64,000 bases of DNA from an uncultured virus (IMG/VR IMGVR_UViG_3300025132_000024) (lineage: Duplodnaviria > Heunggongvirae > Uroviricota > Caudoviricetes), in IMG/VR virus record IMGVR_UViG_3300025132_000024. One strand, given 5' to 3'. Below are positions 1-64,000 of this stretch, in pieces (within the stretch, counting starts at the first letter, position 1; every line of letters begins with the position of its first letter). A program made the translations under genes and the position numbers. The notes beneath the pieces were generated by a model. The model did not search any database. It had not been told where the DNA came from and saw nothing but the letters and a program-made list of their open reading frames with translations.

Positions 1-184
1 GAATCAAGAAAAAGTAAATTTAAGTTGGAATAATAAATCTCAATACGATTGGGAGTTATGTTGTAATATTAATTCAGATAATCCAGTTATCACCTGGGAC
101 GAGTATCATGAATTAAATAATCTTCATGTTGAGTTCGAAGAAGGATGTGAAAATTTAGGATTTACATTACCTTACCAATCATGA
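1..184 (+). CDS. hypothetical protein, 5'-truncated
   Basis: Frame 2 is open from the window start (NQEKVNLSW...TLPYQS) to TGA at 182-184, overlapping the next ATG (ATGA). Confidence 0.55.
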   Translation, partial: NQEKVNLSWNNKSQYDWELCCNINSDNPVITWDEYHELNNLHVEFEEGCENLGFTLPYQS

Positions 185-354
185 AAAGCGAATCTGATAT
201 AAAAAGAATAATAGATGCAGAATTAGAATCTAATCTGCATGTACTTATCGATCCGAAGAAGAAAGATTCTTTTTCTTCTAGTAGAATTCAAGCGTGGAAG
301 AATTTAGTAGCCGAGAGAATTTATAAACATTGCCATACCGATAATGTCGACTAA
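181..354 (+). CDS. hypothetical protein (57 aa)
   Basis: Manual translation MKSESDIKRIIDAELE...HTDNVD*; fills the gap and overlaps both neighbours. Confidence 0.6.
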   Translation: MKSESDIKRIIDAELESNLHVLIDPKKKDSFSSSRIQAWKNLVAERIYKHCHTDNVD

Positions 355-862
355 AATATTTGAATGGGTATTTATATTGTCATTTCCTATAATAGGAAGT
401 ATAATAGATAACTATCGTCAGAATAGTTATATAGTTTATTTACCCGAGCCTATACCATTAATTGAAGAAGATATACCTGATTCGAGCTTAGTTTATGCTT
501 TGATATATGTTGAAAGTAGAGGTAATGATAGTTGTGTAGGAGATAAACATTTGATAATTCCTTCTATAGGATGTTTACAAATACGCCCAATTATGGTAAG
601 AGAAGTTAACAGGATATTAAAGTATCAAGAAAGCACACTACGATTCAAAAATAAAGATAGATGGAGCAGAAAAAAATCTATTCAAATGTTTTATATATGG
701 AAAGACTTTCATCATACAAATTCTTCTGATGAAAAAATTGCAAGAAATTGGAATGGAGGACCTAAAGGTTATAAACGTAAACGTACTTTACAGTATTGGG
801 AAAAAGTACAAAAAGAATTAAAACATGAAACAAATAATAATACATCGCGACCAAGCAAATAA
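344..862 (+). CDS. lysozyme-like/lytic transglycosylase (SLT-like) protein with N-terminal hydrophobic anchor
   Basis: ALIYVES (catalytic Glu), GCLQI and ARNWNGGP motifs of the lysozyme-like superfamily; hydrophobic residues 5-21. Confidence 0.7.
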   Translation: MSTKIFEWVFILSFPIIGSIIDNYRQNSYIVYLPEPIPLIEEDIPDSSLVYALIYVESRGNDSCVGDKHLIIPSIGCLQIRPIMVREVNRILKYQESTLRFKNKDRWSRKKSIQMFYIWKDFHHTNSSDEKIARNWNGGPKGYKRKRTLQYWEKVQKELKHETNNNTSRPSK

Positions 863-1013
863 TAAATTAGAAACTATAGTTTTTAATGATATACTTACAG
901 CAAGAGCAGTTCAGCATGATTTAAGAAAAAATTTTCATGACGTAATATTGCTATCAGAACAAGAGTTATTAGAACTTAAATTAACAGTCAATCATGTTAG
1001 CGAAACCATATAA
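825..1013 (+). CDS. hypothetical protein
   Basis: ORF track; part of a tightly overlapping + strand gene run. Confidence 0.55.
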   Translation: MKQIIIHRDQANNKLETIVFNDILTARAVQHDLRKNFHDVILLSEQELLELKLTVNHVSETI

Positions 1014-1206
1014 ATACAAACACACTTATAACTGTATTATAGAGAATAGTAGACATACATCTGTATTTAGATATATATTACATTCTGATTGGCCGAGTGG
1101 TAAAAATAAAAAAAATATAACAGAACTTAAAAAACGTATAAGTATAGCAATGATAGGATTTAAAGTAAAAAATGCCTATCATATCAAAAGTAAAATGATT
1201 GCATAG
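994..1206 (+). CDS. hypothetical protein
   Basis: ORF track; overlaps the upstream gene. Confidence 0.55.
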   Translation: MLAKPYKYKHTYNCIIENSRHTSVFRYILHSDWPSGKNKKNITELKKRISIAMIGFKVKNAYHIKSKMIA

Positions 1207-1214
1207 ATATTTAT
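1207..1214 (+). promoter_or_regulatory. putative phage late promoter box ATATTTAT
   Basis: Recurrent intergenic 8-mer; followed by SD AAAGGAG and ATG at 1239. Confidence 0.6.
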
Positions 1215-1238
1215 TATAAATAAACAAAGGAGTATATT

Positions 1239-1385
1239 ATGAAAAAAATAGTAAATTCGAGCTGGTTCAAATCAGCATTAGCTGGAGCAGTCGGTATAGC
1301 ATTATTATTTAACGGTAGTATATTATATGCCGGGATTGCTATAGGAATTGGGATCAGAGAAGTGTTATTAGCATTTAAATCATAA
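1239..1385 (+). CDS. small membrane protein (48 aa)
   Basis: MKKIVNSSWFKSALAGAVGIALLFNGSILYAGIAIGIGIREVLLAFKS; strong SD, downstream terminator; too short for the ORF track. Confidence 0.75.
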   Translation: MKKIVNSSWFKSALAGAVGIALLFNGSILYAGIAIGIGIREVLLAFKS

Positions 1386-1396
1386 ATACAGTTTTT

Positions 1397-1422
1397 AAGG
1401 CTACTTCGGTAGCCTTTTTTTT
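1397..1422 (+). terminator. intrinsic terminator with C(UUCG)G tetraloop
   Basis: AAGGCTAC-TTCG-GTAGCCTT followed by a T run. Confidence 0.9.
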
Positions 1423-1425
1423 GCT

Positions 1426-1578
1426 ATGAGTCAAATAGAAGAATTGTTATATAATGCAGAAGAACATGGTAAGAGATATAAAGTGTTCGATGAAGTCGCA
1501 AAAATTAGAGTAGAAGAACCTAATCTAACTCTAGAACAACAATATCAAAAAGCTTATCAATCAGTAATGAATACTTAA
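1426..1578 (+). CDS. hypothetical protein (50 aa)
   Basis: Manual translation MSQIEELLYNAEEHGKRY...SVMNT*. Confidence 0.6.
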   Translation: MSQIEELLYNAEEHGKRYKVFDEVAKIRVEEPNLTLEQQYQKAYQSVMNT

Positions 1579-1600
1579 TTAAAAATATATTTATTTGTAT

Positions 1601-1816
1601 ATGATAGATATTGAAAACATATTAACAAATGAATCTTTTTCTGGTGAAGAATTAGAATACTTTATAGATGATAATACATTAATAGGAGAAGTATATTTAG
1701 ACGGAAGTTTAATATTTCAAGCATTAGATGTTATAGATGAAGAACAATTAGAAGTAGAATTTTTTAAAGAGTTTTATGTTAAACAAGACGAAGATTTAGA
1801 AGCTACTTATTTCTAA
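1601..1816 (+). CDS. acidic hypothetical protein
   Basis: ORF track starts at TTG 1595; ATG at 1601 preferred, 6 nt after an ATATTTAT box (1587-1594). Confidence 0.65.
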   Translation: MIDIENILTNESFSGEELEYFIDDNTLIGEVYLDGSLIFQALDVIDEEQLEVEFFKEFYVKQDEDLEATYF

Positions 1817-1848
1817 TCTTTCATCATATTTATAAGAAAGGATACGTT

Positions 1849-2034
1849 ATGACATCAAATGATATTTACGGAGAAATGGAAAAACATTGGAATGACTTTA
1901 CAGAGAATCATTCTAAATTTGTTGATAAAGGGAATAGGGCAGCAGCAACAAGAGCAAGAAAAGCAATTGGAGAAATAAAAAAATTAGTAACAGAATATAG
2001 AAAAGAATCTGTTACAGAATCTAAAAGATCATAA
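1849..2034 (+). CDS. Hc1/histone H1-like small DNA-binding protein
   Basis: KGNRAAATRARKAIGEIKKLVTEYRKES resembles the KGNKAAGTRARK...LEKLLKEFRK signature of Bacteroidetes/Chlamydia Hc1-type proteins; ATATTTAT box (1826-1833) and AGAAAGGA SD upstream. Confidence 0.7.
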   Translation: MTSNDIYGEMEKHWNDFTENHSKFVDKGNRAAATRARKAIGEIKKLVTEYRKESVTESKRS

Positions 2035-2432
2035 TGAAGAAAACGGATTTACATAACAAATTAAAATCTATTATAGAAGAAGAAGTTGAAAGCGTATTAT
2101 CTGAAAGAAAATACAAATATGGCGGAGTATTAGATTTAGAAAAACTTGATCCAGTAGATCCTCAAATACATATTGTAGGCTTTGGTACAATGAGTAGAAC
2201 TTCTTTAAGAAAAGAAATAGTAACTAGATTAGAAGGAGCTCTGAAATCTGCAAAAAATGCAGCAGCTAATCCAAGCGTTGCTTATGATACATATAAAACA
2301 TTAGAAGGTATATTAGGCGATGAATCTGTATTAATGTTACAAATGCGAGCTGATAATGAAGTATCTGATCAATTAGAAGAACTTCGAAAAAAAGGTGGCA
2401 GAAGAACAATGCCAATACCACCACAAAAATAA
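2034..2432 (+). CDS. hypothetical protein, possible head-internal protein
   Basis: N-terminal LKSIIEEEVESVLSE leader; TAATG coupling with the previous gene. Confidence 0.7.
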   Translation: MKKTDLHNKLKSIIEEEVESVLSERKYKYGGVLDLEKLDPVDPQIHIVGFGTMSRTSLRKEIVTRLEGALKSAKNAAANPSVAYDTYKTLEGILGDESVLMLQMRADNEVSDQLEELRKKGGRRTMPIPPQK

Positions 2433-2440
2433 AGATAGAT

Positions 2441-2755
2441 ATGAAACTAAAAAAATTATTAGAAGGCTTTGCTTGGGAAAGAGAATCAGGTAAACCATTA
2501 CCTACATTAAATGATGTTGCTAAGAAACATAATGAGTCCAATGATAAGCCAATAAATGAGGCTAGGATAAAATCTAATATTGTACAACAATGGAAGAATT
2601 CTGATATTGTAATGGATGATATGGAAGAATTCTTAGCCATGTTATATAGAGACGGTAATTATGATACAATGGATGATATGGCAGCTATGTTTAATGTTCT
2701 ATCAAAATTAGCAAAAGATTATCGCAAAAAAATGTATTATAATAAATTTGATTAA
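2441..2755 (+). CDS. hypothetical protein, possible head-internal protein
   Basis: N-terminal MKLKKLLE leader and internal PINE motif. Confidence 0.7.
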   Translation: MKLKKLLEGFAWERESGKPLPTLNDVAKKHNESNDKPINEARIKSNIVQQWKNSDIVMDDMEEFLAMLYRDGNYDTMDDMAAMFNVLSKLAKDYRKKMYYNKFD

Positions 2756-2907
2756 TGAATAAACAGTTAACATTAATTATTATAATTTTATTTATTTTAG
2801 CCATCGGATGTAGTACTACAAAAAAACTAAAAAAGAATCCTTATAAAGCTTACAATTATAAACAAACACATACACAACCCCATCAACATTATTCAGATAG
2901 AAAATAG
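2755..2907 (+). CDS. small putative lipoprotein (50 aa)
   Basis: MNKQLTLIIIILFILAIG|CSTTKK...: basic N-terminus, hydrophobic core, lipobox-like AIGC; TAATG coupling. Confidence 0.6.
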   Translation: MNKQLTLIIIILFILAIGCSTTKKLKKNPYKAYNYKQTHTQPHQHYSDRK

Positions 2908-2929
2908 TTTAAAAAAAGCTTCAAAAAGC

Positions 2930-2961
2930 TTTGCCATTACGAAATATATTTCTTATATTTA
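2930..2961 (+). promoter_or_regulatory. Bacteroidetes-type (-33/-7) promoter
   Basis: TTTG (2930)-N20-TATATTTA (2954); the consensus is TTTG-N19-21-TAnnTTTG. Confidence 0.65.
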
Positions 2962-2986
2962 AGTAAGTTAAATTAAAAAATAAAAA

Positions 2987-3196
2987 ATGAGTTATTATAT
3001 AGCAAAAGTAAAAGTAGCTACGGATACTCCAAAAGGTGTAAAACATGTATCCGAGCAATATCTAGTAAATGCAACTTCTGTAACGCATGCAGAAGCATTA
3101 GTCAATAAAGATTTCCAAGATACAGGAATTGATTTCGAAGTTAAAGCAGTCCAAGATACAAGGATCTGTAAAGTTATTGAAACTCAAAATTCCTAA
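2987..3196 (+). CDS. DUF4494-like protein
   Basis: YYIAKVKV...KHVSEQYLVNATSVTHAEALV resembles the Bacteroidetes DUF4494 pattern (KKVTEPYLVDALSFTEAEA). Confidence 0.65.
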   Translation: MSYYIAKVKVATDTPKGVKHVSEQYLVNATSVTHAEALVNKDFQDTGIDFEVKAVQDTRICKVIETQNS

Positions 3197-3198
3197 GA

Positions 3199-3558
3199 AT
3201 GAAAGCAGCATATACAGAAGGCAATATTGTTGTTTTTCGAAACGATGATAAATTTAATGTTGGTATAGTTACTAATATTAGAAAAAAGAAAAATCAAGTA
3301 TTAGGTTATGATATAAGATCTGAAGCAGGTAATTGTTATACATTGGTTCAGGTAGATAAAGAAAAGAGTTTATATTCTATAGATTCAGCTTTAACCGATA
3401 CCTTTTTATCAGAATCAGATGATCCTACTAAATTATATTTAGATAAGTCTTTAGGACATACTAGAGCTAATTATAATGAAGATGTAGAAATGACTATAGA
3501 TCATTATGAAAAATGTGCAGATTTTTCATTTCCAGTTGTAGGACCTAGATCATTTTAA
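3199..3558 (+). CDS. hypothetical protein
   Basis: ORF track; in operon. Confidence 0.75.
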   Translation: MKAAYTEGNIVVFRNDDKFNVGIVTNIRKKKNQVLGYDIRSEAGNCYTLVQVDKEKSLYSIDSALTDTFLSESDDPTKLYLDKSLGHTRANYNEDVEMTIDHYEKCADFSFPVVGPRSF

Positions 3559-3560
3559 TT

Positions 3561-3845
3561 ATGAATAAAGATAAGAAAAGAGTATTACGTGATTATCCTA
3601 ATGCAATAGTAGGAAGAAAAGATGATGGCTCATTTATAGTTATAGACGGAGATTATGCATTGGCGGAAGAATTTTTCCTTCCGCCGGCGTTAACCGAAGA
3701 TGAAGCTTGGAGCCATGCAGCATTATCATGTAAGACTACTCAACATTTTAATCGAACTCATCCGATGAGATTAGATCTTAAAGGATTTGAAGCTAAGATG
3801 GCAAGAATAGAAAAAAGAAAAAGGAGGTCATCATATGTTAGATAA
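3561..3845 (+). CDS. hypothetical protein
   Basis: ORF track; in operon. Confidence 0.75.
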   Translation: MNKDKKRVLRDYPNAIVGRKDDGSFIVIDGDYALAEEFFLPPALTEDEAWSHAALSCKTTQHFNRTHPMRLDLKGFEAKMARIEKRKRRSSYVR

Positions 3846-4476
3846 AATAAAAAAAATTATTAAAAAAGAAGAACCTAAAAAGAAATCTGATAATATAGAC
3901 GATATATCATATTTAGAAAATTCTTCAGAAGCAGTTGGATATGATAATAGAGAAATACAATGGAATGTTTATAGAACAGTATTGCAATATATTCCAGAAC
4001 AAGTTAGTATATTAGATTTCGGCTGTGGTAGAGGCGATTTATATTCCATGCATAAATCTGAATACGGTGAAGTAGATTATGCGGGAGTAGATTTTAATGA
4101 ACCTTTAATTACGGCAGGTAAGAAAATTTATCCTGATATATCTGATAAACTTATACTAAGTGATTGGTCTAAATTATCTAGCAATATAATTAAAGATTGG
4201 TGTGTAAATGTAGGATCTAATAATTTAAGATATGATACGAACTTAAATATAGATAACTTTACTTATACATGTAAGACATTAGAAGTGATGTATAGGCATG
4301 CTAAAGATGGCATTGTTGCATTATTCACTTCTGGTACAAATCTCGGTAATGGATTAATAAGTCATGACGGAGGTAAATTATTTAACTGGGCTCAGAATAA
4401 GTTTGGAAATGTAATTTTAGATCATTCTATAGCTGAGGACGGATTTTGTTTAATTATTAAAAAAATACAAAAATGA
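3835..4476 (+). CDS. class I SAM-dependent methyltransferase
   Basis: SILDFGCGRGDL (motif I) and YAGVDFN (motif II). Confidence 0.85.
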   Translation: MLDKIKKIIKKEEPKKKSDNIDDISYLENSSEAVGYDNREIQWNVYRTVLQYIPEQVSILDFGCGRGDLYSMHKSEYGEVDYAGVDFNEPLITAGKKIYPDISDKLILSDWSKLSSNIIKDWCVNVGSNNLRYDTNLNIDNFTYTCKTLEVMYRHAKDGIVALFTSGTNLGNGLISHDGGKLFNWAQNKFGNVILDHSIAEDGFCLIIKKIQK

Positions 4477-4745
4477 GTGTAAATAGTAGATACGCTATCG
4501 ACGAAAAAAGAGTAAGAAAATTTGGTAAACTATATAGTAGTATAGATTTTGATTTATCAAATAATTTAACTGCGGAGCAGTATATTACAAAAAATGAATA
4601 TCAGGTTATAGGAAAGTTTTGTATAGCAAATAAATCATTTGATGTAACGTTTAAAGAACTTGAAAGGATTGAGGAAACTTGTAAAGAAGCGAAATCGGCC
4701 ATGGAAAGAGCTTATCAAATTGGCTTGCTAGGTAAGTTAAAATGA
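4473..4745 (+). CDS. hypothetical protein
   Basis: ORF track; ATGA overlap. Confidence 0.7.
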   Translation: MSVNSRYAIDEKRVRKFGKLYSSIDFDLSNNLTAEQYITKNEYQVIGKFCIANKSFDVTFKELERIEETCKEAKSAMERAYQIGLLGKLK

Positions 4746-4757
4746 TATTTATATAAA

Positions 4758-4919
4758 ATGAAAACATTTAAATATTTTAGTTTATCAGATAGTAAAAAAG
4801 AAGCTATTGGATTTATTACGGCCAATAGTATTGCAGAGGCCTTTAACAAAGCATCTACCAAGAAAAATTTAAAATTAAATCAATTTAAAACTGTATTTGG
4901 AATCACGGAAGAAAAATAA
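4758..4919 (+). CDS. hypothetical protein (53 aa)
   Basis: Manual translation MKTFKYFSLSDSKKEAIG...ITEEK*; ATATTTAT at 4745-4752; TAATG coupling to the next gene. Confidence 0.65.
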   Translation: MKTFKYFSLSDSKKEAIGFITANSIAEAFNKASTKKNLKLNQFKTVFGITEEK

Positions 4920-5326
4920 TGTCATTAGAGCAAATAGAAATATTCGAAGATGATTTTGATTTATTTGTTTTATTAAATAGTTCAAATAAAGTAGAATATC
5001 TTTATGATATCGATAAGTTAGGTACTCGAGGAGCGATGCTCAAACAAATAGCTAAATATCAAAAAGTTCAAGAAGAAGAATTAAAGTTAGCACAAGTTGA
5101 AGATATTATTATAGGCGAACATAGGATTTGTATAACTAAATATGATGATGTAATTGCATTTAATTCTGATAATTTATCTCTCATCAATTCGTTTGCAAGA
5201 CGTATATGGTTAGAGGGTCATATATTATTAAGAGATAAAGAAGTATTAAAAACAACATTAGATAATTATAGGTATTTTAAAGCCTTTCAAATTATCAAAC
5301 TACATATGCCAATTTGCGAAAATTAG
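4919..5326 (+). CDS. hypothetical protein
   Basis: ORF track. Confidence 0.7.
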   Translation: MSLEQIEIFEDDFDLFVLLNSSNKVEYLYDIDKLGTRGAMLKQIAKYQKVQEEELKLAQVEDIIIGEHRICITKYDDVIAFNSDNLSLINSFARRIWLEGHILLRDKEVLKTTLDNYRYFKAFQIIKLHMPICEN

Positions 5327-5345
5327 TATATTTATATATGTAATT

Positions 5346-5371
5346 AAAGATACTGCGGGTCATTTAATTAC
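5346..5371. repeat. left arm of inverted repeat flanking hsp20
   Basis: AAAGATACTGCGGGTCATTTAATTAC is complementary, with bulges, to 5835-5860. Confidence 0.8.
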
Positions 5372-5424
5372 GTTAAAACTAAAGTTTAACAATAAAATAA
5401 TAAACAATTTAAGGAGGTTTAATT

Positions 5425-5838
5425 ATGGGAACACTAACAACATTCGGCACATCGCCGTTCGATATTTTATTCAGAAATTTTTTCGAACAAGAAGGAGAAT
5501 TTGCTCCTTTCAATCAAATCAGAGTCAACCATCCAGTAGATATATATGAGTCAGATAAAGGACTTAATATTGATATTGCATGTGTAGGTTTAACAAAAAA
5601 AGATATCAATCTTACTATAGAGGGAGATATTTTAAAAGTTGAATATAAAAAATCAAACAAAGAAAATGAGTTAAATTATATTCAACGTAACATAGCAAAA
5701 AGGTCATTTAATTTTGGATGGAGAATTTCTAGAAAATTTGATTTATCTAATTTAGATGCCAAGTTACAAAACGGTTTACTACAACTTCATGCGCCCTATT
5801 CAGAAGATAGCAAACCTAAATCAGTTACAATAAAGTAA
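5425..5838 (+). CDS. hsp20: small heat-shock protein Hsp20/alpha-crystallin
   Basis: PVDIYE, YIQRNIAKRSF and AKLQNGLLQL motifs; SD AAGGAGG. Confidence 0.92.
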   Translation: MGTLTTFGTSPFDILFRNFFEQEGEFAPFNQIRVNHPVDIYESDKGLNIDIACVGLTKKDINLTIEGDILKVEYKKSNKENELNYIQRNIAKRSFNFGWRISRKFDLSNLDAKLQNGLLQLHAPYSEDSKPKSVTIK

Positions 5839-5860
5839 ATTAAATTGACCCGCAGTCTTT
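5835..5860. repeat. right arm of inverted repeat flanking hsp20
   Basis: GTAAATTAAATTGACCCGCAGTCTTT; perfect 11-bp core TGACCCGCAGT pairs with ACTGCGGGTCA. Confidence 0.8.
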
Positions 5861-5864
5861 GATT

Positions 5865-6062
5865 ATGAGTTATTGGTATAAACATCTAAATTTTAATGGT
5901 AATAGATTCGTATTAAAACGAACTTTAAAGCAATCAACAATACCGTCTAACGTTAGTTCAGATGACCTTAAGGATTATTTTATGGTTAACACAATACTAA
6001 AAAAAGATGACATATATTACTTGTGTGATAGTATTGATGATGCAGAAATAGTTGAAGAATAA
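5865..6062 (+). CDS. hypothetical protein
   Basis: ORF track starts at TTG 5859; ATG at 5865 preferred. Confidence 0.65.
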   Translation: MSYWYKHLNFNGNRFVLKRTLKQSTIPSNVSSDDLKDYFMVNTILKKDDIYYLCDSIDDAEIVEE

Positions 6063-6094
6063 TTTGCCTAATTGAAAAATTTTACTTATATTTA
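6063..6094 (+). promoter_or_regulatory. Bacteroidetes-type promoter, probably leaderless transcript
   Basis: TTTG (6063)-N20-TATATTTA (6087); ATG 3 nt downstream. Confidence 0.65.
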
Positions 6095-6097
6095 AAT

Positions 6098-7159
6098 ATG
6101 GATGAAAAAGTAAGAGTAGGCTATGCGTGTGTCAATATGACACTAACTAATAGACCTAAAAAATTAGGAGGTAGAGTAACTACCTCGCGAGGTGTTAGGA
6201 AAGCAACTTGGTTTCCTGATCGCCTGGATATATTAAGCGAAAAAGCATTAGCTAATGCTAATGACTTGTTTATGTATCTACATTGGAATGAAGAAAATAA
6301 TATCAAACTATTTAGAATTGGTTCTGAATTATTTCCATGGCATGATCATTATGAATTAGAAAATTTGCCTGACTATGAAGAGATATGTGACGTTCTATTT
6401 GCTTGTGGTGAATATGCAAGAAAAAATGGACATAGATTAACTACTCATCCAGGACCATTTCATGTATTAGGATCTCCTAACATGGATGTAGTTGATAAAA
6501 CTATTATTGGATTAGAAAGACATTCTCAATTATTTGATATAATGGGATTCGATCCATCTCATGAAAATAAAATTAATATTCATATTGCCGGCGCATATGG
6601 CGATAGAAAGTCTACTGCTAAACGATGGATAAACGGTTGGCAACGATTATCTGATAATTGCAAAGCTAGATTAGTAGTTGAAAATGATGATAAGCCTTCT
6701 TTATATAGTGTACGACAATTGTATGATTTATTTCATAAAGAAATTGGCATTCCTATTACATTCGATTATTTTCATCATACATTTCATACTGATGAATTGA
6801 CTGAACGCGAGGCATTAGAGTTAGCCGGATCTACTTGGCCTAAAAATGTCGTTCAATGTACTCACTATTCAGAATCTAGAAGAATAGAAAAGAAAAAATA
6901 CTTAACCGAAGTATGTGCTAAGCATGGAATAGGCTGGGATCAAATTGATGAATGGCCTACATTTGCTAAATATAAAAAAGAATTCTCGAAAATTAAAGAA
7001 CAAGCTCATGCAGATTATGTTCTTAGACCTATAGAAAATTATGGACATCGTATAGATGTTGTTCTAGAAGCTAAAGCAAAAGAGTTGGCATTATTCAAGT
7101 ATCGAGATATTTATGCTAAAAAAAAGAAAAATAAGGTAAGTTATGAAAGACAAAGATAG
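6098..7159 (+). CDS. uvsE: UV-damage endonuclease UvsE/UvdE
   Basis: GYACVN, LFRIGSELFP, RLTTHPG, INIHIAG, LVVENDD, FDYFHH, HYSES, HADY and EAKAKE motifs. Confidence 0.92.
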   Translation: MDEKVRVGYACVNMTLTNRPKKLGGRVTTSRGVRKATWFPDRLDILSEKALANANDLFMYLHWNEENNIKLFRIGSELFPWHDHYELENLPDYEEICDVLFACGEYARKNGHRLTTHPGPFHVLGSPNMDVVDKTIIGLERHSQLFDIMGFDPSHENKINIHIAGAYGDRKSTAKRWINGWQRLSDNCKARLVVENDDKPSLYSVRQLYDLFHKEIGIPITFDYFHHTFHTDELTEREALELAGSTWPKNVVQCTHYSESRRIEKKKYLTEVCAKHGIGWDQIDEWPTFAKYKKEFSKIKEQAHADYVLRPIENYGHRIDVVLEAKAKELALFKYRDIYAKKKKNKVSYERQR

Positions 7160-7313
7160 TGTTTTAAGAGAACTAGATGAAGCTGATAATATGATATTTA
7201 TTATGCAAGATCTAGCAAAAAAGCAAGCTATCAATACAGATGAAGCTGTACGAAGATTAGGAATAATCAGAAGTAAGTTAAAATTTGTAGCTGATAGAGT
7301 TAGCCTTAGCTAA
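7143..7313 (+). CDS. hypothetical protein (56 aa)
   Basis: Manual translation MKDKDSVLRELDEADN...RVSLS*; ATATTTAT at 7107-7114 and AAGG upstream. Confidence 0.6.
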   Translation: MKDKDSVLRELDEADNMIFIMQDLAKKQAINTDEAVRRLGIIRSKLKFVADRVSLS

Positions 7314-7319
7314 TGTTAA

Positions 7320-8354
7320 ATGAAAAAAATATTTGCATATATTGTACTGGCATCAGCACTTTCATTAGCTGGCTGTGCTGCATATTATAGCGTATTCGGT
7401 ATTAGTAAATTATTTGCAGCACAAGCTTTTGCAGTTGCTATCATGGCAAGTATTTTAGAAGTTTCAAAATTAGTTGCGGCAACATATTTACATCGTTATT
7501 GGAAAAAAATTAATATACTACTCAAGGGTTATTTAACAAGTGCAGTTTTAATATTAATGTTTATTACATCTATTGGAATATACGGATTCTTAACAGCATC
7601 ATATCAGACAACAGCTAATGAATTATTTATTATTGATAAACAAGTTAAAATAATTGAAATGAAGAAAAGTAGATTTCAAGAACAAATGGATAGTTATTCT
7701 TCTGAAAAAAATCAATTAGCTAATTCTATAACAGAATTATCAAAAGGACTTTCTAATAATAAAGTACAATGGAGAGATAAGGAGACAGGCCAGATAATGA
7801 CATCTACATCGTCTAAAACTAGAAGAGTACTTCAAGGACAATTAAATGATTTTAAAATTCAACGTGATAAGGTATCTATTAAAATAGAGTCCTTAGCAGA
7901 TTCTATTACAAAATTAGATTTAAATGTTTTAGATTTAGAATCAAATTCAGAAGCAGCAAATGAAGTAGGGCCTTTAAAGTATGTATCTGAATTATTAGAT
8001 CGTCCTATGAATCAAGTAGTCAATTGGTTTATACTTATTTTTATTTTTGTATTCGACCCATTAGCAGTTGTATTATTAATAGGAGCGAATAAAGCTTTTG
8101 ATATACATAATGAAAATAAAGAAAGTATTTTAGATGTGAATTCACCTTTACCGGGAGAGGACTATGATAATTGGAATGAAGAAGAAGCTGATAGGAGGAT
8201 GGATATTATCGGTAGTAATGGAAACGATGGAACACATTATGATGCAGTTACTAACCAAAAAGCAGAAGATAAAGAAGATATTTATAAAGAAGAAGAAAAC
8301 CCAAAAGAACCAGAAAACCCACAAGAAAGAACAAGAAACGCTTATTGGACATGA
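7320..8354 (+). CDS. multi-pass membrane protein with coiled coil
   Basis: Three N-terminal hydrophobic helices, long coiled coil, EVGPLKY...IFVFDPLAV helix, acidic tail. Confidence 0.8.
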   Translation: MKKIFAYIVLASALSLAGCAAYYSVFGISKLFAAQAFAVAIMASILEVSKLVAATYLHRYWKKINILLKGYLTSAVLILMFITSIGIYGFLTASYQTTANELFIIDKQVKIIEMKKSRFQEQMDSYSSEKNQLANSITELSKGLSNNKVQWRDKETGQIMTSTSSKTRRVLQGQLNDFKIQRDKVSIKIESLADSITKLDLNVLDLESNSEAANEVGPLKYVSELLDRPMNQVVNWFILIFIFVFDPLAVVLLIGANKAFDIHNENKESILDVNSPLPGEDYDNWNEEEADRRMDIIGSNGNDGTHYDAVTNQKAEDKEDIYKEEENPKEPENPQERTRNAYWT

Positions 8355-8851
8355 AAAAGAAAAAATATAGTTACAAGTCAATTAGACGTAATGGTTTACG
8401 TTATATGATATGCAAAAATAGTAATCCGGATAACAAATATTTCGGAGGTAAGATATGCGAAAATTACGAAGAAGTAGCAGAATATACTTTATCAGTTTTA
8501 TGTAATTGTTGTACTAGGAAAATATCAGCTCCGCCCGAAATTTCAAAAGGATATCAATCAAAAGGTATGATAAGAGGATGGCAATTCATGAAAGAATTTG
8601 TTCATGAAGATGGTAGAGTTTTTCATAAAGGGGTTGAACAACCTAGGTTGAAAGGTACATTGCCGCCGACGCCCAAAGTAGTTAGTAAAAATAAATTAAC
8701 TAAAAGGGAGAAACAAGAATTAAAAAATAAGTTATCAAAACAAATGGTGTTTGTTAGAGGACAATTAGGTAAAGCTAAATGGAAAAAAGATAAAAATAAA
8801 CATCAAAAAGATCTTAAAAAAATAGAAAGACAACTTAAAAAATTAATTTGA
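8345..8851 (+). CDS. basic hypothetical protein with Cys cluster
   Basis: C...C...CNCC pattern; Lys-rich C-terminus. Confidence 0.7.
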   Translation: MDMKKKKYSYKSIRRNGLRYMICKNSNPDNKYFGGKICENYEEVAEYTLSVLCNCCTRKISAPPEISKGYQSKGMIRGWQFMKEFVHEDGRVFHKGVEQPRLKGTLPPTPKVVSKNKLTKREKQELKNKLSKQMVFVRGQLGKAKWKKDKNKHQKDLKKIERQLKKLI

Positions 8852-8883
8852 TTAGGATTTACGAAAAAAAGTTATTATATTAA
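8852..8883 (+). promoter_or_regulatory. Bacteroidetes-type promoter variant, probably leaderless
   Basis: TTAG (8852)-N20-TATATTAA (8876); ATG 3 nt downstream. Confidence 0.55.
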
Positions 8884-8886
8884 CGT

Positions 8887-9498
8887 ATGAGTTTATATGA
8901 AGAAAAGCCTAAGGCTAAAGAAGTAGAAGAAGAAATAGAAGATAGTCCTTATACTAAATTATCTGACATAGCAACTAATTTAGTTGATTTTGATGACTCG
9001 GTTATTTATTTAAATGATGAAATAACCGAAATGAGTTTAGTGGATTTTATGATCAAAGTAAGATCTATAATTTCTAATCGCGATGATAATGAAAAAGATA
9101 ATCCTATTAATTTAATTATTAACTCGCCTGGTGGAGATATATATGACATGTTAGGTATGATAGATTATATTGAATCTTTATCAGTAAAAATTAATACAAT
9201 ATGTAGAGGTAAAGCATTTTCGGCCGCGGCGATAATATTAGCTCATGGTACCGGACAAAGAATGATGAGTAAAAGATCATCAGTTATGTTTCATCAATCA
9301 TCTAGTTTTATTAGTGGCAAGATGAGCGATATATCAGCATATGTCGATAATATAAGAACATTAGAAACGACCATATATAATTTGTTGGAAGGCAAAACTA
9401 AAAAAGATGCCACGTGGTGGAGAGAAATGATGAAAACAGATTTTTTCTTAACATCAGAACAATTAGTAGAATATGGAGTAGTAGATCAAATAATATAA
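8887..9498 (+). CDS. clpP: ClpP-family serine protease
   Basis: INLIINSPGG, GKAFSAAA (catalytic Ser), VMFHQ (His), D-FFL...EYGVVDQI. Confidence 0.9.
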   Translation: MSLYEEKPKAKEVEEEIEDSPYTKLSDIATNLVDFDDSVIYLNDEITEMSLVDFMIKVRSIISNRDDNEKDNPINLIINSPGGDIYDMLGMIDYIESLSVKINTICRGKAFSAAAIILAHGTGQRMMSKRSSVMFHQSSSFISGKMSDISAYVDNIRTLETTIYNLLEGKTKKDATWWREMMKTDFFLTSEQLVEYGVVDQII

Positions 9499-9502
9499 AG
9501 TT

Positions 9503-10249
9503 ATGAGTTTAAAAGCAGAAGAAATATCAAATAATTGGAATAGTTTATTAGAGGTAATTGAAACAGAATTTACCGGAGATAGAAAAGAGAAACTATTAAA
9601 ATTGTATAATGAATACGAAGAAAGAATTAGTACAGCGCCAGCATCAAGTGTAGATCATTATCATAATGCGTTTATAGGAGGATATGTCGATCATGTATTA
9701 AGAGTAATTAAATGTGCTAGAAATGTTTATGAGTTATGGACTCAAATGGGAGCTGACATGACAGGCTATACTAGAGAAGAATTAATGTTTGTAGCATTGA
9801 ACCATGATTTAGGCAAAATAGGATTCCCGGGCGAAGGTAATGAAGTTTATGTATATAATGATTCAGAATGGCATAGAAAAAATCAAGGAAAAATATTTAA
9901 AGTCAATCCTAAAAATCCGTTTGCATTAGTTAATGATTTATCTATTTGGTTGTTACAACATTATGAGATTAAGATATCTTTTAATGAAATGATAGGAATA
10001 AAATGTACAGATGGATTATATGATGAAAGTAATAAACCATATTTTATTTCTAGAATGAAGGAATCTAAATTAAGAACAAATTTACCATATGTAATGCATC
10101 AAGCAGATTTAATGGCAGCTAGAATAGAGTATGAAATGTGGAGAGACGAAGTGCCGTCAGCACCGATACCTAAAAAGAAGCCAACAAATAAATTATCTAC
10201 AGATAAAGTAGATGCAACTAAATTATTTGGAGAATTATTTGGAGATTAA
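9503..10249 (+). CDS. HD-domain phosphohydrolase (YhaM-like)
   Basis: APAS..HYHNAFIGGYVDHVLRV, ALNHDLGKIG, MHQAD. Confidence 0.85.
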   Translation: MSLKAEEISNNWNSLLEVIETEFTGDRKEKLLKLYNEYEERISTAPASSVDHYHNAFIGGYVDHVLRVIKCARNVYELWTQMGADMTGYTREELMFVALNHDLGKIGFPGEGNEVYVYNDSEWHRKNQGKIFKVNPKNPFALVNDLSIWLLQHYEIKISFNEMIGIKCTDGLYDESNKPYFISRMKESKLRTNLPYVMHQADLMAARIEYEMWRDEVPSAPIPKKKPTNKLSTDKVDATKLFGELFGD

Positions 10250-10250
10250 T

Positions 10251-10535
10251 ATGTTAATTACAATAATAATATTATCAGTATTTTTATTAGCATCAGTTTT
10301 ATTTAATGTTAATTTATTGCGTAAAGTTGAAGCCGGCGAAGACTATATAGAAGATTTAGAAAAATCTAATGTAGATTATTATACATTTTTTAAAGATTTA
10401 AAAACTCAAGTTGGGCAATCTAATTCTAAATTAAAACAAATCGATAGATTGGGTTCTTTTGAATCCGATGATGAAACTGGTTATGTTTTTAAAGAGATGA
10501 AAGATATATCTGAAAAATTAAATTCGAGATTCTGA
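10251..10535 (+). CDS. membrane-anchored hypothetical protein
   Basis: ATG 10251 with GGAG SD preferred over 10212; N-terminal TM helix followed by a coiled coil. Confidence 0.7.
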   Translation: MLITIIILSVFLLASVLFNVNLLRKVEAGEDYIEDLEKSNVDYYTFFKDLKTQVGQSNSKLKQIDRLGSFESDDETGYVFKEMKDISEKLNSRF

Positions 10536-11290
10536 TGGGAGCAGTAAATGATTTTTATGATTGGGTAAAAGTAGAAGAGACCTTACCACCGAAAGCAAGA
10601 CGGGGTAGAAAGCCTTCTAAGAAACAATATTTTACGTATATAACACAAGAAGCTATAATAGCGTATAATAATGAATCAGAGCAACACTTGCGTAATAAAG
10701 TATATAGAGAATATATAGATTATCCGTTTAATAAATTAGTTGAAAATATTTATCATACGTTTAAGTTTCAATATTTCGATATACCATACGAAGATATTAA
10801 ATGTGAAGTAGTTGCATTTTTAAATGAAAAAATACATAAATTTGAAAATGGAAAAGGTAAAGCATTTTCATATTTTTCAATAATAGCGAAAAATTATTTA
10901 ATAATACAAAATAATTCTAATTATCAAAAATTTAAAAGAAAAGCAGATACTACTTTAATTGATGAATCTCGCGATGTTACTAATGAAATGTCATTATCTA
11001 ATTATCAAGAATCTTTAAGAGATTTTGTAAAATTATGGTGTGATTGGTATGATCAAAATATTAATATGATTTTTTCTAACAAGAAAGATATATTAGTAGC
11101 AGATACTGTAGTAGAACTTTTTAGAATGTCAGATAATATAGAAAATTTTAATAAGAAAGCAATCTACATTTTAATAAGAGAGCGTACCGGCCTTAAGACC
11201 CAGAATATTACTAAAGTGATTAACATAATGAGAAAAGATTTTCATAAAATGTTAAAATCATATCAACTATCGGGTCATTTGTTTACATAA
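10535..11290 (+). CDS. phage sigma factor for late transcription (T4 gp55-like)
   Basis: YFT...AIIAYN, KLVENI and KF....GKAFSYFSIIAKNYLI match sigma region 2 of gp55-like proteins. Confidence 0.75.
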   Translation: MGAVNDFYDWVKVEETLPPKARRGRKPSKKQYFTYITQEAIIAYNNESEQHLRNKVYREYIDYPFNKLVENIYHTFKFQYFDIPYEDIKCEVVAFLNEKIHKFENGKGKAFSYFSIIAKNYLIIQNNSNYQKFKRKADTTLIDESRDVTNEMSLSNYQESLRDFVKLWCDWYDQNINMIFSNKKDILVADTVVELFRMSDNIENFNKKAIYILIRERTGLKTQNITKVINIMRKDFHKMLKSYQLSGHLFT

Positions 11291-11303
11291 TATTTTTTCC
11301 TTT

Positions 11304-11311
11304 ATATTTAT
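11304..11311 (+). promoter_or_regulatory. putative late promoter box
   Basis: ATATTTAT followed by an AAAAGGA SD; heads the baseplate cluster. Confidence 0.65.
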
Positions 11312-11323
11312 TAAAAAGGATCT

Positions 11324-11731
11324 ATGAACGATTTTGAATTATTTCAAGGAACAAGTTTTTCCGATCTGATGAAAGATGTTTATCATAATTCAAAAAAGAA
11401 GTCGCGTCAAATAGATTCTTTGATACAAGATCTAAAACCTTTCATAAAAAATATAGGAGATGCAACTATAATAGCTCCTTTACTAAAAGATTATTTAGAA
11501 GTATCAGTAAAGAATGATGATGCATTAGTTAAATTAGCAGCTGTAGTACAAAGGTTAGTTACATCTAAATCTGATGATGATGGCAACGAATTTGGCATGA
11601 CTGAAGAAGAAAGAAAAAAATTACTTGAAGAAGCTGAAGATGAAATTAAGTCAATTAAAAAACAACATGACGAGGAAGTAAATGGCAAGTTATTTCATAG
11701 CGGAAGTAGTAAACAACCAGATCTCATTTAA
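11324..11731 (+). CDS. hypothetical alpha-helical protein
   Basis: ORF track; SD and late box upstream. Confidence 0.8.
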   Translation: MNDFELFQGTSFSDLMKDVYHNSKKKSRQIDSLIQDLKPFIKNIGDATIIAPLLKDYLEVSVKNDDALVKLAAVVQRLVTSKSDDDGNEFGMTEEERKKLLEEAEDEIKSIKKQHDEEVNGKLFHSGSSKQPDLI

Positions 11732-12710
11732 AAAAAGCGAAGACAAAGATACCGGCGAAGAATATCCTTTTGGCTGTATCAAAGTTAAGTATCGTACCGG
11801 CAATAAAAGTATGGTTGTCGCGCCTGCATATCCGTTAGATCCGCATGTAAGTAATATACCATTATTTGGTGAGTATGTTTTAGTAATTAATTTAATAGAT
11901 AAGAATGCAGATCCATTTATAAAAACTAAAAAATTATACTATACTAATTCAATTAACTTTTTTGATCAATTGAATGAAAACAGATTGATAGGATTAAATA
12001 ATATTTTCCCTCCATCAGATGATCCATTAGCTAATGGTATAGACAAAGAAGATTCTCCATTAAAAATTTCTGATAACGTCGAGGTTACTAAACTACAGCC
12101 ATATCAAGGTGATAAATTATTTTATTCACGTTATAGATCGGCTATCAGATTTTCATCTAATAATACTAAACCACAAGATCTTGAAGAAAATGGTATTAAA
12201 AGAAAAATAGAGTATGAGAATAAAGAGACTCCATGGAAAGGTGATAAGCCAATGAGTCCAATTCTTATGTTAACAAATGGATATGAACAATCAGAAGAAA
12301 ATTTTATAATCGAAAAACCAGATGAAGATAAATCACTTATTTATTTAACATCTGATCAGGAAATAAAAATTAATTCATCACAGCAAAAATTAGGCGCTGG
12401 TGAAACGCAAGGCAGTGTAAAAAGTTATAAGGATTCGCAGGTAATAATTTCATCTGATCGATTATTCTTAAATGCTAGAAAAGATTATATTTTATTATCA
12501 GCCGAAAAATCTGTTAATATTGCTACGCCTAAATGGCAAATGAATATGAATGAATTTTTTACATTATTTGAAGACTTTTTGAAAGAAGTTATGAAAACTG
12601 CTCAGGCATCATCACCATATGCAACAGGCGTTGGCCCGACAGGACCTAACCCAGGATTGCAAGCTGGACTAACAAAAATACAAGCAGCACTAGCACGAAT
12701 GAAACAATAA
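11682..12710 (+). CDS. putative baseplate hub/spike protein (gp5-like N-terminus)
   Basis: G.IKV...AYPL...IPLFGEYVLV OB-fold-like start; QVIISSDRLFLNA beta repeats; upstream of gp25/gp6-like genes. Confidence 0.55.
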   Translation: MASYFIAEVVNNQISFKKSEDKDTGEEYPFGCIKVKYRTGNKSMVVAPAYPLDPHVSNIPLFGEYVLVINLIDKNADPFIKTKKLYYTNSINFFDQLNENRLIGLNNIFPPSDDPLANGIDKEDSPLKISDNVEVTKLQPYQGDKLFYSRYRSAIRFSSNNTKPQDLEENGIKRKIEYENKETPWKGDKPMSPILMLTNGYEQSEENFIIEKPDEDKSLIYLTSDQEIKINSSQQKLGAGETQGSVKSYKDSQVIISSDRLFLNARKDYILLSAEKSVNIATPKWQMNMNEFFTLFEDFLKEVMKTAQASSPYATGVGPTGPNPGLQAGLTKIQAALARMKQ

Positions 12711-12711
12711 T

Positions 12712-13437
12712 ATGGCAGCACTATGGCAACCATTTGAACGATCTGTAGTAGAGTTTTTAACTAGAACAACTCTTAGTCAAGATAAATTTGTAAAATTTTT
12801 AGCAGGAGCTTATACGGTTGCTACAACGCCTATATCACTAAAATATTCGACAGGTACAATTACACAGCCTGTAGTAAATGGAGTTCTTAGACAAAAAATA
12901 TTACGAGATGCAATGACTCAAATGTTGAATACCAATTCAACTAAAGATGATGATTTGGCATTTAAAGACTATCTCCCCGTTGCAGTAGCCTTTATGAAAT
13001 ATTGGACTCCGAGTATAGGAGTTACTATTAGTCCATTGCCAGCGGCCCCTCCGTGTTTTGCTCCTATAGTTGCAGGATATGTTATATCTCAAAGTGATTT
13101 AAATCAAGCATTAGATTTTGCCGGGGTCGACCAAATACAACCAGCTACTGGAAATGATCTCAAAGCTAAAATAATAAGTAGTGCAATAGTTAATGACCCT
13201 GTAGTTATATTTCCTAGCCCCATAGTTTTATTTCCCGGCAATCCAATACAATTAGCAAAAGATCTACACTTCGCCATGTCAAAAAGTTTTAGTCCACAAG
13301 CAACAGCAAAAAATTTAGTTACGGCATTTCAGAATCATTTATCATCTATAATAGGTATATACATAGGATTCAAAGATCCGGCTACGCCGCCAACACCTTT
13401 ACCTTTTACCATAGTAGTATTTAACGGAATATCATAA
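12712..13437 (+). CDS. hypothetical protein (baseplate region)
   Basis: ORF track; Pro-rich. Confidence 0.75.
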   Translation: MAALWQPFERSVVEFLTRTTLSQDKFVKFLAGAYTVATTPISLKYSTGTITQPVVNGVLRQKILRDAMTQMLNTNSTKDDDLAFKDYLPVAVAFMKYWTPSIGVTISPLPAAPPCFAPIVAGYVISQSDLNQALDFAGVDQIQPATGNDLKAKIISSAIVNDPVVIFPSPIVLFPGNPIQLAKDLHFAMSKSFSPQATAKNLVTAFQNHLSSIIGIYIGFKDPATPPTPLPFTIVVFNGIS

Positions 13438-13477
13438 CTGAATTAGTATATAATCATATTTATTTAAAAGGAAAATC

Positions 13478-13927
13478 ATGAAATCGGAATCATTCGTAAA
13501 ATTATTACGTAAAGTTATACGAGAAGAAGTTACAAGAGCAGTTCGAACAGAAATGAAAGAATTGTTACAAGAAAAAAAAGTAGATCATAAAAAAGTTATT
13601 AGTCATGGAATGAACTTAAATAATGTAGTATCTAAACAGCCTAGGAAACAAAAACAATATGTTAAAGATCCTATGTTAAATGATATTTTAAATAGTACCG
13701 GCCCATTGCAAGAAAATAGAGCAATGAGTTTTGATAGTGGCATGGCACAATCATTTAAATCAATGATGTCAACAGATCCTGGAGTTCCGCATGTTGCGCC
13801 AGTAACTGATATACAAGGGAAAGCAGTTAATATGTCTAATGAAGGTGTTAAGACGGCTGTAAATGCAATGACAAAAGATTATTCTGCTTTAATGAAAGCA
13901 ATAGATAAGAAAAAAGGAAAACGATAA
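13478..13927 (+). CDS. hypothetical protein
   Basis: LRKVIREEV...LLQE leader; late box at 13456-13463 and SD AAAGGA. Confidence 0.8.
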   Translation: MKSESFVKLLRKVIREEVTRAVRTEMKELLQEKKVDHKKVISHGMNLNNVVSKQPRKQKQYVKDPMLNDILNSTGPLQENRAMSFDSGMAQSFKSMMSTDPGVPHVAPVTDIQGKAVNMSNEGVKTAVNAMTKDYSALMKAIDKKKGKR

Positions 13928-14473
13928 TTGGCAAGAAATGTTTATACATATCAATTTTATAACGAAACGCCAGATAAGCCTTTAGGCATATTATTGCCTT
14001 TTAATAAAGATGCAGGAGGATCTAGATCTGAATCATCAACTTATAATTCTCAGCCTGGGGCAGGTAAAGGAGTATTTAAATCGTCTTATACTATAGAACA
14101 GCAAGCCATGAGTAATTTGAAAAATTTAATATTAACTCAAAAAGGAGAAAGATTATATCAGCCTGATTTTGGAACTGATATACAAAGATCTTTATTTGAA
14201 AATAATACAAAAGAATTGATTCTAGAATTGCAAGAGTCGTTAAATGAAGATATTAAATTTTGGTTACCTTATATTATAATAGAAGAATTACGTGTTTTTC
14301 AAAATATAGATCAACATCAAATAGTGATAACATTATCATTTAAAGTATCTGAAAGAGGAGCAAATCAATTGATTACAGTGTTTGCTTCATCAGATGGAAT
14401 TGTAGTGCAAGAAGAAAATGTTGAACAACAATCAACAGCGCCTGTTGCCAATAACATAGGAGGAGGATATTAA
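13928..14473 (+). CDS. baseplate wedge protein, gp25/GPW family
   Basis: NLKNLILTQKGERLYQPDFGTDI...LFE...WLPYI is the gp25 signature. Confidence 0.85.
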   Translation: MARNVYTYQFYNETPDKPLGILLPFNKDAGGSRSESSTYNSQPGAGKGVFKSSYTIEQQAMSNLKNLILTQKGERLYQPDFGTDIQRSLFENNTKELILELQESLNEDIKFWLPYIIIEELRVFQNIDQHQIVITLSFKVSERGANQLITVFASSDGIVVQEENVEQQSTAPVANNIGGGY

Positions 14474-16350
14474 TGTCTCTCGTTAAAAAAGATATAAAAT
14501 ATATAAACAAAGACTTTGGACAGTTTAGAAGTAATTTAGTAAATTTTGCAAAAAATTATTTCCCAGATACATATTCAGATTTCAACGAATCGTCACCAGG
14601 TATGATGTTTATTGAAATGGCATCATATGTAGGAGATGTCTTATCATACTATTCTGATCAGTCGTTCAGAGAAAGTATATTAAGCGAAGCTCAAGAAAAT
14701 AGTAGTGTCATAAAATTGGCACAATTATTCGGATATCAGACCCAATTAAATTCTCCTGCTAGAACCGAATTAGATGTTTATCAACTGTTACCAGCAATAG
14801 GCACAGGAGATGATGCAATGCCAGATTATAGATATGCCTTAAATATTAATGCCGGCATGCAAGTATCAAATACAGCAGGAGTAAATTTTAGATCTTTAGA
14901 GCCAATAGATTTTAGATCTAGCGGATCTAATGATCCAATTGATATATCAGTATATGAATTAGATGCAGACGGTAATGTACAATATTATTTGTTAAAAAAA
15001 TCTGTACCTGTAGTTTCAGGAGATGTTAAAACAGCAACTTTTTCTTTTGGTGATCCAAAATCATATGATAAATTATCACTGCCAGATACAAATTTATTAG
15101 ATATTATTTCTGTTGTAGATAGCAGAGGTAACACTTGGAATGAAGTAGATTATTTAGCACAGGATACTATATTTGAAGATATTTTAAATGTAAAATTTAA
15201 TGATGAGGCATTATCTGAATATAAATCTACCGTGCCTTATATTTTAAAACTAAAAAGAACCCCTAGAAGATTTATAAAAAGACTAAGAGATGATAATACA
15301 TTTGAATTAGTATTTGGTTCTGGTATAAGTTCAGATGCAGATGAAGAGTTAATACCTAATCCAAAAAATGTAGGTATGGGATTAGAATATTTAAAAAGAA
15401 CTACTACAACAAATTTAGATCCAACTAATTTTTTAAGAACAAGGACATATGGTTTAGCACCGGATAATATTTCTTTAACAGTTACATATAGTGTAGGGGG
15501 AGGTGTATCTGATAATTCAAATGTAAATTCTATTACAACTATCAATGAAATTGAATATAATGATGATCAGTCATTAGGACAGGTAGACTTAGCATTTGTC
15601 AAATCTAGTGTAGCTATTAATAACGCAATACCGGCGACGGGCGGAAGAGAAAAAGAAGATATCGAAACATTAAGACAAAATGCCATGGCATCTTTTGCAT
15701 CTCAAAATAGAGCTATAACAAGAGAAGATTATATTGTAAGATGTTATTCTTTACCAAGAAAATTTGGATCTGTTGCAAAAGCATATATTGTTGGAGATAC
15801 ACAGCAAGATAGTAATGACACAACTTATCCGAGAGATACTATATCAAATCCATTAGCATTGAATTTGTATACATTATCATATGATATTAATAAAAATTTA
15901 GTACCGTTAAATCCGGCTTTAAAACAAAATTTAAGAACTTATTTATCAAATTTTAGAATGTTAACAGATGCAATTAATATCAAAACTGCACATATAATTA
16001 ATATAGGAGTAAATTTTGAAATTGTTCCTAGGCCATCATTTAACAGTAATGAAGTTCTTATAAGATGTGTCGATTTACTTAAAAAAATATTAGATAATGA
16101 TAAAATGCAAATTAATATGGCACTAAATATATCTAATTTAATGACAGAACTTGATAAAGTAGAAGGAGTTCAAAGCGTAGCAGATTTTGAAATTGTAAAC
16201 TTTTATGATATTACAAAAGGCTATTCTGGAAATTTATATGACATAAAAACAGCAACTAAAAATAACATTATTTATCCTAGTCTAGATCCAAGTATATTTG
16301 AAGTCAAATATCCTAATCAAGATATTAAAGGAAAGATAGTTAAAAACTAA
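14473..16350 (+). CDS. baseplate wedge protein, gp6/baseplate-J family
   Basis: KDFGQFR..L, DFNESSPGMMFIEMASYVGDVLSYY, FGSG, GG..KEDIETLRQNA, QNRAITREDY. Confidence 0.88.
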   Translation: MSLVKKDIKYINKDFGQFRSNLVNFAKNYFPDTYSDFNESSPGMMFIEMASYVGDVLSYYSDQSFRESILSEAQENSSVIKLAQLFGYQTQLNSPARTELDVYQLLPAIGTGDDAMPDYRYALNINAGMQVSNTAGVNFRSLEPIDFRSSGSNDPIDISVYELDADGNVQYYLLKKSVPVVSGDVKTATFSFGDPKSYDKLSLPDTNLLDIISVVDSRGNTWNEVDYLAQDTIFEDILNVKFNDEALSEYKSTVPYILKLKRTPRRFIKRLRDDNTFELVFGSGISSDADEELIPNPKNVGMGLEYLKRTTTTNLDPTNFLRTRTYGLAPDNISLTVTYSVGGGVSDNSNVNSITTINEIEYNDDQSLGQVDLAFVKSSVAINNAIPATGGREKEDIETLRQNAMASFASQNRAITREDYIVRCYSLPRKFGSVAKAYIVGDTQQDSNDTTYPRDTISNPLALNLYTLSYDINKNLVPLNPALKQNLRTYLSNFRMLTDAINIKTAHIINIGVNFEIVPRPSFNSNEVLIRCVDLLKKILDNDKMQINMALNISNLMTELDKVEGVQSVADFEIVNFYDITKGYSGNLYDIKTATKNNIIYPSLDPSIFEVKYPNQDIKGKIVKN

Positions 16351-16360
16351 AGGATGAAAA

Positions 16361-17521
16361 ATGTATAAATTATATTTTGCAGAAAGAGATACTACATTAT
16401 ATGAAAGATTTCCAAAACAGAATACTGGAATTGATCAAATTTTAGAATTAACTAAAGTAGCTAGTGGATCTAAAATAAATGGTCTTGTACAAGCTAATAC
16501 TACAAATACAAGAATATTATTAGATTTTGGATCACAAATAACTTCTATTAGTAATGATATATCAAATGGCAAAATACCTCCTATAGGAACAAGTGCTTTA
16601 TCGTCATCTGTTTATTTAAATATCAAAGCATCTGAAGCATCTGATTTGCCATTATCATATACAATAAAGGCCTTTCCAATTTCAGAATCATGGGATAATG
16701 GTAATGGATTATTTTCTGATATACCAGAAACGCGCGTCGGATCATCTTGGTTAAATAGATCCGGAGATGAATCAGGCACATCTGCAGTACCATGGAATAC
16801 AGGCTCTGCTGCTAGTTATAATAATTTAGGAGTCACTGAAAGATTAGGGGGCGGTACATGGATGACAGGATCTGGATATGAGGCAAGTCAATCATTCGAA
16901 AATCAATCTCCAGATATCAGAATGGATGTTACGGATATAGTCAAAAGATGGATTGATGGGGATATAACAAATAATGGGTTCATCGTAAAAAGAAATTATG
17001 AACAAGAAATTAACGGAGATATATTAGGGTCTATAAAATATTTTGGAAGAGAAACTCATACAGTATTTGTACCTAGATTAGAAGTTGCATATAATAATAT
17101 TAATTTATCAGGAACAGGCTCTTATAGTGAAATATCGTCTGATACATATATTCCGTATATCAAAAATATTAAGCCTGAATATAATGTAGGAGAAAAAGTT
17201 AAATTTAGATTAGGCGTAAGACCTGAATTTCCTCCTAAGTCATATGCGACTAGCTCTTTTTATATAACACAAGATAGATTACCAATAACAAGTTATTATA
17301 GTATCTGTGATAGCGTTACAGATGAAGCTTTGATTCCGTTCGACGAAACCAATAAAAATGCAACGCAAATTTCATGTGATGGTAATGGAAATTTCTTTAA
17401 TTTAGATTTAAATAGTTTCATGCCAGAAAGATATTATAAAATTAAATTAAAAGTGATTAGAGATAGTGATGATGACGTACAAATATTTGATGATAGATTT
17501 TATTTTAAAGTAGTTAAATAA
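16361..17521 (+). CDS. virion structural protein (DNRLRE-like beta domain)
   Basis: AERDTTLYE..P.QNTG, RILLDF, MDVTDIVKRW, NNGFIVK, PRLEV. Confidence 0.6.
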   Translation: MYKLYFAERDTTLYERFPKQNTGIDQILELTKVASGSKINGLVQANTTNTRILLDFGSQITSISNDISNGKIPPIGTSALSSSVYLNIKASEASDLPLSYTIKAFPISESWDNGNGLFSDIPETRVGSSWLNRSGDESGTSAVPWNTGSAASYNNLGVTERLGGGTWMTGSGYEASQSFENQSPDIRMDVTDIVKRWIDGDITNNGFIVKRNYEQEINGDILGSIKYFGRETHTVFVPRLEVAYNNINLSGTGSYSEISSDTYIPYIKNIKPEYNVGEKVKFRLGVRPEFPPKSYATSSFYITQDRLPITSYYSICDSVTDEALIPFDETNKNATQISCDGNGNFFNLDLNSFMPERYYKIKLKVIRDSDDDVQIFDDRFYFKVVK

Positions 17522-20343
17522 TGGCAGAAAATAGATTTTTAAATAGAGGCAACGAAGGTATTCAAGCGACTGAAGAAAATTTGCATTCATTATTACTTAA
17601 TGTAATGAAAGAAGAATTTCCGGAAGATGAAAATTACTTAAATGGAAAAACATTAGTTTCTCATACAGCTGATGAGCCATCTAACGCAGCATTAGTATCG
17701 CCCGATGATTTAAAATTATCTAATAGAGGAAAAAATAAAGTTGTATCATTAAATGCCGATAATCCAGAATATTCAAAATATAAATTAGATAAAATGTTAC
17801 CGTCGCTAGGTACAGAAGATTTAGATGAAATATTAGATGATGAGTGGGACTTTTATGTAGATCCAACATCTTTATCTGCACCTAGAGTAGATGGATTGTT
17901 TTTAATTAACAAAGAAATAAGTTTAAATCCACCAGACTTTCATAATGAATATATTAAAAGAGGTCCTGCTACAATACAAGAACGTATTGATGCTGGAATA
18001 GATTTAGATACTGTTATTAAAACTACATTTTGTGTGTTTTTTATACAGAATAGTACAGCACTTCCAATACCAAATTATAAGACATTAGAAGTAATGTTAG
18101 TAGAAAGAGATAAAACTTACAGTGATATAAATGAGGCAACGATAGAACAGGTTAGAGATTTCGATATGCAATTAGATGGCAAGTACGAAGGCGATGTAGA
18201 TAGAGATGTCGATCCTGTAGAAGAATTTAGATTTAGACAAGTATTAGATAGATCAGTATCATGGAATCCTAGAGTAAGATTTGATAGTGGATATGCGCCT
18301 GGCCAGGATGAGAATGCTGTGCAGTTCGAACGAGATCCAGGAGATTACTTGCTAATTCCAGGTAAAAGATTAAATGGATTTTATGATAATTTAGTTTATC
18401 AAAAACAAACTTATAGAGAAAAATTAAGAGAAAAATTTGAAGGAAAAATGATCGCCTTGCAATGGCCTATACCATACGATGATGCAATAGTGGATCAGGA
18501 TCCGGGTATAAGATCTGATGATAAAGTATTTTTATTACGAATGATGATTAACGGTTATTGGAAACAGGTTATAGCAACAAATGTTCTAAGGCAATATGCA
18601 TTAGTAAATAATTTTGATGTATCCGGTATCGATTTCACAGAAGATCCTGCAGCATTTGATTCTGTTATAACAGGAAATTTTCAAAGTGGCTATTTAACAG
18701 CTGGATTATATGGAGATAGAGGATTAACTAATGTGTTGATTCAAAATGGAGGTATGACTGTATTTCAAGATGAAAATATTACACAATCAGATATTGACCA
18801 GATTACGCAAGGTGTTAGAACATTTTTAAGTATAATTAATCCTAATGATCCTTTATATGATATATTAGTAAATTATATTCAAGGCGTAGCAGCTGAAAAT
18901 AAATCTCCAGGCTGGAGTGATTTTGCACATATAGCAGAAGTTGATAGATTGGATTCGGCCGAATATGAGGAATATTTAGATAACTATAGCAATGGGGGCA
19001 ATTCATTTGATATAGAACATTTACAGCCATATGAGCCACCCGGATCGATAGCATATTATCCATCTGACCAATTGATAAGACTACAAGTACAAGCAAATGC
19101 ACAAGCTCAAATTGATGCGATCAAAAAACAAATAATGGAAACATTGCCCCAGTTGTCAGCGAGAGCAGCAGAATTAGATCAACGATTTAACGCACAGCCA
19201 GCTAACTACATTAGTTATGCTTTAGAAAATTTAGGACCGAATAGTGATATATACAAAGTAATGTTTTCTAATGATAAATTTAAGTATATAAAAAAGAAAA
19301 TAAGAAACAGATTCAAACAAAAAAATAGCGATTCGCAGTTTATGAGATTAGTAGAAAAGGCAGATAGAGTATTTTTGTTTATGAATAAACGTAAAGAAGA
19401 TGAAATATTTTATAAACCTGGTACGCGAGATTTTACATTATTAGTAGAACAAGGAGATTCGTTATTAGATACTTTAGATGGATATGTATTTGGGATCAAA
19501 CGATTATTTACAGAAGATACTATACAAGCAATTGGACAAAGGACATTAGGACAGGCAATTGGAAGTGCTGCAGCTATAGGAGGTGGAGCAACTGCGGCAA
19601 CTGCCGCCGGCGGCGCAGCTGCGTTTGCTATTGCGGCCGGTAGTACTGCGGCTTTAGGTGCCGGAGTTGTGATTGCTGCTCCCTTCATTGCCGGTGCTGG
19701 TATTTTAGCAGGAGCAGCCGTTGCAACTACAGCTGCATTTGATGTAGATATAACACCGCCTGGTCAGGATGATAGAAAAGGATTACCTAGAAATTTTGCA
19801 GGTACAAGACAAAAACGATTAGTAAAAAGAGGAGCATACATTAAATTAATTATTGGATCATATATTTATGATACATTTGTAAAAAAAGATGTATCAGGAC
19901 TTACTGTGCCTAACGATGCAGGAGGAGAAACTCCTGTAGATCTTTTTGATTATGCGGCTTATATTGATGGCTCGTTTATAAATTACAGAACTTTAATTGA
20001 CAATGCGCTAGATGATATAAATGTTATAGATGAAAGAGTAATTAATTCAAATACATTATCTCAATTTCAAGCTATATATGATGATTTAGTTAAAATTGAA
20101 ACAGATTTTGATAGTATAGATTTAGATTTATTTGTCAAAGGAGAGGAACTTAAAACTAAGATTGATGAAGCAGTTAAATATATGATTGGACAGCAATATT
20201 CTGCAATACAGTATGTGAGAAAATCATTAAATGATCGAAATAGAAAATATTTTATTGTTTGGCCAGCAGATGCTAAAGCGGCTGTAGAAAATTATTTTCC
20301 GGGAAAAACATTTGATAATTACCAAGATAAAGATTATACATAA
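17521..20343 (+). CDS. large hypothetical virion protein with Ala/Gly hydrophobic segment
   Basis: 940-aa ORF in the baseplate operon; about 65-aa Ala/Gly stretch near 19549-19740. Confidence 0.75.
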   Translation: MAENRFLNRGNEGIQATEENLHSLLLNVMKEEFPEDENYLNGKTLVSHTADEPSNAALVSPDDLKLSNRGKNKVVSLNADNPEYSKYKLDKMLPSLGTEDLDEILDDEWDFYVDPTSLSAPRVDGLFLINKEISLNPPDFHNEYIKRGPATIQERIDAGIDLDTVIKTTFCVFFIQNSTALPIPNYKTLEVMLVERDKTYSDINEATIEQVRDFDMQLDGKYEGDVDRDVDPVEEFRFRQVLDRSVSWNPRVRFDSGYAPGQDENAVQFERDPGDYLLIPGKRLNGFYDNLVYQKQTYREKLREKFEGKMIALQWPIPYDDAIVDQDPGIRSDDKVFLLRMMINGYWKQVIATNVLRQYALVNNFDVSGIDFTEDPAAFDSVITGNFQSGYLTAGLYGDRGLTNVLIQNGGMTVFQDENITQSDIDQITQGVRTFLSIINPNDPLYDILVNYIQGVAAENKSPGWSDFAHIAEVDRLDSAEYEEYLDNYSNGGNSFDIEHLQPYEPPGSIAYYPSDQLIRLQVQANAQAQIDAIKKQIMETLPQLSARAAELDQRFNAQPANYISYALENLGPNSDIYKVMFSNDKFKYIKKKIRNRFKQKNSDSQFMRLVEKADRVFLFMNKRKEDEIFYKPGTRDFTLLVEQGDSLLDTLDGYVFGIKRLFTEDTIQAIGQRTLGQAIGSAAAIGGGATAATAAGGAAAFAIAAGSTAALGAGVVIAAPFIAGAGILAGAAVATTAAFDVDITPPGQDDRKGLPRNFAGTRQKRLVKRGAYIKLIIGSYIYDTFVKKDVSGLTVPNDAGGETPVDLFDYAAYIDGSFINYRTLIDNALDDINVIDERVINSNTLSQFQAIYDDLVKIETDFDSIDLDLFVKGEELKTKIDEAVKYMIGQQYSAIQYVRKSLNDRNRKYFIVWPADAKAAVENYFPGKTFDNYQDKDYT

Positions 20344-20345
20344 TA

Positions 20346-23300
20346 ATGTCATTAGATAGATACACAAATAGTGAAGAAATATTAGATAATAAAGGATTAC
20401 GTACTGGCATAGTATGGAAAGAAGATACTTTAAAGTTTTTAAATCTAAAACAATTATCGACCATACCAAATGCCAATCCACGCGTGGAAATGCATTTATA
20501 TGCCCCTACTACAAATGAACTTTTAACTAGTGTAGATGTTACTAATTTTATACAAGATAAAGATTGTGTTTATATAGACTTTGTAACAGAACTAAATAAC
20601 ATTAATATTCAACGAGGTTTATTTAATATAGTAATTAATGTCTATAAACCATTGATAGGCGTTTCAGAATTACCATCCGTAGTTGTAAAAGAAATATCGC
20701 CAGACAGAAGAGAATTACAAGTAGTATTGCGTCCAGATATCGAAGAAGTTGATCAGAATGCTAGAAAAGCAATATTAACTAATTACATGGAAGAATATGC
20801 ATCAGCATTTGATGCTGATATAGCATTAAATTTTGGCAAAAATAAAATTTATAAAATTATTAATCAAAAAGAATGGATTAATGAAGATGATTTAGTTATA
20901 AGATTATTAGATCCATTAGAAGATGATATACAATTAAATGATACATGTTGGATAATTGAACAATATTGTGATTCAATTATTGATAGTATTAATATAAATA
21001 GAGTACCACAACCACCTGCGCCAAATCTTTTAAGGGGACCTAATTTTGAAGTTGAAGCAGAATATAATACAATAACAGAAACTAATTTTAAATCTTGGAA
21101 TGATTTATTAGATGCTAATACAACCACAACACAACAAATAGTTGATTCATATTTTTCAGGTTCTTTATCGGGCATAAATTTAGGAATTGATTATACTGGA
21201 TTTCAAAATTTTATTAATTATTCATCGGCGTTCGAACGAGTTTCTAATTTTAAATACAAATTAGAATTAATGGAATATTATGATTCGCAGTTAAACATTT
21301 TACAAAATGCTAGTGGATCTGATACTGGTACATTGCAAGGAAATATTAGTAAATTTACAAGCAGAAAAAATCAAATAATAGGAAAATTTGATGCATTTGA
21401 AAAATATCTTTATTATGAGCCTACTGGTAGTTTAACTACACATGGTATTGACGGAGGATATATAGGAGCTCAGCATTATAAAATTATGCCATGGCCGAAA
21501 TATTTACACGACGGTAAATATAAAGTTCATCAGACTACAGGATCTTTATCTACTAGTTGGTTTGAAGGAGTGAGTGCAACAGCTTCAAAATATGACGAAC
21601 AAAATGAATCAGCATTAATTAAATCGATACCTGAACATATCAGATTAGATGCAAATAATTCTGAATATGATTTGTTTGTAAATATGATAGGACAACATTT
21701 TGATATATTATGGACATATGTAGATGCATTAACAAGAACATATAAATTAGAAGAGCAGCCTAAACTATCAATTGATAAAAGTATTTTACCTAACATAGCA
21801 AATTCATTAGGCTGGGAGTTAGCAAATGGCAAGCAAGCAACTCAGTTATGGCAATATAAATTAGGAACCAATAGTGTTGGATTATATGCTCAATCTGGTA
21901 GTATATTTTCTAATTCAGACGAAGAAATAACACATGAAGTATGGAGACGTATAGTTAATAATCTACCTTACTTATTAAAAACTAAAGGTACTACAAGATC
22001 TATTAAAGCCTTAATGAATATGTATGGCATACCTCAAACATTATTAAGTATACGTGAATATGGAGGACCTAAGACTTCAGAAGAAACGCCGGCGTTGATA
22101 GAAGATAGATTTTCATATGCTATACAATTTAACTCTGGATCTAATATAAATTATTCGTCTAATCATATAAGCTCTAGTATAGGGGATTGGGGTATTGAAA
22201 AAGGAGTCATACCACCTATTACAAGAGAATTTAGATTTAAGCCATACGCAAAAGAGAATATGATGTTATATTCTCAAAATGCTTCCGGTAATGGGACACC
22301 TCAAGCAGTAATAGCAGTTCAATATACTGCATCATATTCTGGCAGTGCTGATTTTGGTAGGCTAGTACTTTCATTAGGAAAGGCAGTTGGCACAAATACT
22401 CCAATGACAGCCTCTACAGACTGGGTTCCTATTTTTAATGGTCAATATTGGAACGTAAAATATGATTATACTACAACCGGAAATCATTTCAATTCAGGAT
22501 CTAATACAGATACAACTTATAATGTAACGGTTCAAAATGCATCTGATTTTATTTTTGGTAATATTAATTATTCATCAAGTTTATCTGTAACTCCTACATT
22601 TAGTAGTCATTTTCAAGCTTGGTCAGAGCCAACTACTAATACTTCAAGAAATATAGTACATATAGGAGCAAGAACAGCATCTGTAGATACGCATAATGTT
22701 TATGCATATTTAACCAATTTCTTAGGAGCACAAGCTGATACATTTTCTGGATCCATGCAAGAGTATAGAGAATGGTTAGAATTTATAGACCAAAAAACTT
22801 TTGATGAGCATACATTTAATCCAACGTCATATGTTAGTGCACTAAATCCATCAAGTTCATATGATACATTAGTAAGACAATATACATTAGGATCTAATAC
22901 TATCGGTTTTGATTTAAGTTCTAATGAAACTATAATATCTTCTAGTCATCCTAATCAAACAATAAAAGATTTTAATGGAAGTATACCGTTCTCAACAAAT
23001 GCTACAACAATAGGATTCAATACTCCATTAAATAATGCTAGAGGTAATTTTATACCAGTTGAAGAAACTTATTTTATTCAAGGTGTATCAAGTGGTATGA
23101 ATAGTGCCAAATCACAAAAAATAAGATTTGATGATAATACATTAGTAAGAACATTATCGCCGACATCTACCGGAGAACGTTCTAAATTTGATTATGCATC
23201 TTTAGATTCAAATAAAGTTGGTTTATTTTATAGTTTTGCTGATCAAATAAATAAAGATATGTTTAATCAGATTGGCGATGTAGAATTAGACGATTACATA

Positions 23301-24116
23301 GGTGATCCGGATGATATGACAGCAAATGAGTATCCATTATTAAAACAATTTTCACAAAAATATTTTAAGAAGTTTACAAATACTAGTGATGTTAATTCAT
23401 ACATAAGAATATTTAGTCAGTATGATTTTGCATTATTCCATCAAATAAAACAATTATTAGCAGAAAGAATAGATGAAGCGACAGGATTATTAATTGAGCC
23501 ACATGCATTAGAAAGATCTAAACAAATTATAGCAAAAAAGCCGTCGGTATCTAAGCCTATGTATAATATGCATGTTCCAGAACCATCACCTACTAGTAGT
23601 GCTATATACGGTCCTCAGTTTGAATCATTAATTAATAAACCATTAAGTTTAGCTTCTAGTTCAGTTGAGACAAATTTACTTTTTGAAGTAAATACTAAAC
23701 AAGAAGAAGCGTTAATGACATTAAATGAAATAGTTGCTGATATAGCAAGACCTAGTAGTATTTTTAAAGAAGTAGTGTTACACTATAGTGGTTCGGTGCG
23801 TGAAGGATTGAGAGGAGATAAAGTCAAAGTTAATCAAGCACATGCTATAAGTGAATCGTTAGGATTATTTTATAGTAGAAGTTTAAAAGAGGCGCCTTAC
23901 ATGGATGACTTTTTTACAAAAGAACAATCTATAAAATACTTAGGTACACAATTAGTGGGTCCTGGCATTAATGAGCCTACAAAAATAGAAGCTTTAGAAA
24001 ACAAGCCGGTAGTAGAAATATTTGAAACTAACCCTAATCAATTAATTTATTCTAGACAGCCTAAAGCTCCTCGAGGATCTAATAAAATAATTCCAGGTAA
24101 TTTAATAGTTGAATAA
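20346..24116 (+). CDS. large baseplate wedge-like structural protein (gp7-like)
   Basis: MIGQHFD, SLGW and LKTKGTTRSIKALMNMYG resemble wedge/tail-I-type motifs; module position. Confidence 0.6.
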   Translation: MSLDRYTNSEEILDNKGLRTGIVWKEDTLKFLNLKQLSTIPNANPRVEMHLYAPTTNELLTSVDVTNFIQDKDCVYIDFVTELNNINIQRGLFNIVINVYKPLIGVSELPSVVVKEISPDRRELQVVLRPDIEEVDQNARKAILTNYMEEYASAFDADIALNFGKNKIYKIINQKEWINEDDLVIRLLDPLEDDIQLNDTCWIIEQYCDSIIDSININRVPQPPAPNLLRGPNFEVEAEYNTITETNFKSWNDLLDANTTTTQQIVDSYFSGSLSGINLGIDYTGFQNFINYSSAFERVSNFKYKLELMEYYDSQLNILQNASGSDTGTLQGNISKFTSRKNQIIGKFDAFEKYLYYEPTGSLTTHGIDGGYIGAQHYKIMPWPKYLHDGKYKVHQTTGSLSTSWFEGVSATASKYDEQNESALIKSIPEHIRLDANNSEYDLFVNMIGQHFDILWTYVDALTRTYKLEEQPKLSIDKSILPNIANSLGWELANGKQATQLWQYKLGTNSVGLYAQSGSIFSNSDEEITHEVWRRIVNNLPYLLKTKGTTRSIKALMNMYGIPQTLLSIREYGGPKTSEETPALIEDRFSYAIQFNSGSNINYSSNHISSSIGDWGIEKGVIPPITREFRFKPYAKENMMLYSQNASGNGTPQAVIAVQYTASYSGSADFGRLVLSLGKAVGTNTPMTASTDWVPIFNGQYWNVKYDYTTTGNHFNSGSNTDTTYNVTVQNASDFIFGNINYSSSLSVTPTFSSHFQAWSEPTTNTSRNIVHIGARTASVDTHNVYAYLTNFLGAQADTFSGSMQEYREWLEFIDQKTFDEHTFNPTSYVSALNPSSSYDTLVRQYTLGSNTIGFDLSSNETIISSSHPNQTIKDFNGSIPFSTNATTIGFNTPLNNARGNFIPVEETYFIQGVSSGMNSAKSQKIRFDDNTLVRTLSPTSTGERSKFDYASLDSNKVGLFYSFADQINKDMFNQIGDVELDDYIGDPDDMTANEYPLLKQFSQKYFKKFTNTSDVNSYIRIFSQYDFALFHQIKQLLAERIDEATGLLIEPHALERSKQIIAKKPSVSKPMYNMHVPEPSPTSSAIYGPQFESLINKPLSLASSSVETNLLFEVNTKQEEALMTLNEIVADIARPSSIFKEVVLHYSGSVREGLRGDKVKVNQAHAISESLGLFYSRSLKEAPYMDDFFTKEQSIKYLGTQLVGPGINEPTKIEALENKPVVEIFETNPNQLIYSRQPKAPRGSNKIIPGNLIVE

Positions 24117-24157
24117 TTATGATTAGTACATATTTATTAAAAAAAGTGGAGTAAACA

Positions 24158-24847
24158 ATGGGATACTTAGATAATAGTACAATTACTGTTGACGCAATTC
24201 TCACAAAAAAAGGAAGAGAATTATTAGCAAGAGGCAGAAATGAATTTCAAATAACTCAATTTGCATTAGCTGATGATGAGATTGATTATGATCTATATAA
24301 TACAGAACATCCATTAGGGACAGCATTTTATGGAGCAGCCATAGAAAATATGCCTATAACCGAAGCGTTACCTGATGAAACTCAAATGATGAAATATAAA
24401 TTAGTTACATTATCTCCTGGAACAGCAAGGATTCCAGTAGTAACTATACCCGGTGTTAATACCAATTCAGAAATACAATCTGGAGCGGTTATTAACTTTA
24501 CGCCACAGACACAAAATTTTAATGCAGGTAATGCACAATTTGGATATACAGCAATCTTATCAGATTCTTCAGTTGGATCATTAGTTGCAACACAAACAGC
24601 GCCTCAACAAATGGCAGCAAGTGTTCCTCAATTTATAGGTGATTCAGAAGCTGCTCAAAGCGTTACTGTTTCTGGAATGGCTTTCCAATTTACAGGAGGG
24701 AATCAATTAGTAACAGATAAATCTGCAACAATATTAATTATAGGTAATGAAACTGGTGGTAGAGCATCATTTAATGTAACTGTTAAAAAATTACAATTAG
24801 CAGTAACACCTAGTGCTCCTGTAAGTCAAAATACTAGTACTTATTAA
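24158..24847 (+). CDS. virion structural protein
   Basis: MGYLDNSTITVDAILTKKGRELLA...ITQFALADDEIDY; late box 24130-24137; GGAG SD. Confidence 0.7.
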   Translation: MGYLDNSTITVDAILTKKGRELLARGRNEFQITQFALADDEIDYDLYNTEHPLGTAFYGAAIENMPITEALPDETQMMKYKLVTLSPGTARIPVVTIPGVNTNSEIQSGAVINFTPQTQNFNAGNAQFGYTAILSDSSVGSLVATQTAPQQMAASVPQFIGDSEAAQSVTVSGMAFQFTGGNQLVTDKSATILIIGNETGGRASFNVTVKKLQLAVTPSAPVSQNTSTY

Positions 24848-24861
24848 AAAGGTAAATAAAA

Positions 24862-26076
24862 ATGGCAACATATGGTAATATTTCAAATCCGCAATCAACC
24901 GTCAATGCATTAGTTCAAAGAGGCCAAAATGCGGCATCTGCTCAATTACAGCAATTAGCAAGACAATTAGCTAATCAAATAGTAGCTGAAAGAGATGCGC
25001 AAAAAGCATCTGCTAAAACTGGTAGAGTATATACAATGTTTGATCCATCGGATGATATTTTATCAAATAATGTTGCTACTGTAACAACTGGTTTATTTTC
25101 TGGTAATACCGGAAGTTTAATTGCAATGGTATCTGCTTCAGGACAAACAGCAGCACAAGCAAGTTATTTTAGAACTATTAATGATATTAATGGAATATCA
25201 CAATTTTCTATAGCATATGGCAACTTCAATGGATCTGGTTCGAGAGATACAACAGGAAATTTAAATAACGATACTCCATCTAGAGCTATTTATAAACAAT
25301 ATGCACAATTATTATTAGCACCTAATGATTTAAAATTTACAATAGGCGGAGCTGATACTGATAGTATTTATGTAATGAATTTTAATAGAGCAAGATTTAA
25401 AGAAAAATTAGATCCAGGAAATGTTGAAATTAATTTGAGACATTTAAATAAGATTGCATCGGGAATACCTACCGGTGGAGAAGTTTTATCATTAATAGAT
25501 GATTCGTCATTGACTTCTGGTACTGTTGGAGAGAGTGGTAGAATTTATAATATATTATCTGGATCAATTGATGGTACTGGTACTAACATATTTAGTAATA
25601 CAAATGATCATAAATATGGATTATTATATCCAGAATATGGTATAGTAGTATTAGATGGTGATAAATTAGATCTAACTGGTACTAGAGGAGCAGATTTTGG
25701 TACTCAACAATCTTCATCAATAGATGGAAAAAATATTGAAAGATTATATAATGCTTTATCTGGATCCCATTCTGCGCCGTTAGCCGCGTCTAGAACATAT
25801 GGTGTTCAGGCAAGATCATCTGAACAAGTAAAATCTTCTTATTATTTTGTAAGAGTTAAAAACGGAGAGTATAATTATTCAAATAATCCATCATATGTTA
25901 CAGGATCGCTAGGAGAATTAAAATATACAACATTTATAGAAAATCCTACAAGTTATATCACTACAGTTGGTTTATATAATGATAATAGAGAATTGTTAGC
26001 AGTAGCAAAATTAAGTCAGCCGTTGTTAAAAGATAAAACAAAAGAAGTACTTGTAAAAGTAAAATTAGATTTTTAA
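24862..26076 (+). CDS. virion structural protein (tail-collar/baseplate-like C-terminus)
   Basis: C-terminal YITTVGLYNDNRELLAVAKLSQP. Confidence 0.65.
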   Translation: MATYGNISNPQSTVNALVQRGQNAASAQLQQLARQLANQIVAERDAQKASAKTGRVYTMFDPSDDILSNNVATVTTGLFSGNTGSLIAMVSASGQTAAQASYFRTINDINGISQFSIAYGNFNGSGSRDTTGNLNNDTPSRAIYKQYAQLLLAPNDLKFTIGGADTDSIYVMNFNRARFKEKLDPGNVEINLRHLNKIASGIPTGGEVLSLIDDSSLTSGTVGESGRIYNILSGSIDGTGTNIFSNTNDHKYGLLYPEYGIVVLDGDKLDLTGTRGADFGTQQSSSIDGKNIERLYNALSGSHSAPLAASRTYGVQARSSEQVKSSYYFVRVKNGEYNYSNNPSYVTGSLGELKYTTFIENPTSYITTVGLYNDNRELLAVAKLSQPLLKDKTKEVLVKVKLDF

Positions 26077-26088
26077 GGGCAAAATGAT

Positions 26089-27849
26089 ATGCCAACTTTA
26101 CCTACAGTCTTTAGAAGTATTCGTAAAAACGATGTTACTCATAAACCTTTCAAAGCATATAAACATTATAAAATAAATAATTCGTCTTATGAAGGCGCTG
26201 GTTATAGATTACAAAAAGCATACCATCTCGGACTATCACAAACTTTAGGTGATACATCGACATTCTATGAAACAAATAATAGCTTCAATTCTATCAATAA
26301 TATGCATGTTGTATGGAATAGTTTAGATCATAAATATTATAGATATCCATATGACCCTGCTAGATCTTTAGAATTAACAGATATATCAAAAAATTCAAAA
26401 AATTTATTTGTCTCGGCATCTACTATTGCAATGCCATATGGCACTGTAGGAGAAAAAATAAAACCAGGATCATTAAGTATAGTTAGTACAGTAGAAAAAT
26501 TTGAAAATTTAGATAATTTTTCAATTTCATTATATGATGATAAAAATGGCAATTTAAAAGATTCATTAATAGATAGTGCGTCGTTTGCAAAAAAAGAAAA
26601 TTGTAAATTTTATTTATCTTTCAATCAATGTTACAGGCACTTAGCATTAAATGTTGGAATAATAGATAGCAAAAATATATCATGCAAAATTGATTCAATG
26701 AATGATACAGCTTTATTCAAAAATATTTTTATAAAATCTGGAGTCCAAACTCATGCCGGCGGATCAGATTATTTTTCTTCTGGATTAGCTGGACGGTTTA
26801 CTACTAGTAGTGCAAGTTATATAAAAATAGAAGATAATAAAATATTTAACAACTTCAATCGATGTGATGAATGGGCATTTTCTTTTTGGATTAAACCTGA
26901 TTCTGTAACACATACTGGAACTATTTTATCTAAGGGAGAAGTATTTCGTAGAACATATTATGATAAAAAACAAGATATGTTAAAAACGGAAGATTTTATT
27001 AATGAAATGCCTACTCCTGGTACTGGAAATTTTAATACTTTTAAAACTCCATTTCAGTTTGCATTACACGACGAACATATACATTTTCAATGTAGTGATG
27101 GATCAAACGAATTTCATATATCAGCGAGCGCGCAATATAGAAATGATTGGATGCATGTCGCATTAACTAATGATTCGGCCTCTATATGTAGATTTTATAT
27201 TAATGGATTAGAATCAGGCCAATCCGGATCATTGCCAAAAAATACTACAGGTAATACAGCATATACGTTTATAGGATCAAAAGGCGAAACTTCATCAAGT
27301 GCATTTTTAGGAGATATAGCAGAAATAAGAATGTATGATTATAATCTTTCAAATGCTTCAATAGTATCATTATCAAATCAAAATTTTTATTCAGGATCTT
27401 TATATCAAAGTAGTATACCAGGTAATACATTTTATAGAAATGGACAAATAGTTATTTCATCGCCATTAAAAAAATATGATAATATTTTTGTCAGTAGTTC
27501 TAATTTATCGGCAGGCAATTTTAATATTAATTATAGAGGTACTCATACTATATATGAAAATGAAGTGATGGTGCGTGTGCCTAAAGATGCTGGCAATGTA
27601 TCAGTTAATCCTTCTTCTACATATAATCCACCTACGGGATATGACAATACTTGTACAGATGCTGAAAAATATAATGGTCCCGGTCAATACAGAAAAACAA
27701 TGTTTTTATCTGGATCTGCATTTCCTTATATTACCACAATAGGATTATATGACGATAAAGCAAGACTATTAGCAGTAGGTAAATTGGCAGAGCCGGTACA
27801 AAAAAGAAATGATATTGATATGAATTTTGTTGTTCGTTGGGACTACTAA
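26089..27849 (+). CDS. LamG/concanavalin-like domain structural protein
   Basis: AFSFWIKP, WMHVALT, FYING, FIGS, F.GDIAEIRMYDYNLS (LamG-like); C-terminus paralogous to the previous gene. Confidence 0.75.
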   Translation: MPTLPTVFRSIRKNDVTHKPFKAYKHYKINNSSYEGAGYRLQKAYHLGLSQTLGDTSTFYETNNSFNSINNMHVVWNSLDHKYYRYPYDPARSLELTDISKNSKNLFVSASTIAMPYGTVGEKIKPGSLSIVSTVEKFENLDNFSISLYDDKNGNLKDSLIDSASFAKKENCKFYLSFNQCYRHLALNVGIIDSKNISCKIDSMNDTALFKNIFIKSGVQTHAGGSDYFSSGLAGRFTTSSASYIKIEDNKIFNNFNRCDEWAFSFWIKPDSVTHTGTILSKGEVFRRTYYDKKQDMLKTEDFINEMPTPGTGNFNTFKTPFQFALHDEHIHFQCSDGSNEFHISASAQYRNDWMHVALTNDSASICRFYINGLESGQSGSLPKNTTGNTAYTFIGSKGETSSSAFLGDIAEIRMYDYNLSNASIVSLSNQNFYSGSLYQSSIPGNTFYRNGQIVISSPLKKYDNIFVSSSNLSAGNFNINYRGTHTIYENEVMVRVPKDAGNVSVNPSSTYNPPTGYDNTCTDAEKYNGPGQYRKTMFLSGSAFPYITTIGLYDDKARLLAVGKLAEPVQKRNDIDMNFVVRWDY

Positions 27850-27869
27850 TATTTATATAAAAGGTTATA

Positions 27870-28277
27870 ATGAGTTGGAGATCAAAATCTAAAGTACGTA
27901 AAAACGCAATTAAGCATGGTTATAGATCTGGATTTGAACATAAAGTTGCAGATCAGTTAAAAGAATCAAAAACAAAATTTGAATACGAAACAACAGTTAT
28001 AAATTACATTAGGCCAGAAACTAAACATACTTATACTATTGACTTTACTTTACCAAATGGTATATTAGTAGAAACAAAAGGTAGATGGGTAATAGAAGAT
28101 CGTAAAAAACATTTATTAATTAAGAAGCAACATCCTGAATTAGATATTAGAATTGTATTTCAAAATGCAAAAACTAAAATTAGAAAAGGCTCCAAGACAA
28201 CATATGGAGATTATTGTGATAAACACGGTATATTATGGGCAGAAAAAAATGTTCCAGAAAGTTGGTTAAAGGCTTGA
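27870..28277 (+). CDS. T7 endonuclease I-like Holliday junction resolvase
   Basis: GYRSGFE, YT.DFTLPNGILVETKGRW..EDRKKHLLIK.QHPELDIRIVFQ, TTYGDYCDKHG. Confidence 0.92.
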   Translation: MSWRSKSKVRKNAIKHGYRSGFEHKVADQLKESKTKFEYETTVINYIRPETKHTYTIDFTLPNGILVETKGRWVIEDRKKHLLIKKQHPELDIRIVFQNAKTKIRKGSKTTYGDYCDKHGILWAEKNVPESWLKA

Positions 28278-28304
28278 TTCTTTGAAAAAAATTTATTATA
28301 TTCA
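28273..28304 (+). promoter_or_regulatory. Bacteroidetes-type promoter variant
   Basis: CTTG (28273)-N20-TATATTCA (28297), upstream of primase. Confidence 0.5.
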
Positions 28305-28395
28305 AGTAATTATAAATTTTTATTGATATAATTTATTATTGAAATAAAACATTGACATGTTAAATGTTAATGCTAATATTAATATTATATAATAT

Positions 28396-29322
28396 ATGAG
28401 CAAATTTGCTATAATCACATTATTAGAATCATTCTTAGGTACTGGTAAAGTTAATTCAAATGACAATGTAGCATTTCACTGTCCATTTTGTAATCATCAT
28501 AAAAAGAAATTAGAAGTAAATGTATCATCTCAACGTTGGCATTGTTGGGTATGTAACGCTAGTGGTAGAAAAATTGCAATACTAGCTCGTAAATTAAAAG
28601 TTGATAGATTAAAAATTTCGAAACTCATTCAGTTAACAAATGATATAGATCATTTACCGAATCGTACTACAACTGATACGCCGGTAGTTAGTTTGCCTGC
28701 AGAATTTAGGCCATTATGGCATTTCGATAAAGGATCGCCGGAATATAGAAATGCAGTATTTTATTTAAGAAATAGAAATATCGATATATATGATATTTTA
28801 AAATATAGAATAGGTTATGCTGATAAGGGAGTATATTCCGGAAAAATTATTATTCCTAGTTTTGATGCAAACGGCAATTTAAATTATTTTGTATCTAGAG
28901 CGTATTATAAAGAAGATTTACAAAAACACCGCAATCCAAACATATCGAAAGATATAATAGGTTTTGAGTTACATGTTAATTGGAACATGCCAATTGTATT
29001 AGTAGAAGGCGCATTTGATGCTATAGCTATTAAAAGAAATGCAATACCATTATTTGGTAAAACCATTTCAAATACATTAAAGAAAAGAATAGTTGAACGT
29101 AATGTGAAATCAATTTATATCTGTTTAGATAATGATGCTAAGAAACAAGCTATAGAAGCAGCAGATTATTTCATTTCAAATGGTATAGATGTACATTTAG
29201 TAGATTTGCCAGAATCAGATCCTAGTGAGTTAGGATTTAAAAAGATACAAAATATGATAGATAGCACTTATAAGCTTTCTCAGGAGAAATTAATGCAAGA
29301 AAAGATTTTATGCAGTTTATAG
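28396..29322 (+). CDS. DNA primase (Zn finger + TOPRIM)
   Basis: CPFC..H...WHCWVC zinc finger; LVEGAFDA and ICLDNDA TOPRIM motifs. Confidence 0.9.
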   Translation: MSKFAIITLLESFLGTGKVNSNDNVAFHCPFCNHHKKKLEVNVSSQRWHCWVCNASGRKIAILARKLKVDRLKISKLIQLTNDIDHLPNRTTTDTPVVSLPAEFRPLWHFDKGSPEYRNAVFYLRNRNIDIYDILKYRIGYADKGVYSGKIIIPSFDANGNLNYFVSRAYYKEDLQKHRNPNISKDIIGFELHVNWNMPIVLVEGAFDAIAIKRNAIPLFGKTISNTLKKRIVERNVKSIYICLDNDAKKQAIEAADYFISNGIDVHLVDLPESDPSELGFKKIQNMIDSTYKLSQEKLMQEKILCSL

Positions 29323-32300
29323 ATATAGGAATAGATAGGATAGATAAAATATTTCATGTAGCAGATGTGCATGTAAGAAACGTTAATAGGCATAAAGAAT
29401 ATGTACATGTATTTAAACAACTATATAAACATATCAAATCTAATAAAACTAAAAATAGTATAATATATGTAGCCGGAGATATTGTACACGCTAAAACAGA
29501 TATGTCTCCTGAATTAGTATTTCAAGTATCACAATTTTTTAGAAATTTATCGAATATAGCACCTACATTAGTAATTACAGGCAATCACGATTGTAACTTA
29601 AATAATTCTAATCGTTTAGATGCCTTAAGTCCAATTGTTAAGGCATTGAATCATCCTAACTTACATTATCTCAAAGACAATGGTATATATAAGATATCTA
29701 ATGTACACTTTAATGTTATGTCAGTGTTCGAAAAGCCATTAAATTTTATTAAAGCATCTGATTTTGAAGGTGATATAAAGATAGCATTACATCATGGAGC
29801 TGTAAATTCGGCCGTAACGGATATAGGATTTCAAATATCTAATGAACATGTAACTACTGATATATTTAAAGGACATGATTTAACATTGTTGGGAGATATA
29901 CATAAACCAGCACAATTTTTAGATTCAGAAAAAAGGATAGCATATGCCGGAAGTCTAATACAACAAAATCATGGCGAAGGATTATTACACGGAATATTAG
30001 AATGGGATATACCAACATTAACAGCAAAGTTTATTGAAATTAAAAATGTATATGGATACTATACATTTGAAATAGATAAAGGCAAAATATTAAATCCTTC
30101 AAATAAAATACCGCCAAGACCGAGACTTCGTTTAAAAGTTAAAAATACAAATGCTAGTCAATTAAAAACAATTGTATCTGAAATTCGTAAACAGTATAAA
30201 GTACAAGAAATAAGTATACAAAAAATACATTCGTTAAACGAGAATGTTAATGGACAAAAAATATCATTTGGTAATGTACGAGACGTAGAATGGCAGAACA
30301 ATGTTATTTCAGAATACTTAACTGACACACATGGTCTATCTGATACAATGTTAGATGTAGTTCGTCATATAAATAGAACAGTACATTCTAAATTAACTGA
30401 TGCACAATTGACAAGAAACGTAACATGGATTCCTAAACATTTTGAATTTTCAAATATGTTTTCATACGGTGAAGATAATATTATCAATTTTGCAAATATA
30501 CATGGAACAAATGGATTATTTGCTGCTAATGCCAGTGGTAAATCAACATTATTAGATTCATTAGCATTTTGTTGTTTTGATAGATGTTCTAGAACAGTTA
30601 AAGCAGCACATGTTTTAAATAATAAAAAATCTATGTTTCATTGTAAGTTTCATTTTGAATTAGATGGTAAAGAATATTTTATAGAAAGACGCGGTAAAAA
30701 ACAAAATAATGGTCATGTAAAAGTAAATGTCGACTTTTGGAGAATGGATAGTAATGGAGATAAAGTTTTATTAAATGGCGACCAAAGAGATACAACAAAT
30801 AAAATTATTAGAAAATATATTGGATCATATGACGATTTTATTCTAACAGCACTATCATTGCAAAATAACAATACGGGTTTTATTGATAAGTCACAACGAG
30901 AACGTAAAGAATTACTAACTCAATTTTTAGATATAGATGTGTTTGAAAAACAGTATCAAATTGCAGCCGAAGATATTAGAGATACATCTGCACTAATAAG
31001 AGAATATAAACGTAATGATTACGCAACGACATTATCTGAATCAGAAAAAAATATAGATCAGTTAACTCCTACATATAAAAAAATGAAAAAAGAGAAGACA
31101 AAACTATCTAATATATTTAATGATTTAAATGATATAATAGTAGGATTGACGTCAGAATTAAAAACTATATCAGAAGATGTCATATCAATTGAGGATGCAC
31201 AGAATAAAATAGACGAGTTAAAAAATGCAGAACAATATTTAATACAACACTTAAATAATCAAAAAAACGACATAACACGTATTGAAAATAATAAGATTAA
31301 TATCGAAAAAGATTTACAAGATTATAATATAAATGAAATTGAATCTGATATACAAAAAATAGAGTTATCATATACAAGGATAAATGATATAGAAAATAAA
31401 AAACAAATATTGGATAGTAAAATATCGCATGCTCAAAAAATGGTTGATAAATTAGATGAACATAAATGGGATCCTAATTGTAAATTTTGTATTGATAATC
31501 CATGGTTAAAAGATACAAAAAAGGCCGTTAATCAATTACCTCAATTACAAAATACTTTATTTGAATTAAATGCAAAAAAATCTGATTATGAGCAATTTTT
31601 AAATCAGTGTAGTGCATATGATGATCAAGAAAATTATAATGAACTAAATAATAAATTAAAAATATATGATAATGATATCTTAAATATTAATAAAGATATC
31701 GAGTCAATAAAATCAAAAAAAGATTTAAATGATACATTATTAGAAAATGCAAATAAAAAATATAATGAATCTAAACAACATGAAAAAGATTTGAAATTTA
31801 ATTTTCAAAAACAAAAAGATATAGATGATATTATATTAGAACGAGATGATATATCTAATCAAATAAAACAATTAGATAATAATATACAATCTATAACAGG
31901 AAAGATACAGGTCGCGGAACAAAGTAAAAAAACAGCTATAGAATCTATAGAAAGATTAGCAGAATTAGAAAAACAATATAAAGGTTATGAATATTATTTG
32001 CAGTCAATAAAAAGAGACGGAGTTCCATATAAATTAATTACAAAAGCATTACCTCAAATAGAAACCGAAGTAAATAACATTTTAACTCAGATTGTAGATT
32101 TTAATATGATTTTAAAAACTGATGGTAAAAATATTAATGGCTATATAATTTATGATGATGATAATTTTTGGCCATTAGAATTAACATCGGGAATGGAAAA
32201 GTTTATATGTTCATTAGCAATAAGAACATCATTAATTAATATTACAAGTTTACCTAGACCAAACTTTTTAGCAATAGATGAGGGCTTTGGAGTATTAGAT

Positions 32301-32459
32301 TCTGAAAATATTAATAATATGTATTTGTTATTTGATTATTTAAAATCTCAATTTGGTTTTATTTTATGTATATCACATATCGATACAATGAGAGACGTTG
32401 TTGATAAACTTATTGAAATCAAAAAGTCTAACGGATATTCTAAAATAAATTATTCCTAA
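29310..32459 (+). CDS. fused Mre11/SbcD nuclease - Rad50/SbcC ATPase (gp47-gp46-like)
   Basis: ADVH, AGD, GNHD, HHG and GDIH phosphoesterase motifs; Walker A ANASGKST, coiled coil with CKFC hook, TSGME signature, IDEGFG Walker B, ISH. Confidence 0.9.
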   Translation: MQFIDIGIDRIDKIFHVADVHVRNVNRHKEYVHVFKQLYKHIKSNKTKNSIIYVAGDIVHAKTDMSPELVFQVSQFFRNLSNIAPTLVITGNHDCNLNNSNRLDALSPIVKALNHPNLHYLKDNGIYKISNVHFNVMSVFEKPLNFIKASDFEGDIKIALHHGAVNSAVTDIGFQISNEHVTTDIFKGHDLTLLGDIHKPAQFLDSEKRIAYAGSLIQQNHGEGLLHGILEWDIPTLTAKFIEIKNVYGYYTFEIDKGKILNPSNKIPPRPRLRLKVKNTNASQLKTIVSEIRKQYKVQEISIQKIHSLNENVNGQKISFGNVRDVEWQNNVISEYLTDTHGLSDTMLDVVRHINRTVHSKLTDAQLTRNVTWIPKHFEFSNMFSYGEDNIINFANIHGTNGLFAANASGKSTLLDSLAFCCFDRCSRTVKAAHVLNNKKSMFHCKFHFELDGKEYFIERRGKKQNNGHVKVNVDFWRMDSNGDKVLLNGDQRDTTNKIIRKYIGSYDDFILTALSLQNNNTGFIDKSQRERKELLTQFLDIDVFEKQYQIAAEDIRDTSALIREYKRNDYATTLSESEKNIDQLTPTYKKMKKEKTKLSNIFNDLNDIIVGLTSELKTISEDVISIEDAQNKIDELKNAEQYLIQHLNNQKNDITRIENNKINIEKDLQDYNINEIESDIQKIELSYTRINDIENKKQILDSKISHAQKMVDKLDEHKWDPNCKFCIDNPWLKDTKKAVNQLPQLQNTLFELNAKKSDYEQFLNQCSAYDDQENYNELNNKLKIYDNDILNINKDIESIKSKKDLNDTLLENANKKYNESKQHEKDLKFNFQKQKDIDDIILERDDISNQIKQLDNNIQSITGKIQVAEQSKKTAIESIERLAELEKQYKGYEYYLQSIKRDGVPYKLITKALPQIETEVNNILTQIVDFNMILKTDGKNINGYIIYDDDNFWPLELTSGMEKFICSLAIRTSLINITSLPRPNFLAIDEGFGVLDSENINNMYLLFDYLKSQFGFILCISHIDTMRDVVDKLIEIKKSNGYSKINYS

Positions 32460-32480
32460 TATTTATTAAAAAGGAACGTT

Positions 32481-35400
32481 GTGCCTATACGCAAAAAAGC
32501 TGAACTACTTAATTTACAAAATTTAGAGTATATAAAAATCGATGATTCGCTACTAAGTAGTGAATTATTTGATATTATAGACTTTCCGGAAAAATTAACC
32601 GCGGGTAAAAATCTTTTTAAGATACGAATGCAAAACGGCCGATTTGTCGATGGTAGCGAAGTTTATATTGATGTAGTTGATTTTAATGGCAATGCAATAT
32701 ATTATGAACCATTAAAATATGTAGAAAAGGATGGGACACGTGTTATATCTATTTATGTATATCCAGATACCCCACCCGGTCCGGCACGAGTATTTATTGC
32801 AGGAAGATTAGCAATTGATGATGATGGGCAAGTTATTGAATTTTCTACTGATCCCAATGCATCTAATTTTAGAAATATACCAAATGCTTTATGGTCACGA
32901 TCTGTGCCAGTGGCACCCTCAGCATTTAATACATCAGAAATAATATTTACAAAACAGCCATCATTAACTATAACAGAAATTGTACAGCCATTTAGACAGC
33001 CCGTAACTATAGACTCTATTTTTACAAATCAAACAAGACCTAATAGTTCAGTAGAAGTGATTGCTGCTACTACTACACAAAATAATAATACGGCAGTGAG
33101 TGATGGTACTAGAACAGTCACCGGCGGTTCTTTAAGTGGCAATAGTCCTTCACGAAATCAAGGAACTGCTATCGTCAATAATAGTGGTACTAATAATACT
33201 GTAGCTGCAACAGCCGGCAAACAAACAACTTCAGCTACTGTACAAGTTGTAAGTGGATTCTCCGTTTTAAAAACTACTAATTTCCCTTTATCAGCTTCAA
33301 TGCAAGGAGGACAACTTACTATTGTTAATCCTTTAATATCTGTACCCCAAAATACAGTATTAAATGCAGCCGGACAAGTTCTTCCAAATTCACAAGCAGA
33401 TGACTTTGCAAAAGTTATCGCAGCTGGGAGTAATTTTACGCCAGCAGCAGGAAATCGTCCTTTAAGTGGATCGTATGTATTTCATATCGATACTGTACTA
33501 AATAAATCAACAGCCAGAATATCACAAATATCCGGATTTGCAAATCAATCTGATAATACATTCGGAGCTTTTTCAGTTAAAGTTACTAAAAAAGATATAT
33601 TTGGATTTTTATTACTACAAGAAACAGTTTCAAAAATTGAGGCGGCAACAAACGTAACTGCTAGTTTCGTTAAGCCAGCAGAGACAATATTAACAGAAAA
33701 TTCGGCAAGTTTTGCAGATATAATAATAGCAGATACAGAGCCCGAAACAGGGGATGTATATAGAATAAAAACTTTATTTAAACCTAGTGGCCAATTCGGA
33801 GATTTTTTAGATTTAGGAGATACGATATTAGAACAACAAAATATTTTAATAGATGAAACATCGTTAGAGACAAATGTAGTTGTAGGTTCATTTTACGAAA
33901 ATTTCGGCCAGTTCGAATCATTACAAGAAATACAAAAATATTGGTCATCGAGTGTAGCAGGTGGAATATCTACAAATGCGCTAGCACCAGAATATAACGT
34001 AGATGATTTGATAGGAGGAGTTTCATTAGTCACCGATTGGAATAATAATACTAATCAATTTACTTCAGTTAAGGGTGATGCAGCAATATTCCAGATTAAA
34101 GATCAATATAAGCCTAAAATTTATCCTAATACAACATATGTAGTAAGATTTAAAGCAACAGTACCATCCGCGGTAAGTAATTATATAAGTAATGATTCTA
34201 ATATTCCAGATCCTAGATTAGATTTATATATTAATAATGATATTGTTCCAGATAATCCAGTAACAGAAATATTAATAGGCGACATGAACGTGCCAGCGAC
34301 ATTCCAAAAAAGTTTACAAGATCCACCTTTTAACAACGGCAGTGATTTTGGTACACGCGTTGGATCTGTATTTGCTAGTAGAAATGCAGTTGGTAACATT
34401 GCAACAGTTGAATTACGATTCAAAGCACAATCAGAAGAAAATTTAGATATAAGATTTGTATTAAGAACAGGATTATTTATTATCTCGGATATTGAAGTAT
34501 TGGCTGATCGTGAAACGGGTTATACACCTAACTATGTACGAATTGCAAAACGTGTTCCGATGGAGCATATGCATACGCCATTAAGTTTTAAATTTCAATA
34601 TTTTGATATTAGAGGTAATAAAGCAGATTTAGAAACAGTTGCATTTGGAGCTGTATTTGACGGAGATAATAGTTATATTCAAGGCACAAGTAATCTATTA
34701 ACAGGATCTTTATTTATAGGAAATCAGGTTGCTTCTGGTATAGAGATGGGAGGATTGAACTCAGGATTTATTAGATCTGTTGGATACGAAGGATTAAATA
34801 AAGCAATAGATGGAACAGGCCCAGGAGGATTTTTATTATATTCTGGATCTGGCCAAATGCAAATTGGTGATAATATAGAAGAGGGCGTCGGACTACAATT
34901 AGTAGGAGATAATGATAGTAGTCATTTAATTTTTACGACTCGTAATGGAGGATCGATTGATATAAAAGCTGAGAAGTTTTTTATAGGTACTAATGATACA
35001 CAGTTTATATCAGGTTCAGAAGGCAACATAGAAATTAGTTCGTCACTATTTCATTTAGATCCTCAAAACGATTTACTTGTTATAGGGGCTGATGCAGTTA
35101 TTAATGCTGATTTAACTGTTAATAGTTTAAGAACTCCAGCCACGATAGGAGGTTCGCCATCTACTACAGAAAATGCTTCTTCATCAATAGACTCTGATGG
35201 ATTTGCTAAATTTGCTTCGGCATCCATCGCAGGCTTCGAAGTAGTTTCTGATGAAATAAGATCTGCAAATGAAGCATTGAGATTAAAAGCAAGTGGTGAT
35301 ATAACTGCATCTAGAGTATTATTAGAAGGCGGTACTATTACTTCTGGCGTAACTATATTAGGATCGTTATCTGCAAATAGTATTTTAACTCCTGCTACTA

Positions 35401-38400
35401 TTAACGGAAGTCCGGCAACGCCACAAAACGCATCATCATCTATTTCAGATAACGGATTAGCTATATTTAGATCTGCTTCAATAGCAGGATTTGTAGTTAA
35501 TACAGAAGAAATAAAATCATCAAATGAAAGTTTAAGATTAAAAGCCGAAGGACAAATAACAGGATCAAATGTTTCATTTAGTGGTGGTAAAATTGCAAAT
35601 TGGAATATAATAGGCAATACACTTTCAAGTGTCAATACTTCTAATAAAGGTATAATATTGAATGCAGATCCATCATCTCCAACTATTGAGGTTAGAGAGG
35701 ATGATAACAATCGTATACGAATATTCCATACTACTAGTAATAATTTTGGTATAATAGGAACACAAGGAGGTAATAATGTGTTCTTATTAGGAGATCCTGG
35801 CGGCAATGGAAATAAAATTTCATCATGGGCATTTAATGATAAAAGATTATCATCTTTTAAAACTTCCACTCAAGATAAATTTGGTATTAGTATTGATGCT
35901 GATTATCAATTATTAACATTTCATGGAGATGCAGGACAGGGCAAGAATAATATAGGTGATAATGATAGAGATAATGTAATGCTTGCGATTGGACAACTTA
36001 CTGATGATATATTTGGTATCAAAGGTTTTAATACCGCAGGAACTAGAATATTTGAATTATCACCAACACGAAATGAAATTGCAGGCTGGACCTTTGATAA
36101 TCAAAAATTATCCAGCGGTAATATAATTATAGATTCTGCAGGTAGTATTCAAACTGCCGATTATGCATCTGATTTAAAAGGATGGAAGATATCAGCAGAA
36201 CATAATGGATTCTTAGAAGTCGAAAATGCTAAAATAAGAGGAACATTAGCTACCGCGGTATTTGAAAAAGAAACTGTCAATGCAGTCGGTGGACAATTAT
36301 ATGTCGCGAATTCAACAACTTTAACTGCGTCAGCTGATACGCCATCCGGTAATTATCTTCCTACTGACGCAACCATGTCTGTAGTAAATGTATCTGGATT
36401 CAGCGCTGACGAAATATTATCTTTGAAAAAAGTATCAGCAACAGGATTTAGTACAGAGTATGTTAAAGTTGTATCATCATCTAGACAAGACCCATCAAGT
36501 GATACAGATCTTTCAGGACAGTTATTTTTAATTAGAGGATATGGAGCAACATTTACAGCTGGCCCATCCGCATCATTAGGAGATACTCCGGCCGGGGCAC
36601 AGTCTTATAGCGGATCTCAGGTTATAGTTTCAACAGGAAAAATAGGTACTGGATTCATAAGATTAAATGCTAATCCAAATAATTTAGCAACGCCATATAT
36701 GGATATTGTTGAAAGAACAGGAAGTGGAGTTTATGATGTAGACTTAAAAGTGCGATTAGGAGACCTTAAAGGATTAGCAAATTCGTCATATGTATTTGGG
36801 AATTCAAATCCGGGATTTGGATTAGCAACTGATAATGTATTTCTACAAGGAGGCATTATAGCAAATACAGGTTCAATAGGCGGCGTAAAAATGGAATCTA
36901 GCAAATTATTTATTGGTGCCGGTAACCATGCTAATTCAGATACTGGATTTTTTGTGGATTCTGGATCTAATTTTTCATTAGGAGATAGATTAGTTTGGGA
37001 TGGCTCATCATTAACAGTTAGAGGCCAATTAAGATTAGAATCCGGAACAAGTGTCGACCAAGCAATAAATGAGGCAACAGCGTCTAATACAGCAAAGTCA
37101 TTAATATTAACTGCAGATTCTCAAGTAATGACATTTGCATCGGCATCTGCAACAAATGCTATTCCTAATAAAATAATATTTAGTATTGCTCAACAAAATT
37201 TAACTGGTAGTATTTCTGCTAGTAATGTTACTATAACAACAAATCAAAGTACTTCGGTAACTAATTTTACATTTGATACCGGTAGTATAACAACTAACTC
37301 CGCAGGATTGTTTAGTGGAATAGTTTCTGGTAGTTTAACTTTTACCGGTAATTTAAATGCCGGCGGGTTGGCATCTGATAAAGATAATTTTCCTGTAACT
37401 ATTAATGTCTCCGGCGATGGATTTACAGACCAAACTACTATATTCAAATTAGAAGGCGGAAGTTCAGGTTCTGATGGAACCGACGGCTCGCCAGGAACCG
37501 ATGGCCAAGATGGACAGCCATCCATTAATGGATTTTTAACTAATGAATCTCATACATTTGTAGCAAATCAAAATGGTACTGTTACAAGTTTTGCAGAAGG
37601 TAGTTCATCTATGTTTGTATTTGTAGGATTAACAAATTCAACAGGAAGCTTTTCATATTCAAGAACTAATAGTACTGGAGTATCATCAGCATTAGGCGGG
37701 CCTGCGGGTAATGTTTTAGCTATTTCAGCAATGGCACATGATTCAGGCTCGATCAATATTACAGCAACAAGCGCAAGTATTAGTATAACAAAAACAATGA
37801 CACTTGCTAAATCTAGACAGGGAGCGAGTGGTAGTGATGGATCTGATGGAGCACCAGGTAGTCCAGGCGCAACCGGCCCTATAGGACCTAATTTTGATTT
37901 CTTATCTGGATCATTATCAACTATCGATACGACAGGAGGATTACAGCCTGGATTGATTATGACATCGACTGTATTTGGATTCCACGGAGCAATTGCTCAA
38001 GGCGATGGTACAAATGCGACATTGGGCGATTTTACATCGTATTTAGATCATAGTGGTAGCTTTTATTTAGGTGGAGGTGAAAGTGGTGCATCAACACCTG
38101 ATGGCGGATATTTTGCTTGGAATAATGATGAAAAATCTTTATTAATAAGTGGATCTAAAGCAGAAGTCAAAGTAGATAAGTTTTTTGTAGGAAATGATCA
38201 AAGTGCATTTTTAAGTGGTTCAAATGGAAATATAGAGATATCATCTTCCAAATTTCATATAACAAGAGCTGGAGATGCTATAGTTAGAAAGATTAATGCA
38301 ACAGAAGGATCAGTCGGAGGATTTGATATAGCTTCATCTAGAATAGAAGGCAATGATGTAAGTAATTTTACCGTTACAGTAACAGCTGACGGCAGTCAAG

Positions 38401-40505
38401 GAGAAGGCGATAATGCATTCATCGTAAGTAATTTTAGTTCCACGCCTTCATATCCAGGAGGTGCTGCAGCATTATTAAATTCTGGAGGATTACAATTAGT
38501 AAATAGCTCAACCAACTTTTTCTTTGATAATAATGACAATCCGGTCAGCGCCGCGCCTATAAGAGATTATAATGCTGGTACCAGTGCGATAAGAATAGAT
38601 TCTGGATTTACTGTCAGCGGCGATGGAGATGGAGTTTCATTTACAGTGAATGTAACAAATGACACTAGCGTTACCCCATTTGTTGTTCCGGGAGCAAATT
38701 CAACTAATTTCCTTGCTGATGCAACTGCTAAATCATTACTCATACCATCGGCATCATACGGAGAAACAGGAATTCAGTTAGAATATAATTCCGGAACACC
38801 AAGAGCATTTATTGGTAAATCAGATGGATCTTTTTTTAAATTTGATGGAACAAATACATCTATAAGTTCATCCGATTTCTTCTTAGGTTCGCCAGACAAT
38901 TTCATATCCGCATCGAATGGTAATTTAGAAATATCATCTAGTAATTTTATAATAGATCCTGGTGGCTCAGTAACTGCAAAAGATATAACATTAACAGATT
39001 TTACTAGAGCAGATTATTTTGTATATACATTAGCAGTAATAGATTCTGGCAATAAAGCACAATTTTTTGAAAACTATACATATCTATCACAAAATTATAC
39101 CAGATTAGTTTTAGACGGATCTTTAGGGGGAGCCTCGGCACAATCTGTTCGTATTACTGTTGCGCCTGATTATCCTATAGGAATGATACAACCTCCACCG
39201 CCTGGCACTTTATTTCAAAATGAAGGCCATATGGTAGTTATTGAATGTGCATTTTCAAACGGATTATTTTTTGCATCGCAAGCATCTACCGGAGGTAACA
39301 GTGGATTAAGATATGGATTCAGTGCTGATTCAGATGATTGGTTCAATCAAATGTTCCAGGTAAGAAGTATAGGAGGAGTTCAATACGGAACAGGAACAGT
39401 AGGTGACGTAGGAAATGGAGTTGGTAGAACATATGTAATGAATATCGGTCAAAGAATGGTATTTCATAGATCATCATTTGATTTTAGACCTGCAGGAATT
39501 TCAAGTTATGATATTACAGCTAACGGCAATATAAATGCACAAGGATTAATTAATTTTTATTCAGGTCTTCGTACTAGTAACGGTCCTATAGGAATTGGAA
39601 TTACTGGTACTAGTAAAATTTCAGCAGGATATGCTTTTGAAGTAGATCATATAACAGATAGGAACGGTAGTAGTACGGCAGCTTCCAGATTCCATGGTAA
39701 TATACAAGCGGATGCTAATTTAGATGTAGATGGAACAACTACATTAGGAAATGCCAATAGTGATAATACAACTATAACTGGAAGATTGTTAGCTGGGACA
39801 CTTTTACCGACTTCAGGCCATTCTATAAAAAGTAATGTAGCTAGTGGATATGTTGTTACAATGCTTAATGATGGAAACAATTCGAATCGATTCGGATTAA
39901 GATTACAGGCCGGATTAGATAATCAAACTTATCCAAATCATGGCGTAACAAATTATTACATGAGATTAGATGAAGGCGACGGCGGAGTTATAGCATATGT
40001 TACAGCATTAAATAAAAATGTAACATGGGGTACATTCACCGGAGTTCATGACGGCCATGTATTAACACAAGATAATATTAATTCTACAATTAACGAAAAT
40101 ACTAGTTCAGCATACGACACGGGTACAATTGTAGTAACAGTCAAATCAGAATTATCCGGAAGTTATCAGCCTGATCATTACATAGTCTCGTCATCTACAT
40201 ATCAGGATAAAAGAGTCATAGGAGTATATTATAGTGTTTTAGATCGGGATGCATTGGGCGATGGATATGAATCTATACATAACTTTGCTTCCTTAGGGGA
40301 CGGTCCTATATTAGTTTGTTCTCAAAATGGAAATATTGAAAATGGAGATTATATAACGACGGCGTCAGGGTCTGGCGGATATGGGTGTAAACAAAACGAC
40401 GACTTGCTACACAATTATACAGTTGCTAAAGCTTTAGAAGATGTAGATTGGAGCACAGAACCCGATAATACAAAATTAATATCATGTACATATCATTGCG
40501 GATAA
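32481..40505 (+). CDS. giant tail fibre/virion protein (2674 aa) with collagen-like segments and C-terminal chaperone-like domain
   Basis: GTG start after late box (32459) and AAAGGA SD; Gly/Ser/Thr-rich, internal repeats, G-X-Y runs, FTGVH...GDGPILVC..NGNIENGDYIT C-terminus. Confidence 0.75.
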   Translation: MPIRKKAELLNLQNLEYIKIDDSLLSSELFDIIDFPEKLTAGKNLFKIRMQNGRFVDGSEVYIDVVDFNGNAIYYEPLKYVEKDGTRVISIYVYPDTPPGPARVFIAGRLAIDDDGQVIEFSTDPNASNFRNIPNALWSRSVPVAPSAFNTSEIIFTKQPSLTITEIVQPFRQPVTIDSIFTNQTRPNSSVEVIAATTTQNNNTAVSDGTRTVTGGSLSGNSPSRNQGTAIVNNSGTNNTVAATAGKQTTSATVQVVSGFSVLKTTNFPLSASMQGGQLTIVNPLISVPQNTVLNAAGQVLPNSQADDFAKVIAAGSNFTPAAGNRPLSGSYVFHIDTVLNKSTARISQISGFANQSDNTFGAFSVKVTKKDIFGFLLLQETVSKIEAATNVTASFVKPAETILTENSASFADIIIADTEPETGDVYRIKTLFKPSGQFGDFLDLGDTILEQQNILIDETSLETNVVVGSFYENFGQFESLQEIQKYWSSSVAGGISTNALAPEYNVDDLIGGVSLVTDWNNNTNQFTSVKGDAAIFQIKDQYKPKIYPNTTYVVRFKATVPSAVSNYISNDSNIPDPRLDLYINNDIVPDNPVTEILIGDMNVPATFQKSLQDPPFNNGSDFGTRVGSVFASRNAVGNIATVELRFKAQSEENLDIRFVLRTGLFIISDIEVLADRETGYTPNYVRIAKRVPMEHMHTPLSFKFQYFDIRGNKADLETVAFGAVFDGDNSYIQGTSNLLTGSLFIGNQVASGIEMGGLNSGFIRSVGYEGLNKAIDGTGPGGFLLYSGSGQMQIGDNIEEGVGLQLVGDNDSSHLIFTTRNGGSIDIKAEKFFIGTNDTQFISGSEGNIEISSSLFHLDPQNDLLVIGADAVINADLTVNSLRTPATIGGSPSTTENASSSIDSDGFAKFASASIAGFEVVSDEIRSANEALRLKASGDITASRVLLEGGTITSGVTILGSLSANSILTPATINGSPATPQNASSSISDNGLAIFRSASIAGFVVNTEEIKSSNESLRLKAEGQITGSNVSFSGGKIANWNIIGNTLSSVNTSNKGIILNADPSSPTIEVREDDNNRIRIFHTTSNNFGIIGTQGGNNVFLLGDPGGNGNKISSWAFNDKRLSSFKTSTQDKFGISIDADYQLLTFHGDAGQGKNNIGDNDRDNVMLAIGQLTDDIFGIKGFNTAGTRIFELSPTRNEIAGWTFDNQKLSSGNIIIDSAGSIQTADYASDLKGWKISAEHNGFLEVENAKIRGTLATAVFEKETVNAVGGQLYVANSTTLTASADTPSGNYLPTDATMSVVNVSGFSADEILSLKKVSATGFSTEYVKVVSSSRQDPSSDTDLSGQLFLIRGYGATFTAGPSASLGDTPAGAQSYSGSQVIVSTGKIGTGFIRLNANPNNLATPYMDIVERTGSGVYDVDLKVRLGDLKGLANSSYVFGNSNPGFGLATDNVFLQGGIIANTGSIGGVKMESSKLFIGAGNHANSDTGFFVDSGSNFSLGDRLVWDGSSLTVRGQLRLESGTSVDQAINEATASNTAKSLILTADSQVMTFASASATNAIPNKIIFSIAQQNLTGSISASNVTITTNQSTSVTNFTFDTGSITTNSAGLFSGIVSGSLTFTGNLNAGGLASDKDNFPVTINVSGDGFTDQTTIFKLEGGSSGSDGTDGSPGTDGQDGQPSINGFLTNESHTFVANQNGTVTSFAEGSSSMFVFVGLTNSTGSFSYSRTNSTGVSSALGGPAGNVLAISAMAHDSGSINITATSASISITKTMTLAKSRQGASGSDGSDGAPGSPGATGPIGPNFDFLSGSLSTIDTTGGLQPGLIMTSTVFGFHGAIAQGDGTNATLGDFTSYLDHSGSFYLGGGESGASTPDGGYFAWNNDEKSLLISGSKAEVKVDKFFVGNDQSAFLSGSNGNIEISSSKFHITRAGDAIVRKINATEGSVGGFDIASSRIEGNDVSNFTVTVTADGSQGEGDNAFIVSNFSSTPSYPGGAAALLNSGGLQLVNSSTNFFFDNNDNPVSAAPIRDYNAGTSAIRIDSGFTVSGDGDGVSFTVNVTNDTSVTPFVVPGANSTNFLADATAKSLLIPSASYGETGIQLEYNSGTPRAFIGKSDGSFFKFDGTNTSISSSDFFLGSPDNFISASNGNLEISSSNFIIDPGGSVTAKDITLTDFTRADYFVYTLAVIDSGNKAQFFENYTYLSQNYTRLVLDGSLGGASAQSVRITVAPDYPIGMIQPPPPGTLFQNEGHMVVIECAFSNGLFFASQASTGGNSGLRYGFSADSDDWFNQMFQVRSIGGVQYGTGTVGDVGNGVGRTYVMNIGQRMVFHRSSFDFRPAGISSYDITANGNINAQGLINFYSGLRTSNGPIGIGITGTSKISAGYAFEVDHITDRNGSSTAASRFHGNIQADANLDVDGTTTLGNANSDNTTITGRLLAGTLLPTSGHSIKSNVASGYVVTMLNDGNNSNRFGLRLQAGLDNQTYPNHGVTNYYMRLDEGDGGVIAYVTALNKNVTWGTFTGVHDGHVLTQDNINSTINENTSSAYDTGTIVVTVKSELSGSYQPDHYIVSSSTYQDKRVIGVYYSVLDRDALGDGYESIHNFASLGDGPILVCSQNGNIENGDYITTASGSGGYGCKQNDDLLHNYTVAKALEDVDWSTEPDNTKLISCTYHCG
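35112..35575 (+). repeat. two 85-aa-period repeats in the giant fibre
   Basis: LTVNSLRTPATIGGSP...LRLKASGDITAS at 35112 and LSANSILTPATINGSP...LRLKAEGQITGS at 35367. Confidence 0.85.
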
Positions 40506-40517
40506 TATTAAATAATT

Positions 40518-40576
40518 ATATTTATATAAAAAGCAACTAAAAAATTAGGAATCGTGAGATTTTTTTCTTATCTTTA
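40518..40576 (+). promoter_or_regulatory. tandem late box and host-type promoter
   Basis: ATATTTAT (40518) followed by TTAG (40545)-N20-TATCTTTA (40569). Confidence 0.55.
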
Positions 40577-40584
40577 ATAAAAGA

Positions 40585-43008
40585 ATGAATATGGATAATT
40601 TAGGTAATTGGATAGCGGAGCAACTAATAACAGAAAATAACATAAAAACTGTTATTGCAATATATCCAGGTCGATTCCAGCCAATGGGACCACATCACGT
40701 TAAAACATATAATTGGTTAGCAAAAAAGTTTGGTAAAGCAAATACATTTGTAGTAACTTCGGATAAAGTAAAATTACCAAAATCTCCTTTAAACTATAGA
40801 GAAAAAGAATCTATAATTAATAAGCATGGTATAAATAATGTTGTACAAGTTCGCAATCCATATCAATCTGTTGAATTATTAAAGAATTATGATCCAGAAA
40901 CAACTGCAGCAGTTTTTATGGTAGGCGAAAAAGATGCTCAAAGATTAGGAGGCAAATTTTTTAGACCATGGGAAGGTGTTGCAAATGTAGGTTATAGAGA
41001 TGGCGCTTATACATTAATTGCACCACATGTGTCATTAAAAGTTCCTGGATTTGGAGAAATGTCAGGAACAACTATAAGACAAGCGTTAGCAAATGCAGAT
41101 AAATCTTTGTTTAAAGATATATTAGGATTTTATAATCCATCTATTCATAAAATGATATTAAATAAATTTAAAGGATTGCAAAATGAAATCATAGGTAATT
41201 TTTTATTGAAACATCCTATTACAGAAATATCATTAAATACAATCGGCTCTAATACAGATGTAGATGATGGACCAAGATACTTTTATGGCAGTCAAGGGGC
41301 ATATGAACAATCGTCAAAAGAAATGGCAGAATCATTAGGCTATTCAGTTATTAATTATATAATGGATGGAGGAATGTCTGAAATAGGTAATACAAATTTT
41401 CCAGACGGCCCACCTTTAGGTGTTTCATATTTTCCTGTAGGTAAAGCTGGAGCGTCAATGGCTGGAACAGATTATACTGGTAACATAACTGGAAAGCCTG
41501 CATATAAACAATGGAGTAAATACATATCTAATGTAGCTACTCAAGTTGGATATAAGTTTCTTAACTTTTTAGGAGCAGAAGATGCAATTGATAGCACTAA
41601 AAATGCACCTACTAAACCAGAAGCATTAGTTCAAGAAAATGCATTAACCAAAGAATGGTGGTCATCAATCATAGAAGATATATCAGTTCCAATAAATATT
41701 GGTGATACAGTACTCATGGGTAAATTTAAAAATAAAAAAGTTATTGTAAAAAGTATCACTAAAAATGAAAAAGGCGATGTTTTAATAAATGGCCGGCCAG
41801 CATTTAAATTTAGATTAATGCCTGTACAAGAAAATATTTTAAAAGAAGCAAAAGCCAATACACATTTAACTCATTTAGAAGAACTCTTATTAACAAGAGG
41901 TTTTGAGGGATATAAAATGGCAAAATCATTTTTAATTGAATTAGTTAAAAATTTAAGAGGAAATTCGGACGCAAAAGTTAATACAACAGTTAAGTGGGAT
42001 GGCGCGCCTGCAATGTTTGTAGGAACTAATCCGGATAATGGACAATTTTTTGTAGGAACAAAATCTGTATTTAATAAAGTTCCTAAAATAAATTATACTG
42101 CAGAAGATGTAGATCTGAATCATGGACATGCACCAGGCCTTGCTGATAAGTTAAAAAAAGCTTTAAAATATTTACCATCGTTAGGCATAAAAAATATACT
42201 TCAAGGCGACTTTATGTTTGATAGTCAATCATTGAAAACACAGACAATTAACGGCAAAAGACATTACACATTTAAGCCAAATGCTATAACATATGCTGTT
42301 GAAGCTGATTCTCAATTAGGAAAAAAGATAGCCAGATCTAAATTTGGAATTGTATTTCATACAGGATATAATAGTTTAAATAGCGGTGCACAGTTTGGAG
42401 TAAATGTAAGTGGATTAAAAGATAGTCCAGTGGTATGGTACGATGATGCATATTTTAAAGATACAACAGGTAATGTATTATTAACTAGTGATGAATCAAA
42501 ACAAATTTTAAATAATATCAAGCAGGCTGATGCATTAAAAATTGATTATGATAATATACCATCTTCATTATTAAATATTTACATTAATAGTGAAATTAAA
42601 ACAGGCGAATTTTTGAAAAACCCAAATAGATCATTTTCAAATTTTATATCATGGGTACAAAATAGAATTGATAAAAAAATAGAAAAATTAAAAACAGATA
42701 GAGGTAGAGAAAAAGCAACAGCCTCTGGCCAACAACAAATAGATAATATAAATAAAAATAAAAAAGATATTTTAAATTTATTCATAGTTTCTAAATTGTT
42801 AGCAGAAGCAAAAATGATATTTGTTAATAAGTATAATAATGCAGTATATAGAACAAAACATTTTAAAGACGATGGCAGGGGAGGCTTAGCAGTAACAGCG
42901 CCTGAAGGCTATGTTGCTATTGATAGAATTGGCAATGGAGTAAAATTAGTAGATAGGTTAGAATTCAGTAGAGCTAACTTTGCTATGGATAAAGGATTTA
43001 CTAAATAG
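40585..43008 (+). CDS. multidomain protein: HIGH-type nucleotidyltransferase plus C-terminal ligase-like (DUF6267-like) domain
   Basis: IYPGRFQPMGPHH and EMSGT at the N-terminus; NTHLTHLEE, TVKWDGAPA, LQGDFMF, PEGYV and VKLVDR in the C-terminal part. Confidence 0.7.
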   Translation: MNMDNLGNWIAEQLITENNIKTVIAIYPGRFQPMGPHHVKTYNWLAKKFGKANTFVVTSDKVKLPKSPLNYREKESIINKHGINNVVQVRNPYQSVELLKNYDPETTAAVFMVGEKDAQRLGGKFFRPWEGVANVGYRDGAYTLIAPHVSLKVPGFGEMSGTTIRQALANADKSLFKDILGFYNPSIHKMILNKFKGLQNEIIGNFLLKHPITEISLNTIGSNTDVDDGPRYFYGSQGAYEQSSKEMAESLGYSVINYIMDGGMSEIGNTNFPDGPPLGVSYFPVGKAGASMAGTDYTGNITGKPAYKQWSKYISNVATQVGYKFLNFLGAEDAIDSTKNAPTKPEALVQENALTKEWWSSIIEDISVPINIGDTVLMGKFKNKKVIVKSITKNEKGDVLINGRPAFKFRLMPVQENILKEAKANTHLTHLEELLLTRGFEGYKMAKSFLIELVKNLRGNSDAKVNTTVKWDGAPAMFVGTNPDNGQFFVGTKSVFNKVPKINYTAEDVDLNHGHAPGLADKLKKALKYLPSLGIKNILQGDFMFDSQSLKTQTINGKRHYTFKPNAITYAVEADSQLGKKIARSKFGIVFHTGYNSLNSGAQFGVNVSGLKDSPVVWYDDAYFKDTTGNVLLTSDESKQILNNIKQADALKIDYDNIPSSLLNIYINSEIKTGEFLKNPNRSFSNFISWVQNRIDKKIEKLKTDRGREKATASGQQQIDNINKNKKDILNLFIVSKLLAEAKMIFVNKYNNAVYRTKHFKDDGRGGLAVTAPEGYVAIDRIGNGVKLVDRLEFSRANFAMDKGFTK

Positions 43009-43041
43009 TTTTAGTATATTTATATTAAATTAAGGAGCAAA

Positions 43042-43332
43042 ATGAAAGAACAAGAATTAAGAAATATGATTAAAGAAGAAATTCTCAATCGTTTAAATGA
43101 AAATCCTGAAGCATTTTCTAAAACATTAGGAGGCGCATCTAGATCTAAATTAGGTAGAGCAAAACAACCTTTGGATATGGCATTATCAAAAATTGATGTT
43201 GATAGAATGTCAAAATTGCCTAGACAACAAAAAGTAGGATTATTAATATCTTTATTACAAAGTGTAGGAATTAATTCAAAAGATTTCGCAGCAATAAGAC
43301 AAAGAGTAGGCAGAGGTTTAGATTCACAATAA
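43042..43332 (+). CDS. hypothetical protein, possible head-internal protein
   Basis: LRNMIKEEI..RLNE leader; late box 43016; AAGGAG SD. Confidence 0.8.
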   Translation: MKEQELRNMIKEEILNRLNENPEAFSKTLGGASRSKLGRAKQPLDMALSKIDVDRMSKLPRQQKVGLLISLLQSVGINSKDFAAIRQRVGRGLDSQ

Positions 43333-43341
43333 TTAAGTATT

Positions 43342-43980
43342 ATGGCAGCAGAAGATAAGTTACAAAATATCAAAGCTATCAAACAAATGATAGCAGGTAC
43401 ACACAAAAGCCAGACAAGAAAAACTCATGGGTTTTCGGATGCCAAAGAAATGTCCAAAAAAAATGAAAGACATGAAGTTGGTGATGTATGGTTTGAAACA
43501 GATAAAAGAACAGGCACCGAATGGAAAGTTACACAATATGACGGCTTTAGATCACGAGAGCCGGCAAATAGTGTTAGAGAACATATTAAGGATATATTAA
43601 CAGCTCCTGAAAATTGTCCTTGTTGCGGAAAAAAAATGAAAGGCATGCCTGAAGAAAAACTTAATTTAAAAATGTACTTCAAATCCGGAAAATGCTTTGA
43701 TTGCGTATTAAAAGAAGAAACTTTAATAAGAGCAAAAGGGCCTGAAGCATGGGAAGAGTATAGTAGGAAAAAGATGTTAGCAAATGCTAAATCATGGATG
43801 ACTGATACAGATAAAGAAGTAGAAGAATTAAAAAAAGTAGTAACAGAAACATATTGGCAAAACGCAGATGGTAGATCAGAAGAAATAAATATCACTGAAT
43901 TCATTAAGCGTATAGATAATGATTATCAAGATTTAAAAAAGCAAATATTAGAAAATTTGGAGAAAAAAGATGGCAAATGA
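43342..43980 (+). CDS. hypothetical protein with Zn-ribbon
   Basis: CPCC...CFDC. Confidence 0.8.
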   Translation: MAAEDKLQNIKAIKQMIAGTHKSQTRKTHGFSDAKEMSKKNERHEVGDVWFETDKRTGTEWKVTQYDGFRSREPANSVREHIKDILTAPENCPCCGKKMKGMPEEKLNLKMYFKSGKCFDCVLKEETLIRAKGPEAWEEYSRKKMLANAKSWMTDTDKEVEELKKVVTETYWQNADGRSEEINITEFIKRIDNDYQDLKKQILENLEKKDGK

Positions 43981-44233
43981 AGTAACTAAAATAGGAAAAA
44001 AATTAGATAAAGCTATTGCGGACATGAAAAAGCTAGCACCTAAATTTGTCAAAGCATCCGGAGATAAAAAACAAGAAATCTTAGATAAATTAAAACAATT
44101 AACATCCGAAAGAGATGATTTGAAAAATCAGTTAGAAAAAGCAGTTATGGATGCAGAAAAATCTGTTACATTAAAAACAGAAATCAATAGATTAATTGAT
44201 GATGTATTAACTGAAATAATCAATGAACAATAA
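43970..44233 (+). CDS. hypothetical coiled-coil protein
   Basis: ORF track; GGAG SD. Confidence 0.7.
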   Translation: MANEVTKIGKKLDKAIADMKKLAPKFVKASGDKKQEILDKLKQLTSERDDLKNQLEKAVMDAEKSVTLKTEINRLIDDVLTEIINEQ

Positions 44234-44573
44234 TTCAAACATATATTCTATAATAACTCTTTGTTTAGTTTTATTTATTGCATATAATTATTTTTACAAA
44301 GAAGATAATACTTTTGAACAACAAGAACAAGTATTGCAAAATCGTATTGATAGTTTAAATACTCAAGCATTAAAATATAAACACGAACGAGATTCCTTAG
44401 ACAATAATATTATTAGTTTAAATGATTCATTACTTGATTTACAATCTCAAATAGTCAATAAATCTAATCAAATATATAAATTAAAAAAGGCATATGCTAA
44501 AAAAGTTCAACATATTAATAATTACACTGTTAGTGACATTAACGAGTATCTCACAAACAGATACAAAAAGTGA
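44223..44573 (+). CDS. membrane-anchored coiled-coil protein (i-spanin-like)
   Basis: N-terminal TM (IYSIITLCLVLFIAYNYFY) followed by heptad coiled coil. Confidence 0.6.
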   Translation: MNNNSNIYSIITLCLVLFIAYNYFYKEDNTFEQQEQVLQNRIDSLNTQALKYKHERDSLDNNIISLNDSLLDLQSQIVNKSNQIYKLKKAYAKKVQHINNYTVSDINEYLTNRYKK

Positions 44574-44904
44574 TTCAATAATTTGTGTTAGCAAATGGTT
44601 AATGCATAGAGTTATACAGGATCTAGAGTCGGGCGATTTAGCAAAAGAACAATTAATTTTAGAACGTGATATCCAAGACAAACTTAGAGAAAAATTGACA
44701 ATTAAAGATACTATTATCGAATCTTATCGCAGAAAAGAAAAAAATACAGAATCAGAAATGATAGTTATGGCCGAAGTATTAAGACTAAAAGACGAAAAAA
44801 TTCAAGTTGCTAAAAATGAAACTAAACATTATAAAAAACAAAGAAACTTATTTAGTTTAGGCTCCGGAGGAATTATCGCCTTAATTATTTTGATCTTAAT
44901 TTAA
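44494..44904 (+). CDS. exported coiled-coil protein with C-terminal TM (spanin-partner-like)
   Basis: Signal peptide ending ...TSIS|Q, coiled coil, C-terminal GGIIALIILILI; overlaps the previous gene by 80 nt. Confidence 0.6.
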   Translation: MLKKFNILIITLLVTLTSISQTDTKSDSIICVSKWLMHRVIQDLESGDLAKEQLILERDIQDKLREKLTIKDTIIESYRRKEKNTESEMIVMAEVLRLKDEKIQVAKNETKHYKKQRNLFSLGSGGIIALIILILI

Positions 44905-44923
44905 TTTTTTATATATTTAACTA

Positions 44924-46495
44924 ATGGCACAAAAGTCCCTTAAAGAAATAGTAAAAGAAGAATATAAAAAATGTGCAGTTGATCCTGTACATTTTATGAA
45001 AAAATACTGTATTATACAACATCCTACTAAAGGCAAGATGTATTTTAATCTTTATGATTTTCAACAACAAACTTTACATGAACTTAAAGATAATAGATAT
45101 AACATAATATTAAAATCTAGACAATTAGGAATATCTACTCTTACTGCAGGATATTCACTTTGGTGTATGTTATTTAGATCAGATTACAACGTTTTAGTTA
45201 TAGCAACAAAACAAGATGTAGCAAAAAATCTTGTAACTAAAGTAAGAGTGATGCATGATAATTTACCTAGTTGGTTAAGAGGCAAGACCTTAGAGGATAA
45301 TAAACTATCATTAAGATTCAAGAATGGATCACAAATAAAAGCAATTTCATCAAAAGGAGATGCCGGTCGTTCAGAGGCATTATCCTTATTAGTAATGGAT
45401 GAGGCAGCATTTATAGATAAGATTGATGATATATGGACAGCTGCCCAGCAAACACTGGCAACAGGTGGGGGAGCTATTATGTTATCAACTCCTAATGGTA
45501 CCGGTAACTTATTTCATAAGACTTGGTGTGATGCCGAAGCCGGCGGAAGATTCAATCCAATTAAATTGCATTGGACAGTACATCCCGAACGAGATGAAAA
45601 CTGGAGAGTTGAACAAACACAATTGTTAGGAGAGAAGGCAGCAGCACAAGAATGTGATTGTGATTTTATTTCATCTGGACATACAGTAGTCGACGGACCC
45701 ATCATTCAATGGTATGATCAAACATATGTCGAAGATCCAAAAGAAAAAAGAGGATTCGATGGTAATTATTGGATGTGGGATTATCCAAATTATACTAAAG
45801 CATATGCAGTAGTAGCTGATGTTGCTAGAGGAGATGGAGCAGATTATTCTGCATTTCATGTTTTAGAAATAGAATCAATGACACAAGTTGCTGAGTACAG
45901 AGGTAAGATAGGAACTACAGAATATGGTAATATGCTAATTTCAGTTGCAACAGAATGGAACAATGCTCTACTGGTAATTGAAAATGCAAATATAGGATGG
46001 GCGGTATTGCAAGTTGCTATTGATCGAAATTATGAAAATTTATATTATTCGTATAAACAAGATGCATATGTAGATGAAAATGTGCACTTAGCAAAAGGAT
46101 ATGATTTAAAAAATAAATCACAAAAAGTCCCTGGATTTTCAACAACTAGTAGAACAAGACCTTTAATAATATCTAAAATAGAAACATATTTTAGAGAAAA
46201 ATCTCCAATTGTAAAGTCTAAACGATTAATAGATGAATTGTATGTCTTTATATGGAACGGTAGCAGGGCAGAGGCTCAACGAGGTTATAATGATGATTTA
46301 GTAATGTCTTTTGGAATTGCATTATGGGTACGAGATACTGCATTAAGATTACATCAACAAGGCATAGATTTATCTAGAAGAGCTCTGGGCCATTTAGGCA
46401 AATCAGACGGCGTTTATTCTGCAACAACTAATCAGAATGCTTCATGGGATTGGAAAGCAGGTAAAGATAACGAAGGGCTAAATTGGCTATTATGA
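44924..46495 (+). CDS. terL: terminase large subunit (T4 gp17-like)
   Basis: LYDFQ, KSRQLGIST Walker A, LLVMDEAAF Walker B, STPNG, QECDCDF, DVARGDGADYS, IEN, NDDLVM. Confidence 0.95.
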   Translation: MAQKSLKEIVKEEYKKCAVDPVHFMKKYCIIQHPTKGKMYFNLYDFQQQTLHELKDNRYNIILKSRQLGISTLTAGYSLWCMLFRSDYNVLVIATKQDVAKNLVTKVRVMHDNLPSWLRGKTLEDNKLSLRFKNGSQIKAISSKGDAGRSEALSLLVMDEAAFIDKIDDIWTAAQQTLATGGGAIMLSTPNGTGNLFHKTWCDAEAGGRFNPIKLHWTVHPERDENWRVEQTQLLGEKAAAQECDCDFISSGHTVVDGPIIQWYDQTYVEDPKEKRGFDGNYWMWDYPNYTKAYAVVADVARGDGADYSAFHVLEIESMTQVAEYRGKIGTTEYGNMLISVATEWNNALLVIENANIGWAVLQVAIDRNYENLYYSYKQDAYVDENVHLAKGYDLKNKSQKVPGFSTTSRTRPLIISKIETYFREKSPIVKSKRLIDELYVFIWNGSRAEAQRGYNDDLVMSFGIALWVRDTALRLHQQGIDLSRRALGHLGKSDGVYSATTNQNASWDWKAGKDNEGLNWLL

Positions 46496-46520
46496 TATTT
46501 ATAAAAAATGGAAAACTGAA

Positions 46521-48401
46521 ATGGCAGATACTTCATTAAGAGCTAGATTAGGAAGGCTCTTTTCAACAAACGTTATAGTAAGACGAATTTCAAAAAATCG
46601 TTTAAAAGTAGTGGACTCAAATCGTCTACAATCAGTAGGCACATCTACTAATTCATATATTGATAGATTTGCTAGATTACAAAGAGGACAAAATAGATCA
46701 TATGGCGGTTATAGCCAAACAATGAATTTTCATCAATCTAAATTAGAATTATTTTCTGATTACGAAGCAATGGATATGGATCCAATTATAGCATCGGCAT
46801 TAGACATTTATGCAGATGAATGTACAGTTAAAGATGCAGATGGAGATACTTTAACTATATCAACACAGAACGACGAAATATTAAAAGTGTTAAGAAATTT
46901 ATTCAATGATATTTTAAATATTGATTATAATTTATGGCCATGGATCAGAAACGCATGTAAATATGGAGATTTTTATTTACATTTAGATATAGAAGAAGAA
47001 ATTGGTATAGTAAATGTAACTCCTATGTCGTCATATGAAGTTCGAAGAGAAGAAGGGTATGACGAAAAAAATCCTTATGCATATAGATTTATATTAGAAG
47101 GATCTCATATGTCATATGCCGGCGGCGGTAAGGAAAATAAAGCTGAATTTGATAACTATGAAATAGCTCATTTTAGATTATTATCTGATACAAACTTTTT
47201 ACCGTACGGTAAATCAATGATAGAACCGGCAAGAAAAATATTTAAGCAATTATCTCTCATGGAAGATGCTATGTTAATAAATAGAATAATGAGAGCACCA
47301 GAAAGAAGAATTTTCAAAATTGATGTAGGTAATATACCGCCAGCGGAAGTAGATACTCATATGAGAACTATTATGGATAAAATGAAAAAAATTCCATATA
47401 TAGATGAAAGAACAGGAGAATATAATCTTAAATTTAACATGGAAAATATGTTAGAAGATTATTATTTGCCTGTCAGAGGAGGAGAATCTGGTACTAATAT
47501 AGAATCGTTGCCCGGGTTGCAAAATGATGGTCAAATAGAAGATATAGAATATTTAAGAAATAAACAAATGTCAGCATTAAAAATACCTAAAGCGTTTTTA
47601 GGTTATGATGAGGGCGTAGAGGGTAAAGCAACATTAGCAGCAGAAGATGTCAGATTTGCAAGAACAATTGAACGAATACAAAAAATATTTGTTTCTGAAC
47701 TTACCAAAATTGCTATAGTACATTTATATTCACAAGGATTTAAAAATGAAGAATTAGTAGACTTTTCACTAAAATTAACTAGTCCTAGTATTATATATGA
47801 AAAGCAGAAAGTAGAGATTTTTAATGATAAGATTGGGCTAGCAACTAATATGAAAGAAAGTTTATTATTTTCAGAACAATACATATATGAAAATATCTTT
47901 AATATGAGTTCGAATGAATGGGAAGCAGAGAAAGAGCAAGTTATACAAGATTTAAAAAATGATTTTAGAAAAGAACAACTAAAATCAGAAGGAAATGATC
48001 CTAAGAAAACAAATCAAAGCTTTGGAACGCCGCATGATATAGCATCAATGCATGTTTCAAATAAGAATGGATTATTACCTGGCATGGAGCAAGAGTATGT
48101 AGCAGGACCTGGTCGACCAAAACAGCCAGGAGTATTTAGTTCTCAAAATTCAGTAAATGGCAGAGATCCATTAGGATCTAAAAATTTATCAAGCACATTT
48201 ACACAAGATAAAAATCCTATACAGCACACTTACAGAAAAACTAATCCATTGAGTATGGAAGTAAAAACATTTATTGACGGATTGGACAATAATTCATCAT
48301 TAAAAAGTAAAAATATACTAAAAGAATCATTAGACAAAAATACTAAAAGTAATGATGATGCTGGTACATTATTAGACGAATCTCAATTACTTGAAGATTA
48401 A
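46521..48401 (+). CDS. portal protein (T4 gp20-like)
   Basis: MEDAMLINRIMRAPERRIFKIDVGNIP, MLEDYYLPVRGG, IESLPG, DIEYL..K...ALKIPK; late box at 46495. Confidence 0.93.
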   Translation: MADTSLRARLGRLFSTNVIVRRISKNRLKVVDSNRLQSVGTSTNSYIDRFARLQRGQNRSYGGYSQTMNFHQSKLELFSDYEAMDMDPIIASALDIYADECTVKDADGDTLTISTQNDEILKVLRNLFNDILNIDYNLWPWIRNACKYGDFYLHLDIEEEIGIVNVTPMSSYEVRREEGYDEKNPYAYRFILEGSHMSYAGGGKENKAEFDNYEIAHFRLLSDTNFLPYGKSMIEPARKIFKQLSLMEDAMLINRIMRAPERRIFKIDVGNIPPAEVDTHMRTIMDKMKKIPYIDERTGEYNLKFNMENMLEDYYLPVRGGESGTNIESLPGLQNDGQIEDIEYLRNKQMSALKIPKAFLGYDEGVEGKATLAAEDVRFARTIERIQKIFVSELTKIAIVHLYSQGFKNEELVDFSLKLTSPSIIYEKQKVEIFNDKIGLATNMKESLLFSEQYIYENIFNMSSNEWEAEKEQVIQDLKNDFRKEQLKSEGNDPKKTNQSFGTPHDIASMHVSNKNGLLPGMEQEYVAGPGRPKQPGVFSSQNSVNGRDPLGSKNLSSTFTQDKNPIQHTYRKTNPLSMEVKTFIDGLDNNSSLKSKNILKESLDKNTKSNDDAGTLLDESQLLED

Positions 48402-48463
48402 TGATATGATTTACACAAACATGTATATTTATTTAAAACAAGTGGACTAATAGGACGCATCCC

Positions 48464-49300
48464 ATGAAAGGATTGAAACATTCTAAAGTAAAAAATACCG
48501 GTTTAATATTTGAACTATTGGTAAGACAAGTAGCTAGCGATACAATGTCAAATAAAAAATCGCCAGCATTAAAAATATTGCAACAAAGTTTCTCAAAAAA
48601 TTCTGAATTAAATAAAGAATTAAAATTATATAGATCTTTAAAAGAAGAAAAATTTAATTCTGCAGATAAATCTATGACATTTATTAATGCAGTTATAAAC
48701 GCTAGAAAAGCATTAAATGAATCTCAATTAAAAAGAGAAAAATATAATTTAATTAAGAAACTCAAATCTAATTTTAACGTACAAGAGTTTTTTAAATCAC
48801 GTGTAAATGAATATAAAGTTCATGCATCAGTTTATAAAATGTTTGAGTACGCTGAAGCCGATGATCCAAAAGATTATATAGAAAATAAATTTAATCTTGT
48901 AGAACATGTTCAAAAAAATATTACAAAAGATACTAAAGAAAAATTAGTATCTGAAAACAAAGATATTAGAATATTAGCTTCGAAAATGATAATAGATAAA
49001 TTTAATGAAAAATATTCTAAATTATCAGCACCACAAAAACATATATTAAGAGAATATATTAATAATGTTACTAACTCAGAAAAGCTTAAAAAATATATCC
49101 TTAAAGAAACTTCTAGTTTAAAAAATAATTTATTAAAGTTAAAATCTAAAGTTTCGAGCAAAGTAGTAAGAATAAAAATTAATGAAGTTGCTAAATTATT
49201 AGAAAATCTTAATAAGAAACATAATATAGAAGATAAAGATGTTCTTACAATATTAAGATATCATGAGTTAGTTAATGAATTAAAAAATATAGGTAAATAA
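48464..49300 (+). CDS. hypothetical head-module protein
   Basis: ORF between portal and protease; late box at 48425. Confidence 0.8.
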   Translation: MKGLKHSKVKNTGLIFELLVRQVASDTMSNKKSPALKILQQSFSKNSELNKELKLYRSLKEEKFNSADKSMTFINAVINARKALNESQLKREKYNLIKKLKSNFNVQEFFKSRVNEYKVHASVYKMFEYAEADDPKDYIENKFNLVEHVQKNITKDTKEKLVSENKDIRILASKMIIDKFNEKYSKLSAPQKHILREYINNVTNSEKLKKYILKETSSLKNNLLKLKSKVSSKVVRIKINEVAKLLENLNKKHNIEDKDVLTILRYHELVNELKNIGK

Positions 49301-49602
49301 TGAGTGGACCATACATATTACCTACTTCCGGAAGTACATATAATGTATTTGAAAGATTAGGGCATCCAGGAAAATATACAGGAGTAAGATCTGTTAATAA
49401 TGCAACTGTAGGATTTACAGGATCTAATTACGGATATGGAGCAGTTATGGTAGGAGAAACTTCGGCTACAGGCACTATAACTTTATCAAATGGCGGATCT
49501 ATAAATATAGCACATTTAACTGTAGGCACTATTTATGAATTTTCAGTGAAACAAATTTCTGTAAATGCTAAAACAGTATATGCAATAAAGAGGCAACAAT
49601 AA
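49300..49602 (+). CDS. hypothetical protein
   Basis: ORF track; TAATG coupling on both sides. Confidence 0.75.
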   Translation: MSGPYILPTSGSTYNVFERLGHPGKYTGVRSVNNATVGFTGSNYGYGAVMVGETSATGTITLSNGGSINIAHLTVGTIYEFSVKQISVNAKTVYAIKRQQ

Positions 49603-50243
49603 TGAAATTATTAGATCAACTAGAAAAATATTTTGAAACTAAAGGCGATCAGGACGGAGATAAAGATCAAGATTTTGCAGATGTTATGATAGCTAGAATG
49701 GTAGCATCAGGGATGTCTAAAGATGATGCTATTAAAAAAGTTAAAGATAAAGAATATAATGAATCTATAGAAGAAGGTGAGATAGATGAAATGTCAACCA
49801 CTGCAGGAGTTCCTGGATATCAAACTCCAAATGCATTTCAATCAAAACCTAAATCAGCTAAAGATAAAGAAAAAGAAGATGATACGGTTGACCAAGCTGG
49901 TATGACAAAAGCTAAAAAGACTAATAAATATTTTAGACCTATGGAGTCTAAATCAACTTATAAAAAAATGATGTCTGAAATGTATGGTATTGTTAATGAA
50001 GTATCATATAGAGATTATAAAAAAGATCCTACATCTACTCCTCAACAAAAAGTTAACAGAGGTATAATGGAAGTTAATAGAATGTTAGGAGAAATGGAAA
50101 AAATTGTTGCAAATAACTTAAGATTAAAAACTGAAATGGGAGTAGATTCTTCTCATTTTTGGAAAGCAACAGGTAAAAGATTTTCAAAAATTAACGAGCG
50201 AATGGTTCGTATAGCAAATAGATTAAAAGAATTATCACAATGA
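49602..50243 (+). CDS. hypothetical head-module protein
   Basis: DQDGDKDQDFAD motif; IDE-MSTT and VNE sites. Confidence 0.75.
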   Translation: MKLLDQLEKYFETKGDQDGDKDQDFADVMIARMVASGMSKDDAIKKVKDKEYNESIEEGEIDEMSTTAGVPGYQTPNAFQSKPKSAKDKEKEDDTVDQAGMTKAKKTNKYFRPMESKSTYKKMMSEMYGIVNEVSYRDYKKDPTSTPQQKVNRGIMEVNRMLGEMEKIVANNLRLKTEMGVDSSHFWKATGKRFSKINERMVRIANRLKELSQ

Positions 50244-50398
50244 TTCCAAATAGAACTTGGCAACAATTTTCAAAAGCTCCTGAAAATGCTAATTTATCAT
50301 TAGATGAGCAAAAAAGAAAATATTCAGACGAAAGAAAAAGATTTGAACAACAAAACCAATTTGTAAACTCTGGTTTATTTATGCAAGGATTAAAATGA
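50240..50398 (+). CDS. hypothetical protein (52 aa)
   Basis: Manual translation MIPNRTWQQFSKAPEN...MQGLK*; ATGA overlaps at both ends. Confidence 0.65.
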   Translation: MIPNRTWQQFSKAPENANLSLDEQKRKYSDERKRFEQQNQFVNSGLFMQGLK

Positions 50399-51000
50399 AT
50401 AAGCAATTATTAGTAGATTATACAGTATTTGAAATATCACCTCAACAGATTAATGAATCATTATCTGAAAATAATGGCAAGTTAATTGTAAAGGGAGTAT
50501 TGCAAAGAGCTGAAGCTAAAAATCAAAACGAGAGAATATATCCAAAAGAAGTACTTGTAAGAGAAGCAAAAAAATATGCTAATACATTTATAAAGGAAAG
50601 AAGAGCATTAGGAGAATTAGATCATCCGGATTCATCTGTAGTAAATTTAAATAATGTATCGCATAATGTTTTAGAAATGGAGTTTAAAGGAAATGATCTC
50701 GTAGGTACAGTTGAAGTATTATCTACCCCATCTGGAAATATTTTAAAAGAATTATTTAAATCTGGTATAAGATTAGGCATATCTAGTAGAGGTATGGGAT
50801 CTGTAAAGGAAGTTATGAGAGAGGCAGGAAATACATTAGAAGTTCAGCCAGATTTTGAATTGATAGCATTTGACTTTGTTTCTAATCCGTCAACACATGG
50901 AGCTTTTTTATCTCCAGTTAATGAATCAGTTAACAAAGTAGTACAAAAAAAATATTCTAAAGTAGAAAATTTAATAACAACTATTATAAGGGAGTTTTAA
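50395..51000 (+). CDS. prohead core protease (T4 gp21-like)
   Basis: KNQNERIYP, ALGELDHP, VSH, LSTPSG, LGISSRGMGSV, FDFVSNPSTHGA. Confidence 0.93.
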   Translation: MNKQLLVDYTVFEISPQQINESLSENNGKLIVKGVLQRAEAKNQNERIYPKEVLVREAKKYANTFIKERRALGELDHPDSSVVNLNNVSHNVLEMEFKGNDLVGTVEVLSTPSGNILKELFKSGIRLGISSRGMGSVKEVMREAGNTLEVQPDFELIAFDFVSNPSTHGAFLSPVNESVNKVVQKKYSKVENLITTIIREF

Positions 51001-51001
51001 A

Positions 51002-51295
51002 ATGGCATTAGTAGATATGAAATCAGAATATGGACCTACCAATACAATTAACGAAAAAGGTACCGGGACAATATTGGGACATAATACAGTACCAATGGCA
51101 AATGCACAATTAGGAAATCCTACTATTGGAGGAAAGAAGAATTTGACTACATTCAATGATTTGCAATCTGCATCTCATAATAGTAAGTTTGGGCCATTTA
51201 ATAGTTCAAACAAAAAAGGTACAGGATTAAAAGTTGATTTATTAGGTAATGATCCAGAAAATCCGGAAATAGACTTTACAAATTATAGGCCGTAA
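51002..51295 (+). CDS. hypothetical protein with internal duplication
   Basis: KSEYGPTNTINEKGTG and NSKFGPFNSSNKKGTG; GGAG SD. Confidence 0.7.
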   Translation: MALVDMKSEYGPTNTINEKGTGTILGHNTVPMANAQLGNPTIGGKKNLTTFNDLQSASHNSKFGPFNSSNKKGTGLKVDLLGNDPENPEIDFTNYRP

Positions 51296-51296
51296 G

Positions 51297-51617
51297 ATGA
51301 TTAGATTAGTAGGCATAGCAAAAGGATTGAATCGTAAGATAAACGAAGAACCCGATCAAATGCAAGGTAATAGAGGCGTAGCATACGGAGATACATTACC
51401 AGATACAGAATTAGCTCAAGAATATGCGGCAGATTTATCTAAAGTAATAGAACAGCTAGAAGCATTGGAAGAGGAAATGGCTCGAGAATTTGATAATAGA
51501 GCAATGTCAACACAAGATGTATCATATAATCAACAATCTAATCAAATGAGTAGATATATAAGTCAAGCATCTAAAAATATTGAAAGTCTAATTAATATGT
51601 TAGAAAGGTATAGTTAA
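51297..51617 (+). CDS. hypothetical protein
   Basis: ORF track; MIRL...KINE leader. Confidence 0.7.
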   Translation: MIRLVGIAKGLNRKINEEPDQMQGNRGVAYGDTLPDTELAQEYAADLSKVIEQLEALEEEMAREFDNRAMSTQDVSYNQQSNQMSRYISQASKNIESLINMLERYS

Positions 51618-51618
51618 A

Positions 51619-52125
51619 ATGAAAAGTTGGGAAAAAAAGTTAATGAATCATATCCTAAATGAAAAGTATTTAGGAGAAGAAGAAAATACAAAAATGCAAA
51701 AAGAAGATAAGAGATCTTTTTTAAAGGCAGTTGCTAATTTTCACCAAATAGGCGAAATGATTTCTACTAACGGACAATTGAAAGAAATTACAGAAACTTT
51801 AAATAATATTGTTCAACAAGCGCAATCATTAACTGTACAAGAATCAGAACATTGGTTTGATAATGTAACGGTATCTAGACACATGAAACAAATGAATGAA
51901 GCGTATAAGGTATTTGAGAAAACAGCAAATGAAATGAATTCATTACAACAAAGATTAGAATCTGCATATGACGATATGGGTATGGTATTAAATAGATATT
52001 ATAATGTTAATAATGCTTTATCTGAAACTGATATTAATGAAGACCAATATTCTGCAGGAGTATCAGACAAAGGACCCGCTTTTGATGATCATATGACAGC
52101 AGATAAATCAAAAAGATTATCCTAA
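51619..52125 (+). CDS. hypothetical coiled-coil head-module protein
   Basis: ORF track; ILNE and INE sites. Confidence 0.75.
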   Translation: MKSWEKKLMNHILNEKYLGEEENTKMQKEDKRSFLKAVANFHQIGEMISTNGQLKEITETLNNIVQQAQSLTVQESEHWFDNVTVSRHMKQMNEAYKVFEKTANEMNSLQQRLESAYDDMGMVLNRYYNVNNALSETDINEDQYSAGVSDKGPAFDDHMTADKSKRLS

Positions 52126-52128
52126 AAA

Positions 52129-52160
52129 TTTGTTTTTCTGAAAAAAAGTCTTTATATTTA
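52129..52160 (+). promoter_or_regulatory. Bacteroidetes-type promoter for bS21
   Basis: TTTG (52129)-N20-TATATTTA (52153). Confidence 0.65.
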
Positions 52161-52173
52161 ATAAAACAAAGTT

Positions 52174-52428
52174 ATGATACGACACAATAAAACTACAAAA
52201 CTTATAATACCAGCTCACTATTTAGGAGCCAAGGTTATGAAAACAAAAAGAAATCCATATGGTGATATTACTTCCGCAATACAACATTGGAAAAGAAATC
52301 TAAAAGACTCTAATACATTACAAGTTCTTAAAGATAAAAAAGAATTTGAAAAGCCATCGTCAATCAGACGAAGACAACTAATAAGAGCAAAATATATTAA
52401 TAAATTACAAGAAAGAGATAGATATTAA
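52174..52428 (+). CDS. rpsU: ribosomal protein bS21 homologue
   Basis: DITSAIQHWKRNLKDSNTLQVLKDKKEFEKPSSIRRRQ fits the bS21 pattern I..AL..FKR......L......FEKPS..RR; located in the head module. Confidence 0.75.
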   Translation: MIRHNKTTKLIIPAHYLGAKVMKTKRNPYGDITSAIQHWKRNLKDSNTLQVLKDKKEFEKPSSIRRRQLIRAKYINKLQERDRY

Positions 52429-52449
52429 TAGTCTTTTTTATTTCCTTGT

Positions 52450-52536
52450 ATATTTATTTGTAATAAAGATACCACATCTCAATATGTGGTCACTCAAAAA
52501 TTATATTAATTCTTATTAAGATTACAAATAATCTTA
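52450..52536 (+). promoter_or_regulatory. late box plus two-hairpin leader of the scaffold/capsid operon
   Basis: ATATTTAT at 52450; ACCACAT-CTCAAT-ATGTGGT at 52471-52490; TAAGATTA-CAAA-TAATCTTA at 52517-52536. Confidence 0.6.
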
Positions 52537-52564
52537 TTTCCAATTTAAATACGAGGAAAAATCG

Positions 52565-53617
52565 ATGAACGATTTATTGAAAGAAGCTATTGCAGACGCA
52601 AAAGCCGTAAGGGAAACTGCATTAGCAAACGCAAAAGTTGCGTTAGAAGAAGCTTTCACTCCAAGACTACAATCAATGCTATCTGCTAAATTATCAGAAG
52701 AAGATGAAATGATCGATGACGACATTGAAGATCTTCCAGAAGATAATCATAATCCAGATGCTCCAGATTCAACATCAGCTGCCGGCGATGATCTAATGGC
52801 TGAGCCAAAAGACATGCCAATGGAAGGCGAAATGGATGATAAAGAGCAAATGCCAGAAATGGATGATATGGAAGATAAAGAGCAGATGCCAGAAATGGAT
52901 GATAAAGAGCCAAAAGTGGACGAAGGTGAGTATGAGAAGCAAGAAGAGGACTTAGAACTCGAAGCAATAATTAGAGAACTAGAAGAAGATTTAGGTGAAG
53001 AAGTAGATTCTTCAGAAATCGGAGCTAGTGATAATAAATTAGATGCTGATGCTGCTCAATCTCATACTGAAGATCCAGGAGAAGGCGATTTAACTGAAAC
53101 TGAAGATAAAGAAAAAGAAACAAACGAAGACGAGAAAAAAGATAACGTCGACGAAGATATTTCTTTAGATGAAATCATCAGTGCATTGAGAGAAGACGAA
53201 GAGAAGAAAGACGTGAAAGAAGATGAAGAGAAAAAAGACGACATAAAAGAAGAAGAAGATAAAGAAAAAGATCTTAAAGAAGCTTATAATGTCATTAAAT
53301 TCTTAAAATCTAAAATCAACGAAGTTAATCTTCTAAATGCAAAACTATTATTTTCGAACAAATTGTTTAGAAACTATCCATTAAGTGAAAATCAAAAAAT
53401 GAAAGTGATTGAGAATTTCGATAGAGCTTCTAATTTAAGAGAAGTAAAATTGATTTATAGCACACTTTGTGAATCATTTACTGGATCTAAAACAAAACGT
53501 TCAATCAAAGAAAGCTATGCTTCTAAGCCTAGTAAGTCAACTGCACCTAAGAAAGAAATTCTTTCTGAAGGAAATGCATTAGCTGCTAGATGGAAGAAAT
53601 TAGCTAATTTAAAATAA
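52565..53617 (+). CDS. prohead scaffolding/core protein
   Basis: LLKEAIADAKAVRETALANAK start, very acidic centre, EVNLLNAKLLF and RWKKLANL end; directly upstream of the capsid gene. Confidence 0.8.
   Translation: MNDLLKEAIADAKAVRETALANAKVALEEAFTPRLQSMLSAKLSEEDEMIDDDIEDLPEDNHNPDAPDSTSAAGDDLMAEPKDMPMEGEMDDKEQMPEMDDMEDKEQMPEMDDKEPKVDEGEYEKQEEDLELEAIIRELEEDLGEEVDSSEIGASDNKLDADAAQSHTEDPGEGDLTETEDKEKETNEDEKKDNVDEDISLDEIISALREDEEKKDVKEDEEKKDDIKEEEDKEKDLKEAYNVIKFLKSKINEVNLLNAKLLFSNKLFRNYPLSENQKMKVIENFDRASNLREVKLIYSTLCESFTGSKTKRSIKESYASKPSKSTAPKKEILSEGNALAARWKKLANLK
52829..52911 (+). repeat. tandem EMDD(KEQMP) coding repeat
   Basis: GAAATGGATGAT at 52829, 52856 and 52892. Confidence 0.85.
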
Positions 53618-53632
53618 ATTCGAGGAAAAACA

Positions 53633-55363
53633 ATGAATATTGATTCTTTATTACCTCATGATCATCAAACTACTCAACAAGAAGTTGCCATTGGTTTAGA
53701 AAACAAATGGGAAAAAACAGGCTTGTTAGAGGGTATTGATTCTGAGGTCGAGAGAAGAGGCATGGCTGTTCTTTTAGAAAACCAAGCTAAGCAGTTAGTA
53801 ACTGAAGCTAATTCTACTGGAACTGATTCCAATGCTGAACAATGGTCTGGAGTTGCTCTTCCATTAGTAAGAAGAATTTTTGCTGAGATTGCTGCAAAAG
53901 ATTTCGTTTCTGTACAACCAATGAACTTACCATCAGGTCTAGTATTTTACTTAGACTTTAAGTATGGTACGCAACAAGGTGTTAATAGAGGTAACGGAAC
54001 TGCAGGAGGTAATGATTTCTTAACTGGACAAGGAAGAACATCACAGAAAGATTCTGTATTTGGTCAAACAGATGCAGGTGGATTAGGAACAGGAACTGCT
54101 GCAGGATCAGCTCCAGCTGAAGGTCTTTATGGACCAGGAAGATTTGGTTATTCTATTAATGATGTAACTTCTTCTTTCTCTGCTTTATCATCTGCGGGTG
54201 CTAAAACAGGTTCTGTTGCTGCTGGAACAGGTATATTTGCAAATAAAGGTGCTTTAAGCCAAGTTGATTTTGATAAGTTTACTAACTATAATAGTGAATT
54301 TTCTGCTTCATTTATAGGCAAAAAAGCTCAAGTATTATCTGTACCAGTAACATCATTAAGTGGATATGATCCAAATGGTTTAAGAGCATTTAACGTAATA
54401 GGAACGGGTATAACTACAGTATATCCAGAATTTACTGCAATTGATCTACAAAACAAAGACCATATACATTTCTTAATTGAAACTAACACTACTCCAGCTG
54501 TAGGTGCTTTAGATGTAATTTATCAAAAGCAACCAACAGATACTGCTAGAGGTGATTTTGAAGATCCAGCTGCATTAGCTAATAATGCTGCTTCAAGTAC
54601 GCAACTTGATATTCCAGAAATCAACTTAGAAATGAGAAGTGAAGCAATTGTTGCTAAGACAAGAAAATTAAAAGCTATCTGGTCTCCAGAATTTGCTCAA
54701 GATTTAAATGCTTATCATTCAATTGATGCAGAAGCTGAATTAACTTCTATGTTATCTGAATATATTTCGCAAGAAATTGACTTAGAAATTTTAGATATGT
54801 TAGTACAGAATGCTCAAACTGTTGATAGATGGTCTGCAAAAATTGGATTTGAATTTGATTCAGCTACTAATAGCTTTGTCCAATCAAATGCAACTGCTCA
54901 AGCATACAACCAAGGAACATGGTTCCAAACTTTAGGAACTAAAATTCAAAAAGTAAGCAACAAAATTCACCAATTAACTTTAAGAGGTGGAGCTAACTTC
55001 TTGGTATGTTCTCCAACTGTAGCAACTATCTTAGAATCTATTCCAGGATATGCTGCTGATACGGATGGCGATAAAATGCAATTTGCTATGGGAGTACAAA
55101 AAGTAGGTGCTATTAATAATAGATTCCAAGTATATAAGAATCCTTATATGACTGAGAATACTATATTAATGGGATATAGAGGATCACAGTTCCTAGAAAC
55201 AGGTGCTGTTTATGCTCCATATGTACCACTAATAATGACTCCATTAGTATACGATCCAGATAACTTCACTCCAAGAAAAGGTGTGATGACTAGATATGCT
55301 AAGAAAATGGTAAGACCAGAATTCTACGGTAAAGTCTATGTATCTGCATTAGATACTATATAA
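53633..55363 (+). CDS. major capsid protein (T4 gp23-like)
   Basis: LLENQ, LPLVRR, VSVQPMNLPSGLVFYL, AKTRKLKA.WSPEFAQDL.AYH.IDAEAEL, YAPYVPL, FTPRKGVMTRYA. Confidence 0.96.
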   Translation: MNIDSLLPHDHQTTQQEVAIGLENKWEKTGLLEGIDSEVERRGMAVLLENQAKQLVTEANSTGTDSNAEQWSGVALPLVRRIFAEIAAKDFVSVQPMNLPSGLVFYLDFKYGTQQGVNRGNGTAGGNDFLTGQGRTSQKDSVFGQTDAGGLGTGTAAGSAPAEGLYGPGRFGYSINDVTSSFSALSSAGAKTGSVAAGTGIFANKGALSQVDFDKFTNYNSEFSASFIGKKAQVLSVPVTSLSGYDPNGLRAFNVIGTGITTVYPEFTAIDLQNKDHIHFLIETNTTPAVGALDVIYQKQPTDTARGDFEDPAALANNAASSTQLDIPEINLEMRSEAIVAKTRKLKAIWSPEFAQDLNAYHSIDAEAELTSMLSEYISQEIDLEILDMLVQNAQTVDRWSAKIGFEFDSATNSFVQSNATAQAYNQGTWFQTLGTKIQKVSNKIHQLTLRGGANFLVCSPTVATILESIPGYAADTDGDKMQFAMGVQKVGAINNRFQVYKNPYMTENTILMGYRGSQFLETGAVYAPYVPLIMTPLVYDPDNFTPRKGVMTRYAKKMVRPEFYGKVYVSALDTI

Positions 55364-55390
55364 TAATTAATTTTATTTAGTTATTAAAAT

Positions 55391-55417
55391 AAAGGGAGGC
55401 TTAGGTCTCCCTTTTTT
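55391..55417 (+). terminator. intrinsic terminator after the capsid gene
   Basis: AAAGGGAGGC-TTAG-GTCTCCCTTT followed by a T run. Confidence 0.88.
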
Positions 55418-55460
55418 ACTATATAGTTAGTTCTTAACATATTTATAAGAAAAGGATTCT

Positions 55461-55859
55461 ATGGCGGCGGGAAAATATTCTTTTATTATAGAGCAGGGCG
55501 CAACTGTCGATTTTGAAATCGTTTATAAAAACCCGGATGGCACTCCAGTTGTTCTTGACGGATATACAGCATCAATGCAAATCAAATCTGCACCCGGAGG
55601 TACAACATTTGCTTCTTTAACAGGTCAATCAACTGATACTTTTTCACAAACAGCATCAGGTTCATATATTAGTTTAAAAGGCAGTAATAATGCTACATCA
55701 TTAACTTCTGGAAGTATAGGAATTTATCTAGGACATGCAGTCACTAATGATTTCAATTTTGGAGAAGCTGTTTATGATTTGGAATTAGAAAATGATAATG
55801 TAAAAACAAGATTATTAGAAGGCAAAGTGCAATTAAGTAAACAAGTAACAACTATCTAA
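55461..55859 (+). CDS. virion structural protein (Ig/BppU-like)
   Basis: IEQGATVDF...P..LDGYTASMQIK...AVYDLEL....VKTRLLEGKV; late box at 55439 and AAAAGGA SD. Confidence 0.65.
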   Translation: MAAGKYSFIIEQGATVDFEIVYKNPDGTPVVLDGYTASMQIKSAPGGTTFASLTGQSTDTFSQTASGSYISLKGSNNATSLTSGSIGIYLGHAVTNDFNFGEAVYDLELENDNVKTRLLEGKVQLSKQVTTI

Positions 55860-55861
55860 AA

Positions 55862-58800
55862 ATGGGAACATCTGTTACTAAAAATATTAGTGAAATTAAT
55901 ATATCACAACCCACATTTACTCTTACCATAACAAATAATAATACTGGTAATAGTATAACTGTACAACAACAGCCTAACCCGACATTATCAATTCAAACAC
56001 CTGGCCCTCAAGGAGGCAGAGGATTACAAGGACCTAAAGGTGACAAAGGACTTCCTGGATCACTAGAAAGTGCTGACGGACTAATAGTTACAGGATCAGT
56101 GTTAGTTTCTGGATCTGGTACTGTAGATTTTTTATTATCTGAAGGTGGCGTAACTGGATCATTTTCTGGAGACGGATCTGGATTGACGGGTGTTATTAGT
56201 GCTTCGTATGCTGTAACCGCTTCACATGCCATAACAGCTTTAACTGCATCATTTGCATTGAATGCCGGCGGAGGTACCGGCGTTGGATTTCCATTTTCTG
56301 GATCTGCTGTCATTACCGGATCATTAGTAATATCCGGATCAGGCGACTTAACAACTACTGGAATAATAAGTGCAAGTAAAGTAAAATCAGTAACAGGATC
56401 ATTTGCTAGATTAGAAGGATTTTCTCCTATAAGAGTAGGAGATCAGATAACATTTGAACAAGTGTCTAGTTTTACTAGCATAACTGCATCGGCTGGTATA
56501 AGTGCAAGTGGTAATATAATTGCGCCAAATTTAATACAAGATAGTAGTTCATTCAGTGCTAGGATAACTGCTAATGAATTTGTCGTTGCAAAAACATTGA
56601 TATCTGGATCAGGTCAAATTGCTTCTGATATAAGCGGGTCATTTACAAGTATAAGTGCATCACTTTCAGATAGAGTAAGATCTAACGAACTTATAACTTC
56701 AAGAACATTAATATCCGGATCAGGTCAAATTGCTTCTGATATAAGTGGTTCGTCAACTGCTTTATCGTCATCTATTGCTACAAGGATTGCAAATATAGAA
56801 TCTGGCGCAACTTTAAAGTCTGGTATATTATCTGGATCTGCTCAAATAGCATCTCAAATATCTGGATCATTTACAAATGTTAGTGAAAGTATAAGTTCTA
56901 GATTAACTATAAATAAAACCAATATAACTGATTTAACAGCAAATACTTCCTCATATGTATTAAATGCTCAAACATCATCGATGACGGTATTTTTTGCTAC
57001 TAGTGCATCATATGCTGTATCATCTTCTGTTGAAATATTGAAAGAAATATCATCTTCTCATGCTAATAGAGCTGACTTTGCCGACGGGTTACGAGGCCAG
57101 CCATCAATTGATGTAACAGCAATAACAGCAAGTGGAGACCTAATCGTTCCTCAATATATCAAACATAAAGGCGATGTTAATACACTTATAAACTTTACTG
57201 ATAATCGAATTCGATTTAAGGCAGGCGATATTGGATTCTTTGATATAGAAAAAGATGCTAGTGCTCCTTATCCTGCTACAATTAATCCCGGTGGTAATAG
57301 AATTAACTTTAGAGTTGTAGATAGAAATACTAATCTTCTTTTAAAAACTGATTCTGAAAAATTTAAGGTTAATTTATATTATGCAGGTAATCAAAAACTT
57401 GAAACAGCAGTAGATGGTGTTAACATAACCGGTTCATTAAATATATCAGGTAGTATAACCGGCGATGGATCAGGTCTAACAAATATTCCTTCGACAGGTA
57501 TAGTAGGATTAGATTTAGATAAAATTACATCTGGTACAGCAACAGCATCAATTTCAGAAACCGACGGATTTAAAGTAAACGTAAATTCTCAGATAACAGG
57601 ATCTGGAGGTACAGAAAAATATGCATTAAAGGTATCTCAATCAATAAATGCATATAATGTTAATGTCGGAAATCCTACATCAAATGCTTGGCAAACTAAT
57701 TTGGAAGGGTCATTTTTTAATAATTTTACTACACAAACTGATACTTCCGAAATATTAAGATTTGTCGCAGGCATTTTAAGTGCATCAGCTCCTAATCCTT
57801 TGCCAAATACAAATATTTGGAATTCGGCAACAGCTAACTATACATTAGGTAGTACTATATCTAAAAATTCATTATTTGTAGGATCATTTGGAAGTACGAC
57901 TTATGAATCAAGTGCAAAATTAAGCAAATCGTGGCAAACATCGACTTATATAAATTTAGATTTAACACAATCAATTGTAGATGTACAAAAATATTTAATA
58001 TCAAAAGGCTTTTTATTAAGTTCAGAAACAGCATCGAGCGGCGAAACTGATCAGACAGGGACTAATCCATTTAATAATAATTATGGATCAAATATACCAT
58101 CGACCATAACAAGAACTAATCAATTTGGTAATTTTACTTTTAATATAGATGCAAATGCAGCTGGTAGTTCTACGGTTAAAAATAATGCAAATTATTTTGG
58201 CTTAGGTGCATTAAGTAGTGGAGGACCAAATCCTTATACAGTACTAATAAGAACAACACATTCATTTAGCGATACAGAGACTGATGATACTCCGGACGAA
58301 GATTCTAAATTTAGTACATCGTCGATTATAACATATACACAAAATTCATTTGGCACTTCCGGAGATGGATTAATATTAGAAAAATTAGAAACTGCTCAGC
58401 CAACCGTTATTCCGGCAGCATTTCAAGATGGAGACTTTAATGGAGTTGATAGTCCAATATCTGGAAGAAAGTATACAGGAGGAGCAACTGCAGCTGCAAA
58501 TATTTCAGCTAGCGGATATTATAGAATACATGGAGTAGAAGTTGGATTGAAATCCGGCTCTCAGTCAGAGTTTACTATAAAAACACCTAATACTGCTGCA
58601 ACACAATTTTATTTATATACTGGAGATTTGCCAAGTAATATAACAACGGGTGCACCAAATGCGTCAATAAGCAATACAAATTTGACAAGAACATCATTTT
58701 CATTTACGTCTGAATCGTTAAGTGGAGCTCCGTTTATAACAGCTACATCATATGGATTTACATTCTCTGGTCAAGTTGCAAATAGTTTTAATCCAATATA

Positions 58801-59878
58801 TGGATATAATTCTACACCATTACAAATTACACAAAATAACGGATGGAATAGTATAGGAAGTCCAAATTTATCAAATGACTCAGTAAGTGTAACATCTGCC
58901 GGAGTACAAACGGTATCTGCTACAAGAGGTGTATTATCATCAGATAAATCTGTACAGAGAACAAGTGGTAATATTCCTTTTATAAATGATATAGTATTTT
59001 GTACGGCATCATTTTCTTTTTCATTAAATAGTAGTGGCGGAAATATTTCTGAAGCAAGATCTATACCGACATATAATTTGAATTTTACTTTAACTGGAAG
59101 AAATTGGCAAAACAGTTCACAAGGATCTACCACAAGTAATCAACCGTATTATGATTCATCTTTATTTGGAACGCCAGTAGCTAGTGGTAGTATGGGAATA
59201 TTAGGAAGTGGATTAGCATCATCAACCAATACTGTTGAATATTTTCATGACGAAACACGTAGGAAGGTAATAGGAACATCTACTACATTAACTAATGCTT
59301 GGGATTCTGATACATTATTAAATTTATCAGATTCTGGAGATTTACAAGTTAAGCCTGGATATTTAGTCGATCCAGAAAGCGCTAACGGATATTGGTATCC
59401 TGCAGATAATTACAATTCAGGACATTATAAATGGTATTTGAGAGAATTCACAACAACAGCTACAAATAATAAAGGTAGTATAACTATAGATTTATCTCCT
59501 AATTCATCTGCAGATTTAGTTGACTTTAGTAGTACGACAACAAATAAAATAGCAATAGGTATAATTTTTGAAGCACAATTGCCTGCAAATAGTGGTGATA
59601 GTAGAACAAGAATATTTGATGCAGTTAAAGGAAATGCGTCATATGGGGGTAGCTTGGATAATCAATCAACGTCTGCACAATTAAATCCATTTAGCGATAA
59701 TATAGACATATTAGGAGACTTTGGTTCATTTTCAAATTCAAATGGAACATTAACATTAGGATTAAATAATCCAGTTAATCAAACCGTTAACGGTACATTT
59801 AAGAAAGTATATTTATTAATAAGATATAAAGGTACTCCAAGTCAAACATTAGAACAAATTAATATATCAGTAAGTTAG
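55862..59878 (+). CDS. fibre-like virion protein (1338 aa) with short collagen segment
   Basis: GPQGGRGLQGPKGDKGLPG; Ser/Gly/Thr-rich repeats. Confidence 0.75.
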   Translation: MGTSVTKNISEINISQPTFTLTITNNNTGNSITVQQQPNPTLSIQTPGPQGGRGLQGPKGDKGLPGSLESADGLIVTGSVLVSGSGTVDFLLSEGGVTGSFSGDGSGLTGVISASYAVTASHAITALTASFALNAGGGTGVGFPFSGSAVITGSLVISGSGDLTTTGIISASKVKSVTGSFARLEGFSPIRVGDQITFEQVSSFTSITASAGISASGNIIAPNLIQDSSSFSARITANEFVVAKTLISGSGQIASDISGSFTSISASLSDRVRSNELITSRTLISGSGQIASDISGSSTALSSSIATRIANIESGATLKSGILSGSAQIASQISGSFTNVSESISSRLTINKTNITDLTANTSSYVLNAQTSSMTVFFATSASYAVSSSVEILKEISSSHANRADFADGLRGQPSIDVTAITASGDLIVPQYIKHKGDVNTLINFTDNRIRFKAGDIGFFDIEKDASAPYPATINPGGNRINFRVVDRNTNLLLKTDSEKFKVNLYYAGNQKLETAVDGVNITGSLNISGSITGDGSGLTNIPSTGIVGLDLDKITSGTATASISETDGFKVNVNSQITGSGGTEKYALKVSQSINAYNVNVGNPTSNAWQTNLEGSFFNNFTTQTDTSEILRFVAGILSASAPNPLPNTNIWNSATANYTLGSTISKNSLFVGSFGSTTYESSAKLSKSWQTSTYINLDLTQSIVDVQKYLISKGFLLSSETASSGETDQTGTNPFNNNYGSNIPSTITRTNQFGNFTFNIDANAAGSSTVKNNANYFGLGALSSGGPNPYTVLIRTTHSFSDTETDDTPDEDSKFSTSSIITYTQNSFGTSGDGLILEKLETAQPTVIPAAFQDGDFNGVDSPISGRKYTGGATAAANISASGYYRIHGVEVGLKSGSQSEFTIKTPNTAATQFYLYTGDLPSNITTGAPNASISNTNLTRTSFSFTSESLSGAPFITATSYGFTFSGQVANSFNPIYGYNSTPLQITQNNGWNSIGSPNLSNDSVSVTSAGVQTVSATRGVLSSDKSVQRTSGNIPFINDIVFCTASFSFSLNSSGGNISEARSIPTYNLNFTLTGRNWQNSSQGSTTSNQPYYDSSLFGTPVASGSMGILGSGLASSTNTVEYFHDETRRKVIGTSTTLTNAWDSDTLLNLSDSGDLQVKPGYLVDPESANGYWYPADNYNSGHYKWYLREFTTTATNNKGSITIDLSPNSSADLVDFSSTTTNKIAIGIIFEAQLPANSGDSRTRIFDAVKGNASYGGSLDNQSTSAQLNPFSDNIDILGDFGSFSNSNGTLTLGLNNPVNQTVNGTFKKVYLLIRYKGTPSQTLEQINISVS
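56594..56905 (+). repeat. three ISGSxQIASxISGS repeats (about 37-39 aa period)
   Basis: 29-bp identical GGATCAGGTCAAATTGCTTCTGATATAAG at 56606 and 56717; degenerate third copy near 56830. Confidence 0.85.
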
Positions 59879-59886
59879 GAAAATAA

Positions 59887-60789
59887 ATGTCATATAATTC
59901 ATCAGATAGATCAGAAAGGTTATTACAAAGTAGAAGATTTACTACTGATAATCTTATACTGAGTCAAGAAGCATTTACTGATGTATTTGACTTAGGGGCA
60001 GGTGAGATATATACTGACGATCATTTGATACCATCAGCAAGTTCACAGTTGCCTTATAGTGGATCTGGACAAAATGCATTAATTGTATCTGCCAGTATAG
60101 TCGATCCGTCTTTAACCGGTATAAATAATTTACCTATATTAAGATATTATTACAGAAAAAAATTAAAACAAGCAGCTGATGGTCAAAGAGAAGTTTATTA
60201 CTTTACTACATCAGATCCATCATCAATAAACGACACAGTAACGTCAGATCAGTTAATAGAATCAGATCAGCAAACTAATTTTATCTCTCCTAAATATATT
60301 GTGCCTGCAGATAGTGTTAAGTCTGCGGAAGCAAATCCTCCGGGATATAAGGCAATAGTATATAAAGATACTTCTGCAACAGCTGCCGGAGTAACTTCTA
60401 ATGCAATTACAGATGATAAATATGTATTTGATTACAAGACAGGAGTGTTGACATGGAATAGCGGACAGCAGCCAGCATCGAATCAATTTGTTTATATGTC
60501 AATTTATCAGTATGCTGGAAGAACATTAAGATCTCAAATAGATGATGGAACTATAGGAGGCGGGAGTACAGCAGATGGATTCAGAATAACTTCTGGATCA
60601 GTGACTGCATCTGTGGACGTAGGAAATAGTTCATTTTTAATTACGTCTGCTAGTTTAAATTTATTTGAAATTGAAAGAAATGGAGTAGCAGTTTTTGCTA
60701 CTCAATCATCAGTATTAACAACAGAAGCTCCAAATGGAGGAGTATTTTTTACAAGAACTAATTTTTATGTTGGTTTGGATAATCAATAG
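59887..60789 (+). CDS. virion structural protein
   Basis: YVFDYKTGVL..., YQYAG; AGGA SD. Confidence 0.7.
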   Translation: MSYNSSDRSERLLQSRRFTTDNLILSQEAFTDVFDLGAGEIYTDDHLIPSASSQLPYSGSGQNALIVSASIVDPSLTGINNLPILRYYYRKKLKQAADGQREVYYFTTSDPSSINDTVTSDQLIESDQQTNFISPKYIVPADSVKSAEANPPGYKAIVYKDTSATAAGVTSNAITDDKYVFDYKTGVLTWNSGQQPASNQFVYMSIYQYAGRTLRSQIDDGTIGGGSTADGFRITSGSVTASVDVGNSSFLITSASLNLFEIERNGVAVFATQSSVLTTEAPNGGVFFTRTNFYVGLDNQ

Positions 60790-60846
60790 TAATGTTTTTT
60801 GAAAAAAGAGAATATTTATATTAAAATTATAACATAGGGTATTATC

Positions 60847-62814
60847 ATGGCAGAATGGAAAAAGGTCATCGTCTCGGGCAGCCAGGCGGAATTAAATAGT
60901 TTAGATCTTAAAGGATCATCAGGAAATTTAGTAGTAGAAGGAAATTCTACATTAGGTAATGCTGCAACCGATTTTGCAAGAATAACTGGTTCAGCAGATA
61001 TATCTGGTAGTTTAAATGTAGTTAGCTCAGCAGGTGTTTTTCGTGATAAATTATTTGTAGGCAATCGATTTGCGGGTAATGTTATTCCATCTCAATTAGG
61101 TTCAGCAACATTAACTGCAATATCATCTGGTAGTATATCTGCTTTATATTTAAAAACTAATAGCACCGTCGGTTCCACCGGTGGTCAAATAACTTTACAA
61201 AGTGGCCAATATCAAACCAGTCCAATAATTAACCATCATACCTATAATGGAAATAATACATTTAAAGTAGAAACTTCAGGTAATATTACATCGCTAGGCG
61301 ATTTGTCAATAGCAGGTAATACTACATTAGGTAATACTACAGCAGATACAACTCAGATCACAGGATCTACAGATATATCAGGTTCATTAAGAGTTGATGG
61401 TACATTAACAGTTACCGGAGATACATTACAAGAAGATCTTAGAACAACAGGAGTTACCAGATTAGGTAATGATATGGGTGACAAGACGGAGATTACAGGA
61501 TCTCTTAATGTTACTGGATCTAGTACATTCTCTGGCGAAAATGCAAAAATAACAATTGATCCAGATTCTACCAGTGCAGTAATTGATGTCTTAGATGTAG
61601 GCGGCGGAACCCTAGAGTTAATTAAAATGAGAGATGTCGCCGGCGGTGATCAAATAAGAATAAGTAGAAGCGGCGGACAAAATAGTTTAGAATTATTAGA
61701 TAATGGTGCCAACAGTGTAAAACTTGATTCAAAAAATGATGGATTTTATTTAAATAATTTTGCAATTGGAGCAAGTTCTGCAGATGCAAGTAATACATTA
61801 TCTGTAACAGGTAATGCAAAAATAACTACCAATTTAGAAGTAGATGGAAATACTACATTAGGTAATCAATCAGAAATAGATAAAGTAGAAGTTTCGGCGT
61901 CAATGGGATTGTCTGGATCATTAGATATTAGACGTAAAAGAGATGATGGTGGCTATTTAATACATTTAGGATCGCTTGATGAAACTGCAGCACCCGGCCA
62001 TTCCGGTCAAAAGACTGCAGCAATTACAATGCAGGGATTAGCAAATAATTCATCAGCTCCTCAAATTAGACTTCTAGCACATGAAAATTATGGCGGAAAT
62101 GAAGCAATATTAATTAGCTCTACCGGTGGTACCAGATATGGTGTTGTTGAGATCAAATCAAATGGATCTAATGATATTAAATTCACTGCAAATGAAGGTG
62201 GTTTTATTAATGATAAGCTTACTGTAGGACAAACTTCAATAGATTCTAGTGCAACTATATCTGCAATAGGTAATATTAAAGCATCAACAGGTATTACAGG
62301 ATCTTATTTAACCAATGATAATATATTAGTTGCGGGATCAGCAGGAGAAGTTGAATCAAGTGGTATCACTTGGGATGGATCAACATTAGACCTAGGTGCA
62401 GGTAATATTACATCAACAGGCGATTTAACTATAGCAGATGCTAGAATAAATGGAGATTTAGTTGTAGCTGGAACAGCATCTTTTGAAAATACAGAAAACT
62501 TAAAAGTTACTGATAGATTTATATCATTAGCTTCTGGATCAACTGCTGCAGGAGATGGTGGTATTGTTATTCAGCAAGCGGCTACCGGATTAGGTGAAGT
62601 ATTTGGATTTGATAATGCCAATGGTGGTAGATGGGGATTAAGAACAAGTTTTGATCCAACAGCATCATTATTTACTCCAACCGACTTTATGGTAACAACT
62701 GTGAAAGCAGCTGCAGATCCGTCTAATTCAACTGCCCCAACATATGGTGGCTCAAATGGCCATGGTAATATGCATGTTAATACATCGACAGGTGATATAT
62801 TTATTTATGCATAA
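60847..62814 (+). CDS. fibre-like virion protein
   Basis: Repeated L.V.GNTTLGN...D...ITGS units; late box at 60812. Confidence 0.75.
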   Translation: MAEWKKVIVSGSQAELNSLDLKGSSGNLVVEGNSTLGNAATDFARITGSADISGSLNVVSSAGVFRDKLFVGNRFAGNVIPSQLGSATLTAISSGSISALYLKTNSTVGSTGGQITLQSGQYQTSPIINHHTYNGNNTFKVETSGNITSLGDLSIAGNTTLGNTTADTTQITGSTDISGSLRVDGTLTVTGDTLQEDLRTTGVTRLGNDMGDKTEITGSLNVTGSSTFSGENAKITIDPDSTSAVIDVLDVGGGTLELIKMRDVAGGDQIRISRSGGQNSLELLDNGANSVKLDSKNDGFYLNNFAIGASSADASNTLSVTGNAKITTNLEVDGNTTLGNQSEIDKVEVSASMGLSGSLDIRRKRDDGGYLIHLGSLDETAAPGHSGQKTAAITMQGLANNSSAPQIRLLAHENYGGNEAILISSTGGTRYGVVEIKSNGSNDIKFTANEGGFINDKLTVGQTSIDSSATISAIGNIKASTGITGSYLTNDNILVAGSAGEVESSGITWDGSTLDLGAGNITSTGDLTIADARINGDLVVAGTASFENTENLKVTDRFISLASGSTAAGDGGIVIQQAATGLGEVFGFDNANGGRWGLRTSFDPTASLFTPTDFMVTTVKAAADPSNSTAPTYGGSNGHGNMHVNTSTGDIFIYA

Positions 62815-62850
62815 TAATTGCTAATTAAAAAGTTATATAAAAAATTTATT

Positions 62851-63099
62851 ATGGGGTTTCGTTCTAAAATTAAAACAAAAGAACAGGTAGCTAAAGAGGC
62901 GGCTCATTCGAAAGCACGTACTAAAAAGCCAACTACACTAAAAAAAGAAATAAATAAATTCGATCTAGATCGTAATGAGATAAATTACATTTTAGGTTTG
63001 ATAAAAGATACTACATTTAAAGGATCAGAAATAGAGAGACTTTACAATATAGTATACAAGTTACAATCACAATATCTAAAACAAGGAAAAGATGTTTAA
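62851..63099 (+). CDS. small hypothetical protein
   Basis: ATG 62851 preferred over TTG 62818. Confidence 0.7.
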   Translation: MGFRSKIKTKEQVAKEAAHSKARTKKPTTLKKEINKFDLDRNEINYILGLIKDTTFKGSEIERLYNIVYKLQSQYLKQGKDV

Positions 63100-63253
63100 T
63101 ATAAATGAATTAAGCGTTTTGCGAGGATCATTAGATGCAATAACAATTAAAGGTTCTGATGCAAAACAAATAGCAGCGTTACAAGATAAAGTAGAACAGC
63201 ATATAACAAATATAAAAGCAGGTCCACCAACAAATAAATCTACAAAAAAATAA
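63092..63253 (+). CDS. small hypothetical protein (53 aa)
   Basis: MFNINELSVLRGSLDAITIKGSDAKQIAALQDKV...; AAGGA SD; resembles the previous gene. Confidence 0.7.
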   Translation: MFNINELSVLRGSLDAITIKGSDAKQIAALQDKVEQHITNIKAGPPTNKSTKK

Positions 63254-63286
63254 TAAAAAATAATAGTATTATATTTATATAAAAGA

Positions 63287-63350
63287 ACGTTATAGGCCGA
63301 AAGGAAGTAGGCATATGCACGGCATAAGTGTATGTATCTAACCATAACGT
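63287..63350 (+). ncRNA. candidate structured cis-regulatory RNA (three-way junction)
   Basis: P1 ACGTTAT(A)GG/CC-ATAACGT, P2 CC-GAAA-GG, P3 TAGG(C)ATATGCAC/GTGTATGT(A)TCTA; lies between late box 63271 and the SD. Confidence 0.55.
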
Positions 63351-63364
63351 AAAAGGAACATAGT

Positions 63365-64000
63365 ATGCCAAACTGGAAAAAGGTCGTTGTATCGGGCAGC
63401 AATGCCGCATTTAAATCTGTATTTGTTACAAATCATGTTACAGCATCTGGCGCTGTAAGTTCAAGTAATTCATTATTTTTTAGTTCTTCTTTATCTTCTG
63501 ATACATCATTTAAAACATTAGTATATGATACCTCGACAGGTAAAATATTTCATACAGGGTCATATGCAGGCGGCGGAGGAGCATCAAGTTCTCCATTTAC
63601 TGCGGCAGGCATTTCCGGATCATTTACAGAAGCATCAGAATCATTTAGTACAAGAGTAACAACATTAGAAACAAGTCCAGCCGCAGGGTTTCCGTTCGCC
63701 GGCGATGCTGTTATAACAGGTTCATTATTAATATCGGCATCCAATAATACTTCATCTTCTTTAATAGTACAAGGGTCTGGTTCGACAATATTTGAAGTTC
63801 AAGGTTCTCAAGGTCAACTATTTTCTATTACCGACGATCTTATACATTCAGTATTAGAAGTATCTGATATTTCTGGGGATACATTATTCAAAGTATCAGG
63901 ATCTGGGTTAGTAGAAATACCAGTAGGAGATTTAACAGCAAGTTCTACATCTACTGCCTCATTTGGAAAATTTATAGGGGATGGGTCTGAATTAACAAAT
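63365..64000 (+). CDS. fibre-like virion protein, 3'-truncated
   Basis: MPNWKKVVVSGSNAAF... open to the window end; AAAAGGA SD; N-terminus paralogous to 60847. Confidence 0.8.
   Translation, partial: MPNWKKVVVSGSNAAFKSVFVTNHVTASGAVSSSNSLFFSSSLSSDTSFKTLVYDTSTGKIFHTGSYAGGGGASSSPFTAAGISGSFTEASESFSTRVTTLETSPAAGFPFAGDAVITGSLLISASNNTSSSLIVQGSGSTIFEVQGSQGQLFSITDDLIHSVLEVSDISGDTLFKVSGSGLVEIPVGDLTASSTSTASFGKFIGDGSELTN

Follow-up and report, generated by a model that had tools for sequence, protein, structure and literature searches.

bS21 is the ribosomal protein most commonly encoded by phages (PMC9976891), and the role of phage-encoded ribosomal proteins is an open question. The locus analyzed here raises this question in a form that yields a falsifiable prediction. 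Why does a phage keep a bS21 gene without a Shine-Dalgarno (SD) sequence among head genes that mostly carry one, and what could the encoded protein do to the ribosomes that translate these genes?

The window, i.e., the whole stretch of DNA that was analyzed (64 kb), has a G+C content of 31% and comprises about 69 genes, all of them on the plus strand. The genes needed for orientation are the following:

13928, plus strand: gp25-like gene of the T4-type baseplate module
44924, plus strand: large terminase gene
46521, plus strand: gp20-type portal gene
50395..51000, plus strand: prohead core protease gene (Pfam Peptidase_S77, phrog_207), the head-module marker upstream of bS21
52174..52428, plus strand: bS21 gene, 84 codons plus stop (Pfam PF01165, solved bS21 chains)
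52565..53617, plus strand: gene of an acidic protein, a putative scaffold by position and composition, with the SD GAGGAAA (SD energy −5.9)
53633..55363, plus strand: gene of the major capsid protein (gp23 type, Pfam Gp23), with the SD GAGGAAA

The capsid protein shares 56% identity with that of the Flavobacterium phage vB_FspM_immuto (hereafter immuto), and no near-identical DNA was found in the phage collection searched. Based on these two results and the T4-type modules, the window is a fragment of an uncultured T4-like myovirus, whose host probably belongs to the Bacteroidota. A scan of bacterial genomes with the bS21 alignment A1 found no relative. No tRNA genes were found within the 64-kb window, and family searches with the acidic protein gave no match. 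The protease (50395), bS21 (52174) and capsid (53633) genes follow each other within a few genes, a proximity also reported for the bS21 clades of Chen et al. (2022).

The preliminary description had proposed a phage bS21 in the head module, starting at 52174, with an N-terminus about 20 residues longer than usual and the C-terminal tyrosine retained. Each of these points was borne out. The 84-aa ORF at 52174-52428 reached 29.5 bits against PF01165 (Ribosomal_S21; cut-off 27), and residues 22-84 alone reached 30.4 bits against the same cut-off. The top sequence matches among solved chains were 9i5v_9 (E 2.5e-4) and 7jil_z from F. johnsoniae (E 4.9e-4), with residues 31-80 of the phage protein colinear with residues 11-60 of these chains; bS21 accounts for 15 of the 16 chains among the matches listed. 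The neighboring protease and capsid genes confirm the location. For one relative (P0001) a precomputed PF01165 match exists, and another (P0002) is named ribosomal protein S21 by one source. An AlphaFold2 model built from 48 sequences (mean pLDDT 83) has helices at residues 32-46, 48-56 and 61-83; in the model, one short helix and a small hairpin come before the predicted bS21 helices. Foldseek ranked three bS21 chains first, 9ojm_Q, 6rw4_Q and 9fib_U, with E values of 0.35-2.4 and none at 0.001 or better. A tblastn search against phages with the 63-aa bS21 core gave no match at E 1e-3; it was judged too insensitive, since the phage Mel-JY01 does carry an S21 gene.

Two parts of the protein are of particular relevance for its possible function:

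52174..52236, plus strand: conserved basic N-terminal extension of bS21, residues 1-21 (alignments A1 and A2)
52393..52398, plus strand: codons of Tyr74-Ile75, the equivalents of Tyr54-Ile55 (7jil_z alignment)

Compared with 7jil_z, the phage protein has 21 additional N-terminal residues (MIRHNKTTKLIIPAHYLGAKV), which are conserved among 48 aligned relatives with the consensus MxKxxKxxxSIxPGxxxGVKV. In the 97 distinct extended proteins, P13 was found in 82, G14 in 91 and V21 in 92 cases. The 21 residues are in frame in four database relatives (61-96% identity) as well as in all related loci, where they are kept as protein. An internal ATG at 52237, which lies behind AGGAG and would give a 63-aa product of canonical length, was considered as the true start and rejected by comparison with the relatives, since residue 22 is Ile or Val except in the window and in locus L001 and since the 21 residues upstream are conserved at the protein level. 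In F. johnsoniae bS21, Tyr54 and Ile55 contact the sequestered 3′ tail of the 16S rRNA; Tyr54, a signature of the Bacteroidetes/Bacteroidia, stacks on A1534 with Ile55 beside it (PMC7797042). Tyr74 and Ile75 of the window align with these two residues of 7jil_z. An aromatic residue occupies the Tyr54 column in 81 of the 97 distinct extended proteins (Tyr in 68, Phe in 13), and position 75 is variable.

Next, the region upstream of bS21 was analyzed. The Bacteroidota sigma-A −7 box has been described as TAnnTTTG at positions −12 to −5 (PMC9723704). A sigma-A promoter was defined here by a −33 TTTG and a −7 TAnnTTTG about 19-21 nt apart, with transcription from 5 nt past the box. The following elements were identified:

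52129-52132 and 52153-52160, plus strand: host-type (Bacteroidota sigma-A-like) promoter block, consisting of TTTG, a spacer of about 19-20 nt and TATATTTA (regex scan)
52161..52173, plus strand: short A-rich bS21 leader without SD (anti-SD duplex energy +2.1)
44889..44926, plus strand: TTTG-N19-TATATTTA block, followed by the nearly leaderless and SD-less start of the large terminase

The box TATATTTA upstream of bS21 agrees with TAnnTTTG at 7 of 8 positions, and the −33 TTTG is present, so that the block is a predicted promoter by sequence match. With the −7 box at −12 to −5, transcription of bS21 would start near 52165 and the leader would be about 9 nt long. The same type of block was found upstream of 2987, 6098, 44924 (terminase) and 11324, at the last of which it overlaps a late box. 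Hence, the earlier assignment of an own host-type promoter to bS21 holds in the form of a promoter-like block, as does that of an SD-less start. The same promoter class, previously assigned to five further starts, was recovered at 2987, 6098 and 44924; it was not at 8887 and 28396, which fall outside the TTTG-N-TAnnTTT rule, and a TTGACA-N16-TAATAT block is located at 28396 instead.

In the relatives, 43 of 45 distinct upstream regions contain a host-type block no more than 45 nt before bS21 (looser rule). Their bS21 leaders are 15-30 nt in length, A-rich and SD-less, and end in AAGTTAT-ATG. An intrinsic terminator was found 3′ of bS21 in several of them. At the terminase start of the relatives, the host-type block was detected in 4 and an SD in 1 of 6 cases. 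Judged by these elements, bS21 appears to form a separate transcription unit within the head module, without an SD.

The second promoter class in the window is characterized by a late box:

13456..13480, plus strand: typical start of a late unit in the baseplate module, with ATATTTAT, then TTAAAAGGAAAATC, then ATG
52450..52457, plus strand: late box ATATTTAT of the scaffold-capsid unit

The motif ATATTTAT has 32 matches in the window, compared to 28.7 expected, and is therefore not over-represented overall. The plus strand carries 25 of the 32 matches, and many of them are located 5-31 nt before start codons. T4 late promoters have the sequence TATAAATA and are read by gp55. The late promoters found here resemble them in consisting of a single A/T-rich box near late starts, with no −35-like element and with short leaders, whereas the box itself is ATATTTAT or ATATATAA, unlike the T4 sequence. 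No gp55-like protein was recognized among the 69 ORFs of the window, which covers part of the genome.

For the analysis of SD sequences, positions −18 to −4 of each start were scored against the anti-SD as duplex energy (in kcal/mol). The 16S rRNA tail was taken to be ACCUCCUUU. This tail is consistent with the nucleotide identities named in PMC7797042. An energy of −5 kcal/mol or lower was obtained for 21 of the 69 starts in the window versus 7.5% of 1,477 non-start ATGs. The enrichment of G at the starts is confined to positions −12 to −7. In 12 of 13 late-box genes, a GG was found 4-9 nt from the start codon, and the distance between box and GG ranged from 7 to 21 nt. Since the spacing of the GG is narrow relative to the start codon and variable relative to the late box, the SDs are considered real by geometry.

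Each gene was then assigned to a unit by its nearest upstream promoter motif. When all genes of a unit were included, the late-box units had an SD of −3.5 or lower at 31 of 51 genes and the host-type units at 1 of 14 (Fisher 5e-4, Mann-Whitney 7e-5), a comparison that takes the promoter calls of the preliminary description at 8887 and 28396 as host-type. Under the strict motif rule only, the numbers were 31 of 57 and 1 of 8, respectively (Mann-Whitney 0.002, Fisher 0.054), and for promoter-proximal genes only they were 16 of 22 and 0 of 6 (Mann-Whitney 7e-4). The difference between the promoter classes that had been postulated is thus present within the window. Likewise, the six starts listed earlier as host-type and SD-less have duplex energies of +0.5 to +3.7, and all 15 late starts listed as SD-led lie between −4.2 and −12.5. 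The exception among the host-type units is gene 3835, which carries AGGAGG; the late-box genes 4758, 40585 and 55862 have no SD, and that of the portal gene (46521) is weak. Most genes behind the late box ATATTTAT, including those for the abundant head proteins, carry SDs of 4-7 nt (AAAGGA, GAGGA, GGAG) with normal spacing.

To follow this split in related phages, 80 IMG/VR loci were collected with the capsid protein of the window as query (69-100% identity), using homology-anchored starts. The gene order in the 80 loci is protease, small genes, bS21, acidic scaffold-like gene and capsid. In five loci tblastn gave no match for bS21; all five have an extended bS21 of diverged sequence at the same position. 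None of the 53 analyzed bS21 starts has an SD, even at −3.5 kcal/mol (mean +0.4). With a threshold of −5 or lower, an SD was found at 80 of 80 capsid starts, 20 of 21 scaffold starts, 28 of 43 protease starts and, for the homologues of genes 51002, 50240 and 51619, at 17 of 17, 17 of 21 and 33 of 51 starts, respectively. At the same threshold no SD was found at the starts of the terminase (0 of 6) and the 55862 homologue (0 of 12). In these loci, bS21 is the sole SD-less gene amid SD-led neighbors in the stretch from protease to capsid, and this pattern extends to proteins with identities down to 30%. Late genes are not uniformly SD-led, an observation that speaks against a retuning of the ribosome: despite a late box at all 20 portal starts of the relatives, none of them (0 of 20) has an SD at −5 or lower.

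The presence of such SDs is unexpected in view of the published work on Flavobacterium. Wild-type ribosomes of F. johnsoniae do not use SDs (PMC7797042, PMC13000457). Only the 13-bp SD of rpsU competes with the platform pocket that holds the tail, and a single mismatch abolishes its effect (PMC13000457), whereas the 16S rRNA 3′ tail becomes free when bS21 is lost or the pocket is weakened (PMC13000457, PMC7797042). Because F. johnsoniae ribosomes are SD-blind, the late SDs of 4-7 nt should be useless on unmodified host ribosomes. The simplest reading of the sequence data is that the infected cell contains some factor that releases the anti-SD or makes short SD/anti-SD helices more stable. The evident candidate for this factor is the phage bS21, since it would be synthesized in the SD-less mode of the host and is located at the site that controls the tail.

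The sample was then widened by three further searches, which used the capsid proteins of immuto, L155 and L156. This resulted in 166 loci that differ in their capsid proteins and include no less than 2.5 kb of upstream sequence. bS21 was counted as absent if none was found within 8-10 kb of the capsid gene; for immuto and RM378 the whole records were searched. A nearby bS21 together with a capsid SD was found in 106 loci, and neither of them in 53, so that both traits are concordant in 159 of the 166 loci. Five loci have a bS21 without a capsid SD (L155, LR756508, L182, L186 and L235), and two have a capsid SD without bS21 (L293 and L300, with none within 8 kb). In a FastTree capsid tree, in which the long branches L154, L155, L156 and L158 are placed with doubt, the presence of bS21 changes about five times, with two independent pairs on well-supported branches. 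With only two such pairs, a sign test cannot reach significance. The association between bS21 and capsid SD in these sequences is therefore suggestive, not proven. In a phylum that ignores SDs, the phage group that keeps them on its most abundant late genes is the group carrying bS21.

The phage immuto (NC_055915.1), whose host is a Flavobacterium, is likewise a T4-like myovirus with the same order of the head module and the same kind of late box. In contrast to the window, it has no PF01165 match in its whole record of 160 kb and almost no SDs. In a 50-kb stretch of immuto, an SD was found at 2 of 60 annotated starts, which is below the background of 15%; upstream of its structural genes, (C/A)TATTTATAA boxes are followed by A-rich leaders.

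The bS21 proteins of the wider sample differ in type. The extended form is accompanied by an SD-less bS21 start and an SD-led capsid gene in 94 of 97 loci, and an extended bS21 without a strong capsid SD was found in L182 and L186. The bS21 family of the window is of the extended type, retains Tyr54 and lacks an SD. A second design, present in seven loci, is unextended (MYVEVKGDKQ...), lacks Tyr54 and has a very basic tail. In these seven loci, bS21 starts behind a very strong SD (−9.5 to −10.8), and an SD also precedes the capsid gene. A plain bS21 combined with a near-absence of SDs was found in L155 and LR756508. Finally, in Mel-JY01 and L154 the extension is short or different, bS21 itself is SD-led, and SDs are found on nearly every gene (27 of 31 and 13 of 16, respectively); the hosts of these two may simply read SDs. 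Two simple rules were discarded on this basis. That any bS21 brings SDs is ruled out by L155 and LR756508, and that only the extended form goes with SDs is ruled out by the seven loci with an unextended bS21 and an SD-led capsid gene. Consequently, the SDs cannot be put down to bS21 alone or to its extension alone.

The near-universal SDs of Mel-JY01 and L154 also bear on the question whether a functional link exists at all. The hosts of the phage clade of the window could read SDs, and the SD-less starts would then reflect leaderless or short-leader mRNAs from promoters adjacent to the start codon. The terminase and gene 6098 would indeed be nearly leaderless, the predicted leader of bS21 in the window comprises only about 9 nt, and the bacterial-genome scan with alignment A1 gave no match that would identify the host. 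However, the longer A-rich leaders of the relatives (15-30 nt) are still SD-less, and so are operon-internal genes of host-type units. In addition, the bS21 carries the Tyr54 that is a signature of the Bacteroidetes (PMC7797042), the promoter block resembles those of Bacteroidota, and the nearest cultured relative infects Flavobacterium. An absence of any link is improbable and was ranked last among the explanations considered.

The phage bS21 could also be a plain spare part, which keeps ribosomes complete and SD-blind when the host supply fails through shut-off or attack, or which only improves the affinity for the ribosome. The late-gene SDs would then serve another purpose or be enabled by a different factor inherited within the same lineage. 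Such a role would fit the retention of Tyr54 and Ile55, a co-occurrence that is mostly lineage-based, the existence of phages with a plain bS21 and no SDs (L155, LR756508) and the finding that bS21 is essential in F. johnsoniae (PMC9976891). It leaves unexplained why correctly spaced SDs are found on 80 of 80 capsid genes and on none in the sister group without bS21, why bS21 is the lone head gene avoiding an SD in 53 loci, and why the extension is strongly conserved. Although it fits several observations, this explanation is regarded as unlikely.

The best explanation, which we hold tentatively and with somewhat less than even confidence, is that an extended bS21 made independently of SDs would let ribosomes favor SD-led late mRNAs. 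We infer this retuning of the ribosome by bS21 from the sequence features described above. The unmodified, SD-blind host ribosomes would first translate the SD-less bS21 mRNA, and the protein would then occupy the bS21 site on the 30S platform. Ribosomes containing the phage bS21 would be able to use short SDs; the basic extension may stabilize the SD/anti-SD helix, or it may disturb the pocket holding the 16S rRNA 3′ tail. As Tyr54 is kept (in the window together with Ile55), the phage bS21 seems capable of holding the tail like the host bS21, which speaks against a simple release of the anti-SD and points to the basic extension or to altered binding kinetics. SD-led virion mRNAs would subsequently outcompete the SD-less host mRNAs. 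The filled bS21 site would shut off host rpsU, which is best translated by ribosomes free of bS21, and the converted ribosomes would disfavor the SD-less bS21 message itself, resulting in a feedback that mirrors that of the host.

A wider form of this explanation is possible, and we hold it with more reserve. Here, the extended bS21 would turn SD-blind Bacteroidia ribosomes into SD-reading ones and so open a private translation channel, i.e., a temporal switch in specificity achieved by the swap of one protein. Early genes and bS21 would be expressed in the SD-less mode; later, the SD-led virion mRNAs would win and rpsU would be silenced by its own feedback.

The two routes proposed for the extension have to be weighed against an effect of occupancy and kinetics rather than of a new contact. 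The SD-led late genes might be read by a pool of bS21-free ribosomes that grows late in infection, with the phage bS21 binding more loosely or exchanging faster, so that the anti-SD is freer. When bS21 is missing from a ribosome, the tail is released and initiation on mRNA with an SD is efficient, and the dissociation of bS21 limits initiation on rpsU (PMC13000457). Nevertheless, a phage that benefits from bS21-free ribosomes needs no bS21 gene, and this possibility is considered improbable, clearly behind that of a spare part.

Among the observations that stand against a retuning by bS21 are also the mismatched loci L155, LR756508, L182, L186, L293 and L300. In the study of Chen et al. (2022), RNA of phage bS21 was reported alongside late transcripts (PMC9723584).

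The arrangement described here shares several features with known systems. In myoviruses of freshwater Bacteroidetes that encode bS21 (Chen et al., 2022, ISME Commun 2:31, PMC9723584), bS21 is likewise located in the head module near protease and capsid, Tyr54 or another aromatic residue is kept as in the window, and Bacteroidetes hosts were predicted. The authors propose that the phage bS21 replaces the host bS21 and favors phage transcripts late in infection. Their clades a-e are distinguished by a strand trait of bS21; the bS21 of the window does not share this trait, since it lies on the strand of its neighbors, as do its counterparts in every related locus that gave a match. Furthermore, bS21 was read as late-expressed in that study, whereas it is preceded by a host-type promoter-like block here. 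In the article text (PMC9723584), the terms 'promoter', 'extension' and 'ribosome binding' are absent, and Shine-Dalgarno is mentioned as background only. For huge phages, S21 proteins with basic or aromatic N-terminal extensions have been described (Al-Shayeb et al., 2020, Nature 578:425, PMC7162821), to which the extension in the window fits. Basic N-terminal S21 extensions are therefore already in print and were proposed to aid the initiation of phage mRNA (PMC7162821). Different from the present analysis, the passages on S21 in that article do not relate SDs to classes of genes, analyze promoters or consider relatives lacking bS21, and the remark on SDs concerns S1, not S21. A search of article full texts found no paper linking phage bS21 with SD-led late genes.

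The closest host system is the autoregulation of rpsU in Flavobacteriales (McNutt, 2023, PMC9976891; Arpin, 2026, PMC13000457; Jha, 2021, PMC7797042), in which the bS21 on the platform decides on the freedom of the anti-SD and hence on the mRNAs that initiate. The host rpsU has an unusually strong SD that is read by bS21-free ribosomes, whereas the phage bS21 gene has none. In addition, the host system controls one gene, compared to dozens of late genes with short SDs here. SD reporters for F. johnsoniae, bS21 mutants and cryo-EM of initiation complexes exist (PMC9976891, PMC13000457). The arrangement gives the phage bS21 a testable job, without proof. If the preferred explanation were true, it would represent a natural specialization of the ribosome through the exchange of a single protein, and it might enable SD-dependent expression in Bacteroidota.

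Between the late box and the scaffold start, a further conserved element was detected:

52471..52558, plus strand: conserved structured leader of the scaffold-capsid unit, with hairpins at 52471-52490 and 52517-52536 and with UUCC (52538-52541) facing the GGAA of the SD (52555-58)

In RNA libraries of four studies (one run each), contigs start at 52473-52475, which is 16-18 nt past the late box and on the 5′ arm of the leader hairpin. This is a weak hint that the contig starts represent the 5′ end of the scaffold-capsid message. The contigs of the four runs leave out bS21 and the region 51255-52400, a gap that carries no information on expression. RNAalifold analysis of 12 loci resulted in 18 pairs, 7 of which are kept through compensatory changes on both sides, and by its sequence the UUCC of the leader could pair with the GGAR of the SD.

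The leader of the scaffold-capsid unit (putative scaffold gene at 52565, capsid gene at 53633) is a conserved structured RNA, located at window positions 52450-52564 downstream of the bS21 gene. It was compared between the window and the related IMG/VR loci L003, L004, L005, L012, L019, L031, L033, L042, L053, L063 and L081. Two hairpins were identified:

52471-52490, + strand: 5′ hairpin, pairing preserved by compensatory changes
52517-52536, + strand: second hairpin, pairing preserved by compensatory changes

RNA-library contigs from four studies have their first position at 52473-52475 within this leader. A UUCC at 52538-41 is a possible pairing partner for the GGAR within the Shine-Dalgarno sequence (SD).

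On the 3′ side of the bS21 stop codon, clear stem-loops followed by T runs were found in L033, L042, L063 and L081, by which bS21 is closed off as a unit of its own in these relatives. The window has the T run alone at this position, with no stem. The bS21 ORF itself contains, at window positions 52225-52239, an AGGAG and after it an ATG in the same reading frame, which is codon 22. Both elements are present only in the window and in L001, and the internal ATG might yield a second bS21 product of canonical length in the window's phage alone.

An unextended bS21 is encoded by a separate phage lineage (L211, L215, L216, L220, L235, L239 and L242). This protein lacks Tyr54, one of two residues that touch the 16S 3′ tail in F. 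johnsoniae bS21, and its tail is very basic. The SD of the bS21 gene itself is unusually strong in this lineage (−9.5 to −10.8 kcal/mol), which recalls the arrangement of the host gene rpsU. The capsid genes also carry an SD, except in L235, where none was found at the called capsid start.

Further start signals were assigned to the following window features:

1849-2034: histone H1-like Hc1 protein, 61 aa (Pfam PF07432, 62.8 bits); late box and SD AAAGGA upstream
3835-4476: gene with SD AGGAGG (−12.5 kcal/mol) within a host-type unit
28330-28395: TTGACA-N16-TAATAT upstream of the primase gene, a classic sigma-70-like pair
32481-40505: giant ORF, 2674 aa, with GTG start, late box and SD

The Hc1-like protein may be a DNA-condensing protein of late synthesis. 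The giant ORF had no match in PHROG or Pfam. The primase gene had been counted as host-type in the preliminary description, but the pair upstream of it is not of the Bacteroidota type. The gene at 3835-4476, for which no family match was found, shares 11 nt with the gene that precedes it; its AGGAGG is the sole strong SD among the host-type units of the window.

Clp proteases and Hsp20 are named among the frequent neighbours of phage bS21 by Chen et al. (2022; PMC9723584), and a phage protease targeting host bS21 is raised as speculation by McNutt et al. (2023; PMC9976891). The ClpP and Hsp20 genes of the window are:

8887-9498: ClpP-family protease gene, neither SD nor late box
5425-5838: Hsp20 gene, strong SD AAGGAGG and a late box ~90 nt upstream
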